Shown here piece by piece: positions 1 to 64,000 of a stretch of 64,000 nucleotides of DNA (its first letter is position 1; every line of letters starts with the position of its first letter). The position numbers were made by a program, and so were the translations under genes. Below the pieces are notes generated by a model that made no database searches, was not told where the DNA came from, and saw nothing but the letters and a program-made list of their open reading frames with translations. Source of the stretch: Azolla caroliniana (taxonomy: Eukaryota; Plantae; Polypodiophyta). The stretch covers positions 17,732,001 to 17,796,000 of the forward strand of contig JBHGNT010000002.1 of assembly GCA_043228905.1 (NCBI GenBank). Reading direction: 5' to 3'.

Positions 1-173
1 CTTGTGGGTAGTTGACTCTCCATCATAATTCTCACCTGCGATGCCGTAGTACACTTCACGAACGATCACATCTTTTTCAAACTGTCCAACAACTCGTTGC
101 CAGATGCCATCTTGTCGAGATTCTATTGTTTAGATTCTAGAAGGAGAAAGACGTGCTATAACATCCAAAACAA
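1..173 (-). mobile_element. Ty3/gypsy pol fragment (RNase H/integrase zinc-finger junction); target of the copia insertion
   Basis: Minus strand reads QDGIWQRVVGQFEKDVIVREVYYGIAGENYDGESTTHK. This resembles the gypsy DG..RR.V...E...IL.EAH.G.AGGH..G..T..K motif. It abuts the copia LTR end at 174. Confidence 0.65.
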
Positions 174-3100
174 TGTGGAAGATAAAAAAAACAACAAAAG
201 CATAGTACACAATGTTCTACGTCGAAACCCTAAACGGGAGAAACCACGGGAGCCTACAATGGATATACAAGATGACGAGATTACAACACTCTCTCCTCTC
301 TGTGTGTAACAGCCTCACAGGGCTCTTAACTTCTAAGCTCACTCAGCTATGGTGTAGTTCCCTCTCGCTCTCACTCATGCTCCCTCTTCTCTGTCAGACA
401 CTCCAATTGAGGTTGACAACTATTCTATTCTACCCACTCTATGTTTGCCCTAAGTGTATTTGTACTTATCCATTGTATGAGTTATTTACAAATGTAGCCA
501 CTGCTATTGTCATTCCTATTATAACAATAATATTTAATTAGTTGGTTGGTCGACTAGTCGACTATAGTGTCAACTGTCCAGTCAGTCCAATTAGTCGGCC
601 TTACCTTCGACCATCTGGTCGGCCCGACTAGTTGGTCGTGTCTTCGACTTGGAGTCTCCTACTGTTGACTCCCCCAGTTGACTCACCATGTCTTCCATTC
701 TCCGCATTCAACCCAATTAGTCGATTGCTCCCATACGAGGGACATATTCCTAACAAAGTCCCCCTTCACTCTTATGGGTGGAGTCGGTCAGTCCTGTCCT
801 CTGTCGACAGACTCTGAGTCTATCCATCGGTATGTTTTCTGTCAGCATGTTGGAGCCATTGTAGTTAGTATGGATCTTCACAAGTGTAAACTCTTCTTCT
901 TCCACTTTCTCCCACAACCAATGATACCTTCGTTGTATGTGCTTGGTTTGGGAGTGGTACACATCATCTTTGCTAGATGTATGGCACTCTAGCTCTCACA
1001 ATGAAGCAAGAACTCCCTTTCCTTCATCCCCAATTCGCTAAGAAAGTTTCTCCTCTAGATTAGCTCTTTTGCTGGCCTCTACCGCTGCCATGTACTCTGC
1101 CTCTATGGTCGACAAGGCCACCGACTTCTGCAGTCGTGACGGCCACGACACTGCTCCCCTTGCATAAGTCATCACGTACCCTGAAGTGGTTCGACTTGAG
1201 TCTGCATCCCCCGACATGTCTGAGTCAGTAAACCCTTCGAGCATGGGTTTTTCGACACCATACCTAAGGCACACACCCGAGGTTCCTTTTAAGTACCTAA
1301 GTATCCATTTCACTGCTACCTAGTGTTCTCTACTTGGATTACTCATATATCAGCTCCACAACAAATGCTATGTCTAGTCTCGTACAAACTATAGCATACA
1401 TTAAATTGCCGACGGTTGAGCCATCCGGTACTTTCTTCATCTCAACCTTTTGTTTCTCCCCTCTCGGGCATTGCTTCGCACTCAGCTTGCAATTGATCAG
1501 AAACATAGAGCCGACTGGCCTTAACTCCAACATGTTGAATCTTTCTAGGATCGTCGTCACATATTTCTCTTGTGAAAACCACAACACCTTCTTAGTTGCA
1601 TCTCCAACTATATGCATCCCTACGATATGCTTAGCTTGTCCAAGATCTTTCATGCCAAAGGACTTGCTTAGTGCTTTCTTCAAGCTCGTGATCATCTTTG
1701 TGTCTTGTTTGACTATCCACATGTCATCCACATAACATAAGAGAATCAAGAAATCACCTTCTTCATACCTTTTGACGAACACATAGTGATCAACCTGTGC
1801 TTTTTGGAACCAATGTTCCATCATGAAGGATTCCAACTTCTTGTACCCTTGGCATGGAGCTTGTTTCAACCCATACAAACTTTTCTTCCGTCGACACACC
1901 GAGTTCTCCTTCCCTTTCTCCACAAAGCCTTAGGGCAGTTGCGTGTATATCTCTTCATCTAGCTCCCCGTGCAAGAATATTGTCTTGACATCCAACTAGT
2001 AGCTATGCACGAAACAATTCGAATTGATGTCATCTTCACGACTAGTGCGAATATTTCATCCAAGTCAACACCCTTTTTCTATTGGAATCCCTTCACCAGA
2101 ATGTAATCTGGCTGTGTTGTCGACTTCTCAAGTCTTCACCTTGTAGACCCATTTATTTTTTAGTGCTCTTTTACCTTTTCGTAGTTCGACCAAGTCATAG
2201 GTGTAGTTCTCATGCAAGGAGTGTCCATTTCATACTGCATTGCGCTCAACCAATTCTCCTTGCGCTCATTAGCTATGGCTTCTTCATAGCAATCTGGTTC
2301 ACCTTCATTAGTTAAGAGGATTTATTTACTACCATATGTTGTCGTACTTTCCTTTCTTTGAGTGGGTATCTTCTTCCACTTGTTCTTCTTCCACTTGTTA
2401 TCGGCTCCAGTTCGGATGTCTCTACCGACTCTATACTTGGCTCGGATTCATATGTGTCAATCTGTCATTGGGGTTTACACGATTCAGACTCGTGGTCCTC
2501 GATCAACTTCAATAGGATTGCCCATTCCGACTCATCTGCATTTGTCGGTTGCTCCAAGTCCATCGACTCGGATTTAGCTGTGCCAATTGGTTGTCTTCGA
2601 ACAGCCGACTGTGTCGGTTCACTTGGCCTTAGGTCAATAGTAGTAGGAGTTGATTGGGAAGTTGATTCAGACTTCTGTTGCTTCTAGTCCTCTATTGTCA
2701 TGTCTTCCAAAAAGACTACATCTCGACTCCTCACAACCTTTAGCCGAAATCATCTTCCGAGTATCCCATGAATATGCAAGGTTTCAACTTACTATCGAGC
2801 TTTGACCGCAAATCCTTAGCCGCATGCATATACACTAAGCATCCAAACCCCTTCAGGTGTCAATAGGAGACATCCTTTCTTGTCCACACCCTTTGTGGGT
2901 GTCATGATATGGCAAGACTCGAACCCATGACCTTATGCTACATGGGTCGAACTCTTGACGATTACACCATACATTGTAATGGCAGAGACTCGAACCCATG
3001 ACCTTATGCTACATGGGTCAAGCTCTTGACCATTACACCATACATTGTAATACGTAGAATATTATTTTCATTTATGTTTTATTATAGAAAATTGATGTAT

Positions 3101-4200
3101 TTTCCAGATTTCTCTAGAACATTCTAGAAACTTCAGGAGTATTCCTGAGAACACTATAAAAGGAGGCACAAGGCATTATTTCGAACCAAATCGGTTCAAC
3201 GCCAGTCTTATGCCTCCTAGCTATTACTGTACATTCTCTTTACATAATATATATCTTTTCTTATCATCACTCTCTCTCTCTCTCTCTCTCTCCGTCCCTC
3301 TAACTCACTCTTTCCTTCTCTCGAGAGTTCTTCAACTCTCTTAGTACTAATACTTCTTTTAGTACTAATTCCTTCTCTGTCTTAGTACTGTTCCTGATAG
3401 TGGGACATCACCCTTCAATGGTACTAAGGGGGACCTATTGATCAGGTAGATGGTTGTATACATTGCCTACTCACAAATGAACAAAATTGGCTCTGCACTT
3501 GTAGCTACAACCGATGTGCCCTTTTCATCAAGAGTCTTCCGATGTGCACTTTTGTCCTTCTTGAGGTGTCGGCAGTCCTTCTGAAAGTGTCCAGGCTTTC
3601 CACAATAAAAGCATTTTAGCTTACCTCTGGACTTGGATTTGGCATGGGACTTTTCTCTCCTTGGTGGACTCCTTTCTCGGAATGTTGAGTCAAGTTTGAC
3701 TCCGACTTGGGCAGGACACCCTTCTCCTTCTTTCTAGTCTCCTCTTGTTCAAGATGATTGTCTTTACCACTTGTAGAGACAAGTTCTCTTCCTAACAAGA
3801 GGTCCTGAGAGTCACCACTAGATTCTCCCAATTGTCCGACATGATAGCAAGATGATCTGCATTGCATCTTCAAGGGGAAACTTCGTTGCCACAAGTTTGT
3901 TCACATACCCCATGAATGTGATGACGTGTTCAACTATGCTTTCCGCATCCCTATATTTCAACCTCACAATCTTTCTCATCAAAGATGTTTTGTTGAGAGC
4001 GTGCTTCCTCTCATATAAGCTTGAAAGCTTCTACAACATCTCGTACGCATTTGTGTCGTTCGCCACATGTTGGAGGACACTTACATCGAGACACTACCCC
4101 GATGGTGGCCACCATCTTTCTGTTAAGAAGTTTCCATTCTGACTCTAATACCCTCATGGGTATTTCTGCTCTATCGATTGGCTTGTACAGGTCTTTGCTC
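174..4200 (-). mobile_element. Decayed Ty1/copia element A (3' LTR 174-755, PPT 756-771, RT/RNase H, partial integrase, gag; 5' end missing)
   Basis: ORFs carry KKSLYGLKQAP, YVDD, GFTDSD and ALSTIEAEY. The PPT GAGTGAAGGGGGACTT abuts TGTTAGG. There are many stops. An internal deletion near 3480 joins integrase to the gag zinc knuckle, so no protease is seen. Confidence 0.9.
2900..3399 (+). mobile_element. Solo LTR (500 bp) inserted in copia A integrase; carries a duplicated tRNA-like module
   Basis: Starts TGTCATG. It is flanked by the 5-bp TSD GTGGG (2895-2899, 3400-3404), and removing it restores the copia INRSPLVPLKGD.PQRVWT region. TATA at 3155. A ~70-bp tandem duplication lies at 2909-3048. 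Confidence 0.85.
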
Positions 4201-4290
4201 TAGTACTAAGATAGAGAGGGAATTAGTACTAGAGATGAGGATTAGTATTATCAGGAAAGGAGTGTGTGGAACTCATGAGAGAAGGACACG

Positions 4291-4322
<32 letters not shown>

Positions 4323-4662
4323 TGATAACAAACAATATATTATAGGAAGAGAGGATAAACACGTTCGCGTTCACAAGTGGAAGGATCGCACATTCCACTT
4401 GTAGATTCCTTTTGTAATTATCCAAATATACCCTCTCTACAAAAATTCGATGCACTAGTATCACAAGTTCAACTTTGGAAGAATTTGGAAAATTCTTCGG
4501 AAGTATCACATGTTCAACTTGATTAGAATTTGAAAATCAATAAAACATGATAGGTCTCCGAGTGCAGAACATGTGAAATTCACTCAACTTTGGAATTGTT
4601 GATATGTTAATGCGATTAGAATAAAGTTCAACAATAGCTCAATAACACACTTTTGTGAGACA
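4201..4662 (-). mobile_element. Truncated LTR-like fragment related to the 2900-3399 solo LTR
   Basis: 4201-4230 resembles the reverse complement of 3361-3390. It contains (CA)n/(GA)n tracts and a possible TG terminus at 4662. Boundaries are uncertain. Confidence 0.4.
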
Positions 4663-6710
4663 TGGCAAACACTCAGATGAAGACTTATATTTGTTTGGTA
4701 AGTCTACCAAAAATATGAGGTGTAATTGTATCCATGTTACTAAAAGGAGTTATAATTAAGAGTTTGACTCATACTCGTATCTATATAATTGTTCTTAATG
4801 CAAGATAGTGAACCTTAGGATAATGTGATTGCAATAACAAAGCTATTAAAGCTTTCAATACTTGTGTTTAAAGTTTATGCAATCTAATCCTTAGGTGATT
4901 CTCATGGGATTGAACACCGAAAGATAACACTAGTTAAACTACAAGCGTATGAAACATGTAGATATTGATGAAAGGTGTTACTCCAAGGTTGTGCAACTAA
5001 TGGGACAATGTAACATCGGCCATTATCAACACACTACCCAAAGTAAGCAGCAATGGAAGACAAACGAACATAATAGTTTGATAATTATGAACACACTACC
5101 CATTCTAAGCAGCAATAGAAGACAAAGAACCATAATATATGGACAATTATATGCACGAAATTAGGCTTAAGGTTAAGTCAATCATGTTTCTCCATATTAG
5201 AGTCAACACTATATGCGTGAAATCACACTTAAGGTTAAGTAAGGTTCCCTTACACAATAATTGAATAACATTCATATAGCTTTAACTTTCCGAAGTCATA
5301 AGTCAACAAACGAAGTGTATAGGAATATAACTGAAACATATAGAACAATGTAAACAATGGACTACACGAATGGAAGAACCCGAACTTTATATTAGAAATT
5401 GGAATTCATAAGTTTAAACTTCATAAAAAAAACATTCTAGATTACATTGAAATCAAATCATTAACGTCATTATTGTCATCTTCCCTTCGAGAAGTCTCAG
5501 GAGCTATTTGTGCATTGTCTTCCCATATTAGCTGAGCAACCGTGAGATCTTTTGTAAGCTCGTCATCAAGCTCAATTAGCTCCCTCAGTTCCCTAGCTAC
5601 CGAAGGAATATGCTCTCGGGAAGCCAGTTGAAACCGTTCCGTATCAGCGATGTGCTTTGGACCGACCTCCTCGTCGTGGTCTGGGCATTCCCACAAGTCC
5701 TTAATCCTCATATTTATAAATGTAACTTGCTCCTCCTCCTTCTCCAATGCTACAATATTTCTAAAGAGCTTCAAAGCGCATGCAGACGTTGTACCTGCAA
5801 AGAAATGGGCAAGAAGACTTAGTTATCCAACCATAAGAATCAGTGTCGATTATATTTGTGCCAAAAAATACTTGTGCCGGAAAATAGGTGTAATATCCAA
5901 TCTCCTTCGTTCAAGAACATGTCAATCAAGCACATCATAAGTCGTTGAAGTTTTTGGTATGTGTTGACAAGTTCCTATTCTATTGTGGTGACATGTCACA
6001 ATTTGCATGTGTCTGCTGGATATTCCAACAGGTTTGAACCTCCAACTTCATTAGAGTACTCCTTGATTCTTTGTTCCTTTATTTTGTCGAAGTAACCAAC
6101 CGTAATGTACTCAATCGCATTTACCAACCGAAAGGTCGGTCCTTAATTCACGTTAGTTTTTATCCTATAATGAATAGTAGGTGAGTTAAGAATAGATTCG
6201 ATAAATTAAGAACGAAAGTATGGTGAATGAGACTTATAAATAATCCTTACGACACAAGGTTATCGATGTCGTGGCAACGAGATCTCAACGCTTGAGCTAC
6301 CGAGTACCATTGGTCCATGCTATGAAACACAACTATCCTCCACAAGGATGTAGTTGTCAACTAAGCAAAATCTTCATTTTTTCTAATTGTTTGAAACTGA
6401 AAGGTTCATCGTCGTATGATGATCCAACCATTAAAAGTCCATAAGGTATATCTGCAATCAAAAGTGTATAGTCTTTCTTTGGCACTTTCTAGATCATCTC
6501 TACAACATCGCCATAGATCACACTATAATAGAGATATTTTGTAATTTCTCTCTTGTGGCTAAATTTTTTGAAGGAGCCATCTTCTTCAATTTTATATGCC
6601 TTGACTAAGGGAGGATCTTTTTCTTTTTTGGCTCTCTCGAGATGTGCAAGGAAGGATGTTGGAAAGTCGTGTATATCCTTGACTTCTCTTGGTTTCTTGC
6701 CACGACAAGG

Positions 6711-8777
6711 TGTCACGACACAACGAATTTGTTAAATACGTAGTTAGTGAGGATTGAACCTGCAACCTCACAGCTACAAGATGTCATGCTCAACCATTTT
6801 GATATGAGCATGGATTTGTATATAATGGTTTAGTATTCTATAGTCTAGCATATAATACATTTCAGAATCAAAATATTCTAGTCAGTAGTATATTCTAGAA
6901 ATATTGTACGGCATATTCTAAACGAGTATATTCTAGAGATATTCAATCTCGGAACATGTATAAATACTTGTAACCTCCTTGGTCCCTTTCAAGGGATTCA
7001 ACACTAGTCATTGACCCATCAATACAATATTCTCGTTTTGACTCATCTTGTATCCTTGATCATTATTGTTGTCTTCATGCTCCGTTGGTGTGTCCATGAC
7101 ATTTTGAATCCCTTCCACCTAGAAACATTACCCGTCTTCGTCATCACCCTTGCTTCTAGAGTTACCATCGTCACCGTCATTGGTTCTAGAGTTACCATCA
7201 TCAACATCCCTTCGTTTTCTATCTTCCTCGCCATCTCTATCTTGTAGTTTGTTCTCAACACCTTCTTTGTCTTTTAGATTCTTCTCATCCTACACATCTC
7301 TATCTCCCAGTTTATTTTCATCATCATCTCTATCTCTACGCTTCTTATCATCTTCCACATCCCTATCTTTGCAATTTTTGTGATTGTCATCCTTTTCCTT
7401 GTGTTTCCTACCGTTTTCATCTCTATGTATATGTTTCTTATTAGCTTCGTCCCTTTCCTTGCGTTTCCTATCACCTTCATCCATGGCTTTGTGTTTTCTA
7501 CCATCCTCTATATCTGTGTCTTTGTATTTCTTCAGAACCTCAATGTCTTGATCTCTATGTTTCTTATCTTCTTCATCTCTTTCTTCGCTTCCATCATTGC
7601 CATAGTCAAAGTCGTTGCTTCCAAAGTCGCTTCGAAAACATCATAGCCTTCTTTGCTTTGTCTTCGACATCATCATCTTCAACCCTCTTGTTGTCGTCAT
7701 CAACACTACTTTTCCTAGCCATCATTGTCGTCAAGTCTTCCAGTTCCCGGTGAGGATCGTGCAGGTCTCTCAAGCTCACGTCCTTTCGTGTTCCAGTTCT
7801 CGATAAGCGCGACATGGTCGCTCACATCCATTCATGTTCCAGTTCTCGGTGAGGACCGCATGGTCACTCATGTCTGTTCGTGTTCCGGTTCTCGGTGACG
7901 GCCGCATGGTCACTCACTTTCGTTCGTGTTTCAGTTCTTAGTGACAGACACATGGTCGCTCATGCTCTTTCATGTTTTTGATGAGGACCGCACATCGTTC
8001 ACGTTCCAACTCCTGATGAGGACCACACATGGTCACTCACGTCCGTTTGTGTTCCAGTTCTTGGTGTGGGCCGCATGGTCACTCACACTCGTTCGTGTTC
8101 AGTTCTCGGTGAGGGTCGCATGGTCGTTTCGTGTTCCAGTTCTCGGTGAGGGCAGCATGGTCGCTCACGCCCGTTGGTGTTTGTTTTCCCTGTGAGGACT
8201 GCACATGGTCACTCACGCCCATTGGTATTCGTGTTCTAGTCTCCGGCGAGGACCGCACATGGTCACTCACTCCAGCTATTGTTCGTGTTTTGGATCCTGG
8301 CAAGGACCAACATAGTCACTCATGCCTGATGTTGTTCATGTTCCAATTCTTGTCCAGCCCTACACCACGCTTTCGAAAAGGCGGCTGTAAAGGGGAGGAT
8401 AATTTCACGACACAACGAATCTGTTAAATACGTATTTACTAAGGATTGAACCTGCAACCTCACAACTACAAGATGTCATGTTCAACCATTTGATATGAGC
8501 ATGCATTTGTATATAATAGTTTATATTTATTCTATAGTCTAGCATATAATACATTTCAGAATCAAAATATTCTAGAAATATTGTACGGCATATTCTAGAC
8601 GAGTATATTCTAGAGATATTCAATCTTGGAACATGTATAAGTACTTGTAACCTCCTTGGTTCCTTTCAAGGGATTCAACACTAGTCATTGAACCATCAAT
8701 ACAATATTCTCGTTTTGACTCATCTTGTGTCCTTGATCATTATCGTTGTCTCATGCTCCATTGGTGTGTCCATGACA
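6711..8777 (+). mobile_element. Non-autonomous LTR element (LTRs 6711-7101, 8403-8777) with self-priming-type PBS
   Basis: Two similar LTRs and TSD CAAGG (6706-6710, 8778-8782). PPT AAAGGGGAGGATAA precedes the 3' LTR. PBS TTGAATCCCTT at 7104-7114. No RT or integrase ORF. Confidence 0.92.
7745..8345 (+). repeat. Tandem array of ~46-54-bp hairpin-containing units inside the LTR element
   Basis: About 12 degenerate copies of GGTGAGGACCGCA(CA)TGGTC(G/A)CTCA...GTTCGTGTTCCAGTTCTC. Confidence 0.85.
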
Positions 8778-10779
8778 CAAGGTTTCTAATAGAGAAAATA
8801 AGGCATTGACTATTAATACACAACATATACATATTAAGAAATCATTATTACAAAGACGAATATTAACCCAATCCTTGAATGCAATGAAATACTCAGATAA
8901 CGCCTTATATGAAGACATCAAAGGATAATTCTCATTCACTTGTTCCCAAGTTATACATCCAAGTTTTTTCATCATAACATCTTGGATCTTCATATATACC
9001 TTATGACTGTGAAATCACCAATAGAGATAAGAACTTTATATAAAACTATAATTTCTTCATTTAACTACTTGACAAGACTTACTTGTTGAACTCAGTGACC
9101 ATCTCTTCTAGGCTCAATTCTATTGACACAGCCCTTGAAAACATTGACACCAATAGCTGCTCATCCTTTAAAATGCCTTGCATTGCTTTACACAGAGACA
9201 ACTTCATGTCGTTGGCTGCTTCTCCAAATGTCAGGTCGATTGTCTTCACCGCTTGTGATTTCAATTCAAGTTGGGGGTCTACTCTACCTTTTTTGCCGTT
9301 GACCCTTCACCTCCTTATTCTCCCACATTGAAAAAAATTGATCTTGACGGTCCTAGACATCCCTATCTCTAAAGGCTAGTTGAAACCATGACTCATACTT
9401 ATGAAGACCATCTGACTTAACATTATCGTCAACAACAATGCCGACCTTACGAGGACATTGAGGTCGTAGTCTGGGGTGAAGCTTTACATGGAACTTTTAT
9501 TTGACATCCAAGTACTCATGGTGGAAGAACCTTATCCGCTCGAGGGAACACATTTTTTGCCGATAGTCATTGTTGTGGTCCCATGCCAAGAGTTTTGCCT
9601 CTTCAGTTGTGAGGCCCACATATATTTTACACTCGGCATACTTGAAGAAAAAGGTGGTTGGGTGCTCTCTTACAAGTTGTCGTCGTGCTTCTGTGGAATG
9701 TGATCCACCAATTACAAAGTAATTGTATTGATCGTGCTTTCTCACATCAAAAAACTCAATTGCAGAACATTCATCAGGATCCACAATTACGATAAATGGT
9801 ACAACTATGGCATGTGGATTTATTTTCATTTTTATCTTGAGATTTTGAACATGCATTCTAAGTGGCTCTCTAATCTCAAGTGGTCTTTGTCTTGTATTAA
9901 CATCTACTAGTGGCCTATAAATGTGTGTTATTGGGAAATTGAAGACTTGACCTTTTCTCACCAATTTCTTTTGCGTTAACTCTCTTCGCATCTTGTTTGG
10001 CTTCGAAGAAAAAACACCAGATGCTAGATTAGCACCTGGAGTGGCCCGAGTTTCCTCATCATCTATTGAACTTGATGATTCGGACTCTGACATCTTTGTG
10101 ATATTTTTCGTTGTCGGTCTCGACTGCATCTTTGAGCCCTTTTGTGGGGCCTTCACCAGAGATGGTGACGCGTCCCTCAGAGTTATATGACCTTGTATAT
10201 ATGGTCTTAATGTTGTTATAAGATTTTGGGTGGAAGCACACTACGGTGTACCAGAAAAGTATTGTTTTTTGCCACAAAAATTGTCAGTACTTTCGATACT
10301 GTTAGTACTGAATAATTTAGAAAAAAAAAATTTGATTTTGGAGAGTGGGGTGACTGTAGTAGAAATGTCATTTACTACAAGGAGCGGGGGGAACATGTGA
10401 GGAGATGTTCTTTCCATTTTGGGGGCTATTTTCCCCTCATGTCGATTTTGGCGCTTCCCCTCATACTCCTCTTTCTCTATCCTCTAAGCTCTTCATCTCA
10501 GACATCCATGTCACGTTTCTGTTTTTCCTCCAATCTAACAGTTTTGTTAGGGTTTAGGGAGAAAATCTCAGACATCCATGTCAGGTTGGAGCTTTTGAGT
10601 TGAGGATTTCTGGTTTTTTTAGAGTTTCTGTTTTTGTTAGGGTTTAGGTTAAGGAACATAGACTGTTATGAGGCCTCTTATAACAGCCAATAGTGACTTC
10701 TTCGACAACGACTTTCTTACTTCCACCGATTGCAGTTTATGTCGTGGTGATTTGGGGCTTTTTCCATCGATGCGAGTAT

Positions 10780-11240
10780 CCTTCCACCGAATCCAAGCGG
10801 CATATCACAAGATTCAAGACGCCCTCCACCATTGGAGGTTCCTTCCACTAAATCAAGGCGGCATATCACAAAGATTCAAGGCACCCTCCACAATTGGAGG
10901 TTCTTTCCAGCAAATCAAGGCGGCATATCACACAGAATCAACGCTCCCACCACCATTGGAGGTTCCTTCCATCCAATTTTTTATTTTCAAGACTAAAATT
11001 TTTCATTTCTTCATTTTTCAGTACTAAATTTTTAGATTTTTCAATTGTCAAATTTGTACATCGTGCTTCCACCATTGGAGGTTCCTTCCAACAAATCGAG
11101 GGGGCATATCACACTGAATCAACGCTCCCGCCACAATTGGAGGTTCCTTCCATCCATTTTTTTATTTTCAGGACTAAAACTTTTCATTTCTTCATTTTTC
11201 AATACTAAATTTTTAGATTTTACAATTGTCATATTTGATC
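10780..11240. repeat. 62-bp repeats with 16-bp palindromes, plus a ~180-bp duplication, in the divergent intergenic region
   Basis: CCTCCA-N4-TGGAGG and variants at 10823, 10885, 10947, 11066 and 11128. Segment 10885-11050 is duplicated at 11066-11230. Confidence 0.85.
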
Positions 11241-11381
11241 CGTAATTCTAATGTTCGAAACGAATTATTTCTCACTTCGCAGGCCACATTTAAAAACATT
11301 TGACTGTGTTTTCTTATAGTCTATATAACATTAAGTACTCTCGCCGGACACTTAATTTTTTTGGATAAATCTAGTGACCAA

Positions 11382-14300
11382 ATGGGGGTCCCCAACGAGA
11401 GTGAGTTGTCAAGCAACTCGTGTATATCTGAAAGGACCAAGAGACGAGTGGTTCTTCACAGAGTCCGTTATTTGGTAGAAATAATGAAGAGATTTAGTGA
11501 AGAGGATCATAGGGATATTATATGTAGAGTGTTACACCATCAACATTTGAATGAAGACATGGAGAGAATAAAATTTAGGGACCAATGTGTTTCAGAAGAG
11601 ACTGTAGAGTCTATGAAGTCATCCCTAGACTTAGTGAAAGGTGTAGAGAGCATAGACAAACTTGCTGCAAAGAGGGCAGCCCTACACATGGTTGTGAACG
11701 GTGCGAGAGAAAAAAAATATAGTGATACTAAAGTTGCCTTAGCCCTGGGTATTCAAAGAAGGAACTCGAGGAAACATCGCCGAAATATACACTCAAGCCA
11801 ATTCAAGTGGCTGGGGTTGGGACGTAGACGACGATGTGATGCCTTATCTCAAGAGATTATTGAGAAAGTGGATTCATTTTGGGCCAAAAATACGTGTGTC
11901 TCACCAAATAAGAAGGACGTGTGTAGACAACGAATAAGTCAGGGTAAGTACCAGATTCACCCTAGACACTTCTTGGAGATGACAGAGGTATTCCATTTTT
12001 TTATATCAATTCACATTCCATAAATTTGTGTTTTGACCAAGTGTAAATTAATGTTTGCTATATATATTGGTTGATGTAGGCTGAATTGTACATGAACTTT
12101 AAAGACCAACATCCAAGCTTGACTGTTGGATTCTGCAAGTTCCAAGGTTTGAAACCATTTTATGTTAGAAAAGTAAATGAGAGGAATACATGTTGTTGTG
12201 TGTACCACGTGAAGATGGACATGTTAAGGCTAGGAGTGAATGTAATGCGTACTGATTCTAAGGGTATACACGGGGAATTATGTGTCTGCACTTGTGAGGT
12301 TTGTAAACCAAATGGGGAGGATAATAGGTGTAATGCACGAAACATGACTTATGCATCCGTTTCTGAGCTATGGAGGTATTGTGTTTGTGAAAAAGAACCA
12401 TCATGTGAGTGGCATCGTTGTACATGTCTATTAAGAACATGTAAGATTTGTCCGCTACCATTATTTTGCAGGCAGGAGCATGATTTGGGAAACAGTCATA
12501 TCGTGAAATGGAAATATTTAGAGTATGTGACTGCAAATATTGGCAAGGGACTTGTAAATAAGCATATCAAGGAAGTATATAAGGAGACATGTGCTGCTAC
12601 CCTTGTCTCAGAATTTAAGAAACAACTTGGGGAGTTCATTCCACATAACTTCCGGAGTTATTGGCAAAATTCACAGTTCAAGGAATGTATTAATAACTTA
12701 CCAACGGGTGTCATCGTATCCGTTATTGACTTTGTAGAAAACTATACATTTAAAGTTCAAAATGAGGTTCAATCAATGCATTGGTACAATGATCAATGTA
12801 CAATAATTGTACATAAGAAATCAATATTTTACATTTCGGATGATAAAAAGCATGGTACACTATTTGTTCAACATTGTTTTAAGCTTCACCATGTAGATTT
12901 ATTGTCTCTAGGGTTAACCTTTAACCGTCATTGGGTTTGGTCTGATGGTGTTGCCTCGCAGTTTAAGGCGGCACGATCGTTCTACTTTATCGCCAGGTAA
13001 TTTTTAATCCATATGTTTAGTACTTATCATGCAATGTGTAAGGAAGTAATTCTTGTGTTAGTGCATGCATACTGATTATGTTTGTAACTATTCACACACA
13101 GTACTATTCACATGGATGCATACTAATTATGTTTGTAACTATTCGAACACAACACTATTCACATGGATGCATGCATACTAATTTTGTTTGTAACTAAGTT
13201 AACTGTTCTTGATTGATCAAATAGTACTATCCTGTCACGTGAATCTGTCTTTATTATCTTTTAATCCATGTGAAGTGTTCTCCATAGACAAAGTGTACTA
13301 TGTTGTGTGTTGTATCTTTACTAAATCAGTATTTACTGAAGAATGTAAAGTACTCGTATTGTACTCTATAGTATTGTCCGTCCTCAAAAGAATTGTACTA
13401 ATTAGCTTTAATCCATGTGAAGTGTTCTCCATAGACACATTGTACTATGTTGTGTGTTGTATCTATACTAAATCAGTATTTACAAAAGGATCTAAAGTAC
13501 TCGTCTTGTACTCATAGTATTGTCCGTCCTTAAGAGAATTGTACCAATTATCTTTTAATCCATGTGAAGTGTTCTCCATAGACACATTGTACTATGTTGT
13601 GTGTTGTATCTGTACTATGTTGTGTTTACAGAAGGATGTAAAGTACTCGTCTTGTACTCATAGTATTGTCCATCCTTAAGAGAATTGTATTTATTATCTT
13701 TTAATCCATGTGAAGTGTTCTCCATAGACACATTGTACTATGTTGTATGTTGTATCTGTACTAAATCAGTATTTACTGAAGGATGTAAAGTACTCGTCTT
13801 GTACTCATAGTATTGTCCGTCCTTAAGAGAATTGTACTAATCATCTTTTAAATCATGTGAAGTGTTCTCCATAGACACATTGTACTATGTTGTGTGTTGT
13901 ATCTGTACTAAATCAGTATTTACTCATCTTGTACTCATAGTATTGACCGTCCTTCAGAGAATTGTACTAATTATCTTTTAATCCAGGTTGAGGGTTTTCC
14001 ATGCACACTATATTGTACTATGTGTTGTATCTGTACTAAAGAAGTAATTATCGAAGGATGTAAAGTACATGTCTTTTACTCATAGTACTATCCTAGATTG
14101 AAGAGTTTGTACTAATTATCTATTAATCAATGTTGAGTGTTCTCCATGAACACACTGTATTGTACTTGGTGTTGTATCTATACTAAATCAGTAATTATCG
14201 GAAGATGTAAAGTAAATGTCTTGTACTCATAGTATTGTCTTATATTGAAGAGTTCGTACTACTTATCTATTAATCCATGCTAAGTGTTCTCCATGAACAC

Positions 14301-15055
14301 ACTGTATTGTACTATGTGTTGTATCTATACTAAATAAGTGTTTATTGGGGGATGTAAACTACATGTGTTGTAGTACTAATTATCTTCTAAGGAGGGTTGT
14401 GTTCTCCGTGGACACATTGTATTGTATTGTGTATTGTATCTGTACTAAATCAGTATTAATGAATGTAAAGTACTCGTCGTCAGCAACATAGTACTATTTG
14501 ATATTGAAGAGTTTGTACTATTTATCTGTTAATTCATGTAGAGTGCTTTCCATGAATTCATTGTACTATGCTTTGTGTTGTATCCATACTAAATTAGTAT
14601 TAATGGATGCCAAGTTCACATGGTTGACAACATAGTACTATTTATCTTTTAATAAGTGTAGAGTGTTCTCAATGGATACGTTGTGCTATGCTTTGTTTTG
14701 TATTTGTACTAAATCAGTATTAATGGATGTGTAGTACTCTCAATTGACAACATAGTACTAATTTTGTTGGAAACGTGAGATACAAAATCAGGTATTTCTC
14801 CTTATTCAACATTCGTATGCAATGGAACTACTTCAGGTCTAGACATGGAAAAGGAGACCATGATGGTGCGGGGGCTATGATCAAACGTGCCCTTACAAGT
14901 GAGCAGTTGGATAATAATGGTGCTAAGTTACAAAATGCACATGATGTTCTGTAGTGGCTAACATGGAAGATGTCAAATGATGGTAAGAACAGATTGTTTG
15001 TTGAAGTTCACGTTGATGAGGTTGATAGAACTAAATCATATGGTTGTAAAACCAT
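11382..15055 (+). mobile_element. Spliced DNA transposase, Sola2-like (exons 11382-11987, 12080-12996, 14792-15055), truncated by an LTR insertion
   Basis: Cys-rich region (TCCCVYH, C..C), then IDFVENYTFKVQNEVQSMHW, WSDGVASQFK and WNYF...HGKGDHDGAGAMIKR. Both introns are GT-AG and phase-consistent. There is one stop in exon 3. The superfamily is assigned from recalled motifs, not from a search. Confidence 0.8.
13220..14760. repeat. ~147-bp tandem satellite (~11 copies) filling transposase intron 2
   Basis: Units start at about 13261, 13408, 13555, 13701, 13848, 13978, 14123, 14270, 14387, 14529 and 14649 (TTAATCCATGTGAAGTGTTCTCCATAGACACATTGTACT...). Divergence increases toward the 3' end. 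Confidence 0.95.
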
Positions 15056-15224
15056 TGTCGTGTTGTTATGCGCGTGAGTGGGGAAAGGCGGGACCACGGG
15101 GGTCTTGGACTAGGGAGCGACGGAGCGTAGGAAGTCGTGCTTCACTGTTTTCGGGGCATCCCAGAAGCACACCGGAAGTGACCGAAGGGAGAGAGAGAGA
15201 GAGCGTGCTTAACACTGACCCACG

Positions 15225-15257
<33 letters not shown>

Positions 15258-17275
15258 CCCAACCCGACTCATGCCTTATGTACGGAAAACGTAGGAAAGG
15301 GTAGGCACCCGACGCCAACAACGATGCGAATATACACAGAAAAACGTATATATATATATACATATAAAGGGAAGAATACATTCCCGGCGTCGAGCCGGAC
15401 TGAGGTAGGTTACAGTAGTCGTCTGCTGTCAAGCCGCCGTCGGGGAGCTCTCAGCTCGTCGCGCCGAGCGGGGTCTTGCACAGGAGGCCGAACCAAAGAA
15501 AACCCTAAGCAAAACATGAAGAAGGAGAAGAAGAAGAAGAAGAACCTAACTCTAAACCTAACGGTATACCCTCTAATGCAAAATGGGCAACCCTTACACA
15601 AAGGGCGTTCCCTTCCTTTTATAGAACAAGGAAGGGGATGCGTTACAATGTGGGACAATCCCGACTTACATGGGATCGTCTGTCCCCGACTTGACTACTC
15701 TTCGGCGCCATAAAGGCGCCCTCAATATTCACAATAAATGTACACGGGTGCGTACACACGCAGCACCCCGCCGATGTAGCCAATGTTTCCCGGTTTCCGC
15801 CTCTGGCCGAAATTCTTCACGACATCCGCCCCCACCTAACTGCATGTCCACCGGTACGTGCCAAATCTGGTTGAAGGGTGAGAGATTTCGGCCGGCGAGA
15901 AACCGGTCTCCCGTGATCCGCATCTCGGCTCGTTGCCGGTTTGATCCGTCGGCTCCGAGTCTTCCTTCGCGCACGCCTCCTCGTAGGCTCGTTCGACCCG
16001 CCGATGGGTCCTCTGCCGCGATTTTCGTAGTACTCGTACTTCCGTTGGCCCTCGTTCGGCCGTATGAACGCCCCGCTTCCCACCGTAGGCCCGATGTCCC
16101 CCGCTCGAGGCATGCCCGTAGTGGCCCGCTTGGCCTCCATTGATCATTCGCGTCGTCCTGATTGCCGTCCCATGTCGTTTCACATTGCCCTCGTCCTCTC
16201 GCCGCCACCTTCCTTCTCCATGGTCTTACGTCGCCGCGTCGACTCGGACCGCCATGGACTCCGGAACGATGTGGAGGGTCCCTTCCCCGCGCTACCTCCG
16301 AACCGCGCAACCTATCTCCGTGCTCGCCTTTCCGCTTCGGCACCTCCGTGTGCCATGTTCCCTCGCTCGTTGTTTGGCACCACCCGTGTCGCACTCCGGT
16401 TTATTGCACGCCTCGTCGGCCCCCTTTTTGGCCAGATCGTGCATCGTCGTTTACCCTCATACCGGTATCCTTTGCATCCGAGGAACACCCCGTAGTAGCC
16501 CGCTTGGCCCTTCCCGTCTTCGTGTTGCCACGATAAGTCCTGAGTCTTCCGCTTGCCGTCGTCCCCTCGCCCCCACCAGCTTGTCACCCCGGGCTTGCCG
16601 TGTCAGTCTTCGCTACTTCAACGGAGCTACCGAGATCTACGAAGCGAGTGTGGAGGATCCTCCTCCGTCCTCTCTTGCCATTCCCTAACTCCGACCTTGT
16701 GCAATCCACTAGGCACTTGGTCACCTCGTTCTCGGCACCTCCCTTGTGTTGTCGGGTCCTGTTCCCTGCTGCCACCGTCCTTCTCCCTCGGTCTTACATT
16801 GCCACGTTGGCCAAACAGCTGGAGTCTCCGGATCGGTGTGAGGGTCCCATAGGACCGGACTCCGTTTCTATGCTTGCCGAAACTCGGGTGTCTTTGTTTG
16901 AATCCCCCCCGGACTCTCCTCGTGTCTTCCACGTAGTCGGGTCCCGTTTCCCTCCGTCACCTTCCTTCTCCCTCGGTCTTACGTTGCCACGTTGGCCGAA
17001 CAGTCGGAGTCTCTGGTTGGTGTGGGGATCTCGTAGGACCGGACTTCCTTACGCCCATAGCCTTCGTCACCTTGCCGCCACCGTCAGTATCTTGGTCTTA
17101 TGTCGACCGCGTTGCCGACTGCCGAAGTTTCTAGAACCGGTGTGAAGGATCCTCCGTAGGCCGCCGATCCGTAGCCCTTGCCTTCGTCACCTCGCCGCCA
17201 CCATGAGTATCTTGGTCTTATGTCGACCGCGTTGCCGACTGCCGAAGTCTCTAGAACCGGTGTGGAGGATCCTCA
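15056..17275 (-). mobile_element. Truncated GC-rich LTR element (3' LTR 15056-15824, PPT, part of the repetitive interior); same family as 46155-50800
   Basis: TGTCGTG...CACGACA termini followed by TCCGCCCCCACCTAAC (reverse-complement PPT). LTR and internal blocks resemble 46155-48300. A 120-bp tandem duplication lies at ~17050-17275. Confidence 0.8.
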
Positions 17276-20200
17276 AATCGGGGACAAGAGACCGGACAAA
17301 ATCGATGCCACGATATGGGAGGTGATGCACATGAAGACAACGGCGTAAATACAGTGCTTCATCGACATGAGTCTATACAACAACTTCAATGAAGAGAGCA
17401 AGGCTCATGAGCTCTGGGAGAAGATCGACATTATGTTTCAGAACAAAAATGTAGATAATCAGGTTTCGGTATTTCGGAAGCTAGTAAGACTCCGGTACCA
17501 AGATGGCTCCAGCATGGCGGAGCACATGAATGCCTTTCAAGGGCTGATCCACCAGGCAACATCATTGGAAGTACCTCTCACCGATGAGGTACTAGCACTA
17601 CTCCTGCTCGGTTCCCTCCCAAATAGCTGGGAGACGTTGGTTGTCACTTTGGGCAACGCTGGGCCAGAAGGGAAACGGTTATCCCTGGCAAGAGTGAAGT
17701 CGATCTTGCTAGATGAGGAGACACGTCGGAAAGACAAGGATACGAACTCCGACTCCAAAGCACTCATTACCGAATCGGAACGCGGAAGACAAAGGAACCG
17801 TAGCCCCCAGAACCGGGAGAAGTCGGGAACACAGTCAAAGTCAAGGGGGAGGCCTACCTGCTTCTATTGTGACAAGCCGGGACACTTCCAGAAGAACTGT
17901 CGGCACTTCTAAATAGACAAGGAAACCGATGGTACCGATTCGAAGCGGACACCGGATTGGAACGTTAAAGAACGAAGGGGAACGAACCGGAAGGGAACGA
18001 TGGCAATCGCGGCAAGCGAAGAAGAGTTGATGCTCATCACCGAGGAGAGTGAGCTAAACCTTGCCGGCGACGAGATGACCTGGGTGATCGACTCTGGAGC
18101 GTCGTTCCACCTTACCCCGGACTGGAAATGCTTCTCATCCTACTCAGTCGGTGATCACGGTTGTGTCCGGATGGGGATTGAAGGTACATGCCAAATTGTC
18201 GGCATAGGAGACATGTGGTTGACAACACCAACCGGATGCAAGCTGCTGCTGAAGGATGTCAGACACGTTCCGGAGGTTCGTCTGAACCTGATATCAACCG
18301 ATCGGCTAGATGATGAAGGCTACACGGGTAGCATTCGGAACGGTGTTATGAAGTTCAGCAAAGGGAGCCTGATTGTGGCTTGGGCCCGGAAGGTCAACAC
18401 GTTGTACTTGATGAATGCCCGGTTACGCCCGGAAGAAGTGAATGTGGCTTCCGACACTGCCGGTGAGTTGTGACACAAGAGGTTGTGTCACATGAGCGAG
18501 AAGGGGATGAAGAGGCTTGCAGACGACAACCTCATTCCAGTGAAGAACGTGCACTTGGAGAAGTGCACTGATTGTCTAGCCGGTAAACAAAACCGGCCTT
18601 CCTTCCGATCGAGGCCACCGATGAGACGTAATGCACCACTGGAGTTGGTGCATACGGATGTGTGCCAAGTGGACACGAAGTCACATGCCAGATCGCAGTA
18701 CTTCATGACATTCATAGATGACCACGACCGGAAGTTGTGGGCCACACCGTTGAAGACGAAGGATTAGGTGCTATCCATCTTCAAAGAGCTCCACGGGAGA
18801 GTGGAAAGAGAAACCGCCGGAAGCTGAAGACGATTTGAGCAGATAACGGAGGTGAATATCAGGGGCAGTTCGAGGAGTACAGTCGCTCGAAGGGAATCCG
18901 GCTCAAATTTACCGTGCCGAAGACGCCGGAACTAAACGAGCTAGTCGAGAGGATGAACCGGACCATAATGGAGAGGGTCCAGAGTATGTTGGCGCATGCA
19001 AAATTACCCAAGACGTTTTGGGCTGAGGCACTGTCGACAGTGACGTATGTGATAAACAGATCACCCTCAGTGCCCTTGGATGGAAACACACCGCAGAAGG
19101 TGTGGACCGGTAAAGAAGTGACCTACCGGCATCTAAAGGTGTTCGGGTGTCTCGCATACGTGCATGTTGCTAAGGACCGGAGAGGAAAGTTGGATCCAAA
19201 GACCCGGCCATGCATATTCCTCGGATATGGCGATGATGAGTTCGGCTACCGAGTGTGGGATCTGGTTGACAAGAAGGTTTTCCGGAGCCGAGATATTATC
19301 TTCATGGAGGACAAGACTCTTGCCGACTAGGAGTCAGAGAAGAAGATAATGAACTCCGATGAGATTCGGACCCACCCGGCTAAGAGCCAGTTGACACTTG
19401 AGGAACCAACCGGTTACAGTGAGGATACCGAACCGGCAGAAGAAGAAGTAGAGGAAGCTGAAATCGGAACCGGCCCAGACCCCGAATCGGTTTCGGATGA
19501 AGAACAAATAGTGAAGCCGGTTGCCGAAGGCCAAAGACGGAGATATCCTCTCAGAGAGAGAAGGGCCCCCCGGAGATTTCCGGATGCAGAGCATGTGCTG
19601 CTGACCGATGAGGGAGAGCCGGAAAGCTTCGAAGAAGCGAATGATGACACCCACAGCCGCAAATGGTTAAGTGCCATGCAGGATGAGATGGATTCCCTCC
19701 ATGACAACCATACGTACGAATTGGTGGAGTTGCCGAAACAAAAGCGGGCACTCCGAAATAAGTGGGTGTACAAGTTGAAACTGGGAGATGCCGGCAAACC
19801 CTCGAGATACAAAGCCAGGATCGTGGTGAAGGGGTTCCAGTAGAAGAACAGTGTGGTCTTCGACGAGATATTTTCCCCGGTAGTAAAGATGACTTCTATC
19901 CGAACGGTGTTGAGCATAACTGCAAGCATGGACCTCGAGGTAGAGTAGCTGGACGTGAAGACGGCATTCCTTCATGGTGACCTCGAAGAGGAGATCTACA
20001 TGCAGCAACCGGAAGCATTCGTGGAGAAAGGGAAGGAGCACCTGGTTTGCCGGTTGAAGAAGAGCTTGTACGGACTGAAGCAGGCTCCTCGACAATGGTA
20101 CCAGAAGTTTGACTCCTTCATGACCGACGAAGGGTATCACAAAACGCAAACCGATCACTGCGTGTTTGTAAAGAAGTTTGAAGGAGGTGACTTCCTTATA

Positions 20201-21911
20201 CTCCTTCTGTACGTGGACGACATGTTGATCATCTGACGGGACCAAGCCAAAATACGGATGATGAAGAAGGCTCTCAATTGAACCTTCGCAACGAAAGACA
20301 GATACTGGGATGCACATCATCCGGGACCGGTCAAAGAAGCAATTGTGGTTGTCACAGGAGAAATACGTGACAAAGGTGCTTCAGCGGTTCAACATGTTAG
20401 AAGCGAAACCGGTCAGATCAACACTCCCAGCAAACTGTTGATTATCCGGTAAGCAAAGCCCGAAGACGAAAGAAGAGAAGGCGGATATGGTGAAGGTTCC
20501 ATATGCCTCTGCCGTCGAGAGCTTGATGTACGCAATGGTGTGTACTCGGCCGGACATTGGATACGTAGTCGGAGTGGTGAGCCGGTTTTTGAGCAATCCC
20601 GGCAAGGAGCACTGGAACGCGGTCAAATGGATACTCCGGTACTTGAAGGGCACTTCGAATATGTGTCTCCGATTCGGCTCCGGTAAACCTCAACTGGATG
20701 GTTTTACCGATTCGGACATGTCCGCTAATGTGGATACCAACCGGTCTACATCCGAGTATGTAATGACATATGCAGGGGGAGCTGTTTCGTGGCAGTCGAG
20801 GCTGCAGAAGACGGTTGCGTTGTCAACAACGGAGGCGGAGTACATGGCGGCAATGGAAGCCGGCAAGGAAATGTTATGGATGAAGGACTTCATCGGTGAG
20901 CTCGATATCCGACAAGATGAATACCGGCTCTATTGCGACAGTCAAAGTGCCATCCACCTTGCTAAGAACGCAGCGTACCATTCCCGGACGAAGCACATCC
21001 AGCACAGGTATCACTAGATCCGGGAGCGAGTAGAAGATCGAGAGTTTGTGCTGACGAAGATCCACACGGCCGAGAACGGGTCAGATATGTTGACCAAAGT
21101 TCTGATACCCGACAAGCTGGATGCATGTCGAAAGCGGATCGGACTAGTAAGACATCCCATGCAGGAGTGAAGGGGGAGTTTGTTAGGAAACAGGTCCCTC
21201 CGGATAGGAAGTGAGAAGAACAGTGTTGATGAGCAAACTCGGCCGAGGCCGAATCCGGATGTGGAGTACCCGGCAACGGAAGACCCGGTGAGAACCGGAT
21301 GTTGCAGGCCCGGTGAGAACCTGAAGTGGAGTACCCGGTAACGGAAAACCTGGTGATAACCGGATGACGAGTACCCGGCAAGGAAGACCCGGTGAGAACC
21401 GGATGTTGCAAGCCCGGTGAGAACCTCTCATCGGATGGAAGGGACATATATGTAAACATGTTCCAGGGAGCTCACTAGGGCTATATTTGTATATAGCCCG
21501 AAAGTCATATTAGTATAAATATGACCTAGGGCAAACTTAATAGTGTATGATGTAGAGTTGGTTGTGTTATTATCGTTGTTGTGATAATTCAGAGCAGAAC
21601 TGTGTACAGAGAAGAGAGAGAGAGAGAGAAGAAGAGGTTGTTGCCTCTGTTGTAACCGCCTGGTGGCGAAGCGAGGGAGCAAGAGGTCGTTGCCTCTGTG
21701 CCCCATTGTTGTAATCTTGATATAGTGATATTTTGCAGTCTGAGGATTGCCGTGGTTTTTCCCAGATTTGGGTTTTCCATGTTAACATCCAGTGCACTCT
21801 CTTCTTTACTGTTTTTGTGTGTAGATACATCTCACCACATCCCTGTTTTTTGTGCTTGATCCGACGTCTCGGTTGTGGCCGAGCATAGCAAAGGAAACCG
21901 TATTCCTTGCA
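17276..21911 (+). mobile_element. Ty1/copia element (gag-PR-INT-RT-RH, multiple stops; 3' LTR 21181-21911; 5' end deleted)
   Basis: CFYCDKPGHFQKNC, WVIDSGASFH, LELVHTDVC, YVDD and GFTDSD motifs. PPT GGAGTGAAGGGGGAGTT precedes TGTTAGG at 21181. The LTR contains CCGG-rich tandem units. Confidence 0.92.
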
Positions 21912-23104
21912 GTTGTCTCGTCGCCAACAAGGTTTAACTCATTCTCCTCGGTAATGAGCATCAGTTCTTCTTCACTTGTTGCGATTGCTGAAGTTCCCTT
22001 CCGATCCAAGCCTTTCCGGTATGAACCCTTCCAGTCTGAACCCTTCTTCAAATCGGCATTGTCGGTTACTATCTCTTTCCGGAAATGCCGACAGTTCTTC
22101 TGGAAGTGCCCCGGCTTCCCATAATAGAAGCAACTAGGCCTCCCCCTTGACTTCGACCTCGTCCCCGATTTGTCCCAGTTTTGGAGACTCCGATACCGGC
22201 CTCTTCCCCGATTGTGGTCATCTTCCGTGATCAAGGTCTTCGGATCGGTTCCGGACTCCCGGTCTTTCCAGCGAGCTTCTTCATCTAGCAAGCTTTACTT
22301 GACTCTTGCTAGGGACAACTGTTTTCCTTCTGGCTTGGTGTTGCCCAACGTGACAACTAGCGTCTCCCAACTATCCGGGAGGGAACCAAGTAGGAGTAAT
22401 GTGAGTACATCATTGGCAAGAGGTACTTCCAACGAGGTTGCCTAGTGGATCAGTCCCTAGAAGTCATTCATGTGCTCCGTCATACTGGAGTCGCCCTGGT
22501 ACTGGAGCCTCACAAGCTTCCGGAATACCGAAACCCGATTAACAGCATTCTTGTTCTAGAACATGATGTCGATCTTCTCCTAGAGTTCATGAGCCTTGCT
22601 CTCTTCATTGTAGTTGTTGTACAGGCTCATGTCAATGAAGCACCGGATATATGTCGTAGTCTTCATGTGCATCACCTCCCACACTGTGGCGTCGATCTTG
22701 TCTGGTCCCTTGTCCCCGAATTGAACCGGCAACCAAAGATCTTTAACCACCAGTATATCCCTCATCTTCGACTTCCACACTGAGTAGTTGGAGTCGGTGA
22801 CCTTGAACATGCCACTGAACGATTCTTCCATTTCCTGTGTTGTTCGCTCTAATACCAAATTGTGAAGAATAGCGCGGAATATTGCTCGGCCACAACCGAG
22901 TCCTGAATCACAAAAATGGGAAGTAGAGAGTACACAGAATATTTACGTGGAAAACCCTAATAGGGAAAAACCACGGGAGCCCACAGACTCCAACTATCAC
23001 TATATCAGAGGAAATACAAAGTGGAGACACAAAGGCAACGACCTCGTGCTCGCGATCTTCGCCAGACGGCAGTTACAACAGAAAGTGCTCATAGCTACTA
23101 TCTT

Positions 23105-23143
<39 letters not shown>

Positions 23144-23171
23144 TCTGTAGTTCTTCTATTTTCAATAGAAC

Positions 23172-23225
<54 letters not shown>

Positions 23226-23480
23226 AACTTCTCTTTCAAAGCTCTCTGTAAGTTCACTCCGGCCATCGTTTTCTACGTTCTTTGAGAGAGCTTTCTAAAG
23301 AATGTTCATTTACTGAATTCCGTTACCGTAGCGAGAAGTTATGAGCATTTTCATCCGCAGCCATCTTTACCCCACGGTTCCTCAAACGGAAGGTAGATTT
23401 TGAAGCCCTAAATCGAGTGAAAGGTACATTCTCTCTCCTTCCCTCTCTGTCTCTCTTTTCCCGTAGGGTTTGTCCCTTCA

Positions 23481-24350
23481 ATGGCAAATACTCGTAAAAC
23501 CGCCGCAAAGTTTGGGGGTATAATTGATAATGAGCCGAGATCACCAACAAATCTTGATTCTAATGCAATGGACAAAATGCTTATGAGTCACTTGATTTCT
23601 CTTCAAGAAACCATAAACAAGCAAGGTGAAGAGATTAGGACGTTAATAAAAGAGAATACTAAGCTCCAAAGTGTTGTCATTGAGAATGAAAGTCTTAAAC
23701 AAGTGGTTGCAAAACTTCAAGAAGAGATTCAAGAATGTAAAAGAGCTTCTTTTGAAACAAATGAGCGCCTTAACAAGATTGAGTTAAAGGAAGCATTAAA
23801 AGAAGAAAAATTGGACACGATGAGGCGGGATGTAAGTGAGATGAAAAATGTATGTACAACGAAGTCATGGGCCGATGTATGTGGTGGGGATGTGCTATCA
23901 AACTCATCTAATATGCATGTGATGCATCAAGAGAAGAATATCGAAAACATAGATGGCCGAGAATTGAAAGAACGTGAACGACGATCAAAGAACATTGTCA
24001 TCCGTGGGATTAAAGAAGAGAGTATTGAAACACCCGCATCCCTTGGAAAGGCCATTGGTGAATTTTTTAGCATGCATTATGGGATGTCAGATGTGAATGT
24101 ATATGGGGCACACCGAGTTGGGAAACATGGTGTTAGTCGCTCCGGAGAAAGGCCTATTGTATGCACAATGACAAATGATACAAAGCGGCGGATCATACTC
24201 GAAAATAGTTGGGTATACCTCAAAGGTACACAATGCTTTGTGAGTGAAGATCGTACTATCTCACAACAAAATGCTCGTCGTAAAGCATATGAAGAAAGAT
24301 TGAAAAACAAGGTTAAGGATGTGCCTAAAGATGGAAATGTAGGCAAATAG
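23481..24350 (+). CDS. LINE ORF1 protein (coiled coil + RRM-like)
   Basis: Intact 289-aa ORF with a heptad-rich N-terminal half, then RRSKNIVIRGIKE...AHRVGK...RPIV...FVSEDRT, typical of L2/CR1-group ORF1. Confidence 0.88.
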   Translation: MANTRKTAAKFGGIIDNEPRSPTNLDSNAMDKMLMSHLISLQETINKQGEEIRTLIKENTKLQSVVIENESLKQVVAKLQEEIQECKRASFETNERLNKIELKEALKEEKLDTMRRDVSEMKNVCTTKSWADVCGGDVLSNSSNMHVMHQEKNIENIDGRELKERERRSKNIVIRGIKEESIETPASLGKAIGEFFSMHYGMSDVNVYGAHRVGKHGVSRSGERPIVCTMTNDTKRRIILENSWVYLKGTQCFVSEDRTISQQNARRKAYEERLKNKVKDVPKDGNVGK

Positions 24351-27300
24351 GGACACGTGATCTATGAGACTAACCCACGCCTTTTACGACTATGCTTTTG
24401 GAATTGCAATGGATACCCATGGAATGCGGGATTTGGCATAGAGGAGTTCACCGATGACTCGGATATCACACTTCTTGTTGAGACATGGGAGCATGATACT
24501 CAAATACTCAAAGGATTCAAGGTTTAGGAAACTATAATGTACACTCTTTGATATGGAAGAAAAATCCAAGACAAAGAAGAGGACAAGGAGGGGTGGCATG
24601 TTTGATTAAGAAGGAAATAGAGAAATATGTGTCAATCATAAAAAATGATGAAAATAAATGCTACATATGGCTCAAAATAGAAACACCTAATGATTTGCCC
24701 ACTTTTGTAGTTGGATGTTACATCCCTCATCAAGATTCTAACTTTTATGCTTGTTTGGATAAAGATCAACCGTTTGCCAATCTAGAAGATGATATTGCTT
24801 ATTTCAAATCCAAAGGGGAAGTTATTGTCTTTGGTGACATGAATGCTCGTACAAGAAGTTTCCAACTTGATTCACAAGAATCTTTCATGCCACATATCTC
24901 AAGGATGCAAGAGGATATGCAAATGTATAACCGCTCTTCTAGCGATGAAAAAGATCCGGACCAATTTGGGAAGTTACTCCTACAAATGTGCAATAGTACC
25001 GGATTGCTTATTGCAAATGGTATTTCCTTATGGCCCAGCACTAATGGTTTTACATGTAGAAAACACAATGGAAATAGTGTGATTGACTATGTGCTACTTT
25101 CCGAATGTATTTTGGATCGTATACATAAATTCTCACTTGGTGAATGGACACCGGAATCCGATCATAGGCCTTTATGTATCGATCTCAAATGTATGCATAG
25201 GTTTGATTGTGAGAAGGCTATTGAAGATAATAAACAACCGCACTTGAGCATGAACCTTAAGCGAGCACCCATGTATTCCAAGATAGTTGAGGATATGTTA
25301 CAAATGACAAAGATACAACATGGTGCCACACTAGAATGCAAATGGGAAGCTTTCAAGAAAGTCATTCTCTCATGTACAAACAAATGTTTTTCGACCAATC
25401 GCACATCTTGGAAATGCACCAAGAAACTTAGGAAAAAATGGTTTGATAAAGAATGTCATGAAGCTCGAAAGTGCCTTATGGTTTTGGATGTAGTTAAGGA
25501 TAAAGAGAATTACCAAAATCATTTGCATGAGTATAAAAGGCTTATTCAAAGAAAGAGAAGAATATGGGAAGTTACTCAACAACTTATCCAAACGCAAGAG
25601 AAAGCACATGCATGTGCTAAATTTTGGGGAAATCTAAAGGGAAAACGTGTTGAGAGTTATGGTGACTTAACTCTTCACGACTTGTCTATGCATTGTAAGA
25701 ATTTATATGAGTTATCTCTTGCCGGAAAGATGATGTGTTATGGTTCTCTTTCACATATGCCTCCCTTCTTTACAATTGAAGATATATGCATAGGACTTAA
25801 GAAATTGGCCTCTCGAAAGGCAAGCGATCTTCAATGTATAAAGGCTGAAATGCTCAAATGGACGGGAAAGGAAGCACATATATGGATAAGCGATATGTTT
25901 AATGATGCATTGCAACATGGAATGCCGTACGATTGGACTACAAATTGGATCAAACCTTTACATAAAGGTGGAGATATAAATAATGTAAACAACTATCGAA
26001 CCATCATGGTTGGCTCATTAATGGCAAAACTATTTGGATGTATAATGGAATCAAAGATAAGTGTATGGGCTGAAAAAAGTGGTAAGAGAGCTTATGGACA
26101 AGCTGGCTTTCGGAAACACCATAGCACCATTGATCACCTTATCACCCTTCGAGTATTAACGGAGGAAAGTCGCCTTAGAGGTAAAGGTTTATATTGTTGC
26201 TTTGTAGACTTCAAGAAAGCTTTTGATATGGTACCTCGTGAGCATCTTTGGAGGCGAATGGAAGAACTTGAGGTGCCAAGTGAATATATGCTTGCAATTT
26301 CCCGAATTTATGAGAAGGTTATATGTTGTGTGCGCATGAGAGATAAACTTTCAGATTTTTTCAAAAGCACTATTGGTGTTAAGCAAGGATGCCCACTCTC
26401 ACCAACACTATTTGGTCTATGCATTGATGAATTGGAAGAAATGGTTACCAAGTTTGCAAAGGAAGAATGTGTTGAAGAAGTTGCCATTGGGAATGTTGTG
26501 ATTATGCTTTTGCTATATGCAGATGATGTAGTGCTTTTTGCAAATACTTTAGGAGATGCACAAAAGCTTATGAAGGCATTGGAAAAATTTTGCATGCATA
26601 CTAAATTAAGTGTCAATAGCTCTAAAACAAAGATTATGCTTGTGAAGAGCCAAAAAAGAGATAAACCATGCATTATGTACAACAATGAGCCACTTGAATG
26701 TGTGGAAAGCTTCAAATATCTTGGCCTTGAAGTTCCTTCAAATCATAGATGGAATGAATGTGCTACACGCCGCTTAGAGGCGGGCAAGCGAGCATACTAT
26801 GCATTTGAGAACACATGCAATCTTGGAGATATTAAGTGTTGGGTCCTCAAGAAATATCTTTTCGACACTTTGGTGACACCGGTTCTTCTCTATGGGGTGG
26901 AAGTATGGGGCGGTAGCATCCCTAAATCTATGTGGAAAGAGTTTGAAAATGTCCAAAAGCATTTTCTTACCAAGTTTCTACAAGTTAAGAAACAAACGCC
27001 CTACACCCTCCTCCTCCTTGAGACGGGATCGCTTCCCATTGAGATCATGGCCATGGAAAGGGTTGTTGAATACATGCTTAAGGTTCAAAAAAGTCCCTCA
27101 CATCGACTTCCTAGAATTGCGTGGGAAGCAAGCAAAAAGATCCAAAAGACGCATAAAAGCAAAATTTTGTGTTCCGGTTGGATGCAAGATATAGAAAAAT
27201 GGTTTGGTAGATGGGATGCGAGACACTTGCTTCATGATGCATCATTAGATTCCTCTGTAAATGAGGCATTTTTGCAACGCCAATGTATCATGACATGGGA

Positions 27301-27739
27301 CAAATGTGGAGGCTCACGCTTCACACATTATACTACACATGTTGCACCTAACTACAAAACCATATTCTTCGCGGAACGGGGAAATCGTACACATCCATAC
27401 ATGTTAGAGCCCATACCGTTATCTTCCATTCGAACCATTGCTTCCATGCGACTTAGCTCACATGCATTGCGATGTGAAACAGGGCGTTGGGGTACAAGTG
27501 ATGAGAGTGGTCGGTTATGCGCACTTTGCCCTAAACAAGTTCGCGAGTCTGAGTATCACACTTTGATACAATGCTCTGCCTTTGATCATATTCGACCATG
27601 CTTTACACATCTCTTCGATCGAGCCCAATCTTTGCATGAATTCCTCTCACAACCACAATGTGCACTCTCGATTGCAACATTCATTGGTAAAGTTCTTGAA
27701 CATCGAGAGTCACTACTCACTTTCACACATATCACGTGA
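24351..27739 (+). CDS. LINE ORF2 (AP endonuclease, reverse transcriptase, CCHC); one 8-bp frameshift near the 5' end
   Basis: LCFWNCNG and DITLLVETW (24351 frame), then GDMNAR, SVIDY, SDH, QAGFR, FVDFKKAFD, GVKQGCPLSP, LYADD and C..C...H...C. The duplication ATACTCAA-ATACTCAA near 24496-24511 shifts the frame. Confidence 0.92.
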
Positions 27740-28077
27740 AATGTAATATTTTTGGTCTCATAGGTCATATTTGACCTCCGAAGACGATAATATAATCTAT
27801 CTATCTATCTCTCTATACAACAGTTATATCTCTACAACAATATGGCAACCCTCTCTACACATACAAAGTGATTTCCCTAAGTTATATTTATACTTATATG
27901 AACTTAGGGCTATTTACAAATATAGCCTCAATAGGCTTACTCAAAAGACATACTTACAAATATGTCTTCTCTTCCGGTTCTCACCGGGTCTCCTCCAGTT
28001 TCTGGATCTCTTCCGGTTCTCACCAGGTCCTCTTCATTCATAACCGGATCCCATCCGGAGGGACCGATTTCGTAACA

Positions 28078-30606
28078 TCTTCTTCATCGGGAAGATCCAC
28101 GTGTAGCAAGAGTAGTCATTGATGAAGGTGATGTAGTACCGGCATCCTCTGATCGTCGGCGTTTGAGTCGGTCCCCATACATCCGTGTGGATCACGTCGA
28201 GGAGCCCTTTGCATACGTAGCTCTCATTTGGGAATGGGAGTCGATGTTGTTTGCCAAATTGACACGCTTTGCACACTCGTTTCGACTCAAAGGCCGGAAG
28301 TCCGATGACGACTCCCTTTGATTGCATTGCTCAAAGCCGTTGGAGGTTGATGTGGCCAATTCTCTTCTGCCACAACTCGATGTTCATCTTGGTTTTGAGA
28401 CCTTTGGCATACATGGCTGATTTCACCTTGTTCGAATCCAGAATGAACATTCGGTTGTCTCTCTGTCCCCTAGCTATGAGCCGACCGTCTTTTTCTATAA
28501 AGCATCCTTCGTTTTTTAAACAAACTTGCATGCCTTGCTCCACGATTCAGCCAAGCAAGACCAAATTCTTTGTTATTGTCTGTACATGCAAGACGTTTTT
28601 TATGCAATTGTTTTGGTCGTTGCTACCGAATGGAATGTTGCCGATGTGCCGAATGGGATGTGTGGTGTCGTCTCCCGTCTCTATGTAGCCAGGTTGATCT
28701 GGTGTTCTTAAGTCACGAAACCACTCTTGGTGTGACATCATATGATGTGAGATGCTAGAGTCAACAAACCATATTTCTTCCTGAGTTGGAGGTGCTTGTG
28801 GAGTCGGAGGTTGTCATAGAGTTCGCTCTATGTCTCATTACGAATAGCCCACCATAGTCTTCGTATTCGGAGTTGGTGGCATAATTTGTGAGTTGTCGGC
28901 TTGTCGAAGCCGACTCACTTCTCTTCTTTCGGCACTCCTCTTCACGGTGGCCGATTTTGCTGCAATAGTTGCAAGTAGAGGGCCTCGTTTGCCGACCTTT
29001 TTGGGCATGGAATCTCCACCTTCTTCCGAAGTTTCCTTGATGGCTTCCATCTTGTTGTCGAATCGACCTCTTCTACCGTGGCAACCTCGTCCTCGGCCAC
29101 CATCCAAATTCGAGAAGAATGTTTTCCCTTCTGACGTCTTGGTCTTGGTTCGGATGTGGTTCTCTTCGACCAATAACATTGATTGAAGGTCAAAGAACAA
29201 AGGAGGGTTTTCCCTTGCTAAGATTGTCTTCCTTAACGGGTTGAATCATTGTGCAAGGCTGCCCAAGCATACTTGAACCATCTCATCTTCATCGATGAAC
29301 TTTATGTTGATGGTGTCATAAACATCGATCATCAGTGACAGATGGAGCCAAGCGAATCGCAAATGCTCTTGATCTTGGCGGTGTAGTCCAACACAGACAT
29401 ATCTTTTTGTTGAATGTTGTCCACTCTTGCCAATGTTGAAGCTTGCGGGTGGTCGTGTTGGCAACAAACGTCTTCTTCAAGTTCTCCTACGCCTTTTTAC
29501 GTGTCTTGGTGTCTCGAATGTGGCTAAGCATGTGATTGTGGACACATGTCGCCAAGCAATACATTACCTAACTTTTACCTTGCTCCCATGTTGGGTAGGT
29601 GGCGTTTATGATGTCGGCTTTATTTTCGAGTGTGTCGTTGATGTAGCTCCAATACCCTTGGCCGACGAGGTATTGGTTCATCTTGTACTCCGAAGATGAA
29701 TAAAATCTCCGGTCTAGCTTTTCACAAGGGAGCAAGCTACCCATTTGTGTGTTCATGTTGATGTAGTATCTTCCTTTTTTTCTTTTCTTCCTTTGGTCAC
29801 GTACACGTGCTACGTAGCAGCACTACGATAGCGGATGGCCGGATTTGTCGTCGGCATCTCGAACACACAATCACGGAGTCGGTGGGCTTAGTCGATGTAC
29901 TAAACCACGCGCTCTAATACCATGTTAATAATTAGGTAATTAACTAGGTTTAATTAGTGTCTAATTATGTGAGTAGTTGATAACACAACAGAAGATTATG
30001 TGATATGTGTGTGTATGTGTGTTAGAGGAAGAGAGACAGGAAGTTACACTTATGAACAATAAATGGGGGATGATTAACAAGAGTGTAGCTAAAGACCTTT
30101 CTCTATATTAATAAGCATCATCAAATACAAAAATACCCACAATGAGGTATATATATATCTCATGTGCAAAGGTGCACATGTGTGAGTAGAATATAGGTAC
30201 AAAGGTGTAAGTCTTATATTAAATGTACTTAGGAGTGGAGGATCTATAGAATATATCCCACCTACAGATGTACAGAATCCTATTTAAGGCTTTATAGTCA
30301 ACAGTTCTAACTAGATTCTATCTAGATCTACGTGGTTAATTGTTGGGAAATAGCTCCCTCCGGATGGGAAGAGAACAAACGAGTCGTATTTCGGCCGAGG
30401 AAAACCGAAACCAAAATGGGAGACCATATATGTAAATAGTCTAAATGTGCCCCTTTTGCGCTATGTATGTAAATAGCCAAAAAGTTGTATATGTATAAAT
30501 AAAACTAGGGCAAACTTTATAGTAAGTTTGATTATCTAAATGGAGCAAACTTTATAGTACATGATTAACTAAATGACAGGGCTCAGTTGAGCTTGATATC
30601 TCAACA
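28078..30606 (-). mobile_element. Ty1/copia element C remnant (gag, PR, 5' integrase; PBS 29911-29922; 5' LTR 29923-30606 containing a foreign LTR fragment ~30341-30560)
   Basis: WQKRIGHIN, CKACQFGKQ and DVIHTDVWGP motifs. PBS TGGTATTAGAGC. The LTR resembles 51712-52146. Confidence 0.85.
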
Positions 30607-30922
30607 GTTGGGAATGAAGCAAAGGGAGTTCTTGCTTCATTGCGGCAGCCAGAGCGCCATACATCTAGCCAAAAATGTTGCATACCACTCCCAGACCAAA
30701 CGTATATAGAGGAGGTATCACTGGTTGCGGGAGAAAGTGGAAGAAGGAGAGTTTACCCTTGTCAAGATCCATATTGATGACAATGGATCGGACATGTTGA
30801 TAAAGAACCTACTAATGGACAGACTCAGAGTCTGTCGACTGAAGATAGGACTAACTGACTCCACCCATAGGAGTGAAGGGGGAGTTTGTTCATAATATGT
30901 CCCTCCTATGGGAGGAGCTGAC

Positions 30923-33567
30923 TGTCACAGACATGACAACAGTCATGTCAAAATTTGAACTCTTGACCTCTTGACATATATAGTCAAGTGTTGTGTTCTA
31001 ACCAACACATCCAAATATACGGTCATGTTATGCATATCTTAGTAGATTATTAGTACATTATCTATTTCAAGTTCTAAGACTTTTTAGAAAGTTCTAGAAC
31101 TAGAAGGTTCTAGAGGGTTCTAGAATTTTCTCCCGAATTTCTCCAAAATATTCTAATGCATATACTTTGACTCACAGTATAAATACTTGTAACCTCCTTT
31201 GTTCCTTTCAAGGGATTCAACACCAGTCATTGACACATCAATCTAGTATTCTTGTTTAGCACTATCTTCTCTTCTTGATTTACATCTCTGTCTTTATGCT
31301 CTTGAATTGTTCCTAGCGTCTTAAGTTCCTCATCTCATCGCTCCCAACTTCCCGAGTTTCTAGCCTCATCACATTGAGTTCCACGTTTGTAACCTTATCA
31401 ATCGTAGCCTTGTCATCTATGCTTTGTCGTAGTCTAGCATTGGTGTGTCCGTGACAATTTGAATCCCTTCCAACTGGAAGCATTACCCGTTTTCGTCATC
31501 GCCCTGCTTCTAGAGTTACCATTGTCACCGTCATTGGTTCTAGAGTTACCATCATCAACATCCCTTCATATTCTATCTTTCCTCGTCATCTTTATCTCTT
31601 AGTTTCTTCTCATCATCGTCATTGTCTTTTAGATTCTTCTCATCCTTCACATCTTTATCTCCTAGTTTCTTCTCATCATCATCTCTATCTCTGCACTTCT
31701 TATCATCTTCCACATCCCTATCTTAGCATTTTTTGTCATTGTTATCCTTCTCCTTGTGTTTCCTACCGTTTTCATCTCTATCTATGTGTTTCTTATTATC
31801 TTCGTCCTTTTCTCTGCGTTTCCTATCACCTTCATCCTTGTCTTTGTGTTTCCTCTTATCCTCTGTATTTTTGTATTTGTGTTTCTTCAGAACCTCAACA
31901 TCTCAATCTCTATGTTTCTTATCCTCTTCATCTCTTTCTCCACTTCCATCATTGCCATAGTCAAAGTCGTTGCTTCAAAAGTCGCTTCGTCAACATCATT
32001 GTCTTCATTGCTTCGTCTTCGACATCATCATCTTCAACACTCTTGTTGTCGTCATCAACACTACTTTGCCTAGCCTTCATTTTCGTCAAGTGTTCCAATT
32101 CCCGGTGAGGACCATGTAGGGTCGCTCACATCCGTTGGTGTTCGTGTCTCCGGTGAGGACCACACATGATCTCTCGCGCCCGTTGGTGTTCACGTCTCCG
32201 GTGAGAACCATACATGGTCTCTCATGCTCGTTGGTGTTCCAGTCCCCGATGAGGACCGTACATGGTCTCTCATACTCATTGGTGTTCCAATTCCCGATGA
32301 GGACCGCACATGGTCGCTCATTTCAGTTGGTGTTCGTGTCTCCGGTGAGGACCGCACATGGTCGCTCATTTCCGTTGGTGTTCGTGTCTCTGGTGAGGAC
32401 CGCACATGGTCGCTCATTTCCGTTGGTGTTCGTGTCTCTGGTGAGACCATACATGGTCTCTCACACCCTTGGTGTTCGTGTCTTTGTTGAGAACCGCACA
32501 TGGTTGCTCACGTCCATTGGTGTTCCAGTTTCTGATGAGAACCGCACATGGTTGCTCATGTCTGTTGGTGTTCGTGTCTCCGATGAGAACCGCACATGGT
32601 CGCTCACGTCCGTTGGTGTTCTAGTTCCCGGTGAGGACCGCACATGGTCACTCATATCCATTGGTGTTCCTGTCTCCGGTGAGGACCCCACATGGTCACT
32701 CACGTTGGTGTTCAGTCTCCAGTGAGGACCGTACATGGTCGCTCACGCCCGTTGGTGTTCCAGTTCCCGGTGAGGATCGTACATTGTCGCTCACACTCAC
32801 GTTGGTGTTCTAGTCTCCAGTCAGGACCGAACATGGTTGCTCATGCTCACATTGGTGTTACAGTCTCCGGTGAGGACTCTACATGGTCGCTCATGCTCGT
32901 TGGTGTTCCAATCTCTGGTGAGGACCACACATGGCCCTATTTCTGGTGAGGACTGCTCATGGTCACTCACTCCTCAACGTACTTTGGTTTTCTCTTTCAA
33001 CTCACCCCTACACCACGCTTTGGAAAAGGTGGCCATAAAGGGGAGGATAGTGTCAAGACAAATATGACAATAGTCATGTCAAGATTTGAACTCTTAACCT
33101 TTTGACATATATAATCAAGTATTGTGTTATAACCAATACATCCAAATATATGGTCATGTTATATATATCTTAGTAGATTATTAGTAGATTATCTATTTCA
33201 AGTTCTAGGACTTTTTAGAAAGTTTTAGAACTAGAAAGTTCTAGAATATTCTCCAAAATATTCTAATGCATGTACTTTGACTCACAGTATAAATACTTGT
33301 AACCTCCTAGGTTCCTTTCGAAGGACTCAACACCAGTCATTGACACATCAATCTAGTATTCTTGTTTAGCCCCATCTTCTCTCCTTAGATTTACATCTCT
33401 GTCTTTATGCTCTTGTATTGTTCCTAGCGTCTTAAGTTCCTCATCTCATCGCTCCCAAATTCCCGTGTTTCTAGCCTCATCACGTCGAGTTCCACGTTTG
33501 TAACCTTATCTGTCGTAGCCTTGTCATCTGTGCTTTGTTTTAGGCTAGCATTGGTGTGTTCGTGACA
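30923..33567 (+). mobile_element. Non-autonomous LTR element (LTRs 30923-31456, 33051-33567) with self-priming-type PBS; relative of 6711-8777
   Basis: TG...CA LTRs, TSD CTGAC/CCGAC, PPT AAAGGGGAGGATAG and PBS TTGAATCCCTT (31459-31469). The interior is homologous to 7102-8402. Confidence 0.92.
32100..32972 (+). repeat. Tandem array of ~48-bp hairpin units (~18 copies)
   Basis: The unit CCGGTGAGGACCGCACATGGTCGCTCATTTCCGTTGGTGTTCGTGTCT repeats with period 48 (e.g. 32104, 32152, 32344, 32392). Confidence 0.92.
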
Positions 33568-36500
33568 CCGACTGGTCGGACTGAGAGCCGACAATCAAGT
33601 AGCTTACTGGTCGGGCTGAGATCCGACAGTCGATGACAAGGAGGAGTCGACATGGACTATCAACAATAGATATGTATATGTGATCTAAGTCGAATACACG
33701 ATCGACTAGTCAGGCCGACCAGATGGTCGACGTTAAGGCCGACTAAACAGTCAACATAAGAGTCGACTAGTCGGCTGATTAACTGCTACTGTAATAATAG
33801 GAATGATAGTAGTAGAGGCTACATTTGTAAATACTTCATACTATGTATATGTATAAATACACTTAGGGCAAACATTGTGATTTAGAGAGCTTCTGTAGCT
33901 GTGAGTTGTAGAGTGTAGAGGAGAGAGAGAGGGCGTGAGCGGTGCCATAGTTGTGTAGCAGTAGACGCCAAGAGCCTTGTGTGGTTGATACACCCTTTAT
34001 GAGAGTGTTGTAATATGTTCTATCCTTCTTTTGTATATCCACTTTCATGAAGATCTGTTCTCCCATGGTTTTCTCCCTGTTTAGGGTTTCCACATTAAAC
34101 ACTGTGTATTCTGTGTATTGTGCATTTTCTATTTTCTGTTTTATATACATTTCAACACGTCTTTGTTGACTATCTTCGGTCTATTTCCCATCAATGATAA
34201 GCATAGAAGTGTGCTAACATCAAATTGTTTTTTTAATGTTCAACATGTGTTATCATTAGTAATTGACAATTGCTTGACACCTGCAATATTATGGGACATC
34301 ATATGTTGCTTAGGGTCATTACCATGATGAATTTGTTGAAAGGAAATATTTGTAAATGAAAAACCAGAAAGGAAGAGAGAAGTTTTTTATTTTGAGCTTT
34401 TGTATATCTTCCTTTTATATTCAAGTACATATTTTGATACACTTCGTTGATGAGATTGAACTTGCAAGTGTAGTGCGCTCAAACTAGATCTTTTGGATGG
34501 AGATATTCATATGTGTATTGAAGAGATTTGTTCTATAACGATCATAAGAAGAAAGACATTGTTGTGACATGGCATGTGGAAAGGACAAAATTCCTATAAA
34601 CGAAGTTATATAATAAGTTGTTTTGGTTGAACAAGTGAATAGAATGAGTTAAAAGAAGATGAAAAGAAAATAAATTATGAAAGATAACTTAAGGTATCTT
34701 GAGAGAGTGAAGATTAGAAAACACAGTACATAATCACACCCAAAGTGTACATAATAATAATTATATGTTCTTTTGATGATCTATTAATGTGGTTTAAATG
34801 TGCATATAATATATCCATGTCTTAATCAACATGACATTGACTCGATGGATTTAAGCTTGTCTCTTTTAAATTTTAATAATGTTTAACCTATCGTTTAACA
34901 TGCATATGATGAACTGACATTTATAATTATTTTATTTTAGTAGGGAGCCTAGTTGATTCAACATACCTTCTAGTTTCCAGTTTTTAATTGATAAGTTGTT
35001 TCAATTTAATATATATCTATATAATAAGCATATAGTATAGGTAATTTCTCAAACTAAATCTTATTTTTATCAAAATGATGTTTTTACATTGTGTTTAGCA
35101 TCTAGATACCTTTAATAATCAGTTAAACTTTGTTACAACATTGTTCTGTAAGTACCCCTTGTATTAACTAGTCAGTAAAATTAAGCATAATTTCAAAGCA
35201 TTCAAAGTTATAGTTGTATTCTTTGTTTATTTACATCCAACGACAGATTGTCCACTTGGTTGTAACTTTTGCACTATTAGGAAGATAACAAATCTAATGG
35301 TGACAACTTGAGCTTACCTATAATCGAGTGCCATTCGTATGTAATATACTAATAATATGTTAGGTAATATAGCAGTTGTTATCATTTAACAACTCCCATA
35401 TTTGTGTGATTCTAGGGATAACATGTGGTGGGGCATCATAATGAACAATTTCCATACTTAAATTAAACCAATGGAATCAAAATCAGTTAGGTAAACTTAA
35501 GTAACTTTCAAAGTTTTACTTTTATCATAGAGTTACATTTGTGTAACTCATATCAAAAGATATTACTTTGTTATCTTAATGGTCTACTTCATTAACTTTT
35601 ACTTCAATGTTTATATGTTTTTCTTCCGAGTACAGCCATAATAATTCTCTTTCATTTATCCACCTACTTCTCTTACCTTTTATGAAGGAATTTTCTTTCG
35701 CCTTTATGTTTCTTGAAATTATAAAAACCCACACTATTATTTACATTCGCTTACTTGTCTTATACTCCAAACTACTCAAGATATCAATTACCACAAACTG
35801 AAAGGCTGAATAGCAACTAGTCATTTTTACTTTGATGTCTTGGTTTCTTGTGGTCCACTAGTATTTGGTGGAATTTCATTAGGGGTGTTTCCGAAGAATA
35901 TTTTTTCAAAACTTGGATAGATACAAAGTTTTACCAACAGTTCACAAAGGTCTCAATATGTCCATGTTGGTGAGACTAACTAATTTTTTGATTCCACATT
36001 TGTGTTCTAGACATGAGGCTCTAGGCTCTATCGAACAAAATTGAAGTGAGCTTCAAGAGGGTTCAAAGCAAAAAAAACCATTTGAGAGCCTTACTCTAGC
36101 GTTCAACTCTTGGGGAGCTCGAAAATAATTTGTGTTTGTGCACTTAGATGTACTTAATTAGGTGGATGTGTGACCAAGTAGTTTATAAGTTTGTTATCAC
36201 ATGATAGATGTGCATAAGGGGGATTCAGGGATGATTGGGGTCTTTATTGAGAACTGTTCCTAGTAAGAACAAAGGTCATGATAGATATGCATAGAACGAA
36301 TTGAGGGATGATTAGGGTCTCTATGGAGAACCATTGTTAGTGAGAACAATTTGAAACGATTGAGGCATATGAAAAGCAGCGTCAAATGCATTCTCGAAAG
36401 CACTAGATCCCAAACACATTCGATGACGGAGACAATTTTAAGAAAAGGCAGCACATCAGAGAATGGCAAGAAAGCATTCAAACATACGAGCAAAACGAAG

Positions 36501-36684
36501 GAGTGTTTCCAGAGTTTCCAAGAGGATGTGGCAAAAGTGAAACCATCATATATTACATATTGAAGAGGAGGAAGCTAAAATTTGTATAAATATAGGTATA
36601 ATGTATTATTATGTAAAAGCCAATACATAAATTAAATAAATAAAGGGTTTGTACTTTATATTATGTCTTTAACATAGGTTTTAC

Positions 36685-38886
36685 TTATGTACTTGGGAAG
36701 GGAGAGGTCCATCCTTGTAGACATTCCAAGAGTGGGGTGATCAGTTTCCCTTCACAAATTGCATCGAACACAACCTCGAAGTCTTCACCGGGTGATCGGT
36801 GATTGCGAGTTCCGGCTAGCATTTGAGTACCGAGCTCCGAGCGGACGAGACGGTAGAGAGGGTAGGACCGGCACTTGTGAATCTTGTTGGGCAATGCAGG
36901 CATACCCTTGTCGAAGCACGTGCGCACGTTCGCGAGCTCGCCAGGCAATTGAGCCCTCAGCTCATCTTCGAACACTGGGATCCTCGCCATGACCGATGTG
37001 TCCTCGTCCCGCTCGTTCGCGGGATTCTTGATCGCGTGCTCCACGAGCACCTGCCGGAGCCGTTGCATGAGAGGGTACGCGGGGCTCACAGGGTCATCGG
37101 CGTATGTGAACACGTGCTCGTTCTCGACCACGAGGATTAGGTCCTTCTCACAGAACCTCGAGTCCAAGAGCCGGCCTGTGGTCGCGCTTGTGGTCAATGT
37201 CTTCTTGGCCGCGCTAGTCACTACCTGCTTGACTGCAGACTGGAGGTTCTCCTCGAGGTTACGGAGATCGATGGCTTGGCAGAGCCCGACAAGGTAGGTG
37301 GCACTCATCAATTTGAGAATGTGGAGAGCCTCCTCCGTCTTCCTCGCCGAGATGAGGCCGAGCGAGTTCACGTCCTGGTTGTGCTGCTCCGCGCTCTGCA
37401 CATGGTTGGTCACGGGGTTCGCGAGGTACTCGAGCTCCGAAGTGTAGCTCGCCATCGCTATCTCCCCACCTTTCAGCCCATAGTCGAGGCTTGGGTTGGG
37501 CCCCCCGCTAAGGTTGGAAGGCAAGCCATTGTTGTAGAAATCGTTGACGAGCTCCGAGAACTGGGCGAACATGAGCTTCCCGATGGCCGCGAGCGCGAGG
37601 CGGATGTTGTCCATGGATGTGCCGATGGGCGTCCCTTGGAAGTTGCCGCCGTGGAGCGCCAGGTCTCGTGAGACGTCGATGATCGGGTTGTCGTTCACCG
37701 AGTTGATCTCTCGTTGGATGAGCTGCGTCCCGAACCGGATCACCTCGATCTGGGGGCCCAGCCACTGAGGCGATGTGCGGAGCGCGTACCGGTCTTGCTT
37801 CGGTTTCTTCAATGCGTCCACGGAATGGAGCTTCTCGGCCGCCTTCACGAACTCGCTTCCCGAAAGGATCCACTCCATGGCGGCCGCCGCCTCGATCTGC
37901 CCAGGGTGATGCTTCAACCTATGAGTTAATGGGTCCGCGAACTCGGGCTTCCCCTGCATTACCTCGCAGAACACTGCAGACGAGATGACCGCGAACAGCG
38001 ACAGGATGTGGGAATCGAAGCACACGATGGACGCGAGGCCCGCGCCGACGGCTGTGCCATTCACGATGGCCAGCCCTTCTTTGGGCATGAGCTCGAATGG
38101 CTTCTCTATCCCAACCATCTTCAGCGCCTCCGCACCCGACACGATCTTGCCTTGGGCCGTGAGGGCCTTGGAGTTGGGCCGGCCCGTCAAGAGCCCGGCG
38201 AGGTAGGAGAGCGGGACAAGATCCCCCGACGCGGTGATGGTTCCCCGGAGTGGGAGCATCGGGGTGATGTTGGCATTGAGAAGGCTCTCGATGGCTTGGA
38301 GGATCTCCCATCGTATGCCGGAGAAGCCTTGCATCAAGGTGTTGGTCCGCACCAGCACGGCCGCCCGCGCGGCATCGGCCGGCAATGCATTCGCGTCGCT
38401 CCTTCCGAAGATGCCTGCGTTAAGGAAGCGGATCAGCTCCTTCTGGAGCTCCATGCCTTGGTTGGTACGGCGGTGCGACGTCGCTCCGTAGCCGGTCGTC
38501 ACACCGTACACATCGCACCCTTTCATGATCTTGTTCTGGACCCACATCGAGCTCTCGTCCACTCTCTCCTTCGCCGATTCTTCGTCCAGCGACACCAGCA
38601 CTTCGGCCTTGCGGCGTGCAATGGTGGCCACCTGCGCGACCGTCAGGGTCTTGCCTTCGATTTTGATGTCGGTCGAGTTTAGGAAGGTGGAGGCCATGAG
38701 AAGGACGTCGGAGAGGAAGGAGCCATGGAGGGCTTGGGCGGATTGGGACCAGTTGAAAGGGTCGGAGACGCCGAAGTCTCCGTCGAGGCACAAGGAGGGG
38801 GTGGTGAAGGAGGAGGAGAGCAGCATATTATTGGTCTTAGTAATTGGGTTTGTAGGAGGAGGATGGGTAGGGGTCACAGAGACCAT
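36685..38886 (-). CDS. PAL: Phenylalanine ammonia-lyase, intronless (~733 aa from the first ATG)
   Basis: Uninterrupted ORF with [23 protein letters not shown], the MIO motif [39 protein letters not shown] and HNQDVNSLG. Confidence 0.98.
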
Positions 38887-39039
38887 GATGAAAGAAGCTC
38901 TACTAGAGAGAGGTGATATTAGAACAAGTAGGGACAAAAAGAAGAAGAAGGAAGGGAGTGAGTGTTGTGTGTGTGTTGTAGTAGGAATGAATGGCTGTCT
39001 TTCTTCTTCTGCTGCTTTATTGGTGAGGAAAAGAAGGTG

Positions 39040-39440
39040 TGAGTGAATGGGATATAATGGAAATGGAGAGAAGCCAAGCGTTAGCTTTTAGTTTTAGCTT
39101 AGCTTAGTTTAGCTTCTTGAGAAAGGTGGTGGTGGAAATAGAGAGAGGTAGGCGTGGCCAAGGAAGAAAGGAAGGTGAGAGGATAGATTTATATGAAAGG
39201 GTGGAGAGGGGGGGGGGAGCAGAATGCGATGCACGAGAAGAACGCTGTTGCATGGAAATGAATGGCTTGTGACGTGCACCCCATCATCCCTCGTGGTCAT
39301 TAAATGTGCTCCTCCATACACATACATGCATATACACACATACACACACATACACACATACATACATACATACTAGTTAGCCCTACTACTAGTACTAACA
39401 AACAATAAAATCCAAAAGCAAAACACTTCACGTGTTTCAT
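39040..39440 (-). promoter_or_regulatory. PAL proximal promoter: candidate TATA boxes and ACGT-core elements
   Basis: TATA-like TTATAT (~39052) and TATAAA (~39188) on the minus strand. TGACGTG near 39270 and CACGTG at 39429-39434. Motif match only. Confidence 0.3.
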
Positions 39441-41637
39441 CATCGCCCACGTCTCTTTCTCTCTCTCTCTCTCTCTACCCTACCATATACCATACATCCG
39501 CCCCCCCCCCCCCAAAACTCTAATCCGCTTGCTCCAATCAGAAAGCACCACGTCATCCCTCCTCGATTTAGCGCTTCTTGTTTTTTAAGTTATTATGTAT
39601 TTTGCAAATCGCGTGTGTCTCCTCCCTTAGCTGCTGGGCCCACCACATACATCCTCTCTCTACCTCCGCATCCTCTCTCTCTTTGCAGATTTACTTCCGG
39701 GTAGCCCATGTGCGTTTATTATATTTCATGCTTTTGTGCTCCCCCACGTAGGCGGCCCATGCCCCACTCTCTTCCTGGACGACCTTCGCGTGTGGCCTTT
39801 GGTCGACCAACACTAATTCTTATCTTTAAGTCAAAGACACACACCATGTACGTATGTATGCATACTAAGCCTTAGTACATGCGCCACAATTCACACATTG
39901 GCTTCCATCCACACACATTTTTTTACACCAATTTTTTTTTTAAGTCATGGCCTTCATGTTGCCATGTGTCTAAGGCTTTCTTTACCCACCCACCTCGTGC
40001 TTTTGGATCTTGGCCCACACTTCGACACAAATATCAACATCCGTCGCTTTTGCATTCCTACCTCATAGAAATAAACCCTTCCCTTCATTTCTCTCGATGC
40101 TTACAGCTCCCTCCCTCCCGCTAGCTAGACCCACCATATTTTGGCAATATCGAAGCATTTTCCTTTTTCAGTAGTCATGCTAGAGTTGGCAGCATCGATG
40201 TGAGGACATAAACGCAACGTGGGTAGAAGCTCCAAACTTATGTTGTCCATAACTCTTAACACAATGACAAAACAAAGCCATACAACCAAAGGTAAGGAAT
40301 CATAAAAAAGGTCTTACAGCAAAGGTTGTGGTAGAGAATCATAGTGCATGTATTGGTATTGAGCTTTTTGTCATGTAGAAAGAAGCATGCAAACCTTGCC
40401 CGCATTAAAAGTACACATGCTCTAGTCATTTGTTTTTCTTAAATTTGAGAATTATCATTGAATCATTGTTAAAAGGTAAACGAAATTATTCATTGACTTT
40501 AACATTCCACATTTCTCGATTTCTTGGCTTGGAATCAATTTCATGGTTAAATGATATCGTCATTCTCAAGAAACAAAATGCTCTTTTTTAGGTTTTCGCA
40601 ATATTGTAGATAGTTCTAACATTCATATGAACATGCAAGTTGAAAAGAAATGATAGACAACCTGATTTATCTAGACCAAACTCCACGAAGCAGACTTATT
40701 GTGTTACCTTTAAGTGTATACTATTATTGTGTTTAAGACATTATCCAATCATATTTTACACATATTATTATTCTCCTTATTATGAAGGTTAACTTAATAC
40801 ATGTTTTAAATGTTCCCACCTACTAGTAAGTAGCACCAAAGGAGTGAAAATGTTGTGATACAAAAGGAGTTGTTGACCATAGCAATAACCGCAAAGTATA
40901 TTATAGTCAAACATAGGATGCTTTTATAGGAAAGAGGTTGAAACATAAAATATAAAACCAATTGTTTGGTGGAGATATTAGTGTCATTTGGTCAATAACA
41001 TATCCATGTTCCATGAGATGATATGGCTCAACGAATACTTCCATATTGCAAATGGGTCTTGGTGAAAGGTTTGCATGTGATGTTTTTGTCTCATAGAGAG
41101 TCATGTTCATGTTAATTGATCATGTTGAGGAAGTGTATAAGTCAAAGACCATGCCAATATGATAATGTGCATGCAAAGGATCATTTTGCACTTAGATAGC
41201 TTTCATCATAGACCTTAGATCAACAAAAATTTAACAAAGTATTCACTAATCATTTAAGAGTTTAATCCTATTCATGGTGATCAACTAAGGCTTAATGATA
41301 TCATTCAAGAGTAATTAGTCCACTTCATGGTGATCTTAGGCTTAACAATATCATGACCTACACTTGATTTTCCTTTTTTTTATTAATATCCTTGATAACC
41401 TAAGACACGAAACCATTATAATTACATAAGTTCAATGTTTCTTCATATTCTCAAACTTCAATTAGATCTTCTTAAGAGTTTGCATGCAAAAGTAGTATTG
41501 ATCATGTTTAAGTACGAAAAAATTTCCTGGCATGCTTCAACATGACAATGACATCAATGTTATTGAACCTTGAGAAAGAGTAAACTCAAAGAATAGATAT
41601 TAATGAAATCAACGCATTCTCATCAAAAGTGACCCCT

Positions 41638-43628
41638 TGTTGTCGAATACGGGAAATAATGGACGTATATCACACCATCCTATTGGACATACTAGGTTTT
41701 AGGCTATTTATGTAAATAGTGGAAAGGTAGTTGCCCTAAGTCAGTCAGTATTTAAACTAACTCTTGTAACCTAGTTTGTGGTTGTTCATCTTGTATATTG
41801 TGCTATTGTAACTTTGAGAATAATACAATTACATTGTCTTGTGCCTAACTCTGTTTTTCTTCTCCTTGTCTTCTATTTGATCTTGTCTCTAATCAAGTTG
41901 CTTTTACTTTTAAAATTTGTTATCTATTTGAGATCTTCATAAAAAGAGTGTTGATTCTTGTTTCGCACCTGACGACTATTTAAAACATATGGTATCAAAG
42001 CATGGTCTTCTTTTGATTCTACAGCCAACAGTCTTCTTGTCTCCATTAGCATCTCTTCCTTGTATCTTTTGAAGATCCTTCTATTGACTTCACCTTGATA
42101 TAACAGATTTTGAGATTTCAACCCAACGGAAATTTTCGGTCGGGCAACTACACAAGACCACTCTTCTCGAGGAGAAACGCCTAGAAATTTGGCACTTCGC
42201 TAAGTTAAATCACTTCTGAAGTAGGACAATCGGTTCTACTTCGTCTTCGTGGTTGTAGTCGCTTGAAGTGAGGTCTTTCCATCAATTTGACCGTAAATCG
42301 TGCTTGATTGAGTTAGACAGTAATCCGTCAAGCCTTCCCGTGCTGCCCACTCGTTGGTCATAACCAATCGAAGCAGATTTGGTTCCAGGAGCAACCCCCT
42401 TATGTGCTTCATTCGCCTAGACAACATTCAGGAAGACCAGTCATATCTGTCCTTCTCATTGTTGTAGTCACTCGAGGCAGGATTGGCCTAGAAAACGGCC
42501 CAAAGGCATGTATAACTTGTGATCGGCCCGTGAAATTGGCAATCAGAATCAGATCGATAGTTAACTACGCTCAACTCGGCTAGACGACATTTGGGAAGAC
42601 CAGTCAGCTCTATCCCTCAAATTGTCGTAGCCACTTCGAGAAAGTTCAGTACCCAACCGTCATCTAATCGAATTAAATCAGTGAATTCGAGTCCAATTCG
42701 GCTAAGTTAGTCGATTGTAGTCACTTGGATTGAAGCCGATTCAGATTGCGTTCAAACTCGGTTAGAACGAATTCGGGTGAGCCAATTGATTGCACCCAAC
42801 CACTGTTCATAGCCAACCCCGAATAGAGCCTCCCAAAACCAACATAGAATGGCATCAACATCTGGCTTGTCAGAAATAAGTCTAAGGAAGTTCGACGGAT
42901 CGAACTTCAATTTCTAGAAGGAGCAGATGCAAGACTATCTGATAGTCAAGGGTTAGATCAACCCAATCGAGACTAAGAACGCTCCAGAAGGATATACGCC
43001 GAATGACTAGACTAAGCTAGATCGAATTTTCTGGACCACCATTCAGATGCACTTGCCAGAGTCAGTGTACTTCACAGTGCAATTGTGTTCGATTGCCTTC
43101 CAAATCTAGAAGACACTCTCAGACACTTACGAAAAGAAGGTCGCCGCCACAAAGATATATTCGATTCGGCACCTCTACAATCTTCGGATGAAAGAATCCG
43201 ACTCCATCCAAGCGCACCTCAATGAGTACAAAAGCCTAAGCTCCCAAATTTCGGCTTAGGGGACAACAATTGAAGATGAATTAAAGGTTATGTTGCAAAT
43301 GTACAGTCTCCCCTCTTCGTGGAAAACTTTTGTCACAACTATGTGCAATGTGTTGATTGTCATCGTTAAGTACTATGAAGTCACGAGTTGAATCCTTATG
43401 GAATCTACTTGGAGGAAATCGTTTGCAAATTATTCGACCTGTGAGCAAGTCTCGAGATAATCGAACGTGCAACTACTTCAAGAAACTCGGGCATATCAAG
43501 GTCGATTATTGTGCCCTCAAAGCCAAGAATGATAAAGCTCAACAAGCTTATCAAAAGGGTGGCCGACATGAGGAGGTCAACTATGTCGACTCATCAGTTG
43601 ATGTATTGACGAACGACCCGAACATTAT
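41638..43628 (+). mobile_element. Ty1/copia element G 5' part (LTR ~41638-41987, PBS 41990-42001, decayed gag from 42849)
   Basis: ...AAACA then TGGTATCAAAGC. Gag MASTSGLSEISLRKFDGSNFNF*KEQMQDYL and a degenerate zinc knuckle TCNYFKKLGHIKVDY. Interrupted at 43629. Confidence 0.8.
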
Positions 43629-46239
43629 TGTAAAGAATCAGGTATGATTCTTGTGTAGCGGAATAGGTGTGAACTGTGTGTGTATATGAGAGAGAGTGTG
43701 TGTGTGTGAGAGAGACAAGGAGTAAGACACAGAGTATACACAAGGTAGATTCTATTAACAAAGGAGAAAGACTCAACTAAATACAAGGTGGGAGGAGGGT
43801 GCTTTATATAGTCACACTCTCTCTTCATTAACTACAAGACTCATGGAGCATGGGGAATGTGAAAGCTCATAAGTTATGTGTCATAGAATATGATTCTATG
43901 ACTCGTACTAAATGCTAGAATACAAAGAGGTGACATAATGGTGACTCTTGACCATTGGAGTGTCTATTCACTCAAGGTGAGTTCACACACTAGACCAAGT
44001 TGAGCTTGATTCTCAACACGCCCCCTCAAGCTCAAGTTGGGTTGGTTTTAGACGGTATCCGAAATCCGCTTCGACTCGCATTTCGGAATCCGCGTCGACT
44101 CGCATTTATGTGGAGTTGGAGAATCCATGCTCTAGCTTGCGTTGTGCGTAGTTGCGAAGTCTGTGCTTCGACTTGCATCTTTCTTTGTGGCTTTGCGTGG
44201 TAGATCGTCTCTTCGCGGCTTCGTTGCGTGGTTGCGTAATCCACGCATTATTGCGTAGTGTCTTTAGTACTCCCCCTCAAGCTTGGCATGTCAAGGATCG
44301 TCAATCCGAGATCGGTCATGAATTACCATAGCTTGTCGGCTCCTAAGGCTTTAGTGAAGATGTCAGCCGTTTGAAAATTGGTGCTAATGTGTCGTAGGTC
44401 AACATCGCCAGCTAGAATCGCTCTCGGATGAAGTGATAGTGCACTTCAATGTGCTTTGTCCTTGCGTGGAACACCGGGTTTTGAGCCAGATAGATACTGC
44501 TCATGTTGTCGCAGTAAAGGGAAGTCGGATCCTTGATGGGTACGCCCAGATCCTTGAGTATCCTTTTGAGCCATACGGCTTCACATGCGGCCACTGCCAC
44601 GCCCCTGTATTCCGCCTCTGTGCTCGAAAGAGCGACGCTTGGTTGCTTTTTGCTGCTCCAGGATATTGCTCCACTGTCGAGGGAGAAAACAAATCCGGAT
44701 GTTGATCTTCTATCGGCTTTGTAGCCCGTCCAATCGGCGTCTGTGTACCCTTCGAGTCATATTGGCATCGCGGTCTTGTAGAGGATGCCGCAATCCATTG
44801 TGCCGCTCACATAGCGTAGAACTCGCTTAGTGCAATCCAAGTGAGTATCACGTGGTGTTTGCATGAATTGACTAAGGAGACCGACCGGATAACTGAGATC
44901 GGGTCGAGTGATCGTGAGGTAGATGAGACTCCCGATGAGTTGCCGATACTGAGTCGGCTCACACGCTTTGGTGCCGGAGTTCGCATCTAGTTTGAGATTG
45001 CGATCGAGCGGGGTTGCCGCGGATTTGCACTCAGCCATTCTGAACTTGTATAACAAGTTGAGGATGCAGTGCCGTTGAGAGATCATGATTCCGGTTGGAG
45101 TCCGAATTACCTCAATGCCGAGGAAGTAGTGGAGCTCCTTCATGTCCGTCATCTCAAACTTTTCGGAAAGGAGGGATTTGACTTTATTGGTTTCGACGAG
45201 AAGCTCACGTCCAATGACTAGGTCATCCACTTATAAAATGATGACGATCGGACTTGCGGAATCACTTCGTATGTAGAGGGAATTGTCCGATTTTGACATA
45301 CGGAAGTCGATTTGATGAAGATATAGCGTTATCTTCGAATGCCAAGCACGGAGTGCTTGCTTGAGGCCGTAGAGTGGCTTCTTGAGTTGGCATATAGCTT
45401 TCGGATGGGTACTCGAGTTGAAGCTGGGTGGTTGTATCATGTACACCTCCTCTTCTAATTCGCCTTGTAGAAAGGCGTTCTTGACGTTCATTTGATGGAG
45501 GTGACACCCTTTCGCCACGGCAAGCGCAAATACGGTTCGTACCGTCGTCATCTTTGCCACCGGGGCAAAGGTCTCTTCATAGTCAAGTCCGTGCGTTTGT
45601 GCATAGCCCTTCGCTACGAGTCGCGCTTTGTAGCGGTTGACGGAATCGTCGGCATTGTACTTCACTTTGTAAATCCATCTGCATCCGATCGCCTTTTTGT
45701 GCGGTGAGGTGGGAACGAGATCCCATGTCTCGTTCTTGCGTAGTGCCTGCATCTCCTCGTTCATGGATTCGATCCATCTCGGATACTTGGCTACTTCGGA
45801 AAAAGTTTCCGGCTCGCGTACTGTTGCCACCTTCATCATAAAGGCATTGTGATATGCCATGTAGTCGTTGTAGCCGAATCGGCTGACTGGATTCTTTTCA
45901 CGGGTGGAGCGACGGAGCTTTTCCTTTGCAGAGATGAGGGCTTTCTTAGCTCCGATTGGTACATCGAAGCCGCCAAACTCACTCTTGAGTGAGTGAGTCA
46001 ACTCATCATCGTCGAAGCGATCGTCTTCGTATTCCGACATTTTTGCCTTGCCTTTGTGCATCTTCGAGCTAGGCCGTGATGTGCTTTGATTGCTCAAAGG
46101 CTCTTGTGGTCCGCTCAATCGGGTCGTGATCGGACTTTCTTCGAACATGCGCATTGTCACGTTATTACGCGCGTGCGTGTAGAAGGGCAAGACCATGGGG
46201 GTCTCGGACGAGGGAGGAAAGGATGCAGAGAAGCCGAAA

Positions 46240-46291
<52 letters not shown>

Positions 46292-49200
46292 AAGAGCATG
46301 CGCGCGCTACACCGACTCTTATGCACGGAAAACAAAAAGGGGTGGAAACACCCGACACTACTAGAGACGCGGATGCACACAACCAAACATATATATATAT
46401 ATATATATTACAATGGAAGAGATACGACCCCGGCTTCGAGCCGGACCAAGGTAGGTTACAGCAGCAGTCTGTTGCCAAGCCACCAGTCGGGGAGCTCACG
46501 GTTGTCGCACCGAGCGGGGTCTTGCACAGGAGACCTAGTAGAAGCAAACCTACAAAGGGGGAATATGCTACCGTGGCCACGAGCCGACTACGCATAGAAG
46601 AAGAGAAGTAAGCCTAACGGCTTTGCCGCCATAGCTCCCGCCCGACTTCTCAAGAAGGAGAAGGAGAAGAAGAAGAAGAAGAAAGAAAGAAAGAAAGTAG
46701 CTAACCCTAGAAAAGAAAGCACAAAATGGTATACCCTTACGACTCAAAATGGGCAACCCCTCTACAAGGGACCAGCCCTTCCTTTTATAGAACAAGGAGA
46801 GGGATGCGTTACAATGTGGGATAAATCTCGATTTACATGGGATTCCTTGTCCCGACTTAACTCTTGTTATTCACACGTTTTACAAGGGTAAGTGCACATG
46901 GTGCACTTTGCCGATTCTTCCGATATCTCCCGATTCCGCCTAGGGACGGTTTTCTCCACGACATCCACCCCCACCTAACCGCGCATCCACCGGTATGCGC
47001 CAAAATAGACTCTTGCCAGAGAAGACCGACCCTAGCTTAACCTTCGCTCTCTGGCTTCGCCCTATGCATGCGTTGTTGGCCCTCGCCCGGCCGGATCGTG
47101 CATCGCCGCTTCTCCACATACTAGTGTCCTCCGCATCCGAGGAACACCCCGTAGTAGCCCGCTTGGCCACTTTCGTCTCGCACTGCTACCGGTTTGGAAC
47201 CTTCTGCTCGCCGTCGTCCCCTCGCCACCACCTTCCTTCTCCTTGGTCTTACGTTGCCGCGTCGGCTCGAACTGCCAAGGTCTCCGGGACCCGATGTGGA
47301 GGATCCTTCTCAGCCTCCGTTTTGTTGCGTCACCAACTCGCGTACCAAGCGCGTCCGATCTTTGTCTTGCCGACCCTGCCGGTCGGGCTCATATCCGGTT
47401 CGTGGCCGCCTCGCCGGCCTCATACCTCCTTTCGCCCTCCTTTCGCTCCGCTTCCCGTCATCTGATCATGTTCACCTGCCGCCACCGATCACTCCTATAG
47501 GACTCACGACGGCACTTGGGTCGACCGCCGGATCGGTGTGAGGATCTCCGTAAACCGCCCATCCTTTCCCTCTCCAGTGCCCGCCTTGCCACCGCGACCA
47601 TTCTTCTCTCTAGGTCTCACGCCGATTCTCGTTGCCGGCTACCGGAGTGTCTAGAATGGTGTGCATAAGGTCGCGGCAACACTGCTCGTTTCTTTCCGAC
47701 CTCTTTTGTTGGTCACGTTCTCCTGCCGCCACTGATCTCTCCTATAGGACTTACGCCGGTACTCGGGCAGACCACCGGATCGGTGTGAGGATCTCCGCGG
47801 ACTGCCCTGCCTTAGTCTTTCGGTTGCCTTCATCCCCTCGCCGCCACCATTCGCCACTCTAGGTCTCACGTTGGCTCTCAGGCCGACCGCCGGAGTCTCT
47901 AGAACTGGTGTGAAGGATCCTCCTCATGCTCTTCGTATCTCGTACCCTTATCCCGGGTCGTCTCTCTCCTCGTGTCGAGAGGGTGGCTCACTCCACACCC
48001 TCTCCCATGGTACCGACGTACCGTGTTCCCGGCCTCCTCGTAGGCCTGCTCTCTTCCTCCCTTCCGGATCGGTTATCCGGAAGTCCGCTCCGCCTGGTTC
48101 TCATCCGGGTTCGTCCGTCATTCTCCAAATTGCCGGATCCCGTTCTCCTGCCGCTACTGTCAGTATCTTGGTCTTATGTCGAATCCGATGCCGACCGCTG
48201 AAGTCTCTAGATCCGGTGTGAGGTGACCCATAGCACCGGTCTTCGTTCTCCACATCCGTCCCTTGTACTTCTCCCGAACTCGTCGTCGCTCTTTTCATCG
48301 TACTCCCGCCTCCATCTTCCATCTCTCTTGGTCTCACATCGGCCTTGTTGCCGGCTGCCGGAGTCTCCGGTCAAAATGTGGGGACACCGATTTCGCAGCG
48401 ACTCCCGACGACTCATCCGGGGCCACTGACCCTTTTAGTGGTGTCGGTGGAAAGCATCCGCTCTATGATCGATCAAGCCCCGCCTGGGCTTGATTCTCCA
48501 ATGTCCGGAGTTTCGGCTCCGATGCCGATCCTGCCGGACTTGTTCGCACCCTCGATCATTTTCTTCCGATTCCTGACCTTCGCCCGGTCGGTCTTTCTCC
48601 CCATGTAAAAGAGGGCGGCTCATTCTGCACTCTCTCCCGTATAGGCACCTTCATGCTGATTCTAGCCCCGGTCAAACAATCCACGACCGGATCGCACTCC
48701 AACCGAATCAGAGTGTCACGTTGTTCGGTCCTCAGTCGGGTTGTTTCTTGGTCTCTTCGTCGACCTTCTCGCGGGCCACCTCCCATCCTTCTTCGTTGGC
48801 ATCGTGCCAAGACTCCTCGATACCGTCATCCATCTCCTCGATCTCGCATGGGCGTAAGGGCCCGAATGCCGAGTTCTCCGGAATCGGTCCTGAGGGCTCT
48901 TGTTCGTTCCTTCCCCGTATCATCTCGCCGGTGATTCTTGGTCTCACGCCGCCGCCTTCCTCCTCTTGGGACTCACGTGGGCACTTGGGCCCGACTGCCA
49001 TTGTCTCGGGAGCAAGTGTGGGAAGACGCAAAGAATTGCCCGTCCGTTTTACGCCCTTGTCCGTAGCCACCAGCTCCTCGTGGTCGGTGGTCGTCTTCTT
49101 ACTGATCGCGCAAGCCCCGCCTGGGCTTGCTTCTCCTATGTCTGGAGTTTCGGGCTGACGTGCCCGAAACCGTCGGTCCCATCGTTTCGATTCTGCTATC

Positions 49201-50201
49201 GGTATCTCAGCCTCGTCCTCGACCATTCTATCTCCGCAAGTCGAGAGGGTGTTTTGTTTCGCACCCTCTCCCGTGGTACTGTGGTACCGACCTTCTGCCA
49301 TCTCGTGGGGGAAGCTCGTCTCCTCGGTCTCGGCTCGCGGCCTTGAGAACTGCGTACACCTCCGTGATCCTGGCCCCGACGCCGAGCCTTGCCAACTCTC
49401 TTTGCCGTTCGACCTCTTCCTACTGTGATGGCGCGTCGTCGCGCCCCTTCCTCCTAGCCTTCTCGGCTCGCTCGTCATCTAGTCGTTGGCATACCCTTCC
49501 GATCTTTGACCAGTCCTCGATAAAGCCATTTGCTCCATCCTCGTCTTCGAGCTCAATCCCGATGGCCTCCCATTCCACTCAATCGATCGACTTAACGAAC
49601 AACAGGACTTTGTCCGCCCCCACCAAACCTTGCTCCCACTCTAGGAGCTGAGCAAGCCGTTGCTCGAACTCTCAGAACACCTTCGTTGCGCCCCGGTGGG
49701 TCTTCGTCGATGCCACCCACTGGTCGAAGCTGCATCGTCCCCGACTCTTCCGCCGTTCCCCATATGCCTGCAGGAGCGCCTCTTCAAAGGCCTCCCACGA
49801 ACTATGAGCTTTTCTGAGCTCCTTCACTTCCGCGTGCATATGGACGACGACGACCTGACAGAAGAACTCCAGCCTCAACGCCTCATCTACATCTCGCTCC
49901 TCCATTCCCGCGTTGTAGGCTTCCAAGTAGAATGGGACCTTGTCCCCGTTGAAACGGCCGACTCTTTCGACCACTTGCTCAACCGCTTGCTGCGCTGACT
50001 CCCGTCTTGTTGTTGCTCGTCCAAACTCCCTCACTGCTTCGACGAAAAGGTGCGCGAAGTCGTCTTCTTCCAACTCCATTCTCCCTTGCCACCCTTCACG
50101 TCGGGTTCACCAAATATGTCGCGTTATTACGCGCGTGCGTGTAGAAGGGCAGGACCATGGGGGTCTCGGACGAGGGAGGAAAGGATGCAGAGAAGCCGAA
50201 A

Positions 50202-50237
<36 letters not shown>

Positions 50238-51676
50238 AAGAGCATGCGCGCGCTACACCTACTCTTATGCACGAAAAACAAAAAGGGGTGGAAACACCCG
50301 ACACTACCAGAGACGCGGATGCGCACAACCAAACATATATATATATATTACAATGGAAGAGAACAACCTTGGCTTCGAGCCGGACCAAGGTAGGTTACAG
50401 CAGCAGTCTGTTGCCAAGCCACCGGTCGGGGAGCTCACGGTTGTCGCGCCGAGCAGGGTCTTGCATAGGAGACCTAGTAGAAGCAAACCTACAAAGGGGG
50501 AAGATGCTACCGCGGCCACGAGCCGGCTACGCACAGAAGAAGAGAAGTAAACCTAACGGTTTTGCCGCCATAACTCCCGCCTGACTTAACTCCTTGTCCT
50601 GATTTGCCGCCATAGCTCCCGCTATAGAACAAGGAGAGGGATGTGTTACAATGTGGGATAAATCCTGATTTACATGGGATTCCTTGTCTTGACTTAACTC
50701 CTATTATTCACACGTTTTACAAGGGTAAGTGCACATGGTGCACTCCGCCGATTCTTCCGATATCTCCCGATTCCGCCTAGGGACGGTTTTCTCCACGACA
50801 GCGTAAGGCGATCTTCATCCTCTATCTCTTGTTCGGCGGATTCTAGGCCGAGCGGAGTCGGAGTTGGAGTTGTCTCTAGTGCATACCAGGATGCGGACTC
50901 GTCAAAAATGACCTCTCGACTTACTCGATATTTTCGAGTTGAAGGGTTGTACCACTTGTACCCCTTTTGCTCTAGTGAGTATCCTACGAGGATACATTTC
51001 TCCGACTTTGGGTCAAGCTTTTGACGCTTCTCGTCGGGGATGTGCGTGTACGCTATCGCGCCGAATATCCGAGTGTGCGATAAGTCCGGCTTCTTTCCGA
51101 GTATTTTTCGTGCAGAGTGACCTCATGCACACCAGATGTTGTGCATCGGTTCATTAGGTAGACGGCCGTATTTGCGGCTTCGGCCCAATATAACTTGGGC
51201 ATATGCTTCTCGTTCATCATGGCCCGCACTACTTCGAGGATGTGCCGATTTTTGCGCTCGGCTACTCCGTTTTGTTGCGAAGTGTGTCGACAAGTGAATT
51301 CTCGCCGATTCCTTCCTTTCGGAGATACGCTGTGAAATCGTCCGAGAAGTACTCCTTGCTACCATCCGATCGAAGACATCATACATGTCGGCCCATGCTT
51401 TCTCGACTTCATTCTTGAATTTTTGGAAGTGTCCGAACACTTCGCTCTTTTGCCGCATCGGGTAGATCCAAGTGTGCCTGGAGAAGTCATCGATGAAGAG
51501 CACATAATATCGGCATCCGCCGAATGTAGCTGTCTGCGCCGGTCCCCATACGTTGGAATGGACTACATCGAGTAGTCCTTTGCTCACGTTCCGCTCTTTC
51601 GGGAATGGGTGTCGGTGTTGCTTGCCAAATTGGCACGCTTCGCATACACCTTCAATCTCCTTCTCTTTGAATGTAG
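43629..51676 (-). mobile_element. Ty1/copia element E (3' LTR 43629-44018, PPT, RH/RT/INT; gag end missing), split by the insertion at 46155-50800
   Basis: [32 protein letters not shown] and VHSNVWGP motifs. PPT CTTGAGGGGGCG next to the LTR. Confidence 0.9.
46155..50800 (-). mobile_element. Complete non-autonomous gag-only LTR retroelement (LTRs 46155-46963, 50117-50800) with tRNA-Trp PBS
   Basis: TG...CA LTR pair. PBS TGGTGAACCCGACGTGA and PPT GGTTAGGTGGGGGTGGA. A 4-bp TSD GCAT/GCGT; excision restores the host frame DRLTRMFEESP. Gag-like ORF from 50079 (GRFNGDKVPFYLEAY...SWEAFEEALLQAY). No pol motifs. Confidence 0.88.
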
Positions 51677-51711
51677 TTAGAAGTTAACATGCGAGTATTA
51701 CCTATATGTAT

Positions 51712-54700
51712 TGTTAAGAATTAGGTAATTAAGTACGAGTTAATTAGTACCTAATTATGTTATTAAGCAACGGAAGATTATGTGATGTGTGTGTATGTAA
51801 CGTGAGAGTGTGAGAGGAAGAGAGAAAGAACACTTATGAACAACGAGACAAGATGGGGGATGATTAACTATATTAAAAAGCATCATCTAATACAAAAATA
51901 CCCACAATGAGGTATATATACATCTCATGTGCAAAGGTGCACATGTGTGAGTAGAATATAGGTACAAATGTGTAAGTTCTATATTAAATTAACATGGGAG
52001 TGAAGGATCTACAATGTATCCCACTCAAGTACAAAATCCTATTTAAGGCTTTAAGGTCAACACACTAACTAGATTCTATCTCGGTAACTACTAAGTTACA
52101 TGTGTGGACTAACTAACTAAATCTAGTTGAGCTTGATATCTCAACACGCCCCCTCAAGCTCAAGTGTGAGGCGTCCGGCGTCCGATTTGGCTTTTGTCAA
52201 TTTTTGTCCGGCCTTCGTCGGCTTCTTCGGCCTTTCCGAAGCAGTTTCGGTTCCTCCCCCTCAAGCCAGTGAGGAAGGCTTGGGTTGACTGCTTTCACCC
52301 ATTGTGGGTCACAAGCCATGTCTATAGAGCTCTCGGGCTCTTGTTCGGCCGCTACCTTCATCACGAAGGCGTATTGATAGGCCATGTACTCATTGTAGCC
52401 GAGCCGAGCGATGGGATTCTTCTCTCTAGATGATCGTTGAAGTTTTTCGCTTGCTGATGTGAGCGCCTTCTTTACTCTGGATGTCAGCATGATGGGTACG
52501 CCAAACTCACTATCTAGTGAGCGAGCCGACACATCTGAATCATTGTCTTCAGGTTGATCGACTTCGTATTCGGGCATCTTACCTTACCTTTGTCCAAGTT
52601 CAGACTTGGCCGCGATGTGCTTTGGTCACATGAAGGCTCATGTGGGCCACTTAACTCAGTAGAGCTTGGATTTTCCTTTGGTAAAGACTTGGCCGAATAT
52701 CTTCCTCTGCGTTGACGTTCAACTCTTCCTCAGTCGGGTCAGGTGTAGCCGAATTGGGCTTGTACCAAGATGCCGATTCGTCGAAGACTACGTCTCGACT
52801 CACCTGAACTACTCGGGTCGAAGGGTTATAGCACTTGTATGCCTTCTTCTCGGACAAGTATACTACGAGGATACATGTCTCTGACTTTGCGTTAGGCTTC
52901 TGTCGTTGTTCGTTCGAGATGCGTACATTCGCAATGCTTCCAAACACTTTGAGGTGCAACAAGATCGGCTTCCTTCCAACAAGGAGTTGGTATGGAGTTC
53001 GCTCATGCACTCCATTAGTGGTGCATCGATTCATGAGATAGATGGTCATGGATTCCGCTTTGGCCCAATAGAAGTTCGGCATGTGCTTCTCATGCATCAG
53101 GGCGCGTGCTACCTCGAGTATGTGCCGATTCTTCCTTTCGGCAACTCCATTTTGTTGAGGTGTGTGTCAGCATGAGAATTCTCTCCGAATGCCTTCAACT
53201 TGGAGATAGGAGATGAATTCATCGGAGAAGTACTCCTTGCCTCCATCCGATCGTAGGCATCGAATGTGCCGACCAAGTTCTTTTTTGACTTGACCCTTGA
53301 GCTTTTTGAAGTGGGAGAACACTTCGCTCTTCTTCTTCTTCGGGAAGATCCACGTGTAGTGGGAGTAGTTGTCGATAAAGGTGGCGTAGTATCGGCATCC
53401 GCCGATCATCGGCGTTTGAGCCAGTCCCTATACGTCTAAATGTATGATGTTGAGGAGGCCTTTGCTTACTTAGCTCTCCTTCAGAAATGGGATTCGATGT
53501 TGTTTGCCGAGTTGACAGGTTTCGCATACTCGGTGGACTTGTTTCGACACGAAGGTCGGAAGTCTAATGACGACTCCCTTTGTTTGCATAGCTCGGAGCC
53601 GTTGGAGGTTGATGTGGCCGATTCTCTTGTGCCACAACTCGATGTCAATGTTGGCTTTCAGACCTTCGACATACATGGTTGATTTCACCTCATTCTAATC
53701 GAGAATGAACATTCGCTCGTCTTTTGTCCCTTATCTATGAGTCATTCATCTTTCTCGATGAAGCATCCTTCATTGTTGAACCGAACTTGCATGCCTTCCT
53801 CCACGATTTGGCCGACCGATACCAAATTCTTTGTTATTTTGGGCACGTGCAAGACATTCTTGATGCAAGTTTGCTCACCCTCTTTCCCAAATGGGACATT
53901 GCCAATGTGCTGAATGGGATGTGTGGTGTCGTCTCCCGTCTCTATGAAGCCAGGTCGATCCAGTGTTTGTAAGTCGTGAAACCACTCTTGGTGTGGCGTC
54001 ATATGATGTGAGGCACCGGTGTCGACGAACCACATGTCTTACGAGTTGGAGGTGCTCGTGGAGTTGGAGACCGACATAGAGTTCGCTCTAGGTCTCATTA
54101 CGAATAGCCCACCATAGTCCTCGTATTCGGAGTTGGTAGCGTAATTTGTGAATTGTCGACTTGTGGAAGCCGACTCGCTTCTTCTTTTTCAGCACTCCTC
54201 CTCGCGGTGGCTAATTTTTCCGCAATAGTTGCACGTAGCGGGCCTCATTTGCCAACCTTGTTCGACATGGAAGCTTCCCCTTCTTTTGAAGGTTCCTCGA
54301 TGGCTTCCGTCTTGTTGTTGAAGGTTTGAGTTCCCTTTGTGAGATGGGTCGAATCGACCTCTTCTACCGCCATGACCTCGTCCTCGGCCACCTTCTGAAT
54401 TTGAGAAGAACATTTGTCCTTCCCACGTCTTGGTCTTGGGTCAGACGTGGTTCTCTTCGACCAATAACATTGATTGAAGGTCAAAGAACGAAGGAAGGTT
54501 TTCTCTTGCCAAGATTGTCATCCTTAACGAGTCAAATTGTTGTGTGAGGCCGCCCAAGCATACTTGAACCATCTCGTCTTCGTCGTCATTTATGTCGATG
54601 GAGCCAAGCAAGTCGCGAATGCTCTTGATCTTGGCGGTATAGTCCAACATGGACATATCTTTTTGCCGAATGTTGTTCAACTCTTGCCGGAGTTGAAGTT

Positions 54701-56014
54701 TGCGAGCGGTCATGTTGGCGGCGAACATTTTCTTCAAGTTCTTCCACGCCTCTTTAGGCGTCTTGGCTTCTCGAATGTGGCTAAGCATGTGGTCATGGAC
54801 ACATGTTGCCAAGCAATACATTACATGACTCGCTCCTTGCTCCCATGTTGGGTAGTTGGCATTTGTGATGTCGAGTTTGTCTTCGAGTGCACCAGTGATG
54901 TAGCTCCAACACCCTTGGCTAACTAGGGAGCGAGATACCCATTTGTGTGTTCATGTTGATTAGTGTCTTCTCTTCTTTTGCTTTTCTTCCTTCGATCATG
55001 TACACGTGCCACGTAGCGGCACTACGGTAGCGATAGCCGGAATTTGTCATCGGCATTTCGAACACACAATCACGGAGTCGAGTGGGCTTAGTGGATGTGC
55101 TAAACCACACGCTCTGATACCATGTTAAGAATTAGGTAATTAAGTACGGGTTAATTAGTACCTAATTATGTGATTAAGCAATGGAAGATTATGTGATGTG
55201 TGTATATATGTGAGAGTGTGAGAGGAAGAGAGAAAGAACACTTATGAACAACGAGACAAGATGGAGATGATTAACTATATTAAAAAGCATCATCTAATAC
55301 AAAAATACCCACAATGAGGTATATATACATGTTGAGAATCAAGCTCAACATAGTGCAACGTGTGAACACACCTTTTGAGAATCTATGATTACTCAAAGGT
55401 CAAGAGTCACACCACTACTCTCTACACATTAACTATGTGTCATAGAATCATATTCTATGACACATAACTAATGAGTTACATATTCCCCATGACTACAAGT
55501 TTTCACATTCCCCAAGAGAGAGTAGTTGTTGTTATTAGTTAATGAAGAGAGAGGGTGACTATATATAAAGCACCTTTCTCCTACTTCATACTAAGTTGGT
55601 TGTGACTCCTTGTAATGCTACATTTTGTATTTCTTATTCTTCTTGTGAATATACACCTTTTTCTTGAGTATTCCTTTTTCCATTCTATCTATCTTGTGTT
55701 TTCTCTTCTCTCCTTTCTTTCCTCTCACACATACACATAACACACATCTCTTCCGCTGCACAAGAATCCTATTCAATTCTTTACAATACATCTCATGTAC
55801 AAAGGTGCACATGTGTGAGTAGAATATAGGTACAAAGGTGTAAGACCTATATTAAATGAACATGGGAGTGGAGGATCTACAATGTATCCCACTCAAGTAC
55901 AGAATCCTATTTAAGGCTTTACGGTCAACACACTAACTAGATTCTATCTATGTAACTACTAAGTTACGTGTGTGGACTAACTAACTAAATCTAGTTGAGC
56001 TTGATATCTGAACA
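51712..56014 (-). mobile_element. Ty1/copia element F with both LTRs (51712-52146, 55123-56014) but RT/RNase H deleted
   Basis: TSD TGTAT/TGTAC and PBS TGGTATCAGAGC (55111-55122). Gag, WFVDTGASHH protease and integrase are present. The sequence jumps from WVKAV to the 3' UTR near 52280. Confidence 0.9.
55330..55785 (+). mobile_element. Solo LTR of the element E family inserted in the 5' LTR of F
   Basis: TGTTGAG...TTTACA termini and TSD ATACA (55325-55329, 55786-55790). Similar to the reverse complement of 43629-44018. Confidence 0.88.
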
Positions 56015-57849
56015 TGTACATATTTCATGTACATCCTTAGGGTGTTTCTTAATATTAACTTAGTATCTTTTCATGGAAAAAAGATACACAAAACACTTGT
56101 ATTCCATCTTTAAATGTTATAGTGGTAGATACTCTTATATTTTAGGAAGTCTTTTGTCTTGTTGTTTTGCCATAAATTCAGGCCCCTTGGTTGGTTGATC
56201 AATAATCATTTTCAACATAAATGGATAACCTTTCCTATTTGAAGAACCTTTATTTTGTAACATAGGCATTATAATTGATGTATATACATTTGTGCCTTCC
56301 AAACTGGTTAACACCCTCTTGATGACCAAATAGATGGCATGCCCATGGGACAACCAATTATGTGAATGAACCCAAAGCAAGGCCGCTAGACGACATTAGG
56401 CAAGTGGGAGAGAGTTGAGTGTTGGCTAGGATGAAATAGTTGGGGTGTTGGTCTAGTTGATTGTTGAGGAGGAGTGTGGTGTTCTTGCAAGTGAGAGTAC
56501 GATATGGTATTTGTGGCATTTGGCCCCAAAAATGAATATGGTAGACTCTGATTAGGGATGGACAATGAATAAAAGTCATACTTTGAATGTGAATGATCAA
56601 CATGCATTTTGTAAAGATAAGGATATTGATGTGGTGCATACCACATTTAGATGATTCTACTTTTTATCTATCAAAAGAGATCATAAAAGCTATAAAATGA
56701 GAAGAAAACTCATTATTAGGTTCATATTTTTTAAATAACAGAACCTCGTGATTCTTTTCAAGAGAATTTGATAGGATAGTGAATCACGGGGGTGTGTGGG
56801 AGTCCAATGATGACCAAGATATCATTGCCCTCAATCATAACTCACCACACAAATTCAAGCCTGCCCCCCATTTCTATATTTAGATATTAGCAAAATGACA
56901 ACTTGCTTGGGAAAATTTCAAATGACAACTTTCCCATCATCTATGTCTAGTCATCATTTGGAACTTCCACTAGAATTCCTTTTGAAGTCTTGTTTGCCTT
57001 ACTTGAGCCTTAACAAAAGCCTATTTCTTCCAGGGGAATGACAAAGAGAAGAATAAGGAGGTATAAGTGAGCTAAAGTTTGAGGGAAGAAGAGATTGTCA
57101 AATTGGAATCATGGAGAACATCTCACAAAGCGCAAATTTTCATGCTAAATTGTTCGTGTGAACAAATTCACTTGTGGAAAGCCAACATGAGAGACCTCAT
57201 CAAGTTCTCTTGTGCCTATGTTCAACATAAAAAATTATTTGGTCTAGGTTCAACACAAGAGAAGTCAAGATCTCTCATGAGTAGGTTTCATGTAGCTCCA
57301 CACAAACAAACCCCTAATTTGTATTCATAGAGCTATTGTCAATGATTGTCATGAAAACCATCCCCCTTCACAAATATTGTTGTGTGCAATCCCCATGGCA
57401 ACCATTCTATGCAAACTATCATCCCAATGACCACCATATGAAAAATAATCGGTATGTGCAACTTTTTTTTGTGGCCACCTTTGTGTGCACAATTACCATC
57501 GTGTGCAACCATTAATGAACTAGAGCTACCATTGTGCATCACCCCTATGTTAGGTGTCCTTTTCTACTTTAGAGAAGGAGGTCAACATTGGGTCTCCTCA
57601 TACATTACCCTAGAGCTAATTTCACTACCTAAACCTAGTCTTGGCTTCTTCTTTTTTGACATCATGATAGTAATCATGATGCCAAGTGTAGGGTTCATAG
57701 TACCCCAACTTTTTTTCTTGTCTATTAAGGCACTCAAATGGAAACATATACATTGACACTTGTCACTACCCCCTCCCCCACTTCCCCTAACAATACTAAA
57801 AACTTAGATAAATATTTAGAAAAGGCACATAAATGCATATTCAACACAA

Positions 57850-58955
57850 ACATACGCATGCATACAATAAAGTAAATAGTTACTCATACCTAACCAAAGG
57901 ACCCCTTACTATACACAAATAGTTTCACATATATGATACACCCAAACACATGCCTACATGTGCACTCTCATAAACATATGCTCATATACTTCTATACCAA
58001 CATAAACATCTAAATAATTTGTTTTAAGCATAACCTAAAGGACCGATTCTAAAGCTTACTTTAAAAGTTTAAGGGTAGAATAAGTAAGAAACTAGCTATC
58101 CTAGTACTTGGGATGAAACAATACCATATGCATGCATACAATAAAGTAAATAGTTACTCATACCTAACCAAAGGACCCCTTACTATACTACTATACACAA
58201 ATAGTTTCACATATATGATACACCCAAACACATGCCCACATGGGCACTCTCATAAACATATGCTCATATACTTTTATACCAACAAAAACATCTAAATAAT
58301 TTGTTTTAAGCATAACCTAAAGGACCGATTCTAAAGCTTACTTTAAAAGTTTAAGGGTAGAATAAGTAAGAAACTAGCTATCCCAATACTTGGGATGAAA
58401 CAATAACATACGCATGCATACAATAAAAGTAAATAGTTACTCATACCTAACCAAAGGACCCCTTACTATACACAAATAGTTTCACATATATGATACACCC
58501 AAACACATGCCTACATGGGCACTCTCATAAACATATGCTCATATACTTTTATACCAACAAAAACATCTAAATAATTTGTTTTAAGCATAACCTAAAGGAC
58601 CGATTCTAAAGCTTACTTTAAAAGTTTAAGGGTAGAATAAGTAAGAAACTAGCTATCCCAGTACTTGGGATGAAACAATAACATACGCATGCATACAATA
58701 AAAGTAAATAGTTACTCATACCTAACCAAAGGACCCCTTACTATACACAAATAGTTTCACATATATGATACACCCAAACACATGCCTACATGGGCACTCT
58801 CATAAACATATGCTCATATACTTTTATACCAACAAAAACATCTAAATAATTTGTTTTAAGCATAACCTAAAGGACCGATTCTAAAGCTTACTTTAAAAGT
58901 TTAAGGGTAGAATAAGTAAGAAACTAGCTATCCCAGTACTTGGGATGAAACAATA
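57850..58955. repeat. Four near-identical ~275-bp tandem repeats
   Basis: Units start near 57851, 58123, 58407 and 58681 (CATACGCATGCATACAATAAAGTAAATAG...GTACTTGGGATGAAACAATA). Confidence 0.95.
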
Positions 58956-59379
58956 AGGACTTATGACACATGGGAACACGTGGTGGATTAGGAGCTTTAA
59001 GTGATAGGCTATATAAAGGTATTGGCTACCCATTCATTGTAACATTTTTGAGACATTATTGATACTCTATTATTGGGGCTAAAATCTCTTAATTAGATTA
59101 GTTATTTAACTACCAAGGAATACATTAGGTAATATTCATTGGTATGGAAAATCGACATTGTTTTATATTTGTTTCATGTCCTCTTTTGAGGGGTAGTCAG
59201 TGTAGCTAATTTCATCATTGGTATGATTTGTAACATTTGGTATTTGAGCCAATTACCAATGTTTTTTTTCTTTTACCTTGTGTTTTTCTAAAGTGATTAA
59301 TGAGAATTTTGGCCAATCCAAGAACAAAGAAGGCGAATTTTCAATAATCTTCTTAATTTTTCTCTTTTAATATTAAAAA

Positions 59380-60670
59380 TTTCACACTTTTGTAGTATAA
59401 TGTGTGAAGTGTGAGCCTCCACATTTGTCTCATGTCTCCACACCCAAAAAGGCCTCAATTACAAAGGAATCTAGTGATGCATCATGAAGCAAGTGTCTTG
59501 CATCCCATCTACCAAACCATTTTTCCATATCTTGCATCCAACCAGAATACAAAATTTTGGATCTTTTTGCTTGTTTCCCATGCAAATCTAGGAAGTCAAT
59601 GTGAGGGATTTTTTTGAGCCTTAAGAATGTATTCAACAACACTTTTCATGGCCATGATCTCAATGGGAAGCAAGCATGTCTCAAGGAGGAGGAGGGTGTA
59701 GGGCATTTGTTTCTTAACTTATAGAAACTTTGTAAGAAAATGTTTTTGGACATTTTCAAACTCTTTTCATATAGATTTAGGAATGCTATTGTCCCATACT
59801 TCCACCCCATAGAGAAGCACCAGTGTCACCAAAGTGTCGAAAATATATTTCTTTAAGACCCAACACTTAATATCTCCATGATTGCATGTGTTCTCAAATG
59901 CATAGTATGCTCGCTTACTCGCCTCTAAGCAGCGTGTAGCACATTCATGCCATCTATGATTTGAAAGAACTTCAAGGCCAAGATATTTGAAGCTTTCCAC
60001 ACATTCAAGTGGCTCATTATTGTACATAATGCATGGTTTACCACTTTTCTGGCTCTTCACAAGCATAATCTTTGCTTTAGAACTATTGACAGTTAATTTA
60101 GTATGCATGCAAAGTTTTTCCAATGCCTTCATAAGCTTTTATGCATCTCTTAAAGTATTTGCAAAAAGCATTACATCATCCACATATAGCAAAAACATAA
60201 TGACAACATTCCCAATCACAACTTCTTCAACACATTCTTCCTTTACAAACTCTGCAACCATTTCTTCCAATTCATCAATGCATAGATCATAATAGTGTTG
60301 GTGAGAATGGGCATCATTGCTTAACACCAATAGTGCTATTGAAAAAATCTGAAAGGCTATCTCTCATACACACAACATATAACCTTCTCATATATTCAGG
60401 AAATTGCAGGCATATATTCACTTGGCACCTCGAGTTCTTCCATTCGCCTCCAAAGACGCCCACGTGGTACCATATCAAAAGCTTTCTTGAAGTCTACAAA
60501 ACAATAATATAAACCTTTATATCTAACACGACTTTCCTCCATTAACACTCGAAGATTGACAAGGTGATCAATGGGGCTATGGTATTTTTGGAAGCCAAGC
60601 CGGTCTAGAAGTTTTCCTACCATTTTTTTGAGCCCATACGCTTATCGTTGATTCTATTATACAAACCAAG
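59380..60670 (-). pseudogene. Decayed, 5'-truncated LINE ORF2 (RT) fragment of the same family as 23139-27812
   Basis: YYCFVDFKKAFDMVP, LLYVDDV and ESFKYLGLEV are collinear with 26040-27340. It has stops and frameshifts. Confidence 0.92.
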
Positions 60671-60775
60671 AGAAGCATTTGGTTTTGGTTGGATAGGTGT
60701 GTGTAAAGATAAAACACAGAAAGAAAATGATAGATAGAATGTTAAAGACAAAGAGATAACGAGAGAGACGAGGAC

Positions 60776-63700
60776 ATGGAGCTCAAGCTCTGCTCCCCCT
60801 CCCTCTCCCTCTCCCTCTGTTCTTCTTCATCGTCGGCATCCTCCTCCTCCTCATCTTCCTCGTACAGCTGTCGTCCATGGCTTATGCAGAGGAAACAGAA
60901 ATCATCTCTGCTTTCCTTTCGAGCGTTCCCTTCTTTAAAGATTCCTTTGAAGATCGAGAGGTACGGACACAGGAAAGTCCTTGAGATCACGCGAATCTTC
61001 ACCACAGAGACCTCTACTCCCGATACATCCCTCTCTTCTCCACCGACTATAAGAAAGCTCGTCCTTCTCCGCCATGGGAAAAGCTCTTGGTCTGATCCTT
61101 CCGTTAAAGGTCTGTTTTTTTTTACTGATCTTCTTTCTGTTTTCTAATTGTTTTAGGGTTTTTCATGTTTGTTGTTGCTCTCCCTTGCACACTGTTTCTG
61201 TAGCAACATGTGCCACGTTTGGGTATTTACAAGTATACACGTAAGATGAGAAATGTTACCACAAACACCACGTAGTTGTAAATGTTGTACTACATCGGGG
61301 TATTCTGGTAATTTTCGAACTCCTAAGGTGTTCTGGTGAATATCCAAAATGTTAGGGGTTTTTCTTGATGGATTTCATCTCTTTTTAGGGTATTTTTATT
61401 ATCTTCTTCCCCTTTTACATTGTGTTGGGTTTGAATTCCTTCATCAACACTTAATTTTTTTGGTCATGATGAGAAAAACACATTTTCACTTAGAAATTAC
61501 TTAAAAAATTACATTTCTCGGTGTGTTTATGAACAATAAATTATTTTCATGGTGTGTAAATCCAGATACCGAAATCTGTACGACCTCCTCATGAAGGCAA
61601 ATGAATACAATATAAGTCTAATATGAAAAAGCTAAGATGCACAAATCTAATGTATAATAAGGCTTCTGTCTGTGGGATGGGTATAGAAGAAAAACACATG
61701 CATATTAAATGGTCGATTCCCTCAATTGTAAGTGTTGTGAGTCATCGTTGATATTTGTTATTCACAATTGTAATGATCTCTATGAAGAATCAATAGAGTA
61801 ATATTTAGAAACACTTTCACGATATCCATTTAGTTATGAAGGATCTATTTTAACTAAACGCTACTTCTGATGGCAATGACTGACGAAACCAATGTCTTAG
61901 ATGTCCATTCATAATGCTTAGACAACCCTCTAGAGTTAGGCAATATCCACATGTTTGGATGTGATTCATCACCAATGTCTGGGATGCATATGGTTGTCAT
62001 AAAATAAAAGATAGCAAACAATTTTTTTTTGATTCTTCATAATTTATCTATTTGAAATGCAAAATGTGAGGCCCGCAAAAGAAATATCTCTGTTCAGTAA
62101 ACTATCCAGAAGGTGTGAACCTTCTCACTACTTGCAAAACTAGAGCTTCATGATCTCAACGATATCTGATTACACATATTACAAATGAATCAAGGTTCTA
62201 TAGTTGATCCTTGATGTTGGTGGTGCCAATATATACATGGATAAACTTTTTCCTGAAACATTCGAGTGTTTTCTTAGTTTAAAATGATCGAGAGACATAG
62301 AGGATGATGTTCCAACAGTGATGTAGAGTTCTGGCAGTAGCATATACCTAATTTGCACTGTTTGAGTGCTTTACATTTTTTTTATAATTCATAAGTAGCC
62401 ATGTTGATTGTGAGCATGGTACAGAATACAAGTGACAAGCAAGAACCTAGTTCTATCTGGTGTACATATTGTTTGGAATGTTAGCTCTTTAACATTAATG
62501 GCACACTCATGATAGTGAATGTCAACAGAAAATTCTAGTGAGCGGCAAGGAGTGAGTTATATCATATGTGCTTCTTATGCTTTCGTTATATGGTTACTAA
62601 AAACTAGGAAGTTTCTGGAATTATGAGGTCCACTCTGTTTTCATTCTATGTCGGTGAGTAAGATGAATTTGTAACATATCGGTTATTTATCTCGCCTTTT
62701 TATTCTTAGAGAATTCACTGGCTGTTTATAGACATGCTGATAAGGTGATAAAATGCCAGACCATGATAGGCCATTGAATGAGCATGGACGCTCAGCGTCA
62801 GCAAGCCTTGCGAGCAAGTTAAACTTGGTGGGATGGCTTCCTGATCTCATTCTTTGCAGGTAGATCAAGAATCAGTTGGAATTTCAAGGTTTGATGTGAA
62901 TTAAATTTAGGAAAAAAACGCAAAAATATCCCGTAGATCTGGAGATTCACCAGAATACCCTTTAGAGAGAGATACTCCTCAGTTTTCCTTATTTACCCAA
63001 ATACCCCTAATTCTTTATTGTTTACTCATGGCCTTGGTCAACCCTCGAAAAGATATTATATGTGTTATTTGAGAAATTATGCTGTCAATTCATTCTGTTC
63101 CTCTCAATTATATGTTCTGTTAGAGAAATTATATGATTGATCCATTCCCTATTTTATCCTGACCAAGGATGTTTTTGGGAAACATAAAAAACTCGGCCAT
63201 TTGGAGAAATAAAGGAACTCAGGGGAATTTGAAATTTCTGTGTAGAATAATTTGTTTACCCATGTGTAGTATCATACTTAATTTCTGAAAACTTGGGGAT
63301 ATTTTGGGAATCTGGGGATTTGGTAAATAACCAACAAGGTAGGAATAATTATTCTACAGAATTTTCTTTGAACTCATCTGTGTGAAACAGTGACTCTGCA
63401 AGAACACGAGAGACGCTCAAGATAATGCAGGAACAGATTCCCAAATTAGAAAGTGTTGAAGTACATTTTTTGGGAAGCTTTTATTCTGTATCTGCAATGG
63501 ATGGTCAGACTGCGCAACATCTTAAAGAGACCATTTGCAAATATGCAGGAGACAATATTTCTACAGTAATGTAAGCATTTCGACTAACTCATTTTTCTCT
63601 TTTCTTTATGTATTGAGGCTGATGAATTTTTCTAAAGTCCAAGATGGTGGCACATATGTCTTTCCTCTAAAGCTTACAAACTATTGCAAGTTCTTCTCTT

Positions 63701-63853
63701 TACAATTATAAACTTGCAGCTGTGGCTTCTACAAGGTGTATGGGTCATAATCGTGGTTGGGAAGAGGCTGCAAGTATTTTCTCAGGATTAGCTGTAGAAC
63801 TCAAGACTGCGAATGCTGCTTTACTCCAAACATCTGCCACCTCTTGGCAAGAG
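60776..63853 (+). CDS. Histidine phosphatase superfamily, SixA-like protein with predicted plastid transit peptide; exons 60776-61109, 62760-62859, 63391-63570, 63736-63853; continues beyond the window
   Basis: The spliced product has LVLLRHGKSSW...DHDRPLNEHG...PDLILCSDSARTRET...MCMGHNRGWEEAAS. All three introns are GT-AG and phase-consistent. The N-terminus is Ser-rich. Confidence 0.92.
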
Positions 63854-64000
63854 GTATTCTCCTTTGTGATTATTTCAGCTAATGTCTTGTCCAGAGATGG
63901 TTTGTTTTGGTGGGGTAATCTAGATTTAGATCTTTAATGGCATCATTTTGCTCAAATGCTCATGATTCATGATTGAAATGATGCAAATCAGCTGGGGCAC

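What the first reader, a model, noticed from the sequence alone, without database searches (positions are those of the whole stretch)
6959..7114. Tf1-type self-priming signature: PBS is the exact 11-nt complement of the element's own predicted 5' end
Seen: no TGG tRNA PBS follows the 5' LTR. Instead TTGAATCCCTT (7104-7114) is the reverse complement of AAGGGATTCAA (6991-7001), which begins 32 nt after TATAAATA (6959). The second element has the same geometry (TATA 31178, 31210-31220, PBS 31459-31469), although its LTR is otherwise divergent. Established: S. pombe Tf1 primes reverse transcription with the first 11 nt of its own mRNA. Inference: these are non-autonomous parasites of a self-priming gypsy/chromovirus-type family.
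Basis: partly seen in the sequence, partly recalled or inferred. Interest (0 to 1): 0.8.

Follow-up and report, generated by a model that had tools for sequence, protein, structure and literature searches.

The report
Self-priming non-coding fern LTR retrotransposons
Two old, protein-less jumping genes in a fern genome carry, exactly where a tRNA primer site should be, an 11-letter sequence that pairs with the predicted start of their own RNA, so they most probably start their own reverse transcription as yeast Tf1 does; this mechanism has already been predicted for some plant element lineages.

Summary
TTGAATCCCTT (7104-7114; 31459-31469) is the exact reverse complement of AAGGGATTCAA (6991-7001; 31210-31220).

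- **Position.** The 11-mer starts 2 nt after the LTR's terminal CA, and TSDs fix that end. Its partner starts 32 nt after TATAAATA, at a C|A step.
- **Chance.** About 1-2 in 10,000 per element.
- **Recurrence.** The pair is perfect in 6 of 8 5'-LTR junctions (2 in the window, 6 in metagenome contigs).
- **Predicted fold.** The RNA forms an 11-bp duplex plus a second stem between R and the end of U5. That stem is 94% paired in 30 LTR copies, with two compensatory double changes.

Both elements (6711-8777; 30923-33567) are non-coding and old (LTR pairs 88-90% identical). They belong to a very high-copy family of a fern. Tf1-type self-priming is the best reading (about 0.75).

Not shown:
- the transcription start (no usable RNA reads);
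- covariation inside the 11-bp duplex;
- the autonomous partner.

The "gypsy/chromovirus" attribution is untested. The literature predicts self-priming for Tcn1 chromoviruses and also for Ty1/copia TAR. The three copia families checked here use tRNA-Met.

The scan has already noted the same kind of element on other DNA of this genome (s1-500930 and others). This is a new member of a known kind.

The parts
6706..6710 (+). Element 1, left target-site duplication CAAGG
   Evidence: Identical 5-mer at 8778-8782
6711..7101 (+). Element 1, 5' LTR (TGTCA...TGACA, 391 bp)
   Evidence: 90% identical to 8403-8777; bounded by the TSD
6959..6966 (+). Element 1, TATA box TATAAATA
   Evidence: Read directly; part of a 21-nt block found in 56 metagenome contigs
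6991..7001 (+). Element 1, predicted first 11 nt of the transcript (self-primer) AAGGGATTCAA
   Evidence: Exact complement of 7104-7114. Lies 32 nt after TATA and is preceded by C (a C|A initiator-like step). Column identity is 95.9% in 51 LTR copies.
7007..7023 (+). Element 1, R arm of the second stem (GTCATTGACCCATCAAT)
   Evidence: Pairs with 7084-7100 in the MFE and centroid folds. The stem is 94% paired in 30 LTR copies, with two compensatory double changes.
7084..7100 (+). Element 1, U5-end arm of the second stem
7104..7114 (+). Element 1, primer-binding site TTGAATCCCTT, 2 nt (TT) after the LTR's terminal CA
7115..8388 (+). Element 1, non-coding internal region with 46-48-bp tandem repeats
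   Evidence: Repeat families D4 and D11; ORFs have no Pfam domain; 80% identical to element 2's internal region
8389..8399 (+). Element 1, polypurine tract AAAGGGGAGGA (followed by TAA)
   Evidence: The same tract precedes the 3' LTR in 16 further copies in the contigs, at 4 or fewer mismatches over the 19-nt PPT-to-LTR-start probe
8403..8777 (+). Element 1, 3' LTR (start mutated to TTTCA); R-start motif at 8668-8678
8778..8782 (+). Element 1, right target-site duplication CAAGG
30923..31456 (+). Element 2, 5' LTR (534 bp), inserted in the LTR of a tRNA-Met-type copia
   Evidence: 88.5% identical to the 3' LTR. Flanks are collinear with the copia 3' end in L060. TSD is CTGAC/CCGAC.
31178..31185 (+). 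Element 2, TATA box
31210..31220 (+). Element 2, predicted self-primer AAGGGATTCAA
31459..31469 (+). Element 2, primer-binding site TTGAATCCCTT, 2 nt (AT) after the LTR end
33037..33047 (+). Element 2, polypurine tract AAAGGGGAGGA (followed by TAG)
33051..33567 (+). Element 2, 3' LTR; its R-start motif has decayed to GAAGGACTCAA
2900..3399 (+). Solo LTR of a related, about 10-fold more abundant LTR family, TSD GTGGG. The equivalent motif AATCGGTTCAA is at 3189-3199.
   Evidence: R region aligns with elements 1 and 2...TTCAACRCCAGTC; empty site and depth

Best explanation
Elements 1 (6711-8777) and 2 (30923-33567) are old copies of a high-copy, non-coding LTR retrotransposon family of a fern. 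They most probably prime minus-strand DNA synthesis with the 5' end of their own RNA.

Proposed steps (all inferred unless marked):
1. Pol II starts at the A of C|AAGGGATTCAA, 32 nt after the TATA box.
2. The RNA folds back. Nucleotides 1-11 pair with TTGAATCCCTT, which lies 2 nt past U5. A second stem (R nt 17-33 with the last 17-18 nt of U5) holds the panhandle together.
3. An RNase H supplied in trans cuts after nt 11 (...UUCAA|C), as in Tf1.
4. The 11-mer's 3'-OH is extended through U5 and R.
5. Reverse transcription then proceeds as usual, with AAAGGGGAGGA as plus-strand primer.

Shown here: the sequences, their exact positions relative to TSD-defined LTR ends, their recurrence, and the predicted fold with limited covariation.

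Inferred: the transcription start, the cleavage, the priming, and the existence of a partner that supplies Gag, RT/RNase H and integrase.
For: 1. The complement is exactly 11 nt in both elements. Chance is 1.3-2.2e-4 per element.
2. In reverse transcription the U5 end is set by where the primer anneals, less the nucleotides integrase trims after CA (established retroviral mechanism). The TSDs place the LTR end at ...TGACA. The primer must therefore abut 2 nt later, which is where TTGAA... begins. A primer must end in ...UUCAA-3', which no CCA-ended tRNA does.
3. The complementarity stops at a C|A step 32 nt after TATAAATA, the usual TATA-to-start distance.
4. In 56 contigs of the same or a related plant, 34 of 51 in-register LTRs carry AAGGGATTCAA. 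Mean column identity is 95.9% for the 11-mer and 92.8% for the second-stem arm, against 80% for the 5-nt loop between them and 84% downstream.
5. Eight 5'-LTR junctions all have the 2-nt spacer plus the PBS. Six pairs are perfect and two have decayed.
6. MFE and centroid folds of R-U5-PBS close the 11-bp duplex in elements 1 and 2, with z = -4.2 and -4.1. MFE folds close it in four of five further copies and partly in decayed L024. RNAalifold gives 29 consensus pairs.
7. The second stem is 94% paired in 30 LTR copies. It has two independent compensatory doubles: G-C to A-U in L034, and A-U to G-C in L024 and L055. Pairing within a copy exceeds shuffled pairings (14 of 2000 shuffles reach the observed count).
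8. The mechanism is proven for Tf1: the first 11 bases pair with the PBS and RNase H cuts between 11 and 12 (PMC7175516). It is predicted for 12% of surveyed plant elements (PMC6317226).
Against: - No transcription-start data. The only RNA-labelled run is contigs with almost no coverage, and no starts are reported.
- No covariation inside the 11-bp duplex. Every informative junction has the same pair, and the two decayed copies are not compensated.
- Both arms lie in generally conserved blocks, and the copies were ascertained with a neighbouring 21-nt pattern. Conservation could therefore reflect promoter or packaging function.
- Copies are related, so the shuffle control overstates independence.
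- No autonomous element with this PBS was found.
- The window copies are old (LTR pairs 88-90% identical), so activity is historical.
Confidence: 0.75

Rival explanations
1. The mechanism is self-priming, but the partner is a Ty1/copia element of the TAR lineage (or another copia), not a gypsy/chromovirus.
For: Neumann et al. 2019 (PMC6317226) predict self-priming for 89% of 203 TAR copia elements. They place Tcn1 only in mosses and club-mosses. Novikova et al. 2010 (PMC2864245) did not detect Tcn1 in 26 ferns and horsetails by PCR. The 5-bp TSD fits both superfamilies.
Against: The three copia families whose 5' ends I could read (Cop-C in the window, the Cop-A family via L006, the copia in L009) all have TGGTATCAGAGC-type tRNA-Met sites and TGTT... 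LTR starts, unlike TGTCA... here. First-stage notes on this genome mention self-priming in Tcn1-like chromoviruses (s1-516898, s1-507633) and none in copia; these notes are unchecked. No TAR element was identified in any data I held.
Confidence: 0.3
2. The inverted repeat is a structural signal only (5' panhandle for packaging, dimerisation or strand transfer). Priming would then use some other RNA ending in ...UUCAA-3', for example a processed host RNA or a tRNA fragment.
For: The extended second stem with covariation shows that a structure is selected, not that its 5' strand is the primer. Retroviruses and Ty1 also use long-range 5' pairings (own knowledge). The plus-strand PBS resembles the sense strand of a tRNA T-arm by eye.
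Against: The duplex occupies exactly the primer position, so any other primer would have to compete with an intramolecular 11-bp helix. No tRNA can end in UUCAA. ARAGORN and Rfam find no tRNA-like gene in the window or loci. From memory, the anticodon arm of plant tRNA-Leu(CAA) does not match. The complementarity ends precisely at the predicted +1.
Confidence: 0.12
3. A conventional tRNA site lies further downstream: TGGAAGCATCACC, 18 nt after the LTR (31475 in element 2; TAG in element 1).
For: This block is fairly conserved among junctions and starts with TGG in 4 of 8. From memory it shares 8-9 of 13 positions with a tRNA-Gln 3'-end complement.
Against: A primer annealed there would make the LTR 18 nt longer, but the TSD-defined 3' LTRs end at ...TGACA. 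TGG is TAG in 4 of 8 copies, whereas the 11-mer is intact in 6 of 8. No contiguous match of 11 nt or more to any tRNA end I know.
Confidence: 0.03

Closest known systems
Tf1/Tf2 of Schizosaccharomyces pombe and the Tf1/sushi group (Maggy, Skippy, Cft-1, Tcn1, sushi)
   Same: No tRNA PBS. An 11-nt PBS next to the 5' LTR is complementary to the first 11 nt of the RNA. An additional RNA structure near U5 is present (PMC7175516, PMC6934838).
   Different: Those are autonomous Ty3/gypsy chromoviruses of fungi and vertebrates, with priming shown by experiment. Here there is no coding sequence, the host is a fern, and every mechanistic step is inferred.
Ty1/copia TAR lineage of seed plants (Houba, Osr-1)
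   Same: Plant LTR elements with 5-bp TSDs for which self-priming is predicted from sequence (89% of 203 elements; PMC6317226).
   Different: These are autonomous elements of about 6.3 kb. Lineage membership rests on RT, RNase H and integrase phylogeny, which cannot be applied to a non-coding element. No TAR element was seen in my data.
Tcn1 clade of plant chromoviruses (mosses, Selaginella)
   Same: Non-seed-plant elements with predicted self-priming (83% of 1500; PMC6317226).
   Different: Reported only from mosses and club-mosses, and not detected in ferns by PCR (PMC2864245). They carry a chromodomain integrase, and nothing comparable is present here.
LARD/TRIM-type non-autonomous LTR retrotransposons (own knowledge: Dasheng, Sukkula, Cassandra)
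   Same: LTRs, TSD, PBS and PPT are retained, the internal region is non-coding, copy number is high, and mobilisation is presumably in trans.
   Different: The described plant examples have tRNA-type PBSs. At 2.1-2.6 kb with 391-534-bp LTRs, these lie between TRIM and LARD in size.

Membership tests
Self-priming LTR retrotransposons (mechanistic class defined by Tf1) | No tRNA-complementary PBS next to the 5' LTR | tested here: met
   TTGAATCCCTT follows the terminal CA by 2 nt, with no TGG; 8 of 8 junctions
Self-priming LTR retrotransposons (mechanistic class defined by Tf1) | PBS complementary to the first ~11 nt of the element's own transcript | tested here: inconclusive
   The exact 11-nt complement is shown. 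That it is the RNA 5' end is inferred only from TATA +32 and a C|A step. No start data were available.
Self-priming LTR retrotransposons (mechanistic class defined by Tf1) | RNA structure that brings the 5' end onto the PBS | tested here: met
   Predicted folds with z about -4. RNAalifold gives 29 pairs. The second stem is 94% paired with 2 compensatory doubles. This is prediction, not probing.
Self-priming LTR retrotransposons (mechanistic class defined by Tf1) | RNase H cleavage after nt 11 and extension of the 11-mer | not testable with these tools
   Needs cDNA or primer analysis
Tf1/sushi or Tcn1 chromovirus clade | RT/RNase H/integrase phylogeny and a chromodomain | not testable with these tools
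   The elements encode no protein domain, and no partner was found
Ty1/copia TAR lineage | Copia domain order and placement of RT, RNase H and integrase in the TAR clade | not testable with these tools
   No coding sequence. The copia elements nearby are tRNA-Met primed.
Non-autonomous LTR retrotransposon (LARD/TRIM-like) | Two LTRs, TSD, PBS and PPT, with no gag/pol | tested here: met
TRIM in the strict sense | Total length under about 1 kb with LTRs of 100-250 bp (own knowledge) | tested here: not met
   2067 and 2645 bp in total; LTRs are 391 and 534 bp

The most novel reading that the evidence does not exclude
The partner is a Tf1/sushi-Tcn1-type chromovirus living in a fern, a group in which that clade has been reported absent. 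The non-coding family, the about 10-fold more abundant solo-LTR family and their partner would then form a guild of self-priming elements. Its members share a conserved ...UUCAA|C cleavage context, a 5' panhandle and heat-shock-element promoters. This would extend self-priming, and perhaps heat-inducible mobilisation, to ferns.
Probability: 0.3. Interest if true: 0.55.

Novelty: new member of a known kind. Interest (0 to 1): 0.4.

Why it matters
Self-priming has been shown by experiment only in fission yeast. In plants it is a sequence-based prediction for two lineages, and neither is documented in ferns in the papers I could read. This family is non-coding, very abundant and simple. The primer, the PBS, a supporting stem and the PPT are nearly all that is conserved, which makes it a compact substrate for testing the mechanism in a plant. 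It also matters for annotation, because LTR finders that require a tRNA PBS will miss or mis-bound such families in fern genomes. The gain is incremental: the kind is known, and the scan has already met it elsewhere in this genome.

Tried and rejected
- **Transcription-start mapping.** The look-up of sequencing runs found no RNA holder, and all runs are contigs. Read laying gave no starts. An RNA-labelled run has contigs over 7083-7765, but these are uninformative for the start.
TTGAACCGATT or TTGAACCAATT next to an LTR end occurs nowhere in the window or the 61 loci.
- **Variant R starts.** Copies with AGGGGATTCAA or AAAGGATTCAA are all solo or 3' LTRs with no junction.
- **The copia at 790-4197 (minus strand) as a possible partner: rejected.** It is 5'-truncated. 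Its family has a decayed tRNA-Met site (L006). The LTR-like stretch at 4200-4470 is a second fragment of the solo-LTR family, not this copia's LTR.
- **L009: rejected.** It is an LTR fragment beside a tRNA-Met copia.
- **L051: rejected.** It is an insertion into a Tat-type gypsy (RT_RNaseH_2 plus RVT_3).
- **L001 and L016.** Solo LTRs near a P450 gene.
- **L023, L030, L050.** Truncated copies.
- **IMG/VR scan for LTR end plus PBS.** Three chance hits; the one I read (L058) has no LTR context.
- **tRNA-like module at the start of U3.** Seen by eye, but not supported by ARAGORN or Rfam.
- **Exact look-up of the PAL protein.** Not in the collection.
- **Accession search.** The ENA assembly accessions (ERZ10343xx) occur in no paper.
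- **Tf1 primary papers.** Not held.
- **Third protein search.** Left unused, because no chromovirus or TAR query sequence was available by reference.

Full report
**What is there**

The window holds two small LTR retrotransposons on the + strand.

| | Span | 5' LTR | 3' LTR | TSD |
|---|---|---|---|---|
| Element 1 | 6711-8777 | 6711-7101 | 8403-8777 | CAAGG on both sides |
| Element 2 | 30923-33567 | 30923-31456 | 33051-33567 | CTGAC / CCGAC |

- The LTR pairs are 90% and 88.5% identical, so both insertions are old.
- The LTRs begin TGTCA and end TGACA.
- Each 3' LTR is preceded by AAAGGGGAGGA plus three bases.
- The internal regions (1.3 and 1.6 kb) are 80% identical to each other.
- They consist largely of 46-48-bp tandem repeats, and no ORF matches Pfam.
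- Element 2 sits inside the LTR of a copia element. The flanks 30611-30916 and 33568 onward are collinear with the RNase H tail, PPT and LTR of the copia in contig L060.
- The solo LTR at 2900-3399 (TSD GTGGG) interrupts another copia. Its empty site appears as a 2894->3400 joint in contigs of three DNA runs.

**The observation**

- TTGAATCCCTT lies 2 nt after the last A of the 5' LTR in both elements.
- It is the exact reverse complement of AAGGGATTCAA, which begins 32 nt after TATAAATA.
- The match is exactly 11 nt. The base before the upstream arm is C, giving a C|A step of the kind found at Pol II starts.
- In 200,000 Markov shuffles of each LTR, a complement of 11 nt or more anchored within 6 nt of the LTR end arose with frequency 2.2e-4 and 1.3e-4.
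- A control copia in the window (5' LTR ending about 55126, minus strand) has TGGTATCAGAGC instead and no such complement.

**Why the position matters**

In retroviral-type reverse transcription, the end of U5 is set by where the minus-strand primer anneals. Integrase then trims the few bases after CA. This is established mechanism.

The TSDs place the LTR end at ...TGACA, so the primer's 3' end must pair with the base 2 nt further on. That is the first T of TTGAATCCCTT. Any primer must therefore end in ...UUCAA-3'.
- This excludes all CCA-ended tRNAs.
- It also excludes the conserved TGGAAGCATCACC block 18 nt downstream, which would make the LTR 18 nt longer than observed.

**More copies**

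One scan of metagenome contigs with the 21-nt promoter block returned 56 contigs from ENA assemblies ERZ10343xx.
- Contigs from these assemblies carry copia sequence 70-84% identical to the window's and plant genes such as P450 and PPR. They therefore hold DNA of this plant or a close relative.
- Of 51 LTRs in register, 34 carry AAGGGATTCAA. The others differ at 1-4 positions.
- Mean column identity by segment:

| Segment | Identity |
|---|---|
| 11-mer | 95.9% |
| 5-nt loop after it | 80% |
| Next 17 nt (second-stem arm) | 92.8% |
| Further downstream | 84% |

- Most of these LTRs are solo or 3' LTRs.
- Eight 5' junctions exist in all: elements 1 and 2, plus L002, L006, L023, L024, L030 and L050. 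All have a 2-nt spacer followed by the PBS. Six pairs are perfect and two have decayed without compensation.
- DNA contigs of three runs under two species labels show very high depth over the R region of this LTR, and about ten-fold more over the solo LTR.

**Structure**

- Folded as RNA from the predicted start to just past the PBS, elements 1 and 2 close the 11-bp duplex in both MFE and centroid. After a small internal loop they add a second stem between R nt 17-33 and the last 17-18 nt of U5. The z-scores are -4.2 and -4.1, and no shuffle does as well.
- Of five further copies, four do the same and the decayed L024 only in part.
- RNAalifold on seven sequences gives 29 consensus pairs.
- The second stem lies wholly inside the LTR, so it can be scored in any LTR copy. 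In 30 copies, 451 of 480 cells are standard pairs.
- Most changes are wobble-compatible.
- There are two independent double changes that keep a pair: G-C to A-U in L034, and A-U to G-C in L024 and L055.
- Pairing within a copy beats re-dealt partners. Only 14 of 2000 shuffles reach the observed count.
- The copies are related, so this is modest support, and it concerns the second stem, not the primer duplex itself.

**Interpretation**

Tf1 of fission yeast pairs the first 11 bases of its RNA with its PBS, and its RNase H cuts between bases 11 and 12 to make the primer (PMC7175516). The anatomy here matches that scheme point for point, including an auxiliary structure at U5.

I put Tf1-type self-priming at about 0.75. 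The remainder goes mainly to "a selected 5' panhandle, but another primer". What is missing:
- the transcription start;
- the cleavage;
- covariation inside the 11-bp duplex.

**The partner**

*Literature*
- Neumann et al. 2019 predict self-priming for 12% of plant elements. These are concentrated in Ty1/copia TAR (89% of 203) and Tcn1 chromoviruses (83% of 1500) (PMC6317226).
- They found Tcn1 only in mosses and club-mosses. A PCR survey did not find it in ferns (PMC2864245).

*Host.* The host is a fern. The intronless PAL gene at 36688-38886 (minus strand) is 80-81% identical to proteins of Ceratopteris and Adiantum, and 72% or less identical to any other named hit.

*Copia families checked.* All three have tRNA-Met sites and TGTT... 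LTR starts:
- Cop-C at 51868-56014;
- the family of the truncated copia at 790-4197, read through L006;
- the copia in L009.

*Other candidates.* The only gypsy fragment I met (L051, Tat-type with an extra RNase H) is simply an insertion target. Every 3' end preceded by the family's PPT is of the non-coding type.

*First-stage notes.* Notes on this genome mention self-priming in "Tcn1-like chromoviruses" and none in copia. They are unchecked leads.

*My odds.* Chromovirus about 0.45, TAR-like or other copia about 0.3, other or unknown the rest.

**The related solo LTR**

- Its R region aligns with that of elements 1 and 2 (TATA, about 33 nt, then ..GGTTCAACGCCAGTC against ..GATTCAACACYAGTC).
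- A second LTR of that family, in L024, has AATTGGTTCAA.
- The shared ...TTCAA|C fits a conserved cleavage context.

**Novelty**

- The kind is known and has been predicted in plants at scale.
- The scan has already reported non-coding self-priming LTR elements elsewhere in this genome (s1-500930, with matching changes in relatives; also s1-518990, s1-497370, s1-527362, s1-509375).
- I did not check those claims.
- New here are a well-delimited, very abundant fern family, the argument from the TSD-fixed LTR end, and the second stem with covariation.

Noticed in passing
window 3117-3134; 31087-31130; 33234-33251: Perfect trimeric heat-shock-element motifs (GAAnnTTCnnGAA) cluster in U3 about 50-90 nt upstream of the TATA box in the solo LTR and in both LTRs of element 2. 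The window has 9 matches against 0.98 expected, and 6 of them are in these LTRs. This suggests heat-inducible transcription, as in Arabidopsis ONSEN (own knowledge).
   Followed up: partly
window 2909-3051; 6745-6810; 30945-31015; L060 2668-2846: The start of U3 in these LTR families carries one or two units that by eye resemble the reverse complement of a tRNA (..TYGAACCCRTGACC..). ARAGORN and Rfam do not call them, even at E up to 1, so the resemblance is unconfirmed.
   Followed up: partly
window 4200-4470 (minus strand): A second fragment (R-U5) of the solo-LTR family abuts a 5'-truncated copia gag exactly at 4197/4198. It looks like that copia's 5' LTR but is unrelated to its 3' LTR at about 115-760.
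   Followed up: yes
window 7290-7640 (minus strand); L023 about 340-620 (minus strand): The internal region read antisense gives open frames for acidic or charged low-complexity peptides. Contigs of a run guessed to be RNA cover 7279-7595 at depth about 148. This may be a captured host transcript or an antisense ORF. No Pfam match.
   Followed up: partly
window 36688-38886 (minus strand): An intact, intronless phenylalanine ammonia-lyase gene (Lyase_aromatic, E 2e-144). The best named relatives are the ferns Ceratopteris richardii (81%) and Adiantum nelumboides (80%).
   Followed up: yes
window 24548-27739 (+): A LINE with an open 1063-aa ORF (endonuclease plus RVT_1).
   Followed up: no
window 51868-56014 (minus strand): A copia with LTRs, PBS TGGTATCAGAGC and internal deletions. 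Its 5' LTR carries an extra insertion. A related copy lies at about 28000-30250.
   Followed up: partly
window 46200-50587: A GC-rich element bounded by about 430-445-bp direct repeats (93% identical), nested in the integrase region of another copia (RT at 44757-46595, minus strand). Its ORFs have no Pfam match.
   Followed up: no
L033 about 2365-2810; L021 and L056: Rearranged copies. In L033, R (nt 1-35) is joined directly to the internal region, with U5 and the PBS missing. In L021 and L056, R is followed by an inverted LTR start.
   Followed up: no
window 13200-14760; 57907-59013: Tandem arrays with periods of about 147 bp and 275 bp.
   Followed up: no
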